DNA from: a virus
Taxonomy: Duplodnaviria; Caudoviricetes
Direction: 5' to 3' (one strand)
IMG/VR virus record: IMGVR_UViG_3300020578_000107
Location: 1-53,738 of that record
Length of the DNA stretch: 53,738 nt
Shown here: positions 1 to 53,738 of the stretch, in pieces
Position numbering within the stretch: the first letter of the stretch is position 1
Layout of the letters: every line of letters starts with the position of its first letter
Translations under genes and position numbers: made by a program
The notes under the pieces: model-generated
Told to the model about the DNA's origin: nothing
The model's database searches: none
The model's input: the letters and a program-made list of their open reading frames with translations, nothing else

Positions 1-10
1 GTTCTACTAT

Positions 11-247
11 GTGTTCGACCTGATCGCATGTTCTGATTTTCGCAATGAAGAATTCGGTCGGATCTTTGATGCCTATGAGTATGAGCAATCAACGCAAATC
101 CTAGGGTTCATTAACTACTTGGGTATGACAGGTCAGTTAGATCTACCTGAGAACTTTGACCTGTTCGCTGATGTTGAAACTCTAGAGCAAGCAGTAGAGA
201 AGTGGAATGATTATCAGGACTTGATGAACACTTCCACGCTGGCATAG
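11..247 (+). CDS. hypothetical acidic phage protein (possibly 5'-truncated by the window edge)
   Basis: 78-aa ORF; frame is open back to position 2; no recognisable motif. Confidence 0.6.
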   Translation: MFDLIACSDFRNEEFGRIFDAYEYEQSTQILGFINYLGMTGQLDLPENFDLFADVETLEQAVEKWNDYQDLMNTSTLA

Positions 248-326
248 GTAACAACAAAGGGGAATGAGATGCGCCTCTATAAAGACACTCACTGTTCCAC
301 ACTTATTCTAACATAAAACACGAAAA

Positions 327-452
327 ATGTCCAAGTCTGTGATGCTTTCTCTTCTTGCTCAGGGTAACACTGGCAGCGAGATTCTGTCGATTCTTGATAC
401 TCTCGCTGCTGAATCTGTGAGTGATACTGAGGAGAGCACTATCGAGTTCTGA
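327..452 (+). CDS. small acidic peptide MSKSVMLSLLAQGNTGSEILSILDTLAAESVSDTEESTIEF (41 aa)
   Basis: Read by hand: ATG327-TGA452, A-rich leader, followed directly by a terminator-like hairpin. Confidence 0.7.
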   Translation: MSKSVMLSLLAQGNTGSEILSILDTLAAESVSDTEESTIEF

Positions 453-467
453 TTGTTAACAACTGTG

Positions 468-497
468 CGTCCCCTGGTTGACACTGGGGGGCGTTTA
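468..497 (+). terminator. GC-rich hairpin (CGTCCCCTGG-ttgaca-CTGGGGGGCG) with short T tail; probable intrinsic terminator
   Basis: 10-bp stem including G-U pairs, just after the 327-452 ORF, followed by TTTA. Confidence 0.5.
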
Positions 498-506
498 TGT
501 TATACT
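478..506 (+). promoter_or_regulatory. sigma70-type promoter TTGACA-N17-TATACT
   Basis: Perfect -35 (478-483), 17-bp spacer, TG at 498-499 giving an extended -10, TATACT (501-506). Confidence 0.8.
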
Positions 507-512
507 CGTAGA

Positions 513-640
513 TATCAGTGCGGGCCAGTGTTTTGCCGCCCGTTGTTGATGGCGTCGTGGCGGCGTTGCGTTAATTAACCCCCGTATTAAAAAAAGCAAA
601 CATCCCTAATCTATAACAACTCCGTACCACGGCATCGATA
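513..640 (+). ncRNA. candidate structured non-coding RNA (or origin primer RNA)
   Basis: ORF-free, GC-rich, directly after a consensus promoter; hairpin 520-525/538-543 and a long imperfect stem 544-568/617-640 with G-U pairs. Confidence 0.4.
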
Positions 641-674
641 TATTTCTCTTATAAAAAAATTTTCCGGAATTATA

Positions 675-828
675 ATGAGACACAAAAACCCCCCGCCACC
701 CCTATTGGAACTTTTGGAAGGTTGTTTTTGTTGGTTGGTTAATACGACATCCCGATAAGGTTTTCCGAATCATTGGAATACCTATTGGGATTCTTATTGT
801 AATGATATATAATGCGGTAATCAAATAA
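675..828 (+). pseudogene. small membrane protein gene broken by a +1 frameshift in a homopolymer run (repaired: MRHKNPRHPYWNFWKVVFVGWLIRHPDKVFRIIGIPIGILIVMIYNAVIK)
   Basis: ATG675 is out of frame with a hydrophobic frame ending at TAA826-828; removing one base from the A5/C6 run (684-694) or C4 run (699-702) joins them. Confidence 0.55.
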
Positions 829-864
829 AAGAGTTAGAAAAAATTTCCCGGAAAAAAAATTTAT

Positions 865-1056
865 ATGGAAAAGATTTATCACATATATGCAAAGGATAAG
901 TGTATATCTCATTCAGTAAAAGAAGAAGACTTTGATAAGGTTTGGAAAGAGATAAAAGGTATGATTGGTCTTATGAAAACTGACTATTCAGTAGAGGATC
1001 TTTCTTATGAGGAAGTGGTCATAAACAAAGAAGTAATACTTAACTCTTCCCATTGA
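865..1056 (+). CDS. hypothetical protein
   Basis: 63-aa ORF with ATG start on the coding strand. Confidence 0.75.
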   Translation: MEKIYHIYAKDKCISHSVKEEDFDKVWKEIKGMIGLMKTDYSVEDLSYEEVVINKEVILNSSH

Positions 1057-1082
1057 CAAACACATATATAAACTGATAAAAT
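1053..1082 (+). promoter_or_regulatory. sigma70-type promoter TTGACA-N18-TAAAAT (extended TGn -10)
   Basis: TTGACA 1053-1058, TAAAAT 1077-1082, ATG at 1107. Confidence 0.65.
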
Positions 1083-1106
1083 TGATTTTGAAGGTTATTT
1101 CAACTT

Positions 1107-1874
1107 ATGGCAAAAGGATTTACTGTTAAAGCAACTGCACCAAAGCCCAGTGAACAGACATGGGACTATGATGCAATTAAAGAAAGGATGCGAGGAAAGT
1201 CAATTGTATTCTGCCTGCCTGGTAGAGGATGCTCGTTTATTTTTCTGAAAGCATTTGTACAACTATGCTTTGATATGGTACAGAATGGAATGAGTATTCA
1301 AATTTCTCAGGACTATTCTTCTATGGTGAACTTTGCACGTTGTAAGGTACTTGGTGCAAATGTTCTTCGTGGACCAAAGCAAATTCCTTGGGATGGAAAA
1401 CTGCAATATGATTATCAACTTTGGATTGACTCGGATATTGTCTTTGACACTAACAAGTTCTGGCAACTCTGTGATCTTGCTCTGAATGAAGAAGGAGAAG
1501 AGAAGGAGATTGTTGCTGGATGGTATGCAACAGAAGATGGTCACACAACCTCTGTCGCACACTGGTTAGAAGAAGATGACTTCCGCAAGAATGGCGGGGT
1601 GATGAATCATGAAACCGTTGAGTCTATCTCAAAGCGTCGGAAGCCATTTACTGTGGATTACACTGGATTTGGTTGGGTTCTGATTAAGAATGGCGTCTTT
1701 GAAAATCTCGAATACCCTTGGTTTGCTCCTAAGATGCAAGTCTTTGAATCTGGTGCAGTTCAAGATATGTGTGGAGAAGATGTTTCATTCTGTCTTGATG
1801 CAAAAGAGGCAGGTTTTGAAATTTGGTGCGATCCTCGGATTCGAGTGGGACATGAAAAAACTCGCGTAATCTGA
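1107..1874 (+). CDS. glycosyltransferase-like protein (GT-A fold)
   Basis: DxD motif WIDSDIVF, TGFGWVLIK, GEDVSFC and C-terminal RVGHEK, typical of GT2-like enzymes. Confidence 0.75.
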   Translation: MAKGFTVKATAPKPSEQTWDYDAIKERMRGKSIVFCLPGRGCSFIFLKAFVQLCFDMVQNGMSIQISQDYSSMVNFARCKVLGANVLRGPKQIPWDGKLQYDYQLWIDSDIVFDTNKFWQLCDLALNEEGEEKEIVAGWYATEDGHTTSVAHWLEEDDFRKNGGVMNHETVESISKRRKPFTVDYTGFGWVLIKNGVFENLEYPWFAPKMQVFESGAVQDMCGEDVSFCLDAKEAGFEIWCDPRIRVGHEKTRVI

Positions 1875-1904
1875 TTAAACATTATATAAAGGAGAAAAGA
1901 TTAA

Positions 1905-2045
1905 ATGGCAAAAGGTGGATCTAACAAAGTAGTATTTGAGCCTGGTACTCCTAAGAAGACTCGTCAGGGACGTTCATCACGTACATTATTGAGTGCAACG
2001 TCTCGTAATGGACGTAAGAAAAAATATCGTGGTCAAGGTAAATAA
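1905..2045 (+). CDS. small, very basic protein (46 aa) ending in KKKYRGQGK
   Basis: Read by hand: AAGGAG SD at 1889-1894, ATG1905, TAA2043-2045, terminator follows. Confidence 0.85.
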   Translation: MAKGGSNKVVFEPGTPKKTRQGRSSRTLLSATSRNGRKKKYRGQGK

Positions 2046-2053
2046 TAATATTC

Positions 2054-2087
2054 AGAGTGCTTAAATAGACTTAGGCACTCTTTTTTT
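2054..2087 (+). terminator. rho-independent terminator AGAGTGCTTAA-atagac-TTAGGCACTCT-TTTTTT
   Basis: 11-bp stem plus T-tract; TAAATA late-promoter core at 2062-2067 spans the stem top and loop. Confidence 0.8.
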
Positions 2088-2612
2088 ATGTTTTCAGAAA
2101 AAGAACTTCATATTTTAAATTGGATTCAAAAAGTTTCGAAAATTAGAACTGAATTAAAAGGTTTTGCAATTTGTCCTTTTGCAGCAAAGTCAAAATATCG
2201 CATTGTAGAGTGCTCTGCAAGCGCCATAGAGCCCATTCAAGACATGGATGTGGTAATCTACATCATAGAAGATGCATTTAATCTCAATGAGGTTCAGCAA
2301 TGGGTTGGTGTTTGCAATTCAAAGTATGAAGGATGGAAGTTTTTTGAAGATTGTGGTGCATATAAGACATACATTAATGGGATTCAGACAAACAATGGTA
2401 AATATAACTTGATTTTAGGGCAACCAACTAAGAAATTGCGTAAATTTAGAGAAAACTTAGCAAAAACATCATACTATGAGATGTGGGATAAGAACTATTT
2501 GAAGGAAATACTTGAAGATGATTATGATATCATTGAAACACGGGATAGCAACCCCGTAAAAAGTTCTGATTTAACAAATCAGGAGCAAAACAATGACCAA
2601 ACAAGTCGATAA
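2088..2612 (+). CDS. hypothetical protein with ICPFA motif (weak resemblance to DUF1415)
   Basis: 174-aa ORF; family resemblance rests only on the N-terminal CPFA motif. Confidence 0.7.
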   Translation: MFSEKELHILNWIQKVSKIRTELKGFAICPFAAKSKYRIVECSASAIEPIQDMDVVIYIIEDAFNLNEVQQWVGVCNSKYEGWKFFEDCGAYKTYINGIQTNNGKYNLILGQPTKKLRKFRENLAKTSYYEMWDKNYLKEILEDDYDIIETRDSNPVKSSDLTNQEQNNDQTSR

Positions 2613-2841
2613 AGACGAAACTTTTATGAAAAATGAGTGGGGAACTCAGTATTTGTCAAGTGAATATGGTTGGGAGACTAAAATTCAGAAGCCAAAAATG
2701 CTTCGTGAGATCGCAAATGATGATTTGACTCCCAAAAAACACGATTTTTATCATCAAAATGAAATTCATGAAAAAATTCGCAATGATGAGGACTATGATG
2801 ATTGGGAATATGGCACAGAACCGCTTTATGAATCTAAATAA
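2593..2841 (+). CDS. hypothetical acidic protein
   Basis: AGGAG SD at 2581-2585; 82-aa ORF. Confidence 0.8.
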   Translation: MTKQVDKDETFMKNEWGTQYLSSEYGWETKIQKPKMLREIANDDLTPKKHDFYHQNEIHEKIRNDEDYDDWEYGTEPLYESK

Positions 2842-2847
2842 CGCTAA

Positions 2848-2853
2848 TAAATA
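2848..2853 (+). promoter_or_regulatory. T4-type late promoter core (TAAATA) for the baseplate operon
   Basis: AATAAATA in the intergenic gap 30 nt upstream of gp25; gp55 is encoded in this window. Confidence 0.6.
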
Positions 2854-2882
2854 ATATAGATTTTATAAAATTTATAAATTTT

Positions 2883-3284
2883 ATGCCTGTCGAACGGGTA
2901 AGTAAAGGTTTTAAAGATTTAAGTATGACTTTTCAGGTTAATCCTGTTAGTTTTGACATGATTGCAATTAAAAATGAAAATGCAATTGCCCGTTCAATCA
3001 GAAATTTGGTTTTTACTCTTCCCGGAGAAAGATTTTTTAATCAAAATTTGGGATCAAGAGTAACTCAATCTCTTTTTGAGAATATGGATGGCATTAATGC
3101 ATCTATCATTAGAGATGAAATTGAAAATACAATCAAAAATTATGAGCCAAGAGTGAAGTTAATAGATGTAATCGTAGAACCTAATTACGATGATAATGAA
3201 TTTAATGTGATCATAAACTTTCGTATTATTGGAATTGAAGCTCTTCCACAACAATTATCATTCGCACTGCAGCCAACACGATAA
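2883..3284 (+). CDS. gp25: baseplate wedge / sheath initiator, T4 gp25-like
   Basis: AIARSIRNLVFTLPGERFFN..GS and IKNYEPRV motifs; directly upstream of gp6. Confidence 0.92.
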   Translation: MPVERVSKGFKDLSMTFQVNPVSFDMIAIKNENAIARSIRNLVFTLPGERFFNQNLGSRVTQSLFENMDGINASIIRDEIENTIKNYEPRVKLIDVIVEPNYDDNEFNVIINFRIIGIEALPQQLSFALQPTR

Positions 3285-5200
3285 TGGCATTAGTTAATTT
3301 CACAAGTCTAGATTTTGATCAAATAAAGACTTCGATCCGTGAGTATCTCAGATCGAATTCTGATTTTACTGACTATGATTTTGAAGGATCAAATCTTTCA
3401 GTATTAATTGATATTCTAGCATATAACACATATATCTCCTCATATAATGCTAATATGATTAGCAATGAGGTTTTTATTGATAGCGCAACACTGAGAGAAA
3501 ATGTAGTTGCTCTTGCTAGAAATATTGGTTATGTTCCCAAATCCAGAACAGCAGCAAGGGCATCAATTTCATTCTTTGTAGATACTACAAACTTCTCCAT
3601 AAAACCACTTACTTTAACATTAAATAAAGGTGTTGTATGTGCATCGGCAAATGTGTTTGGAAATGAAAGTTATAGTTTTGCTATTCCAAATGATATAACA
3701 GTTCCAGTTACTAATGGAATTGCTTTTTTTGAGGGTGTCGAAATTTATGAGGGAACATTTTTAACTTCAAACTTTGTAGTCCCCTCTGGTACATCTTTTG
3801 AAACCCAAAGATACATTCTTGATAATGCAAACATTGATACATCAACTATTTCAGTAACAGTCAGAGACACCCAATCAAGTACATATTCTAGAAAATTTGT
3901 TTTATCCAATAATTTACTTTCGGTAAATTCAAAATCAAGAGTATTCTTTATACAAGAAATAGAAGATCAAAGATATGAGTTAATTTTTGGTGATGGTATA
4001 TTTGGGGAAAAACTATCTGCTTTAAATTATATTAATGCCTCTTACATTATTACGAGTGGAGAATCAGGAAATGGAATATCTTCATTTACATTCAATGGTA
4101 GAATTGTAGACAATAACAATGGTCTCGTCACTAATGGAATTTCTCTGGTAACAACAAATACTGCATCTCAGGGAGGAAAAGAAATTGAATCCTTGGATTC
4201 AATTAAAAAGTATGCTCCAAGAGTTTATTCATCTCAAAATCGCGCAGTAACTGCAATGGATTATGAAACCATTATACCAAGAATTTATCCAGAAACTCAA
4301 TCAGTATCAGTATTTGGTGGAGAAGATCTAGATCCACCTCAGTTTGGAAAGGTGTTCATTACTATCAAACCATCTTCTGGGTCATACATTCCAAGTTCAA
4401 TAAAAGATAATTTAAAAAAAGAACTTAGAAAATATAGTGTTGCGGGAATTGTTCCAGAAATTCTTGACATAAAATACCTTTATGTTGAAGCTGACATTAC
4501 TGCCTACTACAATCCCAATCTTGCACCAAATTCAGAGTATGTTAAAACTTTAATATCAAATAATATTAATTCATATACAAATTCTACTGAATTGAACCGC
4601 TACGGTGCGAAATTTAAATATAGCAAATTCCAAAAAATTATAGATGATAGTCATGAATCTATTACTTCTAATATTACAAAAATTCAAATTAGAAGAAATT
4701 TAAATCCAAATCTAAATCGGTTTGCTAATTATGAACTTTGTTATGGAAATTCTTTTCATATTAAGAGTATGGGAGGATATAATATAAAATCCTCTGGATT
4801 TACAATAAGTGGAATACAAGAAACTTGCCATCTATCAGATCTACCAAATTCGAATAAAAAGACAGGCACAATTTTTATATTTACGAACCCCGACTCAATT
4901 AATCCAGTAATTCAAAATAAATCAGTTGGAACCATAGATTATGAAAAAGGTGAGATTATACTTAATGAAATTCAAATAATATCTACATCAAAAACTTTTA
5001 ATGGAGAACCTATAATTGAAATTGCTGCGATTCCATCTTCGAATGATGTTATCGGAAAACAGGATCTTTATTTGGAACTAGATATTAATAACACAACCTT
5101 AAACATGAAAATTGATGATATTTCTTCTGGTGCAGATATTTCTGCATCTTTATATGATTCCACCATAAGTTACACAAACGGTAGTCGCGTAAGAAAATAA
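3284..5200 (+). CDS. gp6: baseplate wedge subunit, T4 gp6-like
   Basis: LDFDQIK..FTDYDFEGSNLSVLIDILAYNT, FGDG, QNRAVTAMDY motifs. Confidence 0.95.
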   Translation: MALVNFTSLDFDQIKTSIREYLRSNSDFTDYDFEGSNLSVLIDILAYNTYISSYNANMISNEVFIDSATLRENVVALARNIGYVPKSRTAARASISFFVDTTNFSIKPLTLTLNKGVVCASANVFGNESYSFAIPNDITVPVTNGIAFFEGVEIYEGTFLTSNFVVPSGTSFETQRYILDNANIDTSTISVTVRDTQSSTYSRKFVLSNNLLSVNSKSRVFFIQEIEDQRYELIFGDGIFGEKLSALNYINASYIITSGESGNGISSFTFNGRIVDNNNGLVTNGISLVTTNTASQGGKEIESLDSIKKYAPRVYSSQNRAVTAMDYETIIPRIYPETQSVSVFGGEDLDPPQFGKVFITIKPSSGSYIPSSIKDNLKKELRKYSVAGIVPEILDIKYLYVEADITAYYNPNLAPNSEYVKTLISNNINSYTNSTELNRYGAKFKYSKFQKIIDDSHESITSNITKIQIRRNLNPNLNRFANYELCYGNSFHIKSMGGYNIKSSGFTISGIQETCHLSDLPNSNKKTGTIFIFTNPDSINPVIQNKSVGTIDYEKGEIILNEIQIISTSKTFNGEPIIEIAAIPSSNDVIGKQDLYLELDINNTTLNMKIDDISSGADISASLYDSTISYTNGSRVRK

Positions 5201-5205
5201 AAAAC

Positions 5206-8200
5206 ATGGTAGTTACAAGAATCAAAATTAGTTCAGTTGTTGAAAATCAACTTCCATCTTTTGTAAGAGATGAATTTCCACTTGTAAATGAATTTTTATC
5301 TGAATATTATAGTTCACTTGAATATCAAGGTGGTGTATTAGATCTTTTGCAAAATATAGATCGATACATTAAATTAGATCAACTTACTAATCTTGTAGAT
5401 TCCACAACGATTACATCTGAAATTAATCTTGGCGATGCCACAATAAATGTACAATCGACAAAAGGATTTCCGGATTCTTATGGATTATTAAAAATTGGGT
5501 CCGAAATTATTACGTACAAATCCAAAACCAATACTTCATTTAATGAATGTGTTAGAGGATTTAGTGGGGTAATTTCTCACCAAAATCCATTAAAACCAGA
5601 TAATTTGATTTTTACAACATCAGCAAGAGAAGAACATGTGAATGGTTCTTCTGTTTTGAATTTAAGTATTTTATTTTTAAAAGAATTTTATAAAAAAGTA
5701 AAAAAACAATTTTCGCCAGGATTTGATGAAAGAGATTTATTTTCAAATTTAAATCAGAGTCTTTTTATAAAGCAAGCGAAGGACTTTTATTCTTCAAAAG
5801 GGACCGACCAATCCTTTGAAATTCTTTTTAGATCTTTATATGGAGAAGATGTTGAGGTAATTAAACCAAGAGATTATTTGTTTACTCCATCGGATGCACA
5901 ATATAGAATTACAAAAGATTTGATTGTAGAAGAAATTGAAGGTAATCCTTTTGATCTTCTCAACAGAACTCTTTATCAAGATGAAGATTCTTATTTTAAA
6001 TCGACTTTTGGATCGGTTAATAATGTTGAGAAAGTATCTAGGGGTGGAAAAGATTATTATGCTATTAGTTTAGATTATGATCCCAATGTAGATTTAGAAA
6101 AAGATTCTCAACGTTCTGATTTTTCTATTCACTCACAAACAAAATTAGTTACATCTTGCTCAATTGGATCAGATGTTATAGATGTTGATTCTACAATAGG
6201 ATTTCCAAATTCTGGATTTTTAGTTGCAGATTTATCTAACGGAACATCTCTTACCATTTCATACACATCAAAGTCATACACACAATTTTATGGATGTACT
6301 GGAATAGATCAGGAGTTAATTTCTGGGCAAAATATTAGAATTAATTCATATGCCTATGGATTTGTTGGATCAGACGTTGTTAAAGTAAGAGTCACCGGAG
6401 TTTTATCTAATTTAAATTATGGTGTTGATACCAAGTATCATGATGAAGGAGAGTCTATTCAAATAAAAACTATTGGAAAAGATTCTAATGATGTAAGAGC
6501 AAATAACTGGATTTTTAATATTGCCACAACATATGATATTGACACTCTAACATTAACAGATTTAGTAAATTTTTCTTATAGAATTGTAACAATAGATAAT
6601 CATAGCATATATGTTGGGGATAGTGTAAAGTTAATTTTCACCGATAGTACCGAAGTAGTATCTTCGGTAGTTGAAGTTTTAAATCAAAAATCTTTCATTA
6701 TTGCAGATCAAGGACAAATTGACGTAAACAAAAAATATAAGGTTCAAAAATTAATATCCAAGACAAATGCTTTAAATTTTTCATCATCTAATATTTACAG
6801 CACTAATGTACAGAATACATATCAAGATGGAAAAAACTCTTTTTATGTAACTTCATCTTCTCTACCAAGTTACTTGAATCAGTCATTATTGGTAAAAGAT
6901 AGGTCTGTAACTTTCTCCGGATTCTTTAATGGTGTAGATTTAGTAATCGGAAATCATGGATTCTATACAGGAGATGCTGTTTTTTATTCTGCAGAGTCAG
7001 TCTCTAATAGTCTAGGTATTCAAGATCAAATTTATTTTGTCAATAGAGTAAATTCAACAACAATTAATTTATCTAGAAGTAGATCTAACCTTTACGAAGA
7101 CAAATTTATTTCATTTAATGCTACTGTCACAAATAATAAATTAGTTTTTAATGATTTTTATAACCAAACTCTTGATAATCAAAAATTAGTAAGAAATATT
7201 TTATCGCCAGAAATTGCGTCAAATTCTACTGAGACCTCCCCAGGACCGATAGGAATTTTAGTTAATGGAGTTGAAATATTAAATTATAAATCAAGAGACA
7301 GTCTTTTTTATGGACCATTGGAGGAGATAAATGTTTTATCTCCTGGATCAAATTATGATGTTATAAATCCTCCCATTCTTTCAATATCAGACCCTGTTGG
7401 ATTTGGAGCAACTGGATTTTGTGAAGTTGAAGGGGAGTTTGAAGAAATACAAGTTATTGATGGTGGTTTTGATTACATAACAGAACCTGTAATTAGTGTT
7501 ACTGGTGGTTCTGGGTCGGGAGTTCAAGCAAAGGCTCAACTCATTGATTTTAGTCATGCTGTTTCTTTTAATGCAACATCTTTCGGAGATGTTAATCTCA
7601 CCAATGACACAATTACATTTTCAAATAACCACAAATTTAGAAATGGTGAAGTAGTTATCTATGACCCAGAAGGTCAACAGTCTGTTGGTGGATTGAGCAC
7701 AAATTCCACTTATTATATCTCAACGCAAACAGAAAAGCAGATAAAAATTCATACTAATGCAAATGATGCACTTACAAATACAAATCCAATAAATCTCACC
7801 TCATATGGTGTTGGTAATCATAGACTTATTTCGGTTCAATTAAAGAAAAAGATTTCTTCTGTTATACTAACTAATAAAGGAACAAAGTATAAGAATAGAA
7901 AAATTTCAATAAGTCCAGTAGGAATTAATACATTTTCAAATATAATTGAAGCAAAAAACCATGGATATTCAACGGGAGATATAATTGTTTATTCCACAAC
8001 CGGCAGTGAAATTGGTGGGTTGCAAAATGGAAAATCTTATTTTGTAACTTCTCTTGATGAAAATTCCTTTAAACTATCTAATGTTGGAACATCAAGCACT
8101 ATTGGAATAGGGTCAGCTATTGTTGGTGTATCAACTTCCCTAGATTTCTATTTTAAAAATAAACAGTATGTTAATCTCTCAGGTAAAGGAACAGGAAATC

Positions 8201-11200
8201 ATATTTTTAACTATCCACAAATTAATGTATCGATTAGTGGAAAAATAGGAGTCTTCTCTCCATCGGGAACAGATTATCAAGCTGTTTTACAACCAATTGT
8301 AAGGGGACAAATTAAATCTGTATTTTTAGAGTCTGGTGGAACTAATTATGGATCTGAAAAAATTCTAAACTTTAATAGACAAGCCTCAATAACACTCAAA
8401 AGTGGTCAAGGTGCTGAGGTAATTCCAGTTTTATCGAATGGAAAAATAGTACAAGTTTTAATCACAAATCCTGGATCTGGTTACAATTCTCCACCAACTT
8501 TAATTGTTTCTGGTCCTGGAATTGGAGCAAAACTAACTCCCATTATTTCAAATGGATCTTTAACAGAAGTAAAGGTTATAAATGGTGGAGTTGGGTATGA
8601 TACTGCATTAATTAATGTTGTTTCCTCTGGAACAGGCGCAGAATTTAAATCTGTCCCCCAAAAATGGACTGTGAATTTGGTTGAAAGAAATATTCAAAGC
8701 AATCAAATTACAGATGATGATGGAATAATTGATACTGGGATCAATTCAAATTATGGGTTACAATATACACATCTATATGCTCCAAGAAAATTAAGACAAA
8801 CTATTTTTTCCCGTGAAGTTATAAATGGTCAAATTTCATATTTACCTGACTTAAAGATAGAAAATGGAAAAGAATCTCTTTCAAATACACATTCACCAAT
8901 TATTGGGTGGGCATATGACGGCAATCCAATATATGGACCATATGGATATTCAACAATAAATGGAGGATCTGTAAAACCAATAGAATCTGGATATTACCTA
9001 TCTTTAAAACCAAATAGACCATCAACTTCAATTTTTCCAGAGGGATTTTTTGTCGAAGACTACTCATACAGGTCAAGAGGAGACTTAGATGAGTACAATG
9101 GTAGATTTTGTGTAACTCCGGAATTTCCAAATGGAGTTTATGCTTATTTTGCAACTATTGATGGGTCTGGCGTTGAATCATCTCCACCTTTTAGAAATTA
9201 TAGAAAACCAGTTTTTCCATACTTTATTGGTAACAGTTACAAATCAAAACCAAATCAGTATAATTTTTCTCCTCTGTCAAATCAAGATAATATTGATCTG
9301 AAAAATACTACATTTTTTAGAAACACTACTCCATATAATTTATTGGATAAAAATAGTGGATATGACTTTATAGTAAATTCAAATAATATTAAGAGACAAA
9401 ATTCTATTGTAAGGTATGTAAAACCAGGAATTGTGGATTCTATTGGTATTAAAACCGGGGGATTCAACTATAAAATTGGAAATAAAGTTATTTTTGACAA
9501 TTCAAAATCTGGGGGACAGGGAGTATCAGCTGAGGTTAACTTACTAAACGGAAAACAAATAAGAAACATCAGTGTTAACTCGGTTTCCATTAGTGGAGTT
9601 GAATTTATTTCAAATCCACAAGGTATTATTGGGTTTGCTACATCACCACACAATCTTTCTATTCCATCTAATAATGTTATAATTACAGGATTAAACACTT
9701 CTACCTCAAATCTAAATGGAAATAATGTTGTTGGTGTTAGATCTGAGACCTTTTTACTTTCTGTTGGAGTTGGAACAACAGGATCTACTGGTATAGTAAC
9801 TTATTTCAGTGTTTTTGGTCCTCTCGATTTTCCTAATATTAGAGAAAATGATGTTTTAAAAATAGATTCTGAGAAATTAAAAGTATTAAATATTGATCGT
9901 GAATCATCAAGAATAAGAGTTTTAAGAGAATATGAAGGGTCAACTGGATCTTCTCATACAGTATCATCTTTAATATATGAAGATTCTAGAAAATTTACAG
10001 TTTCTTATAATCCAAGAATTGATTTAAAATCAACAAAATATAATAAAGAGATTTATTTTAATCCCCCAGAATCTATTGGAATTGGAACAACATCAGGAAT
10101 AGGAATAGGTGCAACTTTATTTTTCTCAAATCCAGGAGTTGGTGCATCATCTCTCTTCATCCCAACTAGAACAATATACTTGCCAAATCATAATTTATCT
10201 ACGGGAGATGAATTAATTTACTCATCAAATGGTGGTAATCCAATAACAGCGTCTACAAATGGAATATCAACTTTCCAATTAGTAGATGATCAGATTGTTT
10301 ATGTAGCCAAAGTAAACGATAGTTTAATTGGAATAGCAACAAATCAGGTTGGAGTAGGTTCTACTGGTATTTTTGTGGGTATAAACAGTTCTGTTACCAC
10401 AGAAATTTTATATTTTACAGATCCTGGACTTGGAGAAATTCATAGTTTTACAACAAACTATAAAGATATTGTAGTTGGAGAAGTTAATAAAAATTTAGTT
10501 ACAGTTTCCACTGCTGAGACTCATGGGTTAAATGTTAACGATATCGTAAATATTTCTTGTTTGTCTGGAATATCTACTACTTATGTTATCAAATATGATG
10601 ATTACAATAGAAGAATGGTCATTGATCCAAAATCATTTATATCCGGAGATGTAGATGCTTCTAATGACACGATTCAAATTCTTTCTCATGGGTATATTAC
10701 CGGACAAAAAGTTATTCATACTTCATCTTCCCCTGCCGGTGGTCTTGAAAATGGAGAAATTTATTTTGTTGTAAAAGTAGATAATAATAGATTAAGACTA
10801 GCAAAAACTTATTATGATTCGACATTAAGCGATCCGAATTATGTTAATATAACTAGTGTTTCCTCTGGAACATTATCGCTTGTAAATCCTCCAATTACAG
10901 GAACCAGAAATCAGCAAATTATTTTTGATGTATCAGATTCATCTTTATCATATAATATAAGTTTTAATAAGTATCCAGCATTTAAATTTGATATATACAC
11001 AGATTCTTCTTTTGATACTACTTTTGATTCTAGAAAAAAGACTGGTGAATTAAATATTATTAGAAATGGTATATTGGGAGTAGATGCAAATGCTACTGTT
11101 ACAATCAATCTTTCAAATGATGTTCCAAATACACTTTATTATCAACTGACTCCCGTTGATTATGATACAAATAATATTACAAAACTAGAAATAATATCTG

Positions 11201-14200
11201 ATTCTGAAAATATTTTAGATAATAATAAAATACTTGTAAATCCAAGTATTTATAGTGGTAGACATTCAATTTCAGGAATCGGATCAACTACATTTTCATA
11301 TACTATTTTTAATAAACCAGAAAAGTTATCATACACGGATTCAGAAGCTACGCTTTCATATACAACAAATTCTTTAACAGCATCGGGTGGAATTTCTAGT
11401 ATTAGAATAAATTCTGGTGGATATGGATATGAAAGTTTGCCTGCTATCGTAAGAATAGATTCCTTAGATGGATCTGGCGCTGTAATAGAACCATCAGGAT
11501 CTACCGTAGGAAGAATTTCTTTAACGGAGATACTCGATATTGGATTTGAGTACTCATCGGATCCATCAATAAGACCTATTGCAAAAATTCCACAAGTTTT
11601 AAAATTAAAAACAACATCATCATTTGAAAGAATAGGTATTTCTTCAATAGGAAAACAATATAACATATCTCCGGATCTAATTGTCATAGATTCGATTACA
11701 AAACAAATTGTTTCCGATGTTGATCTAAGATATAAACTTGGAGATAAAGAAGTTACTATCTTAAAAAATACAGGTGGAATTAGTAATTCAATTCCAGAAA
11801 TTATACCAATCAATAATCCAAATGGTGTTGGAATTAATTCAATATCTTATAATGAATCAACAAAAGAAGTTACTGTTGGATTAGCAGTAAGTTATAGTTC
11901 TTCTAATGATTATCCATTTTCGGTTGGTGATAAAGTAATTATTGAAAACACTAGAGTTGGATTTTCAACCTCAGCAAAAGGATATAATTCCTCTTCATAT
12001 GGATATGCTTTGTTTACCTTGAAGGCAATAGATCCAAATATTGGTGGAGCAAATGGAACTGTAACTTATAGTCTAGGAGAATATCTATCATCTGGAGAAA
12101 ATCCAGGAGTATTTAATTTATCTCTTTCTGCGGGAAGAATTACTCCACAAAAGTTTTTCCCAATATTTGATGTTAAGTTGAAAAAAAATGAACTTAGAAT
12201 TGGAGAAATAGTTTCTACCGAAACTGCAAGTGGCACAGTTGAAAAATGGTATTTTGATAATGATATATTGGTAGTTTCTACAACTCAAGATTTTAAATCT
12301 GGTGATATATTAGTAGGATCTTCATCAAAAACAAAATGCTCAATTGAATTAGTTTTCTCAAATGATGCTGACTATAATATTTCTGCAACATCATTAGTTA
12401 AGAGGGGTTGGAACTTAGAGTCTGGATTTTTAAATAATGATTACCAAAGAATACACGATAGTGATTATTATCAATATTTTTCATACTCTTTAAAATCAAA
12501 AATTGAGTATGAAGATTGGAAAGATCCTGTCAGTTCAATGAACCACACTGCAGGATTTAAAAAATTCTCAAATTTAATCATTGAATCAAATGACGCATCT
12601 TTTAGTGGAATATCAACCGAACAAAACTTGGGAGATTTCACTGCAACTGCGGATATTATTAATGTTGTTGGATTAAACTGTGTTAATGACTTCGATCTTG
12701 CAAGAGAAAACAAATTGACAATAGGATCTGATATTATTTCAGATGAAATAATATTAAATTCATCTTCAATTCAAGATTATTTTGAATCTGTTGGAAATAG
12801 AGTTTTAGTAATTGATGACATTAGCAGCAGATTTAATAGTAATCCAAGGCCAACTCCTTTTAGTGCAGTAGATTCGTTTGATCTATCAACTGTAAGATCT
12901 AAAAAATACATATCATATATTGTAGATAGAAGATTCACTGGAGAAAAACAAATAAGTGTTACTACACTGTTGCATAATGATCTTTTTGGATTCTTAAATC
13001 AATATGGAAGAGTTGAAACCGCAAATGATCTTGGTTCATTTGATTTTATCATTAGTGGAAGTGAAGGGCAACTTTTATTCTATCCAACAAAATTCCAAGC
13101 AAATGATTATAGTATAAATCTATTCTCATATGATATAAAGAATACTGTCTCTGGAATAGGCACTATCAATCTAGGAGATACTGTAAAAATAAACAGTAGC
13201 ATCAAAACAATTCCAGTGGGATTTAGCACAACAACTAATTTAGTCAGCTTTGCTTCCACATATAGAGCATCAAAAATTATTGTTCAATATGCAGCGATAG
13301 ATAATTCTTATTTCGAATATGATGAACTTACTATTATTCACGATGGATCATCTGCTAATATTCTAGAATATGGACAACTATCTACTAATATTTTATCCCC
13401 ACTTGGATCAAGTGGGATAGGAACTTATAGTGCATATCTTTCGGGGTCGGAGGTAAAGTTAGATTTTACTCCAAATGTAGGATTATCTACATCTTATCAT
13501 GTCAATTCAATTTTGGTTTCAATAGCAAATACCTCATCATCAGGAATTTCTTCAACAACTCTGAGAACTGGCAAACTAGAATCAGCAATAACTTCTATTG
13601 CTTCTTCAACATCACCAACACCCACAGTAGTTTCCGAGTATGAAAATACTTATTCGGCAGCTTATTATATTGCAAGTGTAGAAGATACTACAAATAATCA
13701 ATATCAAATATCTGAAATTATTGTTGTGGATGATGGAACAACACCATCAATAACTGAATTTGGTATTTTGCACACATCTTCAAATATTGGAAATTTTGAT
13801 GCTAGCATTTCTGGTGGAAAAACAAAATTAACATTTACTCCAATAGCAAATTCAAATGTTGAAGTAAGAGTTTTCCAAAATTCACTAAGATTTTTTGATG
13901 AAAATCTTACAGAATTAATTGATTTTACAAATGCTTTAATTGATACAGGAAGCGGAACTTATGATGGAACAGAATCTGATATAAGAAGAATTTTTGAGTT
14001 AACACATAAAGGACTTCCAATATTCAGAAGAAATATTTTAGGAAATTCTTCAACCGTTGTTGATTTGACAAATAACCTTATTAAAATTCCCAACCATTAT
14101 TTTGTAACTGGCGAAGAATTGAGGTATACCCATTCCGGACAAGGAACTTCACAATCTATTGGTATTTCAACAGAAACAATAGTTGGAGTGGGAACAACTG

Positions 14201-17184
14201 ATAAGTTGCCTCAAACTGTATATGTCATAAAAGTTACCGATGCGGCAATAAGATTAGCATCATCAGCAGAAAATGCTCTTAAAACTGTTCCAATACCTCT
14301 TATTATTTCATCTGTTGGAATTGGCACATCTCATGCATTAACTTCTAAAAAACAAAATACAAAAGTTCTGATATCGATCGATAATGTAATACAATCACCT
14401 GTTGTATCATCAGCATTGACTTCTATTTTACTGAAAGAAATTTCGTCTATTGATCAAATAATAACAGTTTCTGGAATCACTTCTTTCTTCAGTGGAGATT
14501 TGATTGAAATTAATAATGAGATTATGAAAGTTGATGCTGTTGGATTTGGTAGTACTAATGTTTTCTTAGTAAAACGTCCATGGATGGGAACAGGAATATC
14601 TTCTCATGCCAATGGATCTCTTGTTAAGAAAATTGAGGGTGATTATAATATAATTGACAATACAATAAACTTTGTTACTGCTCCATATGGATTAGTTCCA
14701 ATTGGAACATTTACTGATGGACCAAATAATATCGATTATTTGGGAATAAGCACATATTCTAATTTTAGTGGTAGGAGTTTTATAAGATCTGGTATACCAG
14801 ATACTGATAAAGAACCATATACTAATAACTATATTTTCAATGATATCTCACCACAATTTACCGGATATTCAACTTCATTTATTTTAAAATCAAATGGACA
14901 AAATATAACAGGAATTTCGACAGATAATGCTATTATTTTAGTAAATCAAGTTTTCCAAGGTCCAAAGAAACTTGATGCTCCAGTTAGTTTTGTTAGTGAT
15001 TATGTTCTCAGAGAAAATTCTGGTATAACAAGCATTCAATTCAGTGGATTCATATCTACTACATCATATGATGTAAACAACAATAACTTACCTCGCGGTG
15101 GAATAATTGTTTCCGTTGGAGCATCGAAAGGATTTGGGTATCAACCAATTGTAGCAGCTGGTGGAACTGCTATTATTTCTGGATTAGGAACAGTAGCATC
15201 TATTAGTATAGGAAACAGTGGGTCAGGATACAGATCAGGTTTACAAGTTGTTAAAGTTGGAGTAAAAACAGAAAATCTGGAAAATGTACAAATTACATAT
15301 GTTGGAACAGCAACAATCTCCGATGGAAATGTTGTAAGCGTTGCAATTACAAATCCAGGAACAGGATATACAACATCAAATCCACCCTTTGTAGTTTTTG
15401 ACGATCCTTTAAATTATTTTAATCTACCATTAGTTTATAGCTCTTTAAATCAAGGAATTGGAATTGGTACTGGTGCAAGAGTAAATGTTGTAGTTGGTCA
15501 GGGATCAAGTGTCATAGACTTTGAAATCACAAATTTTGGGTATGGATATGGTCAAGGAGAAATTTTAACTGTTGGGGTAGGTGGAACTGTTGGAATACCA
15601 ACGAACACCTCTTTATCATACAGTGAATTCAATATTACAGTTGATAGAACATTCTCAGATACATTCTCAGGATGGACATTCGGAAATCTTCTTGTCTTAG
15701 ATTCATTTGACAACTTATTTGATGGTATCAAAAAGTCTTTCCAAATTACTTCCAATGGATCCCCAAGATCTATTAGATCAAGATCTGGTTCTAATATTGA
15801 TGTTGAATCAACCCTTTTAGTCTTTATTAATGATATTTTACAAGTTCCCGGAGAGGGTTACATATTTGATGGTGGCAGTTTTATCGATTTTACAGAAGCT
15901 CCAAAATCAGGAGATAAATCAAAATTACTCTTCTACCAGGGAACTTCTTCTGTCGATGTCACTAATGTTGACATATTAGAAACTATTAAACCAGGAGATA
16001 TTGTAAGATTGAATGATGACAACATTTCTTATAAACAAAATGATAGACTTGTCACTGATATTATTTCAATCGATACTCTAAAAACTAATCCATATAAGAG
16101 TCCAGGTTTATCTGATGATCAAGCATATGTACGTCCTATAATTTGGTGCAAACAAACTGACGATTTATTCATTAATGGAAAAGAGGTTGGAAAAGATAGA
16201 GTTTTATATGAACCATTGATTTATCCAAATACAAGGATTATACAGACAGTTGGATCTGCCTCGACGATAATTTTTGTTGAAAGTGTAAAAACTTTCTTTG
16301 ATAGTAATAAAGAAAATTATTCGGGACAAAACAGAATTAGATTAGTTTCACAAGAAAATATTGTGGGAGCATCAGCAACTGCAATCGTATCGATTGCAGG
16401 GACTATTTCCTCAATTTCAATTACAAATTCTGGACTTGGATATACATCTGCACCAACTGTTATTGTTGGTAATCCAGTTGGTCTTGGATCTACACAAAGA
16501 GCATTAGCAACCTCAACTATATTTGATGGATCTGTAACTTCTATTCAGGTATCTTTCCCTGGAACTGGATATACTTCTTCAACTCCACCATCAGTTTTGA
16601 TAGATTTTCCAAGATCTTCATATTTTATAGAAGACATATTATCAATTTCTTACAGCGGTGATTTTGGAATTATTTCTGGAATTTCAACAACTACTGTTGG
16701 AGTAGCATCAACAGGAATTATTTTTGATCTTGTAATACCACAAGATTCTTTCCTAAGAGATACCTCTATTGTTGGTACTGCACTGACAGTAAGTGGAATT
16801 CAAACTGGATATTATTTTGTTGTTTATAATTCAAATGTTGGCAGTGGAGTTACTTCACTAAGATCTGATGGTTCTATTGTAAGCATTGGAAGTTCATTCC
16901 TAGATAATGTCTATTATGCATCCAAAGTTTCAATTGCACAAACAAGTGTTTCCGGATTTGGAGTAACTTATGTTGCAAAAGTAACTGTCAGTGTTAGTGA
17001 TTACAACGGACTCAGTGGAATTGGTTATAGTAGTTTCTTTGGAGAGTATAGTTGGGGTAGAATTTCTGCACCATCTAGACCAAATCCCAAAAACTTTACT
17101 TATTATAATAATGGACTACTGGGAATTTCTACTTCTCCAATCGTTGAAAGATTTAACCCTCTTAAATATTCAAATTATAATTAA
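5206..17184 (+). CDS. gp7: giant baseplate wedge initiator, gp7-like (3992 aa), with a YHYH-like domain and beta-repeats
   Basis: Between gp6 and gp8; N-terminal FYSSKGTDQSFEILFRSLY; IHDSDYYQYFSY..HTAGFK segment; NHGxxTGD and GxGYxxxP repeats. Confidence 0.8.
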   Translation: MVVTRIKISSVVENQLPSFVRDEFPLVNEFLSEYYSSLEYQGGVLDLLQNIDRYIKLDQLTNLVDSTTITSEINLGDATINVQSTKGFPDSYGLLKIGSEIITYKSKTNTSFNECVRGFSGVISHQNPLKPDNLIFTTSAREEHVNGSSVLNLSILFLKEFYKKVKKQFSPGFDERDLFSNLNQSLFIKQAKDFYSSKGTDQSFEILFRSLYGEDVEVIKPRDYLFTPSDAQYRITKDLIVEEIEGNPFDLLNRTLYQDEDSYFKSTFGSVNNVEKVSRGGKDYYAISLDYDPNVDLEKDSQRSDFSIHSQTKLVTSCSIGSDVIDVDSTIGFPNSGFLVADLSNGTSLTISYTSKSYTQFYGCTGIDQELISGQNIRINSYAYGFVGSDVVKVRVTGVLSNLNYGVDTKYHDEGESIQIKTIGKDSNDVRANNWIFNIATTYDIDTLTLTDLVNFSYRIVTIDNHSIYVGDSVKLIFTDSTEVVSSVVEVLNQKSFIIADQGQIDVNKKYKVQKLISKTNALNFSSSNIYSTNVQNTYQDGKNSFYVTSSSLPSYLNQSLLVKDRSVTFSGFFNGVDLVIGNHGFYTGDAVFYSAESVSNSLGIQDQIYFVNRVNSTTINLSRSRSNLYEDKFISFNATVTNNKLVFNDFYNQTLDNQKLVRNILSPEIASNSTETSPGPIGILVNGVEILNYKSRDSLFYGPLEEINVLSPGSNYDVINPPILSISDPVGFGATGFCEVEGEFEEIQVIDGGFDYITEPVISVTGGSGSGVQAKAQLIDFSHAVSFNATSFGDVNLTNDTITFSNNHKFRNGEVVIYDPEGQQSVGGLSTNSTYYISTQTEKQIKIHTNANDALTNTNPINLTSYGVGNHRLISVQLKKKISSVILTNKGTKYKNRKISISPVGINTFSNIIEAKNHGYSTGDIIVYSTTGSEIGGLQNGKSYFVTSLDENSFKLSNVGTSSTIGIGSAIVGVSTSLDFYFKNKQYVNLSGKGTGNHIFNYPQINVSISGKIGVFSPSGTDYQAVLQPIVRGQIKSVFLESGGTNYGSEKILNFNRQASITLKSGQGAEVIPVLSNGKIVQVLITNPGSGYNSPPTLIVSGPGIGAKLTPIISNGSLTEVKVINGGVGYDTALINVVSSGTGAEFKSVPQKWTVNLVERNIQSNQITDDDGIIDTGINSNYGLQYTHLYAPRKLRQTIFSREVINGQISYLPDLKIENGKESLSNTHSPIIGWAYDGNPIYGPYGYSTINGGSVKPIESGYYLSLKPNRPSTSIFPEGFFVEDYSYRSRGDLDEYNGRFCVTPEFPNGVYAYFATIDGSGVESSPPFRNYRKPVFPYFIGNSYKSKPNQYNFSPLSNQDNIDLKNTTFFRNTTPYNLLDKNSGYDFIVNSNNIKRQNSIVRYVKPGIVDSIGIKTGGFNYKIGNKVIFDNSKSGGQGVSAEVNLLNGKQIRNISVNSVSISGVEFISNPQGIIGFATSPHNLSIPSNNVIITGLNTSTSNLNGNNVVGVRSETFLLSVGVGTTGSTGIVTYFSVFGPLDFPNIRENDVLKIDSEKLKVLNIDRESSRIRVLREYEGSTGSSHTVSSLIYEDSRKFTVSYNPRIDLKSTKYNKEIYFNPPESIGIGTTSGIGIGATLFFSNPGVGASSLFIPTRTIYLPNHNLSTGDELIYSSNGGNPITASTNGISTFQLVDDQIVYVAKVNDSLIGIATNQVGVGSTGIFVGINSSVTTEILYFTDPGLGEIHSFTTNYKDIVVGEVNKNLVTVSTAETHGLNVNDIVNISCLSGISTTYVIKYDDYNRRMVIDPKSFISGDVDASNDTIQILSHGYITGQKVIHTSSSPAGGLENGEIYFVVKVDNNRLRLAKTYYDSTLSDPNYVNITSVSSGTLSLVNPPITGTRNQQIIFDVSDSSLSYNISFNKYPAFKFDIYTDSSFDTTFDSRKKTGELNIIRNGILGVDANATVTINLSNDVPNTLYYQLTPVDYDTNNITKLEIISDSENILDNNKILVNPSIYSGRHSISGIGSTTFSYTIFNKPEKLSYTDSEATLSYTTNSLTASGGISSIRINSGGYGYESLPAIVRIDSLDGSGAVIEPSGSTVGRISLTEILDIGFEYSSDPSIRPIAKIPQVLKLKTTSSFERIGISSIGKQYNISPDLIVIDSITKQIVSDVDLRYKLGDKEVTILKNTGGISNSIPEIIPINNPNGVGINSISYNESTKEVTVGLAVSYSSSNDYPFSVGDKVIIENTRVGFSTSAKGYNSSSYGYALFTLKAIDPNIGGANGTVTYSLGEYLSSGENPGVFNLSLSAGRITPQKFFPIFDVKLKKNELRIGEIVSTETASGTVEKWYFDNDILVVSTTQDFKSGDILVGSSSKTKCSIELVFSNDADYNISATSLVKRGWNLESGFLNNDYQRIHDSDYYQYFSYSLKSKIEYEDWKDPVSSMNHTAGFKKFSNLIIESNDASFSGISTEQNLGDFTATADIINVVGLNCVNDFDLARENKLTIGSDIISDEIILNSSSIQDYFESVGNRVLVIDDISSRFNSNPRPTPFSAVDSFDLSTVRSKKYISYIVDRRFTGEKQISVTTLLHNDLFGFLNQYGRVETANDLGSFDFIISGSEGQLLFYPTKFQANDYSINLFSYDIKNTVSGIGTINLGDTVKINSSIKTIPVGFSTTTNLVSFASTYRASKIIVQYAAIDNSYFEYDELTIIHDGSSANILEYGQLSTNILSPLGSSGIGTYSAYLSGSEVKLDFTPNVGLSTSYHVNSILVSIANTSSSGISSTTLRTGKLESAITSIASSTSPTPTVVSEYENTYSAAYYIASVEDTTNNQYQISEIIVVDDGTTPSITEFGILHTSSNIGNFDASISGGKTKLTFTPIANSNVEVRVFQNSLRFFDENLTELIDFTNALIDTGSGTYDGTESDIRRIFELTHKGLPIFRRNILGNSSTVVDLTNNLIKIPNHYFVTGEELRYTHSGQGTSQSIGISTETIVGVGTTDKLPQTVYVIKVTDAAIRLASSAENALKTVPIPLIISSVGIGTSHALTSKKQNTKVLISIDNVIQSPVVSSALTSILLKEISSIDQIITVSGITSFFSGDLIEINNEIMKVDAVGFGSTNVFLVKRPWMGTGISSHANGSLVKKIEGDYNIIDNTINFVTAPYGLVPIGTFTDGPNNIDYLGISTYSNFSGRSFIRSGIPDTDKEPYTNNYIFNDISPQFTGYSTSFILKSNGQNITGISTDNAIILVNQVFQGPKKLDAPVSFVSDYVLRENSGITSIQFSGFISTTSYDVNNNNLPRGGIIVSVGASKGFGYQPIVAAGGTAIISGLGTVASISIGNSGSGYRSGLQVVKVGVKTENLENVQITYVGTATISDGNVVSVAITNPGTGYTTSNPPFVVFDDPLNYFNLPLVYSSLNQGIGIGTGARVNVVVGQGSSVIDFEITNFGYGYGQGEILTVGVGGTVGIPTNTSLSYSEFNITVDRTFSDTFSGWTFGNLLVLDSFDNLFDGIKKSFQITSNGSPRSIRSRSGSNIDVESTLLVFINDILQVPGEGYIFDGGSFIDFTEAPKSGDKSKLLFYQGTSSVDVTNVDILETIKPGDIVRLNDDNISYKQNDRLVTDIISIDTLKTNPYKSPGLSDDQAYVRPIIWCKQTDDLFINGKEVGKDRVLYEPLIYPNTRIIQTVGSASTIIFVESVKTFFDSNKENYSGQNRIRLVSQENIVGASATAIVSIAGTISSISITNSGLGYTSAPTVIVGNPVGLGSTQRALATSTIFDGSVTSIQVSFPGTGYTSSTPPSVLIDFPRSSYFIEDILSISYSGDFGIISGISTTTVGVASTGIIFDLVIPQDSFLRDTSIVGTALTVSGIQTGYYFVVYNSNVGSGVTSLRSDGSIVSIGSSFLDNVYYASKVSIAQTSVSGFGVTYVAKVTVSVSDYNGLSGIGYSSFFGEYSWGRISAPSRPNPKNFTYYNNGLLGISTSPIVERFNPLKYSNYN

Positions 17185-17190
17185 TAAATA
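17185..17190 (+). promoter_or_regulatory. late promoter core TAAATA (gp8)
   Basis: In the short gap between gp7 and gp8. Confidence 0.6.
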
Positions 17191-17206
17191 GATAAAAAAT
17201 CGCAAA

Positions 17207-18760
17207 ATGTCTGCAATTATAACTGATCAACTTAGAATTTTAAACGCTAAGAATTTTGTAGCGGCTGCAACCTCAGATACTAATAATTATTATTCTTTTG
17301 TTGGGTTGCCGAACGCTACTGATTATTCTTCAACCTGGGATGCAAATCCTCCTGCACCTAAAGATAGTTTTGAGCAAGAAAATGATTATTGGGACACTAT
17401 GGTAGCCCTTAAAAAAATTCCTGCTGGCAATGTTAATCAAGTTGTAAGAAAAAATACTTGGACATCTGGCATAACATATGATATGTATCGTCATGATATA
17501 AGTAGAACAAACACATCAAAACCATCAGAAGCAACTAATTTATATCTCGCAAATTACTTTGTAATTAATGATGACTTTAAAGTTTATATTTGTTTGCAAA
17601 ATGGAACTGATCCAGGAAACCCATCTGGTAGACCTTCACTAGACCAACCAACATTTGTAGATCTAGAACCCAGAGCAGCTGGTGATAGTGGAGATGGATA
17701 TATTTGGAAATACTTATACACAATTAAACCAAGCGAAATTGTAAAGTTTGACTCAACAAATTATATTCCTGTTCCAAAAAATTGGGATACTAGTTTAGAA
17801 AATTCAGCAATAAGAAATAATGCAGCAACTAGTGGTCAATTAAAAATAGTAACAATAAAAAATCGTGGAGTTGGACTAGGAACAGCAAATAGAACTTATA
17901 CAAGAGTTCCTATTAAGGGAGATGGGCAGGGAGCAGAGGCAACAATTGTAATAAACAATGAATCAAAAGTAGATTCAATAACTGTCTCTAACGGAGGTTC
18001 TAATTATACGTATGGAACAGTAGATTTAGTTGCTGGGGGAGTTCCAACAGGATCAACTTCTCCAATTTTTGATGTCACAATTCCACCCAAAGGTGGACAT
18101 GGATATGACATTTATAGAGAACTAGGTGCATATAATGTTCTTATTTTTTCTAGAATAGAAAATGATATTGAAAATCCCGATTTTATTACAGGTAATCAAA
18201 TATCTAGAATTGGAATCGTTGAAAATCCAGAAAGTTTTGGATCATCTTCACAATTAACAAGCGACAAAGCCAGCGCACTTTATGCAATTCGATTAGTTGG
18301 GTCTGGTTATAGTTCGGCTGTTTTTACTCCCGATTCTAGAATTACGCAAACGATTGGAATAGGGTCAACTGCTGTTGGTAGAGTAGTTTCTTATGATCAA
18401 ACAACAGGTGTTTTAAAATATTGGCAAGATAAATCTTTGGTTGGATTTAATAGTAATGGAACGCAAAATTCATCCCCAATATATGGATTTAATGTTAATA
18501 GATTTACAGCATTTCCATCTAATGGAGGTTCTATAAACGTAGTTGGTGGGTCTTTAACTTTACAGATAGGAACAAGTTTTTCTGGTGTATCTACCACAAT
18601 AAATAGTAGAACATACTATCTTGGCCAATTATTTGCCAATGGACTTTCAAATCCAGAAGTTAAAAAATATTCTGGCAATATAATTTATATTGACAATAGA
18701 CCTTCGATAACAAGGTCTGCAAATCAAAAAGAAGATATTAAAGTTATTTTGCAATTCTAA
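17207..18760 (+). CDS. gp8: baseplate wedge subunit, T4 gp8-like
   Basis: DFKVYICL.N, GDGYIWKYLYTI, PKGGHG..ELGA, and C-terminal YIDNRPSITRSANQKEDIKVILQF. Confidence 0.92.
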   Translation: MSAIITDQLRILNAKNFVAAATSDTNNYYSFVGLPNATDYSSTWDANPPAPKDSFEQENDYWDTMVALKKIPAGNVNQVVRKNTWTSGITYDMYRHDISRTNTSKPSEATNLYLANYFVINDDFKVYICLQNGTDPGNPSGRPSLDQPTFVDLEPRAAGDSGDGYIWKYLYTIKPSEIVKFDSTNYIPVPKNWDTSLENSAIRNNAATSGQLKIVTIKNRGVGLGTANRTYTRVPIKGDGQGAEATIVINNESKVDSITVSNGGSNYTYGTVDLVAGGVPTGSTSPIFDVTIPPKGGHGYDIYRELGAYNVLIFSRIENDIENPDFITGNQISRIGIVENPESFGSSSQLTSDKASALYAIRLVGSGYSSAVFTPDSRITQTIGIGSTAVGRVVSYDQTTGVLKYWQDKSLVGFNSNGTQNSSPIYGFNVNRFTAFPSNGGSINVVGGSLTLQIGTSFSGVSTTINSRTYYLGQLFANGLSNPEVKKYSGNIIYIDNRPSITRSANQKEDIKVILQF

Positions 18761-18766
18761 AGACTC

Positions 18767-21700
18767 ATGCCACAAGAAACGAACCTTAACGTCTCCCCCT
18801 ATTTTGACGATTTTGATGAAGATGAATCATATCATAAAGTTCTTTTTAAACCAGGATATCCTGTTCAGGCAAGAGAGTTAACAACTTTACAATCAATATT
18901 ACAAAACCAAATTGAAAAATTTGGAACTCATTTTTTTAAAGAGGGATCTGTTGTTATTCCCGGTAATGTAACATATAAAAATGATCTCAATAGTGTTAAA
19001 CTGGAAAATACATTCGGTGGAATATCATCAGATTTTTATTTGAGTGTATTAGTCAAGAAAAGAATAAGAGGCGAAAGAAGTGGCATTACTGCTGTAATTG
19101 AAGACTTTTTACCAGTAGGACCTGGTATTGATAATGTAACAATTTTTGTCAGATATTTATCGTCCGATTCACAAAATAATTCGGATAAAACTTTTTATGA
19201 TGGGGAAAATTTAGTAGTTGATGAAGATGTAACTCAATTAAAATTTGAAGTTGATGTTAATACATTTAAACAAATAGAAAAACCACCTATAATTTTAGGA
19301 ACGGGAGAAGCATTTGCTACTACTGTTGCAAATGCAAGTACATCAAAAGGATCAGCAGTTTTATTGCAAGAAGGAGTTTATTTTATTAGAGGAACTTTTG
19401 TAAATGTTCCAGATTCTAGGGCATATATTAACCCATATTCTAATATATCAAGTGCAAAAGTAGGTTTTAGAGTTTTTGAAAGAATTGTAAATGCTTTTGA
19501 AGATGAAGATTTGTATGATAATGCCCAAGGATTTTCCAATTTTGCTGCTCCGGGTGCAGATAGACTTAGCATTACTACAAAGTTAGAAGTACTGCCATTA
19601 GAAACTGTTGATGCAGAAAATTTTATTCAATTAATTGAAATTAGAGACGGTGAAATTGCAAGTATAACAAAGAATACCTCATATAATATAGTAGCTCAAG
19701 AATTTGCGAGAAGAACATATGATGAATCGGGAGACTATTATATTGATCCCCCAATTATTAAGGCACAAGAAACTTTAAATGATTTAAGAGGAAATGATGG
19801 AATATTTAGTGAAGGGCAATTAACATATGATGCACAAATTCCAGCAAGCGATGAAGTTGGAACATATAATATTTCTCCAATGAAGGCTTATGTTCGAGGA
19901 TTTGAAGTTGAAACCGTAAGTCCTGTATTTTTAGATTTTCCAAAAACAAGAACTACAAAAACATTAGAAAATCAAAGCATAAATTATTTTTCCGGGTCTA
20001 CATTTACTCTTAATAGAGTTCATGGGTCCCCAATTGTAAGCACCGCTTCAACTTATTTTGTAAGTCTCCGAGATTCTAGAGTAGGAACCTCTCAAACAAC
20101 TCCACCGGGTAATGAAATTGGAGTTGCTCGTGTTTATGATTTTGCATTAGAATCTGGATCATATTCTACATCAAATCCAAATGAAAATGAATGGGATATT
20201 TCTCTTTATGATGTCCAAACATATACAAATATAACTTTAAATGAACCCATAACATTAACAACTCCAACCCATATTAGAGGAAAGGAGAGTGGTGCTATTG
20301 GATTTCTTAGATATAATGTATCTGCTGGAACAGCATTGACTGTTTATGATTCAAAAGGAAAATTTTCTCTTGGAGAAAAATTAATATTTGATGGCGTAGA
20401 AAATACTAGGGTTATTAGAACAATTAGATCATACGGAACTAGCGATGTAAAATCCATATATGGAATAGTAGGGACAGCATATACTTTTACTGCTGATACC
20501 ATCCAAAAAACTTCTATACCAGTAGGTCAAGTTAGAATAACTGCGGCTGATGCTACACTTGGAATAAGCACCGTCACCTCTACCAGTGCATTTTTTGTTG
20601 GGATTGCTACTGTTGGAAATTTAGTTGCTTTTTCAAATCAATCTACAAGCATTTCTGGATTATCTACTGTTACATTTGCAAGAATTCAATCAGTATCGGA
20701 TAGATCAATAACAATAGCTGGAGTAACTTCTGTTACTGGTGTATGTGATGGAGCTTTACCTACAACTGCAATTACTCCATCAGATTTTAGAATTGTATCA
20801 ACAAGTTTACAAGAATCACCTGATAATTCACTGTATACTAGACTACCTAAAAGTTATGTAGCAAGTGTAGACTTAACGGATTCCAATTTAATAATCAGAA
20901 GACAATTTGATGTAGTTATTACTTCTAATTCTACTGGGGCAATAAATGCAGGTCCAGACGAAACATTTCTTCCATTTGACGAAGAAAGGTATGTATTGGT
21001 TGGAGAAAGTGGATTAGTAGAGTCTTTAAGTCAAGATGAGTTTTCTTTTACAAATGGATCAAAAACTCTAACGATTAATGGTCTTTCCGGAAGTGGCAAT
21101 GCCAAGTTAATTGCAACTTTGAGAAAGACTAATGTAAAATCAAAAATTAAAAATAAAAATAGAATAAGAACACTTATAATCGACAAATCAAGAAATTCTT
21201 CATCTGGAATAGGATCAACTACCTTAAATGATGGATTATCTTATGGAAATTATCCATATGGAACGAGAGTTCAAGATGAAGAAATTTGTCTACTTGTTCC
21301 CGACGTTATGGGAGTTTATGCAGTTTATGAGACAACAGATACCAATGATCCAACTCTACCATCGCTAGTATTAACTTCTTTAAGTGGACCAACTAATAAA
21401 ACAGGAGATCTTCTACTCGGGGAAGAATTTATCGGAGAAACTAGCCAAGCGATTGGAGTTTATACTGAAAAAATTAATGATTTGAAGGTAGAGTTTAGTT
21501 ATCTAAACTCAAATAACTTTATTGCGGGAGAAAAGATAACTTTTAGAGAGTCTAAAATCACTGCATTTATTTCATTGATTGATGAAGGTGATACGAACAT
21601 AAGTTCGTCATTTGCATTAGATGCAAATCAAAAAGAAACCATATATGACTATTCGAAACTAATTAGAAATAAAAACTCAAAGGAACCAACTAGAAAATTA

Positions 21701-24379
21701 AAAATTGTTTTTGAATCTGCAAGTTTTTCAGATTCAGATACAGGAGATTTAACCACTGCAAATTCTTATGAGCAGTTCGATTATTGTTCAATTAAAAGTG
21801 TATATGATACTGTTGGAAACACTGATATTATTGATGTTAGACCAAGGGTATCGCCAATTTCACCAACAGTAAATTCAAGATCTCCATTTGAATTCTTGTC
21901 TAGATCATTTACTGCGTCAGGTAACTCTGCTAGAAATATTTTAGCTTCGGATGAATCAATACTTTTATCTTATTCGTTCTATTTACCAAGAATTGATAAG
22001 ATTGTTCTGGACAAAACAGGATTTTTCCAACTAGTAACTGGAATTCCTGATGAAAATCCACAAATTCCTTTTATAAATGACACTGTTTTAGATGTAGCAA
22101 CAGCATATCTTCCTCCATATATTTGCAATATCAATGAAGTTGATATTCAAATGAGAGAGCATAAGAGATATACGATGGCGGATATAAGCAGACTTGAAGA
22201 TAGGATAGAAACATTAGAATATTATACATCGTTGTCATTGTTAGAAACTAACACTGCTACGTTTAATGTAACTGATTCAAATGGTATAAACAGATTTAAG
22301 TCTGGATTTTTTGTAGACAATTTTTCTACAACAGAAAGACAAGATAAATCCACTATCGTTAAAAACTCCGTTGACATCAATAATTTAGAACTTAGACCAA
22401 CTCATTATACAACCTCAGTTGATTTACTTCTTGGAACAAATTCCTTACTCGGTATTGGTAATTCAGTTAACACACTAGCAGATCCTAGAACTGATACTAG
22501 TTTAATTGGAACAGGAGTAAAGAGAACAGGGCAACTTGTCACTTTGGATTATGACCAAGTTCTTTTGCTAGATCAACCATATGCATCTAGAGCAGTAAAT
22601 GTAAATCCATATGCAGAAGATTTTTATAACGGAACAATACAACTATTCCCATCATCTGATGTATGGGTAGATCAAGTTAGATTGTCTGCAAATACACTAT
22701 TAGTTGAATCAAACTTTATTGAGTCTTTGGGTCAATTTGATATTAATCAACAATCTGGATTCTCGCCAATAACTTGGAATAGTCATGAATCTGCATGGGC
22801 TGGAAATGGTTCTATGGGCACAAAGGTATTAGATACAAAACTAATACCTTTTATGAGATCAAGAAATATTGAATTTATTGCAAAAAGATTAAAACCACTA
22901 ACAAGAGTTTATTCATTCTTCGGCGGAATAGATGTCAATAAATTTATTGTTCCAAAACTTCTTGAAATAACAATGACTAGTGGAGTTTTTCAAGTCGGAG
23001 AAGATGTTATAGGAACTTTTGATACTCCCGGCACTTCATCACCTAAAATATTTTTCAGAGTAGCTAAACAAAATCACAAGTATGGAACTTACGATAATCC
23101 ATCGGATGTTTATGTAAAAAATCCATACAATCAAAATATTAATATTCCAGATTCATACTCTGCCACTTCAACAATTCTTAATGTTGATACATATACTCTT
23201 TCAAATCAACCAAATGGTTTATATGAAGGATATATCGCTGTCGGAATGAAATTAAGAGGATTGACCAGCAAAGCTGAGGCAAGAATTAGTGATATTAGAT
23301 TGATAACTGATCAATCTGGTGCTATTCTTGGATCTTTCTTTATTCCAGATGGAAATATCACGGCAAATCCAAAGTTTGAATGTGGATCAAAGGTTTTCAG
23401 ACTTACATCTAGTAGAACAAACTCTACTATATTTGGCACATATTCAACTAGCGCGGAAGAAAAGTTCTTAGCGGAAGGAAAAGTTAATGTTGTTCAGGAT
23501 AACATTATTGTTACAAGACCTCCTAGATATGAAGCACCTCAAGATGCACCTTATATTTCCTCAGGTGGTGGTGGATGGGCACCATCATCTGAACCAGTAG
23601 ATAATGGTGGTGGTTTTATTGGACCAGAACCCCCACCACCAGTACCAGTAGATACTAGAAGAGAAGCATATTTTAATAAAGGAAAACCTGGTCTGAGTAA
23701 AGGAGATCAAAAGAGATTGATAACAGATCTAATGGCAGCAGGTATGAACAAGAAAGACGCTAAGGCTCTTGTAAATAATAAATCAACACCATCTGATATT
23801 GCTTCTGCTGTTGAGTGGTTTAATAATACCCAGTATTCAAAAGATATTAATAAGAAACTTATCAATGAAACTTATGTAAATGGAGTAAAAACAAAGGTAG
23901 AAACCTCAGCACAAGAGACATTTAAAGGAGATAAACGATATCAAACTATGATTACAGCGGGGGATAAAACAATTGTTGGAGGAACAGATAAAAAGGGAAC
24001 GGCGGGCAGAAAAGCTGAGCCAACAGTTGGTCCGGGTGCTGTGTTGGCGCGACTATCTCTACCAACATCCGCACCAACATCAAGAGCGTTTGCTAAATCA
24101 AATCCACAACACACAGTCAAAAATCCCCCAGCTCCTGCACCAGCACCAGCAGCAAAACCAAGTTCTCCACCTTCTTCTCCACCTAGCGGTGGCGGCGTGT
24201 TTGGTGGCGGTCGTGGCGGCGGTGGCGGCGGCGGTGGCGGTGGCGGTGGCGGCGGTGGCGGTGGCGGTCGTGGCGGCGGCGGTGGCGGCGGCGGAGGCAA
24301 AAAATCCGATATCCGCTTAAAGAGGAATATAACTGCAATCAACTCCGCACTAAATATGATTATTAACTTATCAAAATGA
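18767..24379 (+). CDS. DUF4815/VrlC-like virion structural protein, N-terminal part, ending in a Pro/Gly-rich tail and an S74 cleavage motif
   Basis: NLNVSPYFDDF..LFKPGYPVQARELTTLQS, APGADR, ARRTYDESGDY, RFKSGFFVDNF, PFMRSRNI; ends GGKKSDIRLKRNI. Confidence 0.85.
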   Translation: MPQETNLNVSPYFDDFDEDESYHKVLFKPGYPVQARELTTLQSILQNQIEKFGTHFFKEGSVVIPGNVTYKNDLNSVKLENTFGGISSDFYLSVLVKKRIRGERSGITAVIEDFLPVGPGIDNVTIFVRYLSSDSQNNSDKTFYDGENLVVDEDVTQLKFEVDVNTFKQIEKPPIILGTGEAFATTVANASTSKGSAVLLQEGVYFIRGTFVNVPDSRAYINPYSNISSAKVGFRVFERIVNAFEDEDLYDNAQGFSNFAAPGADRLSITTKLEVLPLETVDAENFIQLIEIRDGEIASITKNTSYNIVAQEFARRTYDESGDYYIDPPIIKAQETLNDLRGNDGIFSEGQLTYDAQIPASDEVGTYNISPMKAYVRGFEVETVSPVFLDFPKTRTTKTLENQSINYFSGSTFTLNRVHGSPIVSTASTYFVSLRDSRVGTSQTTPPGNEIGVARVYDFALESGSYSTSNPNENEWDISLYDVQTYTNITLNEPITLTTPTHIRGKESGAIGFLRYNVSAGTALTVYDSKGKFSLGEKLIFDGVENTRVIRTIRSYGTSDVKSIYGIVGTAYTFTADTIQKTSIPVGQVRITAADATLGISTVTSTSAFFVGIATVGNLVAFSNQSTSISGLSTVTFARIQSVSDRSITIAGVTSVTGVCDGALPTTAITPSDFRIVSTSLQESPDNSLYTRLPKSYVASVDLTDSNLIIRRQFDVVITSNSTGAINAGPDETFLPFDEERYVLVGESGLVESLSQDEFSFTNGSKTLTINGLSGSGNAKLIATLRKTNVKSKIKNKNRIRTLIIDKSRNSSSGIGSTTLNDGLSYGNYPYGTRVQDEEICLLVPDVMGVYAVYETTDTNDPTLPSLVLTSLSGPTNKTGDLLLGEEFIGETSQAIGVYTEKINDLKVEFSYLNSNNFIAGEKITFRESKITAFISLIDEGDTNISSSFALDANQKETIYDYSKLIRNKNSKEPTRKLKIVFESASFSDSDTGDLTTANSYEQFDYCSIKSVYDTVGNTDIIDVRPRVSPISPTVNSRSPFEFLSRSFTASGNSARNILASDESILLSYSFYLPRIDKIVLDKTGFFQLVTGIPDENPQIPFINDTVLDVATAYLPPYICNINEVDIQMREHKRYTMADISRLEDRIETLEYYTSLSLLETNTATFNVTDSNGINRFKSGFFVDNFSTTERQDKSTIVKNSVDINNLELRPTHYTTSVDLLLGTNSLLGIGNSVNTLADPRTDTSLIGTGVKRTGQLVTLDYDQVLLLDQPYASRAVNVNPYAEDFYNGTIQLFPSSDVWVDQVRLSANTLLVESNFIESLGQFDINQQSGFSPITWNSHESAWAGNGSMGTKVLDTKLIPFMRSRNIEFIAKRLKPLTRVYSFFGGIDVNKFIVPKLLEITMTSGVFQVGEDVIGTFDTPGTSSPKIFFRVAKQNHKYGTYDNPSDVYVKNPYNQNINIPDSYSATSTILNVDTYTLSNQPNGLYEGYIAVGMKLRGLTSKAEARISDIRLITDQSGAILGSFFIPDGNITANPKFECGSKVFRLTSSRTNSTIFGTYSTSAEEKFLAEGKVNVVQDNIIVTRPPRYEAPQDAPYISSGGGGWAPSSEPVDNGGGFIGPEPPPPVPVDTRREAYFNKGKPGLSKGDQKRLITDLMAAGMNKKDAKALVNNKSTPSDIASAVEWFNNTQYSKDINKKLINETYVNGVKTKVETSAQETFKGDKRYQTMITAGDKTIVGGTDKKGTAGRKAEPTVGPGAVLARLSLPTSAPTSRAFAKSNPQHTVKNPPAPAPAPAAKPSSPPSSPPSGGGVFGGGRGGGGGGGGGGGGGGGGGGRGGGGGGGGGKKSDIRLKRNITAINSALNMIINLSK
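24188..24298 (+). repeat. GGC/GGT trinucleotide tract encoding poly-Gly with two Arg
   Basis: Visible (GGY)n run, very GC-rich compared with its surroundings. Confidence 0.95.
24351..24356 (+). promoter_or_regulatory. candidate late promoter core TAAATA for the stand-alone S74 fragment gene
   Basis: CTAAATA 20 nt upstream of ATG24376, similar spacing to other late promoters here; lies in coding sequence so could be chance. Confidence 0.35.
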
Positions 24380-24630
24380 CAATTTTGAATAAATTATGTG
24401 AGATTAATGGATATCATTATAGCTGGAACGATAAAATGAAAGAATTGACTGGGGTTAACGGATCAGAATATGGTGTCATAGCTCAGGAAGTACAAAAAGT
24501 ATTTCCTGAGATTGTAAAAACTGGTTCTGATGGGTATTTGGAAGTAGATTATATTCAGATAATACCTATTTTAATAGAAGCAATAAAGGAATTAAAGGAA
24601 GAATTGGACCACTTAAAACAAAATAAATAG
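24376..24630 (+). CDS. peptidase S74 / intramolecular chaperone fragment lacking the SDxxxK catalytic motif
   Basis: ILNKLCEINGYHYSW..YGVIAQEVQKVFPEIV..VDY..LIEAIKEL plus coiled coil; ATGA overlap with the upstream stop. Confidence 0.88.
   Translation: MTILNKLCEINGYHYSWNDKMKELTGVNGSEYGVIAQEVQKVFPEIVKTGSDGYLEVDYIQIIPILIEAIKELKEELDHLKQNK
24624..24629 (+). promoter_or_regulatory. late promoter core TAAATA for the DUF4815 C-terminal gene
   Basis: AATAAATA 22 nt upstream of ATG24651. Confidence 0.55.
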
Positions 24631-24650
24631 AAAATAATAGTAAAAGTAAA

Positions 24651-27155
24651 ATGAAAGTTATAGATCCATTAGCACAATCATTTTATGTTGAAAATGAAAG
24701 GGGAGTTTTTGTAACTTCGGTTGATTTATATTTTAGTACAAAAGATCCAATTATTCCGGTAACAATTCAACTCAGGTCAATGGAACTTGGGTTGCCAACA
24801 CAAAAGGTTTATCCTTTTAGCGAAGTTGTTGTTGATCCAAAAGATATTATTGCATCTGAGGACGGAAGATCTCCAACCAGAATTACATTTCCATCTCCTG
24901 TTTATTTGCAAGGATCAAAATTTCATGCATTAGTAATACTATCAAATTCTCTTGAATATAACGTTTGGGTGTCAAGACTTGGAGAAATTGATGTCTCTAC
25001 CGCAACGCAGGTAGAATCAAAACAAATTTTGGTCACTAAACAACCAACATTAGGTGGATTATTTAAATCACAAAATGCACTGACTTGGAATGAAAGTCCA
25101 TATGAAGATTTAAAGTATACATTATACAGAGCAAACTTTAAAACAAGCAATGGCAATTTTAATTTTTATAATCCAGAATTGTCAGTAGGAAATAATCAAA
25201 TTGCAAAATTAAATGATAATCCTCTGGAATTTGTTTCAAAGAAAATAAGAGTAGGGTTAGGAACTACGGTACAAGATAATAATTTACAACTGGGAAATAC
25301 AGTATTTCAATATGCAAGTAATGCAACAGGAAATTATGTTGCATCAGCAGGAATTGCAACAGGAACTTTAAGAGTTATAAATGCAGGTATTGGATACACT
25401 CCGTCATCCGAAGTTGCAACTTATGTTGGTGTTGCTTTAACCAGTATAACTGGAAATGGAAGAAATGCCACAGCAAACGTAGTAATTACTAATGGATCAG
25501 TTACTTCTGCCACCATTTTAAATGGGGGAACTGGTTATGTAGTTGGTGATGTTTTAACCGCAAGTCAAGTAGGATCCCAAACTCTGGGAAGAAATTTACA
25601 ACTATCAATTTCTTCTTTAAGAGGAATAAATGAATTAGTCTTAGATAATGTTCAAGGAGATTTTATAACGGGAACAGGAAGTACAATTAGATATATTAAC
25701 AGTTTAGGTATATCAACCGATCTAAATGCATCTGTTGGCGGAAATGTTTTAGTCGCAACTGATGGTATTCAATCAGTAACTGATGGTTTAAACATTAAAG
25801 TTAATCACAGAAATCATGGGATGCACGCTGGCGAAAATATAGTCAGAATATCTAATGTCTATACTAACATAAAGCCAATAAAACTAACATCAGATTATGG
25901 AAAAGATTCAAATGGCGATATTTTAGTAGACAATACTATTAATTTTGCCACATTTGAGAATGTTGGAGTAAGTAGCACTAATCCAGGATATATTTTGATT
26001 GGAAATGAAATTATTGCATATGAAGGTTTGACTGCAAATTCATTGACAGGTATTACGAGACAGATTGATCAAACGTTAGGGTTCTCATATTCTTCCGGAA
26101 CTTCTGTTTATAAGTACGAATTAAATGGAGTTTCTTTGAGAAGAATTAATACAACACATACTTTACAAGATTCTACTGATCCAGATCCAATAGATTTTGA
26201 TTATTATAATATAAAATTAGATATGTCCCAAGATGGGAAAACAAGTACTTTACCTTATGGTCAAGTTGATAGAAGTGTTGGAAGCGTTTTTCCAAAATTA
26301 TATGCAAATGAATCAAAATCTCTGGGTGGTCCTTTTATTAATGCAACGCAAAATATTCAATATGAAATTGCAAGACCAAACATTCAAACACTTGCCATTC
26401 AGGGAACAAATATTAGTGCTAACGTAAGGACTGTTTCTGGAACTAGTGTTGATGGAAATGAAAATTCATTTGAAGATAAAGGATTCCAACAAATATCCTT
26501 AACCTCTAATAATTATTTTGATTCTCCAAGACTAATATGCTCAAGAGTTAATGAAACTGAAAGACTTACTACATTGCCTGGAAACAAGTCGTTAGTTGTT
26601 AACCTAACATTAGAATCTTCAAATGGATTTTTATCCCCCGCTGTCGATTTAGATAGGGCATCAATGATATTTGTTTCCAATAGAATCAATAGTCCCATTC
26701 AAAATTATGCGACAGATAATAGAGTTTCTACTATTGAGGATGACCCATCATCTTTTGTTTATGCTACAAATTCTATTCAACTTGAAATTCCAGCAACTTC
26801 GTTGAAAGTTCTTGTCAGTGCTTATGTAAATGTTTTTAGCGACTTTAGAGTTTTATATTCAGTAAAGAATGATCCAAATGAAAAGTCAATATATTATCCA
26901 TTCCCAGGATATTCAAATACAGCAAATGCAGACATAGTAGTTCAAGATGCTAGAAGTGATGGAACCTCAGATAAAAAAGTCGTGAAGAGCGGTGCTTTTG
27001 GGTTTGAAAGTAATCAAATAACTTTCAATGAGTATGAATTTACTGTATCAAACTTACCATCATTTAAGTTTTTTAGCATTAAAATAATTGGATCTGGAAC
27101 AAATCAAGCATTCCCACCAAGATTAAAAGATTTAAGAGTTATTGCTTTGGCATGA
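24651..27155 (+). CDS. DUF4815/VrlC-like virion structural protein, C-terminal part
   Basis: Begins DPLAQSF..GVFVTSVDLYF; LFKSQNA.TW..EDLKYTLYRANF; ends PPRLKDLRVIALA. Confidence 0.85.
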   Translation: MKVIDPLAQSFYVENERGVFVTSVDLYFSTKDPIIPVTIQLRSMELGLPTQKVYPFSEVVVDPKDIIASEDGRSPTRITFPSPVYLQGSKFHALVILSNSLEYNVWVSRLGEIDVSTATQVESKQILVTKQPTLGGLFKSQNALTWNESPYEDLKYTLYRANFKTSNGNFNFYNPELSVGNNQIAKLNDNPLEFVSKKIRVGLGTTVQDNNLQLGNTVFQYASNATGNYVASAGIATGTLRVINAGIGYTPSSEVATYVGVALTSITGNGRNATANVVITNGSVTSATILNGGTGYVVGDVLTASQVGSQTLGRNLQLSISSLRGINELVLDNVQGDFITGTGSTIRYINSLGISTDLNASVGGNVLVATDGIQSVTDGLNIKVNHRNHGMHAGENIVRISNVYTNIKPIKLTSDYGKDSNGDILVDNTINFATFENVGVSSTNPGYILIGNEIIAYEGLTANSLTGITRQIDQTLGFSYSSGTSVYKYELNGVSLRRINTTHTLQDSTDPDPIDFDYYNIKLDMSQDGKTSTLPYGQVDRSVGSVFPKLYANESKSLGGPFINATQNIQYEIARPNIQTLAIQGTNISANVRTVSGTSVDGNENSFEDKGFQQISLTSNNYFDSPRLICSRVNETERLTTLPGNKSLVVNLTLESSNGFLSPAVDLDRASMIFVSNRINSPIQNYATDNRVSTIEDDPSSFVYATNSIQLEIPATSLKVLVSAYVNVFSDFRVLYSVKNDPNEKSIYYPFPGYSNTANADIVVQDARSDGTSDKKVVKSGAFGFESNQITFNEYEFTVSNLPSFKFFSIKIIGSGTNQAFPPRLKDLRVIALA

Positions 27156-27156
27156 T

Positions 27157-27384
27157 ATGGATTATTTAAAAGTTGAGGGGCATCCAAATCTAGTGAGAGA
27201 TGAAAAATCAAAAGCTATTTTAAACACAGATATGAACGAATATGAAAATTACATGAGATTAAAAAAATCAAAGGAATTTGAAATCAAAAGAATTGAAAAT
27301 TTAGAAAGTGATATGAATAGTATTAAAGATAATATTGAAGAAATAAAAAATTTACTGAGGAATTTGTCAAATGGATCCAAATAA
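27157..27384 (+). CDS. small coiled-coil protein (MDYLKVEGHPNLVRD...)
   Basis: ATG27157 immediately after the upstream stop; C-terminal heptad pattern. Confidence 0.8.
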   Translation: MDYLKVEGHPNLVRDEKSKAILNTDMNEYENYMRLKKSKEFEIKRIENLESDMNSIKDNIEEIKNLLRNLSNGSK

Positions 27385-27535
27385 AATTACTTTAGAAGAC
27401 TTAAATAAGTCTTTTGAATATGAAAAACTTTCTAGGGATATAGATAGTATAGATGATATTGAAACTTTGCGTAATTATGTAAAGTCGTATGTGAAACTTT
27501 ATCTTAAACAACAAGAAGTCATATCTAAATTCTAA
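27371..27535 (+). CDS. small helical protein (54 aa, MDPNKITLEDLNKSFEYEKLSRDIDSIDDIETLRNYVKSYVKLYLKQQEVISKF)
   Basis: Read by hand; fills the gap exactly; TAATG overlap with gp13 start. Confidence 0.8.
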   Translation: MDPNKITLEDLNKSFEYEKLSRDIDSIDDIETLRNYVKSYVKLYLKQQEVISKF

Positions 27536-28380
27536 TGGCACAACCATCTACCCGACAAGAACTTATTGATTACTGCAAAAGGCAGTTGGGAGCACCAGTT
27601 CTTGAAATCAACGTTGCAGACGAGCAAATAGAAGATCTGGTTGATGATGCAGTTCAATATTTTCAAGAAAGGCATTTTGATGGTGTTGCACAAACTTTCT
27701 TAAAATATCAAATAACACAAGATGATATTGACAGAGGAAGGGCTCCTGGAAATAATAAAACAGTAGGTATTGCAACTACATCCGCAACAGCAATAATTGA
27801 CGGAACTCCAACTACTTTTGCATATAAAGAAAATAGTAATTTTCTACAAATTCCACCTTCTGTAATCGGAATTACAAAAATATATCACTTTGATGGTACG
27901 AATACTACAACAAATAATATGTTTAGTATTAAGTATCAGTTGTTCCTTAATGACATTTATTATTGGGGATCAATGGAAATTTTAACTTACGCTATGGTAA
28001 AAAGATATTTGGAGGATTTGAATTTCCTTTTGACAACGGAAAAGATGATTAGATTTAATAAAAGGCAAGATAGATTGTATTTAGATATTGATTGGGGTAG
28101 TGTTAAGGTTGGCGATTATTTAATTATAGACTGCTATCGAGCATTAGATCCAAACGATTTTTCAAGAGTTTGGAATGATTCTTTCTTAAAAAGATATCTT
28201 ACTGCTCTCATTAAACGTCAGTGGGGACAAAATCTAATTAAATTCCAAGGGGTTAAACTTCCAGGTGGAGTTGAGTTAAATGGGAGACAAATATATGATG
28301 ATGCACAGAAAGAACTTGAATTAATAATGGAACAAATATCGAATACTTATGAACTTCCACCATTAGATATGATTGGTTAG
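27535..28380 (+). CDS. gp13: neck protein, T4 gp13-like
   Basis: LGAPVLEINV..Q, HFDG, KRQWGQNLIKFQGVKLPGGVELNG. Confidence 0.95.
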   Translation: MAQPSTRQELIDYCKRQLGAPVLEINVADEQIEDLVDDAVQYFQERHFDGVAQTFLKYQITQDDIDRGRAPGNNKTVGIATTSATAIIDGTPTTFAYKENSNFLQIPPSVIGITKIYHFDGTNTTTNNMFSIKYQLFLNDIYYWGSMEILTYAMVKRYLEDLNFLLTTEKMIRFNKRQDRLYLDIDWGSVKVGDYLIIDCYRALDPNDFSRVWNDSFLKRYLTALIKRQWGQNLIKFQGVKLPGGVELNGRQIYDDAQKELELIMEQISNTYELPPLDMIG

Positions 28381-28384
28381 TCAT

Positions 28385-29803
28385 ATGCTTAATCCATTTT
28401 TCATTCAAGGAACCAAATCAGAACAAGGACTCATTCAAGATCTGATTAATGAGCAACTTAGAATGTATGGCGTGGAAGTTTATTATCTACCTCGAACATA
28501 TGTTACAGAAAGAACTGTAATACGAGAAGTTATTGAGTCTAATTTTGAGAATGCATATCCAATAGAAGCTTACGTAAACACATATGAGGGTTATAGTGAT
28601 AATCCAACAATTTTGTCAAAATTTGGTATCCAAGCACTGAATGAAATAACTTTGATTATTTCTCGAGAAAGATTTAAAAACTATATTTCTCCTTTAATTA
28701 AGAATAAACAAAATATAAAATTATCAACAAGACCAAAAGAAGGAGATCTAATTTATTTTCCTCTGGGCGAAAGACTATTTGAAATTAAATATGTTGAGCA
28801 TGAAAAACCATTCTATCAACTTCAAGGATTATATACATATGAACTAAGATGTGAACTGTTCAGATATGAAGATGAACTTATTGATACTGGAATTGATGAG
28901 GTTGATAGTCTCATTACCGGAGATGACTCTTTGGAATCTGAGCAATCTCCAATTGGAAACATGGTAAGTCTAACAATGGTTGGAGTTGGAGTTACTGCAA
29001 CTGCAATTGCAAATATTGTTAATGGTGGTGTTAGAAGAATAACTATTACCAACAGAGGAGGAGGATATACAAGTGTTCCTCAGGTAGGAATATCAACTGC
29101 ACCGATAGGAGGAAAAACAGCAACAGCTGTCGCAGAAATGATTGGAGGTATTGTTGTATGTAACGACAACACAAATCCAAATGCAAGATCTGTTCAAAGT
29201 GTACGAATTACAAATGCTGGATTTGGTTATACAACTAGACCAGGAGTGAGATTTATTGGTGGAGGTGGTAGCGGAGCAACTGGTGTTGCAGAAATTGCCA
29301 ATGGAGTAATTGGCATTATTACAGTTACAAATGGTGGTTCTGGATACACAATTCCACCAACTGTGACAATTACTGGTATTTCGACTGTTATTACCTCAGT
29401 TGCTGCAACTGCGATTGTTTCCGCAGCAGGAACAATTTCTTCAATTCAAATTCTGAACGGAGGAATTGCATTTACGTCCACCCCCACAATTCAAATAGGT
29501 AATCCATCACTCAATTCTACTGGAAACTTTGTATTCAATGAACTGGTCACAGGTTCTCAAAGTGGTGTAACTGGAAGAGTTAAATCGTGGAATTCTGTTA
29601 CAAATATTCTAAAACTGTCTCAGGTTAGTGGAGAGTTTATAGCAGGAGAAAATATTGTTGGGGCAGCATCAAGTGCATCTCATTATTTACGTTCTATTGA
29701 TGTTGATCCTGTTGATGACGGATATGCATCGAATAAAGAAATAGAGATTGAAGCAGACAAAATAATTGATTTTAGCGAAAAGAATCCATTTGGAATGCCA
29801 TAA
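28385..29803 (+). CDS. gp14: neck protein, T4 gp14-like, with inserted GxGYT beta-repeats
   Basis: LNPFF..EQ.LIQDLINE..YG, RPKEGDLIYFP, FYQL, C-terminal DFSEKNPFG; start at ATG28385. Confidence 0.92.
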   Translation: MLNPFFIQGTKSEQGLIQDLINEQLRMYGVEVYYLPRTYVTERTVIREVIESNFENAYPIEAYVNTYEGYSDNPTILSKFGIQALNEITLIISRERFKNYISPLIKNKQNIKLSTRPKEGDLIYFPLGERLFEIKYVEHEKPFYQLQGLYTYELRCELFRYEDELIDTGIDEVDSLITGDDSLESEQSPIGNMVSLTMVGVGVTATAIANIVNGGVRRITITNRGGGYTSVPQVGISTAPIGGKTATAVAEMIGGIVVCNDNTNPNARSVQSVRITNAGFGYTTRPGVRFIGGGGSGATGVAEIANGVIGIITVTNGGSGYTIPPTVTITGISTVITSVAATAIVSAAGTISSIQILNGGIAFTSTPTIQIGNPSLNSTGNFVFNELVTGSQSGVTGRVKSWNSVTNILKLSQVSGEFIAGENIVGAASSASHYLRSIDVDPVDDGYASNKEIEIEADKIIDFSEKNPFGMP

Positions 29804-29849
29804 CTTTCATAAATATTAGTTATTAGTTTGATTATAATAGGTCACTATC

Positions 29850-30851
29850 ATGTTTGAATACTTTTATCACGAAATTTTAAGGAGGACTGTTATTTCTTTC
29901 GGTTCTCTATTCAACAACATCACAATTAAGCATAAAGACAATTCTGATGATGTTGTGAGTGTGATAAAAGTTCCTTTGGCATATGGACCAACTCAAAAAT
30001 TTCTGGCAAGACTAAATCAATCCCCAGATCTAAGCAAAGCCGTTCAAATGACCTTGCCAAGAATGTCATTTGAATTTACTGGATTGACATATGACCCATC
30101 AAGAAAGTCAACAACGACTCAAACTTTTACAACTAAACAAGTAGATAACAGTCAAGAAACAAAGAAAGTCTATCTGCCTGTTCCTTATAACATGCAGTTT
30201 GAACTAAGCATAATGTCAAAATTAAATGATGATGCTTTGCAGATTGTAGAACAAATTTTACCATATTTTCAACCAGCATACACAATGTCAGTTGAGTTAG
30301 TTGATGTTATTAATGAAAAAAGGGATGTTCCAGTCGTTCTTGAAAATATTACGATGCAGGATGATTATGAGGGTGACTTTAATACAAGAAGAGTTTTAAT
30401 TCATACTCTTAGATTTACAGTAAAAACATATCTATTTGGACCTGTTCCATCTGCAACAAAAGATATCATCAAGAAAACAACAATCAGTTACATTGCTGGA
30501 GATGCCACAAATACTCCTACAAGAGAAGTTGTTTATTCGGCGGAAGCAAGAGCGATCAAAAACTATACTGGAATTGTTATAACAAATCTAACAAAAGATA
30601 TTTCCAAGGAAGATTTACTTATTACGGTAAATGATGGCAATACTATTACAACAAACACATATATTGATCTTGAAGGTGAAGAATTATATGTAAAGGCAAA
30701 ATCTGGAAATATTATTACGGTTGAAAGAGGAAAAGATAATACAACTATTACTCCACATTTAGCAGGTGCTCAGATAAAATCAATTACTAACGCAGATAAC
30801 GATCTAATTGAATCTGGTGATGATTTTGGTTTTAGTGGAACTGTCTCTTGA
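29850..30851 (+). CDS. gp15: tail sheath stabiliser / terminator, T4 gp15-like
   Basis: FEYFYHEI..FGSLFN, VPLAYGP, LPRMSFE, QIVEQILPYFQP; TAAATA at 29810-29815. Confidence 0.95.
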   Translation: MFEYFYHEILRRTVISFGSLFNNITIKHKDNSDDVVSVIKVPLAYGPTQKFLARLNQSPDLSKAVQMTLPRMSFEFTGLTYDPSRKSTTTQTFTTKQVDNSQETKKVYLPVPYNMQFELSIMSKLNDDALQIVEQILPYFQPAYTMSVELVDVINEKRDVPVVLENITMQDDYEGDFNTRRVLIHTLRFTVKTYLFGPVPSATKDIIKKTTISYIAGDATNTPTREVVYSAEARAIKNYTGIVITNLTKDISKEDLLITVNDGNTITTNTYIDLEGEELYVKAKSGNIITVERGKDNTTITPHLAGAQIKSITNADNDLIESGDDFGFSGTVS

Positions 30852-30857
30852 TAAGAT

Positions 30858-31295
30858 ATGAAAATGAGTAAAAAATTTGACGATCTGAATGAAACTTTTA
30901 ATGTTAAAGCAGAGATAATCCCAGTTGAAAAAAAATCAGACATTGAAAAAATTGAAAAGATTAGTTCTGATATTAATGATGTTAAAAAAGATTATGAATA
31001 CACAAGAGGAAATCTTTATTCTTTAATAGAAAAGGGGCAAGAAGCTATTAATGGAATTCTCGAACTAGCACAAGAAAGTGAGATGCCGAGAGCTTATGAA
31101 GTTGCTGGCCAGTTGATAAAAAATGTTGCTGATGCAACTGATAAATTGATGGATTTGCAAAAGAAATTGAAAGATATTGAAGAAGAAAAGACAAAAGGTC
31201 CAACAACAGTAAACAACGCACTTTTTGTTGGATCAACAGCAGATCTAACAAAATTGTTAAAACAACAATCCCAAACTAACGATGAAGACATTTAA
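30858..31295 (+). CDS. gp16: terminase small subunit, T4 gp16-like
   Basis: DYEYTRGNL, PRAYEVAGQLIK, NNALFVGSTADL. Confidence 0.93.
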   Translation: MKMSKKFDDLNETFNVKAEIIPVEKKSDIEKIEKISSDINDVKKDYEYTRGNLYSLIEKGQEAINGILELAQESEMPRAYEVAGQLIKNVADATDKLMDLQKKLKDIEEEKTKGPTTVNNALFVGSTADLTKLLKQQSQTNDEDI

Positions 31296-31410
31296 GCAAT
31301 TTCAAGAAGACTGGACTAATAAATATAAAAAGAGTATTGATTGCTCAAATCCAAAAGGATTTTCTCAACGCGCTCATTGTGCGGGAAGAAAAAAAAAGAG
31401 CAAAAGGTGA
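31282..31410 (+). CDS. small basic Cys/His protein with capsid-targeting-like N-terminus (MKTFKQFQE); may truly end at 31438
   Basis: Read by hand: MKTFKQFQEDWTNKYKKSIDCSNPKGFSQRAHCAGRKKKSKR; shortening the A9 run (31389-31397) to A8 gives an ATGA overlap with the next gene. Confidence 0.75.
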   Translation: MKTFKQFQEDWTNKYKKSIDCSNPKGFSQRAHCAGRKKKSKR

Positions 31411-31434
31411 AAGCACTAAGTCAAAACCAGTTGA

Positions 31435-33330
31435 ATGAAGAAAAACGGTCGCTGTCCTAAAGGAGAATATTATTGCTACACTAATAAAATGTGTAAAGCA
31501 ATTCCTGCTGGATTTATGGTTGATCCTGAGGGAATGCTTCGTAAAGAAAATGGTGCGTCGATTGATGAGGGTGCTCGTATTCCAAAAAAACCAGGACAAC
31601 CAGATAAATCTGATAAGCACTCAGATCTCTATACAGATGAAGATCCAAAAGGAACAATTCATGGTCTCGGTTTTAAAGATGTTCAGACTGCGAGACAGAG
31701 TGTATCAAAAATAAGAAACTCTGGAAGATCTCATGCTCATAAAATCCAAGCAGCAATTGCTATGGAGCAAAGAGCAAGAGTGGCAGGAAAAACTTCGGAA
31801 GCTGCTGTTTACAGAAAATTCATTAACTCGATGAAAAAGAAAACAAAATCAATGAATGAAGAAGGTCTCCGTGATTGGTTTGGTAAATCCAAATCAAAAG
31901 ATGGTAAAGGTGGTTGGGTTAATGTTGTAACTGGTGGCACTTGTGCGAGCGATGAACCAGGTGAGGGAACACCAAAATGCGTCTCCTCTGCAAAAAGAGC
32001 AAGTATGACACCAGCAGAAAGACTATCCGCTGCAAGAAGAAAAAAGGCAGCAGATCCTGGACAGCAACAAAAGACAGGTGCTGCAAAGCCAACTTATGTC
32101 TCAACTGATTCACCTAGAGAAAAAACACGTAAAGAAGAAATAGATTTAGTAAGTTTAATTGAAAAAAAACTTTGTAATCATACCAAAGAAGGTGTTGATT
32201 GTCCATGTCACGGAAAAAATAGGTGTCCAGTAGTGTTAAAATCAAAAGATCACGAGTACTCTATGGTTCGTTCAGAACTCTCTACAATTATGAGTGCTGC
32301 TAAGAGACTTAAATCCAAAATGGCAAAAGGTGAGGGTAATGTGGAGGCATGGGTGCAGTCAAAAATTACAAAAGCTGCTGATTACCTAGATAGTGCAGCA
32401 GACTACGTTGATAGTGGAGAAATGAACGAAGAGTCGGATAAAAAAGGTAAAGGTAGCGGTACAAAAGATGCTTGCTATCATAAGGTTAAATCAAGATACA
32501 GCGTTTGGCCTTCTGCATATGCCTCTGGAGCACTCGTAAAGTGTCGCAAGGTAGGTTCTGCCAACTGGGGAAATAAATCTGAAGAAAAAATCACAGATAG
32601 AATTCTAAATGATATTTTATCCGAAAAGTGTTGGCCTGGTTATAAAAAGAAAGGCATGAAAACGATGTTTGGAAAGCGTTATCCAAATTGCGTAAAAAAA
32701 GAGGATGTGACAATTGAAGATGCAGAAGGAAATACTTTTGCAGAGGTTGTTGATCTGATTAAACCAAAACCGATTAAAGGATTTAAATCTCAAATAGAAG
32801 AAGCAACAAGACTTCAGGCACAAACTGGAAACGTAGTTGCAGTAACTTTATCTTGGAGAGGAAAATATTATTCTCTTAAAATGTTTTTCCCCCAAGTAAA
32901 AACCCCAACTAAAAAAGAAATAAATGATGAACTTCAAAAAGTCTACCCAGGATCTATAGTTTTATATCATACTATTTCAGAAATTCAACCTGGACAACCA
33001 TTGATACAAGCATTTGGTCCTCAAGGAAGAAGTTTTGCATCTCCAGGTCCAAGTAAAAATTATGTGAAGACAATGGGGGAAGAAGTTGCAGCATGGCAAC
33101 GTTCTGCTGGCAAGAACAAGGAAGGTGGACTCAACGAAAGGGGGCGCAAATCTTATGAACGTGAGAATCCAGGAAGTGACCTTAAAGCACCATCAAAAAA
33201 AGTTGGAAATCCCCGTAGAAAAAGTTTTTGCGCTCGTATGTCCGGAATGAAAAAGAAACTAACATCATCAAAAACAGCAAACGATCCCAATTCGAGAATT
33301 AATAAATCACTTAGAGCCTGGAACTGTTGA
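31435..33330 (+). CDS. mosaic basic multidomain protein, putative internal head polyprotein
   Basis: Short Cys/Trp/Lys-rich modules separated by (I/L/M)xE sites; C-terminal GGLN..RRKSFCARM..W.C module resembles DUF6321; between gp16 and gp17. Confidence 0.7.
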   Translation: MKKNGRCPKGEYYCYTNKMCKAIPAGFMVDPEGMLRKENGASIDEGARIPKKPGQPDKSDKHSDLYTDEDPKGTIHGLGFKDVQTARQSVSKIRNSGRSHAHKIQAAIAMEQRARVAGKTSEAAVYRKFINSMKKKTKSMNEEGLRDWFGKSKSKDGKGGWVNVVTGGTCASDEPGEGTPKCVSSAKRASMTPAERLSAARRKKAADPGQQQKTGAAKPTYVSTDSPREKTRKEEIDLVSLIEKKLCNHTKEGVDCPCHGKNRCPVVLKSKDHEYSMVRSELSTIMSAAKRLKSKMAKGEGNVEAWVQSKITKAADYLDSAADYVDSGEMNEESDKKGKGSGTKDACYHKVKSRYSVWPSAYASGALVKCRKVGSANWGNKSEEKITDRILNDILSEKCWPGYKKKGMKTMFGKRYPNCVKKEDVTIEDAEGNTFAEVVDLIKPKPIKGFKSQIEEATRLQAQTGNVVAVTLSWRGKYYSLKMFFPQVKTPTKKEINDELQKVYPGSIVLYHTISEIQPGQPLIQAFGPQGRSFASPGPSKNYVKTMGEEVAAWQRSAGKNKEGGLNERGRKSYERENPGSDLKAPSKKVGNPRRKSFCARMSGMKKKLTSSKTANDPNSRINKSLRAWNC

Positions 33331-33347
33331 TTTAGAGTTGATTCATT

Positions 33348-34994
33348 ATGTCAAATGATGTTTATCTTGGTAATCCGCTTTTAAAGAAAGCAAATACACC
33401 TATCGAATTTACGCAAGAACAAATTCTTGAATTTGTCAAGTGTAAAGATGATCCTGTTTACTTTGCAAATAATTATGTAAAGATTGTAACTCTGGATCAC
33501 GGTCTGCAAACTTTCAAACCGTATCATTTCCAAGAAAAGTTAATTAATAATTTTCACAATCACAGATTTAATATCTGTAAGATGCCAAGACAAACTGGTA
33601 AGTCTACCACTGTGATATCTTTTTTATTGCATTATGCTGTTTTTAACGATAATGTCAATATAGGTATTCTTGCAAACAAAGCTGCAACAGCAAGGGAACT
33701 TCTGGATAGGCTCCAAACTGCATACGAAAATCTTCCAAAGTGGATGCAACAGGGTATTATATCTTGGAATAAGGGATCTCTTGAACTTGAAAATGGATCT
33801 AAAATATTAGCAGCATCTACTTCGGCATCTGCTGTCCGAGGAATGTCATTTAACATTCTATTTTTGGACGAATTTGCTTTCGTTCCAAATCATATTGCAG
33901 ATTCTTTCTTTGCGTCAGTTTATCCGACTATTACTTCTGGTAAGCAAACCAAAGTTATTATAGTTTCAACTCCACACGGTATGAATCATTTCTACCGAAT
34001 GTGGCATGATGCCGAAAAAGGAAAAAATGAATACGTTTTTACTGATGTTCATTGGAGTGAAGTTCCAGGTAGAAATGAAGAGTGGAAAAAACAAACAATT
34101 GCTAACACATCAGAGTCTCAATTTAAAGTTGAATTTGAATGCGAATTTTTGGGGTCAGTTGATACTCTGATAGCACCATCTAAACTTAGAAATTTAGTCT
34201 ACGATCAACCAAAGACTCGTAGTGCTGGATTGGATGTTTATGTAGATCCAGAAGAAAACCACGACTATCTAATTACGGTTGACGTTGCAAGAGGGGTTGG
34301 TAATGACTATTCGGCATTTGTTGTATTAGATATAACTCAATTTCCACATAAAGTTGTTGCAAAATACAGAAATAATGAGATAAAACCAATGCTATTTCCA
34401 AGCATTATTCATGAGGCAGCTACTGCATATAATAATGCATATATTTTATGTGAAGTAAATGATGTTGGAGATCAGGTTGCTAGCATTCTGCAATATGATT
34501 TGGAATACACAAACTTATTGATGTGTTCAATGAGAGGAAGGGCTGGGCAAATCGTAGGACAAGGTTTTTCTGGAAAGAAAACTCAACTTGGAGTTAAGAT
34601 GTCAAAAACAGTGAAAAAGGTAGGATGTCTCAATCTTAAAACAATGATTGAGGAGGATAAATTATATCTCAATGATTATGAGATAATTGCAGAATTGACA
34701 ACATTTGTCCAGAAACATAACTCATTTGAAGCTGAGGAAGGATGTAATGATGATTTGGCAATGTGCTTAGTGATATATGCATGGATAGTTGCCCAAGATT
34801 ATTTTAAAGAATTGACGGATCAAGACGTTAGAAAAAGGTTGTATGAAGAACAGAAAAATCAAATAGAACAAGATATGTCTCCATTCGGATTTATCTCAGA
34901 TGGTTTAGATAGTAGTAGTTTTGTTGATGCAGATGGTGATAGGTGGTTTGTTGATGAATATGGCGATCGTTCTTACATGTGGGAATATATGTAA
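33348..34994 (+). CDS. gp17: terminase large subunit, T4 gp17-like
   Basis: Walker A PRQTGKST, Walker B ILFLDEFAF, STPHG, nuclease residues VDVARG..DYS and NDDLAM. Confidence 0.98.
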   Translation: MSNDVYLGNPLLKKANTPIEFTQEQILEFVKCKDDPVYFANNYVKIVTLDHGLQTFKPYHFQEKLINNFHNHRFNICKMPRQTGKSTTVISFLLHYAVFNDNVNIGILANKAATARELLDRLQTAYENLPKWMQQGIISWNKGSLELENGSKILAASTSASAVRGMSFNILFLDEFAFVPNHIADSFFASVYPTITSGKQTKVIIVSTPHGMNHFYRMWHDAEKGKNEYVFTDVHWSEVPGRNEEWKKQTIANTSESQFKVEFECEFLGSVDTLIAPSKLRNLVYDQPKTRSAGLDVYVDPEENHDYLITVDVARGVGNDYSAFVVLDITQFPHKVVAKYRNNEIKPMLFPSIIHEAATAYNNAYILCEVNDVGDQVASILQYDLEYTNLLMCSMRGRAGQIVGQGFSGKKTQLGVKMSKTVKKVGCLNLKTMIEEDKLYLNDYEIIAELTTFVQKHNSFEAEEGCNDDLAMCLVIYAWIVAQDYFKELTDQDVRKRLYEEQKNQIEQDMSPFGFISDGLDSSSFVDADGDRWFVDEYGDRSYMWEYM

Positions 34995-35228
34995 ATGGAC
35001 TTAGATAAACAAATACGACTTGGACACTTACTTCTTACAGATAGAAAATGTAGATCTTGTGGTGAGGTCAAAAACCTAATCGATTGTTTTTATAGAACAA
35101 GAAAGGATAGAGGTCCAGTTGCATCATCTTTTGCTTATGAATGCAAAGAATGTTCAATAAAAAGAATTATAGAAAATAAAAAACAATTTCCATCATCAGT
35201 CAGAGAATGGGAATATCCAGACTGGTAA
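34995..35228 (+). CDS. small zinc-finger protein (CRSC...CKEC)
   Basis: Two CxxC pairs; starts immediately after the gp17 stop. Confidence 0.8.
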   Translation: MDLDKQIRLGHLLLTDRKCRSCGEVKNLIDCFYRTRKDRGPVASSFAYECKECSIKRIIENKKQFPSSVREWEYPDW

Positions 35229-35275
35229 TAAATATAATTCACGGCCCATTTCCGCCACGTAAACTCATTTTTTAA

Positions 35276-35281
35276 TAAATA
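35276..35281 (+). promoter_or_regulatory. late promoter core TAAATA (gp18); second copy at 35229-35234
   Basis: Intergenic AATAAATA followed by GGAG SD and ATG35315. Confidence 0.65.
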
Positions 35282-35314
35282 ATTTTTAGTTAACTGAGAT
35301 TTACGGAGAAAAAC

Positions 35315-37507
35315 ATGGCGACTCCTCAATTATCTCCAGGCGTACTCGTCCGAGAGGTTGATCTAACAGTAGGAAGAGCTGATAATGTTTTAGATAATAT
35401 TGGAGCAATTGCGGGTCCTTTTGCTCTTGGTCCAGTTGAAGAACCTATTGACATTACCACAGAACAAGAACTTATCAATGTCTTTGGAAAGCCTCTTTCC
35501 ACGGACTCACAATATGAGTATTGGATGAGTGCATCGTCTTTCCTTTCATATGGCGGTGTTCTTAAAGTAGTTAGAGCCGATGATACCTCACTTGTGAATG
35601 CAAATGCTATTCGCAATTCTTCTGGCGTCTCAACTGCCGGAGAACCAACACTTAAAATTAAGAATTTTGATGATTATGAAGCAAATTATGCAGATGATAT
35701 TGCTAACTATATTTTTGCAGCAAAGAACCCAGGAACATGGGCAAATAACTTAAAGGTTTGTGTCATTGACGATAAAGCAGATCAAATTCTTCAAGTTGGT
35801 GCTGCTGCTACCGCTGCTGTAACAGTTGGAACTGCAGTAACAACATCACTTACTAATGTTGTTTCTGCTGGTGTCGGAAATACTTCACTTTTCAGTGGAT
35901 ATCTAAAAGGAATTGTTACTGGAATTGGTGCTAGCACAGTTGATGTGAAGATAACTTCACTTGTTGCAACAAATGGAACTCAAACAGCAGTTACTTATGC
36001 ACCAAATTCAAGACTACAATCATTTAAAGCTGCTACAAGTGGTGGCAACCTAACGGTTTCCTTTATCAATAGTGGTGGATCTGGAATTGCAACAGCCACA
36101 ATTAATACTGGCACTACTCCAATTTTAGATTGGTATGATGAACAAGTTCTAACACTAACCAATGGATCCATCTATTGGAACTCAATTGCTCCTAAACCAG
36201 GAACAACCCAACATGCTGTAAATAGAAATGGTAAGAGTGACGAAATTCACGTAGTTCTTGTAGATGATCTTGGAACAGTAACTGGAATTCAAGGTAATCT
36301 TTTAGAAAAACACATTGGACTATCAAAAGCATCAGATGCTATCTCGGCAGTAAATTCTCCACAAAAAATATGGTGGAAAAATTATCTTGCAGTATATTCA
36401 AACTATGTTTATGTTGGAGACAACCCATCCGATGATCTAAATGTTAATGAAGATGTGGTTCCTGTTGGATTTAGTGGTGGATTTACTCCATTCACGACTG
36501 CACAGGGTCTCTGGAATCAGGATGCCCAAAGCAGAACTTATAGTGCTATCGGTAACGTCACTTATACTTTAAGTGGTGGAAATAACTATACTAATGGAAT
36601 GACAGCTACCCTAGGAAATCTGATCACAGCATACAATCTCTTCTCAAATAGAGATGAGGTACAAGTTGATTATCTGATCATGGGTCCTGGATTGGGAAAT
36701 AAGTTTGAATCACAAGCAAAAGCAAATCATCTGATTTCTATTGCCAATCAAAGAAAAGATTGTATTGCCGTAATTTCACCACATCGCGCAGATGTTGTGG
36801 ATATTACCAATTCAGATACCCAAACTGATAATATTCTAGAATTCTTCTCTCCACTTTCTTCTTCATCATATACAGTATTTGATAGTGGATATAAGTACAC
36901 TTATGATAGATTTAACAATAGATTCCGTTACCTTCCCTGTAACCCAGATGTTGCTGGATTGATGGTTAGAACAAGTATTGCCGCATATCCATGGTTCTCT
37001 CCCGCTGGACAGCAAAGAGGAATTCTGAACAATGCGATCAAACTTGCATACAATCCATCAAAAGCACAGAGAGACCAACTTTATCCACTAAGAGTTAATT
37101 CGATTATTAACAAACCCGGAATTGGAATTCTACTTTTTGGCGATAAAACCGCACTTGGATATGCGTCTGCCTTTGACAGAATTAATGTTCGCCGTCTCTT
37201 CTTGACCGTTGAACAGGCTCTCGAAAGAAGTGCTCAGGCTCAACTATTCGAACTGAATGATGAAATTACCAGAGCAAATTTCAGAAACATTGTTGAGCCA
37301 TACCTCCGCGATGTTCAAGCAAAGCGCGGTCTTTACGGATTCTTGGTAGTTTGTGATGCATCAAACAATACTCCTGATGTTATTGATAATAATGAATTCA
37401 GAGCTGATATTTACCTGAAACCCGCCAAGTCTATTAACTATGTCACACTTACCTTTGTTGCTACTAGAACAGGAGTAAGTTTTGAAGAAGTTGCTGGTAC
37501 TGTTTGA
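35315..37507 (+). CDS. gp18: tail sheath protein, T4 gp18
   Basis: LSPGVLVREVDLT, PWFSPAG..RG, FDRINVRRLF, KPAKSINYVTLTF. Confidence 0.98.
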   Translation: MATPQLSPGVLVREVDLTVGRADNVLDNIGAIAGPFALGPVEEPIDITTEQELINVFGKPLSTDSQYEYWMSASSFLSYGGVLKVVRADDTSLVNANAIRNSSGVSTAGEPTLKIKNFDDYEANYADDIANYIFAAKNPGTWANNLKVCVIDDKADQILQVGAAATAAVTVGTAVTTSLTNVVSAGVGNTSLFSGYLKGIVTGIGASTVDVKITSLVATNGTQTAVTYAPNSRLQSFKAATSGGNLTVSFINSGGSGIATATINTGTTPILDWYDEQVLTLTNGSIYWNSIAPKPGTTQHAVNRNGKSDEIHVVLVDDLGTVTGIQGNLLEKHIGLSKASDAISAVNSPQKIWWKNYLAVYSNYVYVGDNPSDDLNVNEDVVPVGFSGGFTPFTTAQGLWNQDAQSRTYSAIGNVTYTLSGGNNYTNGMTATLGNLITAYNLFSNRDEVQVDYLIMGPGLGNKFESQAKANHLISIANQRKDCIAVISPHRADVVDITNSDTQTDNILEFFSPLSSSSYTVFDSGYKYTYDRFNNRFRYLPCNPDVAGLMVRTSIAAYPWFSPAGQQRGILNNAIKLAYNPSKAQRDQLYPLRVNSIINKPGIGILLFGDKTALGYASAFDRINVRRLFLTVEQALERSAQAQLFELNDEITRANFRNIVEPYLRDVQAKRGLYGFLVVCDASNNTPDVIDNNEFRADIYLKPAKSINYVTLTFVATRTGVSFEEVAGTV

Positions 37508-37542
37508 TTTTAATTAAAACAAAAACAAGGAGGAACTAAAAA

Positions 37543-38109
37543 ATGGCAAACTCTATTCAGGATTTCAAATCAGCACTTATTGGTGGTGGTGCTCGTCCCA
37601 ATTTATTTGAAGTAACTATTCCAACTCCACCCAGTGGAGTAACTCTAACTGCCAACTTCCCTATTCTATGCAAAGCAGCAAATCTTCCTGCATCAACTAT
37701 TGGATCTATTGATGTTCCATTTAGAGGAAGAGTATTTAAGGTTGCTGGTGATAGAACATTTGATACTTGGTCCATTACTGTCATCAATGATCAAGATTTT
37801 CTTATCAGAGATGCTATGGAAGCTTGGATGCAATCAATTGGACAATATGCAGATGGCAGTGGTGCAACTGATCCAAGTACTTATATGTGCAACGCATATG
37901 TTAAGCAGTTTAGGAGAGGTAATAGCACCGTTGGAAAAAATACCCAAACTGGTTCTGGTTTAGAAACTGCTGCCACATATAAATTCTACGATATTTTCCC
38001 AACAAACGTCAGTGCAATCGACCTCTCATATGATAGCTCTGATCAAATTGAAGAGTTTACTGTCGAATTCCAAGTTCAATACTGGACTCCCTCTACTGAG
38101 GAATCATAA
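37543..38109 (+). CDS. gp19: tail tube protein, T4 gp19
   Basis: GGARPNLFEV, FRGR..KVAGDRTF..W, IEEFTVEF; AAGGAGG SD. Confidence 0.97.
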   Translation: MANSIQDFKSALIGGGARPNLFEVTIPTPPSGVTLTANFPILCKAANLPASTIGSIDVPFRGRVFKVAGDRTFDTWSITVINDQDFLIRDAMEAWMQSIGQYADGSGATDPSTYMCNAYVKQFRRGNSTVGKNTQTGSGLETAATYKFYDIFPTNVSAIDLSYDSSDQIEEFTVEFQVQYWTPSTEES

Positions 38110-38142
38110 TAAATAGAGGAAGGTAAAATTAAAAAATAAATT

Positions 38143-39816
38143 ATGGCAAGACTGTTTGGTTTTTCAATTGAAGATAAAGAGCCATTGCCTCAGACTGCGG
38201 TTTCCCCCGTTCCTCCCAATAATGAGGACGGGGTTGACCACTACATGAGTAGTGGCTTTTTTGGTTCATATGTAGATCTGGAAGGTGTTTATAGAACAGA
38301 ATTTGAATTAATTAAAAGATATCGTGAAATGGCGCTTCATCCAGAAGTTGATAGTGCCATTGAAGATATTGTAAATGAAGCGATTGTTTCGGATAGCAAT
38401 GATGTTCCGGTGCAAATTGATCTAGACAATCTAAATGCTAGTGATGGGATAAAGAAAAAAATACGTCAAGAATTTAAATATATTTTAGATCTTTTAGATT
38501 TTGATAAAAAATCTCATGAAATTTATAGGAATTGGTATATTGATGGTAGAATCTTTTACCATAAAATTATAGATTTTAAAAATCCTCAAGAAGGGATTAA
38601 AGAACTTCGATACATTGACGCAATGAAAATGCGTTATGTAAGGAAAGAAAAGAAAAAAGATAATGATAGTAGATTAAGAAATATTCAAGTTATTCAAACT
38701 GATAATCCTATGGATTATGAGTTTCCTGAACTAGAAGAATATTTTATTTACAATCCAAGAACAATTTACCCATCAGCAAATCCAGGTCAAACTGGTGCTA
38801 GTCAGGGAATTAAAATTGCAAAGGACGCCATTACCTATTGCACATCTGGACTTGTAGATAGAAATAAAGGAAATACATTATCTTATCTACACAAAGCAAT
38901 TAAATCTCTCAATCAACTTCGCATGATTGAAGACTCTCTGGTTATCTATCGTCTGTCACGCGCACCAGAAAGAAGAATTTTCTACATCGATGTGGGTAAT
39001 CTTCCCAAGGTCAAAGCAGAACAATATCTGCGTGATGTCATGATGCGTTATCGTAATAAGTTAGTTTACGATGCAAGTACTGGCGAAGTTCGTGATGATA
39101 AAAAAATGATGGCGATGCTTGAAGATTTCTGGCTTCCAAGACGTGAGGGTGGTAGAGGAACGGAAATTACAACTCTCCCCGGTGGACAAAATCTTGGGGA
39201 AATCACTGACATTAATTATTTTCAAAGTAAACTTTATAGATCTCTAAACGTTCCACCATCTAGAATGGATGGAGAAGGTGGATTTAATCTTGGCAGATCA
39301 TCCGAAATTCTACGGGACGAGTTAAAGTTCACCAAATTTGTTGGTCGTTTGAGAAAAAGATTCTCAAATGTGTTTAATGATATGCTAAAAACTCAACTGA
39401 TTCTCAAAAATATAGTAACCACAGAAGATTGGGAAATCATGAGTCAGCATATTCAATATGACTTCTTATATGATAATCATTTCTCTGAATTAAAAGATGC
39501 GGAATTGATGAACGAAAGACTGACGATGGTTGCAACAGCAGAATCATATGTTGGAAAATATTTTTCTCAGGACTATGTGCGTAGAAAGATTCTTCGCCAA
39601 ACTGATGAAGAAATCATTGAACAAGATAAGTTGATCGAAAAAGAAATTAAAAATGGTATTATTCCAGACCCAAATACTTTAATCGATCCAACAACTGATG
39701 CCTCAATGAATTCAAATGCATCTATGGATTTGGGAGCACCTATTATGGAACCAGATCTAGAATCCCAATCAAAGGTGGTTAAACCGCCAGAAATGCCCAA
39801 CGGGGGTGAAATATAA
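38143..39816 (+). CDS. gp20: portal vertex protein, T4 gp20
   Basis: SYLHKAIK..NQLRMIEDSLVIYRLSRAPERRIFYIDVGN, EDFWLPRREGGRGTEI; TAAATA at 38110-38115. Confidence 0.98.
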   Translation: MARLFGFSIEDKEPLPQTAVSPVPPNNEDGVDHYMSSGFFGSYVDLEGVYRTEFELIKRYREMALHPEVDSAIEDIVNEAIVSDSNDVPVQIDLDNLNASDGIKKKIRQEFKYILDLLDFDKKSHEIYRNWYIDGRIFYHKIIDFKNPQEGIKELRYIDAMKMRYVRKEKKKDNDSRLRNIQVIQTDNPMDYEFPELEEYFIYNPRTIYPSANPGQTGASQGIKIAKDAITYCTSGLVDRNKGNTLSYLHKAIKSLNQLRMIEDSLVIYRLSRAPERRIFYIDVGNLPKVKAEQYLRDVMMRYRNKLVYDASTGEVRDDKKMMAMLEDFWLPRREGGRGTEITTLPGGQNLGEITDINYFQSKLYRSLNVPPSRMDGEGGFNLGRSSEILRDELKFTKFVGRLRKRFSNVFNDMLKTQLILKNIVTTEDWEIMSQHIQYDFLYDNHFSELKDAELMNERLTMVATAESYVGKYFSQDYVRRKILRQTDEEIIEQDKLIEKEIKNGIIPDPNTLIDPTTDASMNSNASMDLGAPIMEPDLESQSKVVKPPEMPNGGEI

Positions 39817-39819
39817 ATA
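39812..39819 (+). promoter_or_regulatory. consensus T4 late promoter TATAAATA
   Basis: Exact gp55 consensus, overlapping the gp20 stop codon. Confidence 0.75.
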
Positions 39820-39845
39820 CAACAGTCATTCATTAATGAATTAAA

Positions 39846-40016
39846 ATGGAAGAACTCTTAGATATGATTGTTACTGATGAATCCCCCATTCAAATCAGTG
39901 ATAAAATTAAAGAACTTCTCTTTGCAAAATCAGCGGAGAAAATCGATTCTTTTCGTCCATCAGTAGCATCTAATATGTTTGATGAGGATGAAATTGAAGA
40001 TTTTGGGGAAGAATAA
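39846..40016 (+). CDS. small acidic protein (56 aa), probably a gp67-like prohead core protein
   Basis: Read by hand: MEELLDMIVTDESPIQISDKIKELLFAKSAEKIDSFRPSVASNMFDEDEIEDFGEE; occupies the gp67 position after the portal. Confidence 0.7.
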   Translation: MEELLDMIVTDESPIQISDKIKELLFAKSAEKIDSFRPSVASNMFDEDEIEDFGEE

Positions 40017-40056
40017 TAATAATTAATAAATAACTAAAAGTGTACTATAAAAAATA

Positions 40057-40608
40057 ATGGCTCATAGACCAGTTGGATCTGGATCCTCGTTTGCATTTAC
40101 TGCAGGTGCTGCATCCACATCATCTTCTTTTTCAGTTCAATCAAGTGTTTTGAGAGTTACTGCTGTTAGTGGTGCCGCCCATGTTTTAATTGGAGGTAAT
40201 CCATCAGCGACAAATGCAGACTATTTTGTAGCATCAGGGCAAACAGTTACTCTTGCTCTTACCAAAGCATCAAATCGTGTTGTTGGAGTTACAACAGGAT
40301 CCACGACAACCATTGTCGTTCCAGAAGGAACACAAGTTCCTTTTGGTGTAGGTGATTATGTAAGTCTATCTGCAAGTGGACAATCATATTATGATTTTAC
40401 TCACAAACAAGTTTTGTCAGTTGATACTTCTTCTGGTGTCAATGGGTATTTCCAGACAAGAATGATCGTTGATCATAACAGTACCGGTATTGCAACGGCA
40501 TTTGTATCACCAGATTCAACCGTTTCTTTATCAAACAAAATTTCTGCATATGGGGTCGGTTCAGGAACTTTATACCATCAACAAGTTCAAATCACAGGAG
40601 ACGCTTAA
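40057..40608 (+). CDS. beta-rich hypothetical protein, likely virion-associated
   Basis: Ser/Thr/Gly-rich, 183 aa, late core TAAATA at 40027-40032, within the head gene cluster. Confidence 0.75.
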   Translation: MAHRPVGSGSSFAFTAGAASTSSSFSVQSSVLRVTAVSGAAHVLIGGNPSATNADYFVASGQTVTLALTKASNRVVGVTTGSTTTIVVPEGTQVPFGVGDYVSLSASGQSYYDFTHKQVLSVDTSSGVNGYFQTRMIVDHNSTGIATAFVSPDSTVSLSNKISAYGVGSGTLYHQQVQITGDA

Positions 40609-40609
40609 A

Positions 40610-41260
40610 ATGAAACTTATTAGAGAAGAGATCGAAAAAGTAGAAGTTCTTACTGAAACAGTAAACGGCAAAAAAACTCTCTATATTCAAGGACCTTTCC
40701 TACAAACTGAACAACCAAACAGGAACAATAGAATCTATCGTATGCCTGTTATGGAAAGAGAGGTAAAGCGTTATACTGAACAATATGTAAACAAGGGTCG
40801 TGCTCTTGGAGAACTTGGTCACCCTGATGGACCTACTGTAAACCTTGATAGAGTCTCGCACAAAATTGTTTCTCTTGAACAAAGAGGAAATGATTTTATT
40901 GGAAAAGCACAAATCCTATCAACTCCAATGGGTAAGATTGCAGAGTCACTTCTTAAAGAAGGAGTTACTCTTGGCGTTTCTTCTCGTGGTATTGGTTCAG
41001 TAAGACCAACAAAAGAAGGATATAATGAAGTTGGTGAAGATTTTATGCTTGCAACTGCTGCTGATATTGTTGCTGATCCTTCTGCCCCTGATGCTTTTGT
41101 TCAAGGTATTATGGAAGGCAAAGAGTGGGTATGGGATGGTGGCATCCTAAGAGAAAAGTATGCAGAAAGGGCACAAAGACGTATTAATACGCTTGTAGAC
41201 CAAAGAAAACTTGAAGAGCATAAATTAAACTTATTTAATGATTTCTTAAATAGTCTTTGA
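40610..41260 (+). CDS. gp21: prohead protease, T4 gp21
   Basis: NRNNRIY, ALGELGHP, GVSSRGIGS, DIVADPSAPDA; AGGAG at 40596-40600 supports ATG40610. Confidence 0.97.
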   Translation: MKLIREEIEKVEVLTETVNGKKTLYIQGPFLQTEQPNRNNRIYRMPVMEREVKRYTEQYVNKGRALGELGHPDGPTVNLDRVSHKIVSLEQRGNDFIGKAQILSTPMGKIAESLLKEGVTLGVSSRGIGSVRPTKEGYNEVGEDFMLATAADIVADPSAPDAFVQGIMEGKEWVWDGGILREKYAERAQRRINTLVDQRKLEEHKLNLFNDFLNSL

Positions 41261-41271
41261 AATTATTAAAA

Positions 41272-41279
41272 TATAAATA
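41272..41279 (+). promoter_or_regulatory. consensus late promoter TATAAATA (gp22-gp23)
   Basis: Exact consensus in the intergenic gap. Confidence 0.8.
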
Positions 41280-41315
41280 AATATAGATTTCATACAGGAA
41301 AATCGGAGAGTTCAA

Positions 41316-42455
41316 ATGTCTCGTGGTAAAAATTTACAAGAAATGGAAGTAGGCACTAAGCAATCCAAAACTGCTGTCAATGCCAGTGCGAAGCCAGCAG
41401 ATTCAATGGATACGTCAGGTGCCGGATCTTATGAAGATCTAGGAGGTCCTACCCCACAAAACTATAAGCCAGATGATGATTCAGCAAAGTTGAAAACACC
41501 TGGCACAACTTTAAAGCAAGTTAGAGATGTGGTTAATAAGGGCGCATCTGCTGCAGACCCAATCAAGGGTATGAAAGAAGAAGAAGAACTTGAAGATGAA
41601 GATCTTATTGAAGAAGAAATTGATGAAGATGAAGAAATTTTAGAGGATAAAGAAGAAGAGGAAGATGAGGAAGAGGGAGAAGAGGAAGATGAGAACGAAG
41701 AAGAGGAAGAAGTGGTAGAGGAAGAGTTTGACATTGAAGAAGATGTTAATGCTCTCCTAGAAGGTGAAGATCTTTCCGAGGAATTCCAAGAGAAAGCACG
41801 CATTATCTTCGAAGCTGCTCTTCGCTCAAAAGTTTCCGACATTAAGGAATCCCTAGAAGAGCAGTATGCAGCTGCTCTTCTAAAAGAAGTAGAAGTAATT
41901 AAAGAAGCACTTTCAGAGCGTGTAGATTCTTATCTAGAGTACGTCTCTGATGAGTGGTTCGCTGAGAACGCACTTACAATCGAGCACGGTCTCAAAACTG
42001 AAATGACTGAATCATTCCTCCAAGGAATGAGAGGACTTTTTGAAGAACATTATGTAACAATCCCTGAAGATAAATATGATGTGCTTGAGAGCATGGTAGA
42101 AAAACTTGATGAAATGGAAGAAAAACTCAACGAGCAAATCGAGAAAAACGTCTCCCTTAACAAGCGTCTCGCAGAGTCGGTTGCTGATGGGATTTTAGAT
42201 CAAGTCTCCGAAGGTCTCGCACAGACACAGAAAGAGAAGCTAGCTTCACTTGTTGAAAGTGTTGAGTTTGAAAGTGAAGAAGAATATCGTGAAAAACTGG
42301 AGACTTTAAGGGAATCATATTTCCCAACAAAGGGCATCTCTCCATCAGCTAAAACAGAAACCTTGTCTGAAGGTGTAGATTCTGCACCTGAAACTTACTC
42401 TGGTTCTATGGAAAGATATCTAAGAACTCTTGGTAGTTTTAGCAAAAATAACTGA
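41316..42455 (+). CDS. gp22: prohead core scaffold protein, T4 gp22
   Basis: Acidic; LSEEFQEKA..IFEAA, VDSYLEYV..EW; between gp21 and gp23. Confidence 0.93.
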   Translation: MSRGKNLQEMEVGTKQSKTAVNASAKPADSMDTSGAGSYEDLGGPTPQNYKPDDDSAKLKTPGTTLKQVRDVVNKGASAADPIKGMKEEEELEDEDLIEEEIDEDEEILEDKEEEEDEEEGEEEDENEEEEEVVEEEFDIEEDVNALLEGEDLSEEFQEKARIIFEAALRSKVSDIKESLEEQYAAALLKEVEVIKEALSERVDSYLEYVSDEWFAENALTIEHGLKTEMTESFLQGMRGLFEEHYVTIPEDKYDVLESMVEKLDEMEEKLNEQIEKNVSLNKRLAESVADGILDQVSEGLAQTQKEKLASLVESVEFESEEEYREKLETLRESYFPTKGISPSAKTETLSEGVDSAPETYSGSMERYLRTLGSFSKNN

Positions 42456-42500
42456 ATTTAATATTAGTCAAACGTAAACATTCACAAAAGGTAAACGCAA

Positions 42501-43910
42501 ATGTTCCATTCAGAGCATCTGCAGGAAAAGTGGGCTCCACTCCTCAACTATGAGGGTCTTGATCCAATCAAAGATTCCCATCGTAAGGCGGTAACCGCTG
42601 TCCTGCTAGAAAACCAAGAAAGATTTTTAAGAGAGCAATCCTCTTTTGAGAGCGCAGGTTCATTCCTAACAGAAGCACCAACCAACGCAGTTGGTAATGG
42701 TGGATTCACCAGCGCAGGTGGAACCAACACCGCAGGTTTTGATCCAGTTCTAATCTCACTCATTCGTCGTTCAATGCCCAACTTGGTCGCTTATGACCTC
42801 GCTGGCGTTCAACCAATGAGTGGTCCTACTGGACTCATCTTCGCAATGCGTTCACGCTACACCAGTCAGAGTGGCACCGAAGCTTTCTACAACGAAGCAG
42901 ATACCGCATTCTCTGGTCAGCCTGCTGGTCTGGACGACGCTAATGGTTTCAGCGATGCTATCGCTGGTATGGGTACTACTGCACAGGCAGGTTCAAACCC
43001 AGCACTGCTCAACCCAGTTGGCAGCGCAAACTCAACCGGTTACAACGTTGGTCAGGGTCTAAGAACTGATTCAGCTGAGAACCTTGATGGTGTTGGTGCA
43101 GATGCATTCAACCAGATGGCATTCTCGATCGAGAAAGTCACCGTTACTGCAAAGTCACGCGCTCTGAAAGCTGAGTACTCACTAGAACTCGCTCAGGACC
43201 TCAAGGCTATTCATGGTCTGAATGCAGAAGCTGAGTTGGCAAACATTCTGTCAACTGAGATTCTTGCAGAAATCAACCGTGAAGTCATCAGAACCATCTA
43301 CAAGGTTGCTGAGCAAGGTGCAGTTCAAAACGTTGCAACTGCTGGTGTATTCGACCTCGACGTTGACTCCAACGGTCGTTGGTCAGTTGAGAAGTTCAAG
43401 GGTCTACTCTTCCAAATCGAGCGTGATGCTAACGCAATCGCACAAAGAACTCGTCGCGGAAAGGGCAACATCATCATGTGCTCTGCTGACGTTGCTTCAG
43501 CACTGACCATGGCTGGTGTTCTCGATTACACCCCAGCACTCAACGCTAACCTCAACGTTGATGACACTGGCAACACCTTCGCAGGTGTTCTCCAAGGTAA
43601 GTACAGAGTATACATCGATCCATATTCTGCAAACCTCACCGCCAGCAACACTGCTCCTTCTAACCAGTACTATGTTGTTGGTTATAAGGGTTCCAGCCCA
43701 TATGATGCTGGTCTGTTCTATTGCCCATATGTTCCTCTCCAAATGGTTCGTGCCGTTGGTGAGAACTCCTTCCAGCCCAAAATTGGCTTCAAGACTCGTT
43801 ATGGTCTTGTTGCTAACCCATTCGCTGAAGGAACTAACCAAGGTGGTGGTGCTCTTCGTGTTAACCAAAACCGTTACTACAGAAGAGTTGCTGTTAAGAA
43901 CCTCATGTGA
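42501..43910 (+). CDS. gp23: major capsid protein, T4 gp23
   Basis: KWAPLL, LLENQE, GVQPMSGPTGLIFAMR, KSRALKAEYSLELAQDLKAIHG, FQPKIGFKTRYG. Confidence 0.99.
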   Translation: MFHSEHLQEKWAPLLNYEGLDPIKDSHRKAVTAVLLENQERFLREQSSFESAGSFLTEAPTNAVGNGGFTSAGGTNTAGFDPVLISLIRRSMPNLVAYDLAGVQPMSGPTGLIFAMRSRYTSQSGTEAFYNEADTAFSGQPAGLDDANGFSDAIAGMGTTAQAGSNPALLNPVGSANSTGYNVGQGLRTDSAENLDGVGADAFNQMAFSIEKVTVTAKSRALKAEYSLELAQDLKAIHGLNAEAELANILSTEILAEINREVIRTIYKVAEQGAVQNVATAGVFDLDVDSNGRWSVEKFKGLLFQIERDANAIAQRTRRGKGNIIMCSADVASALTMAGVLDYTPALNANLNVDDTGNTFAGVLQGKYRVYIDPYSANLTASNTAPSNQYYVVGYKGSSPYDAGLFYCPYVPLQMVRAVGENSFQPKIGFKTRYGLVANPFAEGTNQGGGALRVNQNRYYRRVAVKNLM

Positions 43911-43932
43911 TCCAATTTCACATGTAAATTCT

Positions 43933-43960
43933 GGGGGGTCTCAAAGACTCCCCTTTTTTT
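43933..43960 (+). terminator. rho-independent terminator after gp23
   Basis: GGGGGTCT-caa-AGACTCCC stem then T7; TAAATA follows at 43964-43969. Confidence 0.88.
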
Positions 43961-43980
43961 ATCTAAATATTTAAAAAAAC

Positions 43981-44529
43981 ATGACCAGGGCACAGATTGA
44001 TAATAGAAACTTTTTATCACCTACTGGGTTTAAGTTTACTTTAACAAGAACACCTAAGGTTGCATTTTTTTGCAATCAAGCAAATATTCCAGACTTGACA
44101 CTGGGAGTTGCAGTTCAACCAACATATCTAAAAGATATTGATACACCAGGAGATAAAATTTCTTTTGGTGATTTATCACTTAGATTTCTTGTTGATGAAA
44201 ATTTAGAAAACTACATGGAAATCCAAAATTGGATTCGTGGATTGGGATACCCAGAAAAACTAAGTGAGTTTGCAGATTTGCAAAATTCAGGAACAGTTCA
44301 AGGAAATTATGCAAAAGATCGCCAAAACATATATTCTGATGGAACTTTACAAGTATTAACTAGCAGTCAGATTCCAAATTTCCAAATATCATTTAAAGAC
44401 TTATTTCCATATTCTTTATCAACAATGACATTTGACGCAACAGATACTGATATACAATACTTTACAGCAGACGTAAGTTTCAAGTATACTATCTACAATA
44501 TAGTAGATCTTAGTGGCAATTCTCTATGA
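43981..44529 (+). CDS. gp3: tail tube terminator / completion protein, T4 gp3-like
   Basis: NFLSPTGF, F.VDENLENYMEIQNW, FPYSLS; follows gp23. Confidence 0.88.
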   Translation: MTRAQIDNRNFLSPTGFKFTLTRTPKVAFFCNQANIPDLTLGVAVQPTYLKDIDTPGDKISFGDLSLRFLVDENLENYMEIQNWIRGLGYPEKLSEFADLQNSGTVQGNYAKDRQNIYSDGTLQVLTSSQIPNFQISFKDLFPYSLSTMTFDATDTDIQYFTADVSFKYTIYNIVDLSGNSL

Positions 44530-44963
44530 GTTTAGACCTTGATATGATTCAAAAAATGTGGGAGCAGGACTCTAAGATTGATATGGACAATCTTCACACA
44601 GAGTCTACAAATATTCCAGTTCTCCATTCAAAATATTTTGACTTATATAATACCATTTTTCTTTTAAGAAAAAAAGCAGAGCAACAAAAAAGAAATATTA
44701 GACACGAAAGATATGAGTACTATTCTGGAAAAGCAGATCCTGATGTTTATGTGGAGAATCCATTCCCTAAAAAAATTAGGGATAAGGACACTATGCAAAA
44801 GTATTTGGACGCGGACGAAAAACTTTCAACGGTTTGTTTAAAGATTGACTACTATGACACGATGCTTGTTTATATTGAAAGCATCTTAAAAATGATACAG
44901 AATAGAACCTATCAAATTAAAAATGCTATTGAGTTTATGAGATTCAACTCTGGACTAGGGTAA
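44526..44963 (+). CDS. uvsY: recombination mediator UvsY
   Basis: WEQDSKID, LHSKY, YYSGKA, YLDADE, R.YQIKNAIE. Confidence 0.93.
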   Translation: MSLDLDMIQKMWEQDSKIDMDNLHTESTNIPVLHSKYFDLYNTIFLLRKKAEQQKRNIRHERYEYYSGKADPDVYVENPFPKKIRDKDTMQKYLDADEKLSTVCLKIDYYDTMLVYIESILKMIQNRTYQIKNAIEFMRFNSGLG

Positions 44964-44990
44964 ATAAATATTCATAGCAATTATGATGCT

Positions 44991-46463
44991 ATGAGTGACG
45001 TAATAATTGAAAAGAAAAATGAAGTTTTTTTAAAGCTTCATTGCGAACCACATATTTTATATGAACTTCAACCATACTTCACTTTTGAGGTTGAGTCGGC
45101 AAAATTTATGTCCCAGTATAGAAGCAGACACTGGGATGGTAAGATTAGATTGCTCAGCACTCATACCGGAGAAATATACGCCGGATTATTAGATAAGATA
45201 ATCGATAAAATTTCTCTTCACAATTATCAATACGAGTTTAAAGAAAATAAATTTTATGGGAAACCTTTTGAGATAGACCAAGGAATCTCGTATGAGGGTG
45301 TAAAAGATTATATGAAATCTATTTGTTCTCATTCTCCACGGGAATATCAAGTAGAGGGAGTATACGATGCTCTAAGACATAATAGAAAATTATTGATATC
45401 ACCCACAGCCTCAGGTAAATCCTTAATGATTTATTCCCTTGTAAGGTATTATGTAGATAAAGGACAAAAAATTCTTTTAGTTGTTCCAACGACATCTCTT
45501 GTAGAGCAGATGTACAAGGATTTCGAAGATTATGGTTGGGATGCTGAGTCATATTGTCACAAAATCTATTCCGGTAGAGAAAAAACAAATGAACATCCTG
45601 TAACGATTACTACTTGGCAGTCTGTATATAAATTAGAACGTTCATTCTTTGAAGAATATAATTGTATTATAGGCGATGAGGCTCATCTTTTCAAGAGCAA
45701 ATCTTTAATAGAAATTATGACAAAACTTCATCATGCAAAATATCGTTTTGGATTTACTGGAACTCTTGATGGAACACAAACTCATAAATGGGTTTTGGAA
45801 GGTTTGTTTGGACCATCATATAAAGTAACAAAAACTGATGAACTAATGCGACAAGGACATCTTTCGGAATTAGAAATTCAATGTATTGTTCTAAAACATC
45901 CACCACAAAAATTTGAAAACTATGAAGATGAAATTCAATATTTAATATCTCACGATCAGAGAAATAAATTTATTACAAATCTTGCTTTAGATTTAAAGGG
46001 AAATACTCTTGTTCTTTTTTCTAGAGTAGAAGCACATGGAGCAATACTCTATGAGAAGATAAATAACAACAAAGGTGAAAACCGCAAAGTATTTTTTATA
46101 CATGGTGGAGTGGTCACTGAAGAAAGAGAACTAGTTAGAGAAATTGCAGAAAGAGAAAACAACGCTATTATCGTGGCATCTTATGGGACTTTTTCTACCG
46201 GTATTAATATTCGTAACTTACATAACGTTGTGTTTTCGTCACCATCAAAATCAAGAATTAGAAATCTTCAATCTATCGGAAGAGTTCTCAGAAAAGGAAA
46301 AGACAAAGTAAAAGCAACACTTTATGATATTGCTGATGATTGTTCATACAATTCAAGAAAAAATTATACATTGAATCATCTCATAGAAAGAATTAAGATA
46401 TACAATGAAGAAAATTTCAACTATGAAATAATAACTATACAACTTAAAAAAAATGGGAATTGA
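44991..46463 (+). CDS. uvsW: SF2 helicase UvsW
   Basis: WDGKIRL, SPTASGKS, DEAH, TGT, QSIGRVLR; TAAATA at 44961-44970. Confidence 0.96.
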   Translation: MSDVIIEKKNEVFLKLHCEPHILYELQPYFTFEVESAKFMSQYRSRHWDGKIRLLSTHTGEIYAGLLDKIIDKISLHNYQYEFKENKFYGKPFEIDQGISYEGVKDYMKSICSHSPREYQVEGVYDALRHNRKLLISPTASGKSLMIYSLVRYYVDKGQKILLVVPTTSLVEQMYKDFEDYGWDAESYCHKIYSGREKTNEHPVTITTWQSVYKLERSFFEEYNCIIGDEAHLFKSKSLIEIMTKLHHAKYRFGFTGTLDGTQTHKWVLEGLFGPSYKVTKTDELMRQGHLSELEIQCIVLKHPPQKFENYEDEIQYLISHDQRNKFITNLALDLKGNTLVLFSRVEAHGAILYEKINNNKGENRKVFFIHGGVVTEERELVREIAERENNAIIVASYGTFSTGINIRNLHNVVFSSPSKSRIRNLQSIGRVLRKGKDKVKATLYDIADDCSYNSRKNYTLNHLIERIKIYNEENFNYEIITIQLKKNGN

Positions 46464-46848
46464 AGAAGACTTTTATGCAACTCTTAAATTAAAAACAGGC
46501 GAAGAAATATTTGCCAAAGTGGCAGCATCTGAGGAAGAAGATAGAACTGTTCTTATTGTTACAAATCCAATTATCGTAAATGAAATAAGAACAAGGCAAG
46601 GTATTTCGGCATATAAAATAGAACCATGGTTGAAAACAACCAAAGATGATATGTTTATTATTAATTTAGATGATGTGTTAACAATGTCAGAGTCTTCTGA
46701 TATAGAAATGATAGTACTATATCAAAATTATGTTAGACAATCAAATAAAGAAGCAAATAAACATTCGAAGATAAGTCGTCAAATGGGTTACATTTCAAAT
46801 GTAAATGATGCTAAGGAAATATTAGAAAAGATCTTTAAAAATAGCTAA
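46453..46848 (+). CDS. conserved hypothetical protein between uvsW and gp55
   Basis: KLKTGEEI..PW pattern; overlaps the uvsW stop. Confidence 0.8.
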   Translation: MGIEEDFYATLKLKTGEEIFAKVAASEEEDRTVLIVTNPIIVNEIRTRQGISAYKIEPWLKTTKDDMFIINLDDVLTMSESSDIEMIVLYQNYVRQSNKEANKHSKISRQMGYISNVNDAKEILEKIFKNS

Positions 46849-46877
46849 AATACATCTTATGAACCTCCACAAAGGTT

Positions 46878-46906
46878 ATTATATACAGTTTGTTATACCT
46901 TGTCAA
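46878..46906 (-). promoter_or_regulatory. perfect-consensus antisense sigma70 promoter TTGACA-N17-TATAAT
   Basis: Reverse complement of 46901-46906 is TTGACA and of 46878-46883 is TATAAT; 17-bp spacer. Confidence 0.7.
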
Positions 46907-46928
46907 CTATTTCTGAAAGTGTTATAAT
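46900..46928 (+). promoter_or_regulatory. sigma70 promoter of gp55: TTGTCA-N17-TATAAT, extended -10
   Basis: TTGTCA 46900-46905, TG 46920-46921, TATAAT 46923-46928. Confidence 0.75.
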
Positions 46929-46953
46929 ATCTACATAATAATGATAAAAACTT

Positions 46954-47493
46954 ATGATAACTACGGCAGTCATGACCAAAAGAAAGAGGTCAGAGCATTA
47001 CGTTAACAACAAAGAGTTTCTTACTGCTCTCATTAAGTATCGTGAGGATGTTGAAATAACATTTATTCAAAAGTATGGCAGAGAACCTACGAAAGATGAT
47101 CGTTCTCAAAGATGGGACACAAAACCTCCTATTCCTCGCTACATTGGAGAGTGTTTTCTGAAAATTGCTAATCATTTGTCTTTCAAACCAAACTTCGTGA
47201 ACTATATGTTTAAGGAGGATATGATCTCTGATGGAATCGAAAATTGCGTTCAATATGTTCATAATTTTAATCCTGAGAAATCCCAGAATCCTTTTGCTTA
47301 CTTTACACAGATTATTCATTATGCGTTTCTCCGCAGAATTCAAAGAGAAAAGCGTCAGTTAGAAATCAAAAACAAAATCCTAGAAAGATCTGAATTCTCC
47401 GAAGTGTTTACAGACGACAATACAGTTGACGGTGGGAACTATTCCGATTACAATAGTATCAAAGACGGAGTTCACAGTAAGTTAAGGTATTGA
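46954..47493 (+). CDS. gp55: late-transcription sigma factor, T4 gp55
   Basis: HYVNNKEF, IGECFLKIA..LS..PNF, DMISDGIE, NPFAYFTQI..AFLRRI. Confidence 0.97.
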   Translation: MITTAVMTKRKRSEHYVNNKEFLTALIKYREDVEITFIQKYGREPTKDDRSQRWDTKPPIPRYIGECFLKIANHLSFKPNFVNYMFKEDMISDGIENCVQYVHNFNPEKSQNPFAYFTQIIHYAFLRRIQREKRQLEIKNKILERSEFSEVFTDDNTVDGGNYSDYNSIKDGVHSKLRY

Positions 47494-48528
47494 ATGAAAG
47501 TCGCTATCATTACAGACACTCACTATGGTGCAAGAAAAGGTTCAAAACTTTTTCATGATTATTTTGAACTTTTTTACAAGAATGTGTTTTTCCCGACGCT
47601 GGAACAGTACGAGATTGATACAATCATTCATATGGGTGATGCTTTTGATAGTCGTAAGTCAATCGATTATCAAAGTTTAGAGTGGGCTAAAAGAGTTGTA
47701 TTTGAACCTCTTAAAAAATATGAGGTCCATATGATTGTGGGTAATCATGACAGTTACTACAAGAATACTAATAATACAAATTCTCCTCAACTTTTGCTGA
47801 AGGATTATTCTAATATTTGTACATATTCTTCTCCAACAGAAATTAAAGTTGGAAATCTTGATGTTCTTTTGCTTCCATGGATTTGTATGGAGAATGAAGA
47901 ACAGTCTCTCCAGATGATTAAAAAAACCAAAGCAAAGGTTGCAATGGGACATCTTGAGTTTCAAGGTTTTCGCATAAATCGTCAAATTATCATGGAACAT
48001 GGACTGGAAGCAAATCTTTTTACAAACTTCAAAAAGGTATTTTCTGGTCATTACCATACTCGTTCTGATAATGGAACCGTTTTCTATCTCGGAAATCCTT
48101 ATGAGATTTACTGGACGGATGTAAACGATACTCGCGGATTTACTATTTTTGATACTGAAACGCTAGAACATACTCCAATCAATAATCCCTATAAAATGTT
48201 TTATAACATTTACTATGAGGATACTAACTATCAAACGTTTGATACCCGTGAGTATGAGAACAAGATTGTAAAAATTGTTGTTCGTAAAAAATCAGATATT
48301 AAAAAATTTGAAAAGTTTATTGACAAACTTTATGCCTCAAATATTGCTGAGTTAAAAATTATTGAAAACTTTGGTATTCAAGAACCTCAGGATTTTGAAG
48401 CATTTGAATCAGAAGATACTCTTTCCATCTTGAATAGATATATTCAAGAGGCAGAAATAAATCTTGATAAATCAGTAGTTCAAAAATTAATACAAGAAAT
48501 ATATCAAGAGGCATGTGAGATTGTTTAA
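47494..48528 (+). CDS. gp47: recombination nuclease, T4 gp47 (Mre11/SbcD-like)
   Basis: DTHYG, GDAFD, GNHD, GHLE, SGHYH phosphoesterase motifs. Confidence 0.97.
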   Translation: MKVAIITDTHYGARKGSKLFHDYFELFYKNVFFPTLEQYEIDTIIHMGDAFDSRKSIDYQSLEWAKRVVFEPLKKYEVHMIVGNHDSYYKNTNNTNSPQLLLKDYSNICTYSSPTEIKVGNLDVLLLPWICMENEEQSLQMIKKTKAKVAMGHLEFQGFRINRQIIMEHGLEANLFTNFKKVFSGHYHTRSDNGTVFYLGNPYEIYWTDVNDTRGFTIFDTETLEHTPINNPYKMFYNIYYEDTNYQTFDTREYENKIVKIVVRKKSDIKKFEKFIDKLYASNIAELKIIENFGIQEPQDFEAFESEDTLSILNRYIQEAEINLDKSVVQKLIQEIYQEACEIV

Positions 48529-48800
48529 TGTTTATCTTAACAATTAATGGCAGAGAAACTGAGGGTGCATATTCTGTATTGAATGAAGAAGGAGAACATA
48601 TTCTTTATTTGTTTGAAGAGGAAGATGATGCAGTTAGATATGCTATGATGTTAGAAGAAGATGACTATCCAGAAATGCATATTATTGAAATTGAAGATGA
48701 AGTGATGATAAAAACTTGCGAACTTCATGGATATCAATATACAATTATTACACCAGATGACATTGTAATTCCTCCAAACACTGATCATGATTTTATTTAA
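48528..48800 (+). CDS. DUF3110-like protein (cyanobacterial family)
   Basis: EG.YS...LFEEEDDAVRYAMMLE..DYP...C...Y...IPP matches the DUF3110 pattern as I recall it. Confidence 0.65.
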   Translation: MFILTINGRETEGAYSVLNEEGEHILYLFEEEDDAVRYAMMLEEDDYPEMHIIEIEDEVMIKTCELHGYQYTIITPDDIVIPPNTDHDFI

Positions 48801-50499
48801 AATAATTCGTTGGAAAAACTTTCTAAGCACTGGTAATCAATATACCGAAGTTGACTTTACAAAGAATAAGACTAATTTAATTGTTGGTACAAACGGTGCA
48901 GGTAAGAGTACTGTTTTGGATGCCCTTACTTTTTCTTTGTTTGGAAAACCATTTCGCAAAATTAATAAACCTCAACTCATCAATTCTGTAAATGAAAAAG
49001 ATTGTAGAGTTGAGGTGGAGTTTAGTATTGGTAATGTTGAATGGAAAGTTGTAAGAGGAATTAAACCTACTTTGTTTGAGGTGTGGAGAAATGGTTCTGT
49101 TCTAGACCAATCTGCTGCTGCATTAGACCAGCAGAAATGGTTGGAGCAGAATGTTATAAAGATGAATTTCAAAAGTTTTACTCAAATCGTTATTTTGGGT
49201 TCAAGTACTTTTGTTCCTTTTATGCAACTTTCTGCTGCTCATCGTCGGGAAGTGATTGAAGACCTTCTTGATATTAAAATTTTCTCTTCCATGAATATGG
49301 TCATTAAAGAGAAAATCCGTCAAGCAAAGGAAGAGATTAAAGTTCTTGAGTTGAAAAAAGAATCTTTACTTGACAAGGTAAAGATGCAGGAGAGTTTTAT
49401 TGAAGAACTTGAGAACCGAGGAAAGGAAAATATTAAAGAAAAAGAAGAGAAAATTGGTCAGCTTCTTTCGGAAGAAAATAACTGGATAAATGTTAATCAG
49501 TGTAAAAATGAAGAAGTTGAAAGTTTACAGAATCATCTAGAAAAATATATTGGAGCATCGGACAAACTTCGTAAGTTGGGAAATCTTAAAGGAAAGATTT
49601 CTCAGAAAGTATCTACTATTACTAAAGAGCATAAATTCTTTACAGAGAATACGGTTTGTCCTACCTGCACACAGTCTATTGAAGAGATCTTCAGAATAAA
49701 TAGAATTAACGACGCTCAAAATAAAGCAAAAGAGTTGCAATCTGGTTACGAAGAACTAGAACAAGCAATTAAAGAGGAAGAAGAGCGAGAGCGTCAATTC
49801 ACCTCTCTATCGAAGGAGATCTCACAACTAACGAATGACATTTCTCAAAACAATACTAAGATCGCTGGATGTCAGAGACAAATCAGAGATCTTGAACATG
49901 AAATTCAAGTTCTTACCAAGAACCTTGCAAACCGAAATTCTGAACATGAGAAGTTAGAATCCTTCAAAAACAACTTAAAAACTACATACGACGACCTCGC
50001 TTCTAAAAAAGACGCAATTAACTATTACGACTTTTCGTATAGTTTACTTAAAGACGGTGGAGTAAAGTCCAAAATCATTAAGAAGTATCTACCGCTGATT
50101 AATCAGCAAGTTAACCGTTATCTTCAGATGATGGATTTCTATATTAACTTCACACTTGATGAGGAGTTTAACGAAACCGTCCAGTCACCTATTCATGAAG
50201 ATTTCTCATATGCTTCTTTTAGTGAAGGTGAGAAAATGAGAATTGACCTTGCACTTCTGTTTACTTGGAGAGAAGTTGCAAGATTCAAAAACTCAGTCAA
50301 TACAAATCTTTTGATTATGGATGAAGTGTTTGATAGTTCCCTGGATGGATTCGGAACAGAAGAGTTTCTTAAAATTATTCGTTATGTGATCAAAGATGCT
50401 AATATTTTTGTAATTTCTCATAAGACTGGTATGGAAGACAAATTTGAATCTGTCCTACGATTCGAGAAAGTCAAAGGTTTTTCGCGTATGGTGGTCTAA
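48787..50499 (+). CDS. gp46: recombination ATPase, T4 gp46 (Rad50/SbcC-like)
   Basis: GTNGAGKST, zinc hook CPTC, FSEGEKMRIDLA, DEVFD, ISHK. Confidence 0.98.
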   Translation: MILFKIIRWKNFLSTGNQYTEVDFTKNKTNLIVGTNGAGKSTVLDALTFSLFGKPFRKINKPQLINSVNEKDCRVEVEFSIGNVEWKVVRGIKPTLFEVWRNGSVLDQSAAALDQQKWLEQNVIKMNFKSFTQIVILGSSTFVPFMQLSAAHRREVIEDLLDIKIFSSMNMVIKEKIRQAKEEIKVLELKKESLLDKVKMQESFIEELENRGKENIKEKEEKIGQLLSEENNWINVNQCKNEEVESLQNHLEKYIGASDKLRKLGNLKGKISQKVSTITKEHKFFTENTVCPTCTQSIEEIFRINRINDAQNKAKELQSGYEELEQAIKEEEERERQFTSLSKEISQLTNDISQNNTKIAGCQRQIRDLEHEIQVLTKNLANRNSEHEKLESFKNNLKTTYDDLASKKDAINYYDFSYSLLKDGGVKSKIIKKYLPLINQQVNRYLQMMDFYINFTLDEEFNETVQSPIHEDFSYASFSEGEKMRIDLALLFTWREVARFKNSVNTNLLIMDEVFDSSLDGFGTEEFLKIIRYVIKDANIFVISHKTGMEDKFESVLRFEKVKGFSRMVV

Positions 50500-50513
50500 A
50501 CTACCCAAGAACA

Positions 50514-50720
50514 ATGCAAGTCCCAAATTGGAAGCACCATTCCAAGAAAGAACAAAAACGAAAACTGAAACCACAAGCACTGAGGCAAGCCAAAGCACGA
50601 CTTGCCCAGTTCAAAAAGCGTCACATGGGTCGTCCAAAAGGCGACCTTTCTTTGTATGATGGTCTCATACGAAAAAAGATTCATGTCTGTCCGTCACGAA
50701 ATCAAGTCCCAACTTGCTAA
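50514..50720 (+). CDS. small basic hypothetical protein (PNWKHHSKKEQKR...)
   Basis: ATG just after gp46; Lys/Arg-rich; its 3' part overlaps a promoter and the next gene. Confidence 0.6.
   Translation: MQVPNWKHHSKKEQKRKLKPQALRQAKARLAQFKKRHMGRPKGDLSLYDGLIRKKIHVCPSRNQVPTC
50606..50660 (+). promoter_or_regulatory. putative early promoter: CCAGTT motif, hairpin, TATGAT -10
   Basis: Same layout and 49-nt CCAGTT-to-(-10) offset as 53361-53415; 23 nt upstream of ATG50683. Confidence 0.55.
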
Positions 50721-52863
50721 ACTGCTTGCCACTGAGGACTTAGTGGTGGAGCACAAGAAAGTAACAACTGCTTGCTTTAACGTACATACTCGTGTCTTGA
50801 CTCTGCCTCTGTGGGAAAAGGCAAGTGGACTGGTATACGATTTACTTGTTGGTCATGAGGTTGGTCATGCTCTGTTCACTCCCGATGAGGATTGGACTGA
50901 AACGGTAAAAGTTCCCCCTCAGTTTGTGAATGTGGTTGAGGATGCTCGCATTGAGAAACTGATGAAGCGTAAGTATGCTGGTCTTGCAAAGACTTTTTAT
51001 AATGGATATAAAGAACTAAACGAAGACGACTTCTTTCAAGTCGCTGATGAAGATATTTCTACTTTTAATCTTGCCGATCGTATTAACCTTTATTTCAAGA
51101 TTGGAAATTTTATTTCTCTCGATTTTAATCCAGAGGAAAAAGAAATTGTAAATTTGGTTAATGCATGTGAAAGCTTTGCAGATTCTCTGATTGCTGCCGA
51201 AGAACTTTACAAGTATTGTAAGAAAGAAAAGGAGCAGCAGCAGAAGGTTTCTGATTTTGATTCTCACGAGACTCAGGGAAATTCGGGATCTCCTGCAAGT
51301 GATTTTGTGGAGACTAATGACTCCTCTTCTGAACAAGAAGGGGAGAGTGATAACTCTTCTGAAAAAGAGTCTTCTGAATCCTATGGTGGAATCGCTCAGG
51401 GAGATAAAACTTCTTTCAATTCTTCTGAAACTGAACCAGATATCCGAACTGCGGATTCACTTGAAGAAAAAATTCGCAATCTTGTCGGAGAGCAGTCTGA
51501 TGAAAACGTTTACGTTGAGATTCCTCAGGTAAATCTTGATACCATTATTGGTACTAATTCGAAAGTTCATGTGGACATTGATAATTCGTTTTCGCATCAA
51601 CAGAAAATTCATAATGAACATGCAAAAGAAAGGGGATATTCTCAAATAAATCTTTATAAAGAGTCTGATATTTCTTTTAAAAAATTTAAGTCTTCTACCC
51701 AAAAGGAAGTTAATTATCTTGTAAAAGAATTTGAGTGCCGTAAGTCGGCGGATCAATATGCTCGTGCATCAACTGCCCGTACAGGAGTTCTTGATACTAC
51801 TCGTCTTCATACTTACAAATATAATGAGGATCTATTCAAGAAAGTTTCTGTAATTCCTGATGGTAAGAATCATGGTCTAGTCTTTGTTTTGGATTGGAGC
51901 GGTTCTATGGCAGACGTGATGCTTGATACTTGCAAGCAACTGTTTAATCTTGTTTGGTTCTGCAAGAAAGTTTCTATTCCTTTTGAGGTTTATGCTTTTA
52001 CCAATGAGTGGCGACGTGGTGAGTATGATTATGAAAATGATCGTTATCTGGCATCTGATCGTACTCCCCATTATCAGAAAAAGGATGGTTTGATCTGTGT
52101 AGATGAAACCTTTTCTATGATGAACATTCTTACCAGCAAAGTTTCTGGTAGTGTTCTCGAAAACCAAATGTTGAATATTTGGCGTCTTGCTTATTGCTTT
52201 GAGAATCCATATCGTTGTTCTTATACTCATCCAAATCGTCTTTGTCTTTCTGGAACTCCTCTTAATGAAGCTTTGATTACTCTTCATCAAATCCTTCCAA
52301 AATTTCAAAAAGAAAATAAGTTGCAGAAAGTTCAATGTATTGTTTTAACTGATGGAGAAGCAACTCAACTTATTATGCATAAAGAGTCTAAACGACATCC
52401 TCAGGGAGGAACTTACATTGGAACTGGATACATTTATCCAGGAACTACTTTTCTTCGTGATCGTAAGGTTGGAACAACTTATAAGTTTGGGTATGGATAT
52501 CATCAGTTTACTGATGTTCTTCTCAGGAATTTGAAAGATAAATTCTCGTCAATTAATTTCATTGGTATTCGTGTTCTTGAAAGTCGAAATTTTAGTCGAT
52601 TTGTCAACATGTATCATGATAATGATACTAAGGAGTATCAAAAAATTCAGAATGATTGGAAAAAACTAAAGAGTTTTACCATCACCAAGTCTGGATATGA
52701 TGCATACTTTGGTATGTCTGCAACTGCACTTTCACAAGATACTGAGTTTGAAGTTGCTGAGGATGCCACTAAGTCACAAATCAAATCTGCTTTTGTCAAG
52801 TCTTTGAAGACTAAGAAACTAAATAAAAAACTTCTTGGTGAGTTCATTTCTCTTGTTGCCTAA
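50683..52863 (+). CDS. HExxH metallopeptidase-like plus vWA (CobT-like) domain protein
   Basis: HEVGH..NVVEDARIE, acidic linker, MIDAS DWSGSM..GTP..LTDGE; start taken at MSVRHEIK. Confidence 0.85.
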   Translation: MSVRHEIKSQLAKLLATEDLVVEHKKVTTACFNVHTRVLTLPLWEKASGLVYDLLVGHEVGHALFTPDEDWTETVKVPPQFVNVVEDARIEKLMKRKYAGLAKTFYNGYKELNEDDFFQVADEDISTFNLADRINLYFKIGNFISLDFNPEEKEIVNLVNACESFADSLIAAEELYKYCKKEKEQQQKVSDFDSHETQGNSGSPASDFVETNDSSSEQEGESDNSSEKESSESYGGIAQGDKTSFNSSETEPDIRTADSLEEKIRNLVGEQSDENVYVEIPQVNLDTIIGTNSKVHVDIDNSFSHQQKIHNEHAKERGYSQINLYKESDISFKKFKSSTQKEVNYLVKEFECRKSADQYARASTARTGVLDTTRLHTYKYNEDLFKKVSVIPDGKNHGLVFVLDWSGSMADVMLDTCKQLFNLVWFCKKVSIPFEVYAFTNEWRRGEYDYENDRYLASDRTPHYQKKDGLICVDETFSMMNILTSKVSGSVLENQMLNIWRLAYCFENPYRCSYTHPNRLCLSGTPLNEALITLHQILPKFQKENKLQKVQCIVLTDGEATQLIMHKESKRHPQGGTYIGTGYIYPGTTFLRDRKVGTTYKFGYGYHQFTDVLLRNLKDKFSSINFIGIRVLESRNFSRFVNMYHDNDTKEYQKIQNDWKKLKSFTITKSGYDAYFGMSATALSQDTEFEVAEDATKSQIKSAFVKSLKTKKLNKKLLGEFISLVA

Positions 52864-52866
52864 ATA
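52861..52866 (+). promoter_or_regulatory. late promoter core TAAATA
   Basis: Overlaps the upstream stop, 21 nt before ATG52887. Confidence 0.55.
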
Positions 52867-52886
52867 TCTAAAAAGTATCTACTGAT

Positions 52887-53186
52887 ATGAAAACCTTTCA
52901 AGAGTTTATGATGATCGCCGAAGGAATGACGATGAGGGACTTCAAACAACAAAGAAGTCGCCAGAAGCAAAAAGAAAAGAGAGCAGCAGATAAGATTGCT
53001 CCTAATCGCAGAAAGGATATTCATACTGATAGATATTCTCCTGAGAGAGCAGCAAGACATCGTTTTAATGTAGATCCTGATTTTGATGAGGGCCCAGCAG
53101 CAGACGAAAGAAACTATCCTGGTGGTAAGTTGAAGAATCCTAAGAAGATTCGCAAGGCAAAAGCACTTGGAGAACTTGGTGGATAG
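52887..53186 (+). CDS. putative internal head protein with capsid-targeting sequence
   Basis: N-terminus MKTFQEFMMIAE resembles the T4 IPII/IPIII targeting sequence MKTYQEFIAE; remainder is basic; late promoter upstream. Confidence 0.7.
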   Translation: MKTFQEFMMIAEGMTMRDFKQQRSRQKQKEKRAADKIAPNRRKDIHTDRYSPERAARHRFNVDPDFDEGPAADERNYPGGKLKNPKKIRKAKALGELGG

Positions 53187-53190
53187 TGGC

Positions 53191-53376
53191 ATGAAACAAA
53201 AATTTCCACTCGAACACTTAATCAAATACGATACCAAAGAAGTGTGGGTGATTTGTAACAGCGCAATTACTGCTATGGGTATTCCTGCGATAGTAGAGAA
53301 GTTTTATCCTGGTTATAAAGGAAAAATTGCCAACAGAGAATCCTTTGAAAAATTGAAGAACCAGTTGGCAAACTGA
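53191..53376 (+). CDS. hypothetical protein (61 aa)
   Basis: ATG53191 shortly after the upstream stop. Confidence 0.7.
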   Translation: MKQKFPLEHLIKYDTKEVWVICNSAITAMGIPAIVEKFYPGYKGKIANRESFEKLKNQLAN

Positions 53377-53415
53377 CCACTGGGGGTCCTAGTGACCCCT
53401 TTTTCGTTTTATAAT
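53361..53415 (+). promoter_or_regulatory. putative early promoter: CAGTT-n4-AACTG inverted repeat, terminator-like hairpin, TATAAT
   Basis: Inverted repeat 53362-53375, GGGGTC-ctagt-GACCCC-T5 at 53383-53404, TATAAT 53410-53415, ATG53438. Confidence 0.6.
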
Positions 53416-53437
53416 GACTTTAGTTAAAAACTCCATT

Positions 53438-53738
53438 ATGTCTCGCACCAAAATGAACGACGATCAGATTCTCACCGATCTTCGAAATACTTTCGGTAAA
53501 GAATTTACTGCCGCAGATGTTCGTGGATATTGTGCGTCAAAAAATGTTTCTTATCCTACTGTAACCAAGCGTCTTGATCCCTTCAAAGTCGGTCGTGGTA
53601 AGTGGAATCTAGAAGTGACTCCAACCGTCATTGGTAAAATGGAGAAGGCATATCAAGCACCTGCCGCTCTGCCTGCTATCGAACAAAATCTCATTCCCGA
53701 TAAAGATGATACCTTCGTCAAGTTTGGTAACTTTAATG
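53438..53738 (+). CDS. cobS: CobS-like / MoxR-type AAA+ ATPase, N-terminal part (cut by window end)
   Basis: Read by hand: MSRTKMND..YPTVTKRL..KVGRGKWNL..NLIPDKDDTFVKFGNF, as in cyanomyovirus CobS N-termini; near a vWA partner; Walker A lies outside the window. Confidence 0.75.
   Translation, partial: MSRTKMNDDQILTDLRNTFGKEFTAADVRGYCASKNVSYPTVTKRLDPFKVGRGKWNLEVTPTVIGKMEKAYQAPAALPAIEQNLIPDKDDTFVKFGNFN

Follow-up and report, generated by a model that had tools for sequence, protein, structure and literature searches.

The intramolecular chaperone that is used only once has its textbook example in the Peptidase_S74 domains, which sense correct folding of the trimer and then cut themselves off. 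Completion of an active site or fold only on association of two polypeptides is known from split inteins and from flavivirus NS2B-NS3; these have no homology to the system described here, in which the unit is trimeric and a single hydrolytic cut would be made. For T5 pb1, the structural study (PMC4690869) describes a Ser1264/Lys1269 pair that cuts the Thr1263-Ser1264 bond, a loop following the scissile Ser that winds round the trimer, and an oxyanion hole that requires an Arg (Arg1250) of the adjoining upstream triple beta-helix. The oxyanion hole of K1F likewise requires an Arg of the adjoining upstream triple beta-helix, according to the corresponding paper (PMC3742443). Tail fibers may also depend on separate assembly factors. 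In a summary of such factors (PMC7289586; T4 gp38/gp57A, R-pyocin and P2/Mu Tfa-type chaperones), a small gene lies directly downstream of the fiber gene, and its product is thought to aid trimerization from the C-terminal end without remaining in the particle. In the literature searched, no S74 domain was described as split or as acting in trans, although an older in-trans experiment may exist.

The locus analyzed here lies in a viral DNA stretch of 53,738 nucleotides (the window). We consider it likely, with a probability of about two in three, that it encodes a naturally split Peptidase_S74 chaperone, consisting of a tag on a client protein and a helper gene, which would act by docking, trimerization and self-cleavage. 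The pieces belong to the same PF13884 family, with the same fold, as the S74/ICA domains of K1F endosialidase (3GW6), T5 pb1, the GA-1 and phi29 appendages and MyRF (7DC3), and they share the initial SDxxxK motif, the C-terminal coiled coil and the location at the C-terminal end of a tail or baseplate protein. The differences are that two genes are used here, with the catalytic loop on the tag, the rest on a free protein and helix 1 on both; that the sequence directly upstream is a Gly linker, with no triple beta-helix visible there of the kind that precedes the known domains; and that one body gene can adjoin two tags, as in the related locus L009. The 'tentacle' hairpin is missing, as in MyRF. 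Like the small gene product, the gp38, gp57A and Tfa proteins are encoded directly downstream of a client and would assist its trimerization. They differ in their unrelated folds, and they lack a Ser-Lys site, a cleavable client tag and any sign of descent from an intramolecular domain.

Architecture of the locus

The features of the locus, all on the plus strand, are as follows.

18767..24379, plus strand: 1870-aa structural protein with a DUF4815 region at the N-terminus (Pfam PF16075, E 2.8e-59; S-SM2 alignment)
23546..24187, plus strand: lineage-specific, partly Pro-rich extension, residues ~1594-1807 (the S-SM2 alignment ends at residue 1593)
24188..24298, plus strand: Gly run (GGGVFGGGR, G18, R, G9) encoded by a GGC/GGT repeat (sequence; Gly-rich linker in related pairs)
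24299..24304, plus strand: Lys-Lys before the putative scissile bond (sequence; cut position by analogy to T5 pb1)
24305..24376, plus strand: 24-aa S74 tag SDIRLKRNITAINSALNMIINLSK, a loop with Ser1847 and Lys1852 followed by a copy of helix 1 (Pfam, tag profile, alignment, 3:3 model)
24376..24379, plus strand: ATGA stop/start overlap (junction geometry in related loci)
24376..24630, plus strand: stand-alone 84-aa S74 body with the second copy of helix 1, a GVIAQEV core and a C-terminal coiled-coil helix (Pfam, clusters, model)
24651..27155, plus strand: 834-aa protein downstream of the body (47% identity to S-SM2 residues 1699-2519)

Residues 1-1593 of the 1870-aa protein are 47% identical to residues 1-1666 of the S-SM2 protein and, judged by this alignment, represent the first two thirds, from the N-terminus, of the DUF4815/'VrlC' protein that cultured cyanophages have as one chain of about 2500 aa. 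The 834-aa protein corresponds to its C-terminal third. The extension at residues ~1594-1807 is missing from the aligned fused cyanophage proteins, and a tblastn search of 50,697 phage records with residues 1594-1870 retrieved nothing. The 37 residues upstream of the Lys-Lys pair are Gly-rich and of low complexity. In 10/10 tag-body pairs the tag follows a Gly-rich linker, which is otherwise unconserved, and the Gly run probably acts as a flexible linker ahead of the tag.

Translation of the large ORF confirmed the first-pass annotation of its end, ...GGGGGGGGGKK-SDIRLKRNITAINSALNMIINLSK*; the codon of Ser1847 is at 24305-24307 and that of Lys1852 at 24320-24322. The SDxxxK Ser-Lys motif that starts an S74 domain is thus present and is carried by the tag. 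An HMM comparison of both pieces with Peptidase_S74 had been proposed, and it divides the family between them. Positions 1-21 of PF13884 are matched by the last 26 residues of the large protein (E 0.0027, 18.4 bits, below the cut-off of 22), and positions 17-58 of 58 by the 84-aa protein (E 5.6e-11, 43 bits, same cut-off), so that tag and body jointly span positions 1-58. In a related contig (L010) the tag alone scored 26.5 bits. A profile built for the tag matched the window's copy with E 5.4e-13, the sole match in the record. In Pfam the 84-aa protein matched PF13884 alone, and no other family, including Tfa, gp38 and gp57A.

Seven tag residues (S1, D2, L5, K6, N8, I9 and L16) are invariant in 11/11 aligned tags, whereas the Arg at position 4 is variable (R/N/Q/L). 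In the codon alignment of the tags the Ser is encoded by TCC in 2/12 rows and by AGT or AGC in 10/12, and Leu by six different codons. Invariance of residues in spite of synonymous changes and of a TCC/AGY switch at the Ser codon indicates that the tag is under purifying selection. Mean pairwise identity was 0.60 for the tags and 0.64 for the bodies, and 0.08 for the linker outside its Gly-Gly columns.

The small gene was found as described beforehand, overlapping by ATGA and encoding GYHYSW, GVIAQEV, FPEIV, VDY and LIEAIKEL (ORF 24376-24630). The model of its product has a pLDDT of 91.7 and a C-terminal helix at residues 59-82. A Foldseek search with this model retrieved the ICA domain of MyRF (7dc3; E 2.5e-5, TM 0.82) as well as 3gud and 3gw6, and the body as modeled has the ICA fold; a trimeric state was seen in the 3:3 complex model only. 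About 30 cluster representatives of the body have 83-92 aa, 63-79% identity and a common start position, and the best fused relatives with full coverage are at most 55% identical. Thirty stand-alone bodies formed one branch against 70 fused domains (99/93; 98% of bootstrap trees), and on this phylogeny the stand-alone bodies have a single origin.

The junction and its recurrence in related phages

The domain is not contiguous in cis. The large ORF stops at 24377-24379, the body has a separate ATG at 24376, and the frame of the body is open for just three codons upstream of this ATG, to a TAA at 24364-24366, as first stated. Some 12 residues of the first helix (profile positions ~13-24) occur in both tag and body. 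Because helix 1 is present twice, no one-base repair yields a normal S74 domain, in agreement with the original reading.

An assembly or sequencing artefact might be suspected, given that the window was assembled from a metagenome and that the junction closely follows a GGC repeat. We give this explanation practically no weight. Contigs from other lake-water runs (4/4) were identical to the window over 24304-25000, without a single difference or gap, and show no continuous S74 frame, and the same layout occurs in independent contigs from other samples. All four contigs break within the GGC repeat (24203-24303), and the frame of the Gly run in the window rests on this one assembly; in all related loci the reading frame through the Gly linker is intact.

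The two pieces could also be joined during translation. Frameshifting or read-through would produce a single polypeptide whose S74 domain contains a duplicated helix of 12 residues, and the appearance of two genes would then mislead. At the stop in the window and in locus L017 the sequence A-AAA-TGA would allow a −1 slip running into the ATG, and in L128 tag and body share a frame with only a TAA and one codon between them. Such recoding is nevertheless very improbable, since there is no common slippery site and the shift needed would be −1 in 5/7 junctions, +1 in 2/7 and none in L128, so that all three frames are seen. Furthermore, the small ORF always begins with a Met of its own, which is conserved in position, and the orphan tag of L009 has no body after it. 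An ATGA overlap was found in 4/7 junctions and a gap of 1-2 nt in 3/7, and in 13 split loci the start of the small ORF falls in the interval from −17 to +7 nt relative to the end of the tagged ORF. Expression of the small gene by tight stop/start (translational) coupling seems the better reading of this geometry. The 24 runs listed as containing the sequence included no RNA run.

Promoter elements were considered as well. The TAAATA noted earlier 20 nt upstream is present, although its suggested role as a late promoter found no support and was rejected: the window has 7 copies of CTAAATA where chance would give 15. Of the full T4-type late box TATAAATA there are only 3 copies in the window, none at the junction. 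The conserved CTAAAT represents Leu-Asn codons of the tag helix.

The first-pass annotation had suggested looking for the same split in relatives. The layout of tag plus small gene recurred in at least 12 further distinct loci of lake and marine phages, none with one continuous frame. Among 18 loci inspected from the body search 9 were split, the other 9 being more distant and contiguous, and the split was also present in L049, L051, L052, L059, L088, L126 and L128. A regular-expression scan of the loci collected gave 11 with tag and body, a single orphan tag, 15 contiguous domains and 6 others, the last comprising 5 contiguous domains outside the body motif and 1 chance minus-strand match in the window. 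The tag-profile scan of IMG/VR yielded at least 8 loci among the matches listed, 2 of them split. In a survey of 72 loci, 39 had a single fused protein and 24 were split with no body detected upstream. Retention of the split in many related phages makes it look like a working two-part system.

The tag is the constant partner of the body. What follows the body differs between loci and may be the 834-aa gene, a gene with a SET domain, a Gly-rich gene of 127 or 141 aa, or another gene. Upstream clients are of three kinds: the DUF4815 protein, a 235-aa gp38-like protein and a 483-aa protein. By this comparison the module is portable between structural proteins. The contig of L009 holds two tags and one body, with the orphan tag at the end of a 1555-aa ORF, and one body can probably serve more than one tagged client.

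The small gene shows no general degeneration; it is intact and conserved in the ~30 clusters, and among the relatives examined it is lost only in L050, where the tag has acquired an in-frame TGA, a Ser to Arg change (AGT to CGT) and a 4-nt deletion. This decay, the dispensability of the module in many relatives and the resemblance of the junction to a staggered duplication of helix 1 could be taken as signs of an evolutionary relic, in which recombination or duplication accidentally broke an S74 domain and left behind a vestigial tag and a small protein that is useless or has another client. We regard this as improbable given the purifying selection on both pieces across at least 12 lineages and ~30 protein clusters, the movement of the module between three different client proteins and the restriction of tag decay to the locus without a body.

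Among the best 150 of 96,584 S74 relatives, full stand-alone bodies were only P0017 and P0180; P0037, P0184 and P0315 resemble fragments or short gene calls, and P0186, at the protein level, begins with a body-like piece. A tblastn search with the body against the 50,697 phage records matched 31, all below 60% identity and none covering 80% of the body. Of these matches 27 lie under annotated features, mostly fiber genes, and 4 are in records without annotation. By this search no cultured phage shows the split in the collection used, which may omit records very close to the window.

Docking model and proposed mechanism

Docking of the small protein in trans on the 24-aa tag, as initially put forward, is supported by modeling. 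The 3:3 tag-body complex scored 0.87 in each of 3 runs, the best of 3 controls reaching 0.13; the 0.87 mark is attained by 58/80 solved complexes and 2/110 mismatched pairs in a calibration that, in contrast to the present modeling, was made on single-chain pairs and with alignments of its own. Between runs the contacts agreed to at least 73%, and the partner pLDDT was 60-64. The confident interface comprises residues 12-30 of the 40-aa tag chain, and the tag Ser and Asp contact body residues 35-37 and 54-57. Chain residues 31-40, which form the conserved second helix of the tag, lie outside this interface, so the model leaves the retention of this helix unexplained. Solved structures exist of S74 trimers in the uncleaved state (3gw6, the T5 S1264A mutant and 7dc3), and the predictor may simply be reproducing these. 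The 3:3 model thus indicates likeness to solved S74 trimers, not that these chains bind.

With the split chaperone as the preferred reading, the following sequence of events can be proposed. From the stop/start geometry, a ribosome finishing the tagged protein would restart on the body gene. The body, going by its fold and by what is known of the family, would fold and trimerize via its C-terminal coiled coil. In the model, three tags dock on the body trimer, which would rebuild the complete S74 fold and gather three copies of the structural protein in register. A composite site, to which the tag contributes Ser and Lys and the body its GVIAQE pocket, could then cut before Ser1847. The body would leave with the 24-mer, and by analogy to T5 pb1 the mature 1870-aa protein would end in ...GGGKK.

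Release of the domain by autocleavage is predicted on two grounds, the retained Ser-Lys pair and the existence of relatives whose protein stops at the corresponding place. These relatives, such as L084, terminate in ...GGGMGKM*, a context like that preceding the Ser in tagged forms. The Gly run upstream, the unconserved K/M/R and the nonconserved tag Arg mean that catalysis may differ from that of known S74 domains or be absent. If it is absent, the rebuilt S74 domain would stay in the virion as a permanent, non-covalent trimerization knob or as an adaptor at the end of the Gly linker. The docking model fits such a non-cleaving cap equally well, upstream neither the canonical triple beta-helix nor its Arg sensor can be seen, and the residues before the Ser are unconserved. 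A Ser and Lys invariant in 11/11 tags despite the TCC/AGY switch are hard to reconcile with a mere docking peptide, and relatives of the L084 type end at the pre-Ser context as if the cleaved form were sufficient. On balance a permanent cap appears unlikely, though less so than the relic or the recoded chain, and we retain the self-cleaving split chaperone.

The three client families and the contig with two tags and one body raise a further possibility. The 84-aa protein might be a reusable, multi-client chaperone-protease for a portable 24-residue tag, so that a structural protein would turn into a client on gaining a Gly linker and the tag. The site would be composite, Ser and Lys being supplied by the client and the pocket by the helper, and the helix 1 copy of the tag would compete with that of the helper, such that the cleaved 24-mer is let go and the helper is recycled. 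This extension is tentative, and we are inclined to doubt it.

Significance for the S74 family

A conserved natural split would show that the S74 fold can be rebuilt from two chains, that an S74 chaperone can act between molecules and that a tag of 24 residues is enough for recruitment. It allows docking, trimerization and cleavage to be separated experimentally. The locus also documents a 2500-aa baseplate protein broken into separate genes at hinge points, and the split explains small 'hypothetical' genes beside fiber genes in aquatic T4-like phages. For trimeric proteins, it suggests a compact tag-and-helper pair that leaves a clean C-terminus. If the multi-client reading were true, a single-use intramolecular chaperone would have become an enzyme-like assembly factor, with a natural self-removing trimerization tag.

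An S74 domain divided between two genes

The junction and its surroundings comprise the following features:

5206-17184: 3992-aa ORF flanked by the gp6-like and gp8-like genes; YHYH domain (E 9.7e-25) and weak match to a baseplate wedge
18767-24379: ORF of the 1870-aa DUF4815 protein, whose C-terminal end comprises a Pro-rich segment, a Gly run of 37 residues, KK and SDIRLKRNITAINSALNMIINLSK*
24188-24303: GGC/GGT repeat coding for about 37 Gly-rich residues
24305-24376 (+): 24-aa C-terminal S74 tag with Ser1847 and Lys1852
24376-24630 (+): 84-aa S74 body, its start inside ATGA
24651-27155 (+): 834-aa protein

The last 26 residues of the 1870-aa protein matched Peptidase_S74 positions 1-21 (Pfam; E 0.0027, 18.4 bits) and the 84-aa protein matched positions 17-58 (E 5.6e-11, 43 bits); the whole record gave no other S74 match. 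The first-pass annotation had placed a tag on the large protein and the rest of the domain on a separate gene, and the ORFs and Pfam matches bore this out in every detail. Numbered from the Ser along a normal domain, the tag runs to position 24, whereas the 84-aa protein already begins at position 13. The first helix ('ALxKIxxL') therefore occurs twice and a single-base repair cannot restore a normal domain, as had also been proposed. The reading frame of the 84-aa ORF is closed three codons 5' of its ATG. The system is a member of S74 by sequence and fold, and it departs from the family in that its domain is not one contiguous cis unit.

The stretch was present in 24 lake-water runs. At the junction, contigs from all four other runs compared, none of these runs being marked as a possible source, showed zero differences and zero gaps over 24304-25000, confirming the split. 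These contigs, from short-read assemblies, all stop within the GGC repeat (24203-24303), so that support for the frame across it comes from the original assembly and from relatives; repeat length and frame at 24188-24303 are where the assembly is least certain. The split itself is not an artefact, because the layout recurs in independent contigs.

Recurrence, selection and origin

A search with the body led to 18 related loci that were inspected. The nine closest of them (L009-L017, 65-73% identity) were all split, with a Gly-rich end, SDxxLKxNI... and a stop followed by a small ORF beginning MxxLxKLxxInG. The nine more distant loci had an ordinary contiguous S74 domain. Further split cases were found in L049, L051, L052, L059, L088, L126 and L128. 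The split looked for in related phages was thus found, and none of the nine closest loci had the continuous frame that would have spoken against it. The start of the small ORF lies at −17 to +7 nt relative to the end of the tagged ORF in every one of the 13 split loci. Four of seven junctions compared had an ATGA stop/start overlap and three a gap of 1-2 nt; the frame from tag to body was −1 in five and +1 in two, and it is 0 in L128. A recoding event that fuses the halves during translation is much less likely given these varying frames and the lack of a conserved recoding site, and the sequences point to a two-gene arrangement with translational coupling. L128 (1501-1830) has tag and body in one frame with only TAA and one Lys codon between them, and is the sole locus where simple read-through would fuse them.

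Tag residues S1, D2, L5, K6, N8, I9 and L16 were invariant in 11 of 11 aligned tags. The Ser codon is TCC in the window and L011 and AGT/AGC in the others, Leu5 uses six codons, and helix residues I12, A15 and L16 also vary synonymously. Mean pairwise identity was 0.64 for bodies and 0.60 for tags, and 0.08 for the 30 residues upstream of the tag, Gly-Gly columns excluded. By this pattern both halves are under selection, and a relic of a broken domain is a much less likely reading. In L126 (368-500) the tag follows ...GPWAADWKARS with no Gly linker; the Gly run is therefore not obligatory.

The small protein had 49 matches of 46-147 aa. About 30 of them, cluster representatives of 83-92 aa with 63-79% identity and a common start, define a family in which the small gene is intact; among the relatives examined, one (L050) has lost it. 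Fused relatives with full coverage reached 55% identity at most. A tree built from 70 fused and 30 stand-alone domains placed all stand-alone bodies on one side of a 99/93 branch, and one change sufficed in 98% of bootstrap trees; a shared origin is consistent with this, though not proven with an 86-column alignment and an arbitrary root. The stand-alone variant is rare, with two 50% representatives of full bodies among the best 150 of 96,584 S74 relatives (E<=0.001). One related protein, P0186 (411 aa), has a body-like S74 piece first (MQQLNGKTFEW...) and a complete S74 domain at its end, and may represent a different type of split, or a tandem fibre that contains an internal S74.

The baseplate client and its fission

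The window is a 53.7-kb viral fragment (completeness estimate 25%) with a T4-like baseplate block in the order gp6-like, 3992-aa protein, gp8-like and DUF4815 protein. The 3992-aa ORF is a very large protein at the gp7 position. In cultured cyanophages S-SM2, P-TIM68 and Sf-FS3, DUF4815/'VrlC' is a single chain of 2510-2624 aa. Residues 1-1593 of the window protein correspond to its N-terminal part and the 834-aa product to its C-terminal part, which places tag and body at a fission point of a giant baseplate protein. In metagenomic relatives this protein is encoded by two or three genes (L004, L005, L006, L009:1-3000, L015:1-3000, L099:1-2500). The breaks recur at two hinge points, near residues 1347 and 1594 of the window protein, and the new C-termini are low-complexity Gly/Pro/Asn/Lys tails.

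Of 72 relatives of the 834-aa gene, 39 were fused, eight were split with a body gene upstream and one was left unassigned; in the other 24, all split, no body was seen, four of these having <140 nt of upstream sequence. Split forms without S74 have low-complexity, basic C-termini; one (L084) ends ...GGGMGKM*, resembling the residues before the Ser in tagged forms. The tag always lies directly 5' of the body, and the gene on the 3' side of the body differs (834-aa, SET-domain, Gly-rich and other genes). The SET-domain gene (133-155 aa; L049:2033-2473, L051:2006-2473, L059:2075-2476) lies between the body and 834-aa genes and is absent from the window; PF00856 matched at E 1e-12 to 1e-14 in those scanned (L049, L059). 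The module also occurs behind a 483-aa protein (L011) and a 235-aa protein whose match to a gp38 adhesin is weak (L010; E 1.5e-4, under the cut-off). Directly before the latter lies a large fibre with a normal contiguous S74, so that split and contiguous forms stand side by side on this contig (L010:2-3267), the 235-aa protein having its own body gene.

Two loci amount to natural experiments. On the L009 contig the DUF4815 protein is broken twice. The first piece, a 1555-aa ORF ending ...GKR-SDVQLKQNIVLINSALDRLININFNN*, keeps every invariant tag residue and is followed by the next structural piece with no body gene; the sole body gene lies 3' of the second tag. Such a pairing of two tags with one helper would be expected of a trans-acting system; L009 is a single case. 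L050 shares 84-91% DNA identity with L049. A loss of 574 nt has removed its body and the beginning of its SET gene, and its tag carries an in-frame TGA, a Ser to Arg change (AGT to CGT) and a 4-nt deletion. Loss of the body is therefore accompanied by decay of the tag, and the client does not need the module.

Predicted docking and proposed mechanism

The body alone was predicted with a pLDDT of 91.7 as H2-7, four short strands and H59-82. Its best structural match was the MyRF ICA domain 7dc3 (E 2.5e-5, TM 0.82), followed by GA-1 3gud and K1F 3gw6; a profile search of PDB sequences matched 7dc3, 6f45, 8jov and 3gud. The suggested 3:3 prediction, run with the client's last 40 residues (partner; 7-row alignment) and the body (31-row alignment), docked the two, scoring 0.87 in all three runs, while the highest of three control scores was 0.13. 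Runs agreed on at least 73% of contacts, and the pLDDT of the partner was 60-64. In calibration, 58 of 80 solved complexes attained this mark, as did 2 of 110 mismatched pairs, although the 3:3 job differs from the calibration jobs and two parts of a known fold can score well because the predictor has already learned that fold. The confident interface covers residues 12-30 of the tag chain, which comprise the final Gly residues, KK and SDIRLKRNITAINS. In the model the tag Ser and Asp lie next to body residues 54-57 and 35-37, the latter being the invariant AQE of GVIAQEV. This placement agrees with T5 pb1, where the loop after the scissile Ser wraps around the trimer at a level above the first hairpin (PMC4690869). 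Residues 31-40, the helix of the tag itself, were placed without confidence, and the model leaves their conservation unexplained.

The proposed reading is a tag-and-helper form of S74. The helper would be made by coupled translation and would trimerise, three tags would dock in the modelled manner and gather three client chains, and the rebuilt Ser-Lys site would cut before Ser1847. Trimerisation and cleavage are proposed because of family behaviour (PMC4690869, PMC3742443) and the conserved Ser-Lys pair. The main rival is a permanent non-covalent cap that leaves the client uncut. According to the same sources, canonical S74 receives its oxyanion-hole Arg from a triple beta-helix just upstream; here the upstream residues form a Gly linker and tag position 4 does not keep its Arg, both of which speak against cleavage, and the Ser-Lys pair favours the cutting helper.

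A literature search on S74 found no split or trans-acting form, the founding papers (Schwarzer 2007, Schulz 2010) lying outside its reach. Among 50,697 GenBank phage records nothing was near the small gene (31 matches, all <60% identity, none covering 80%).
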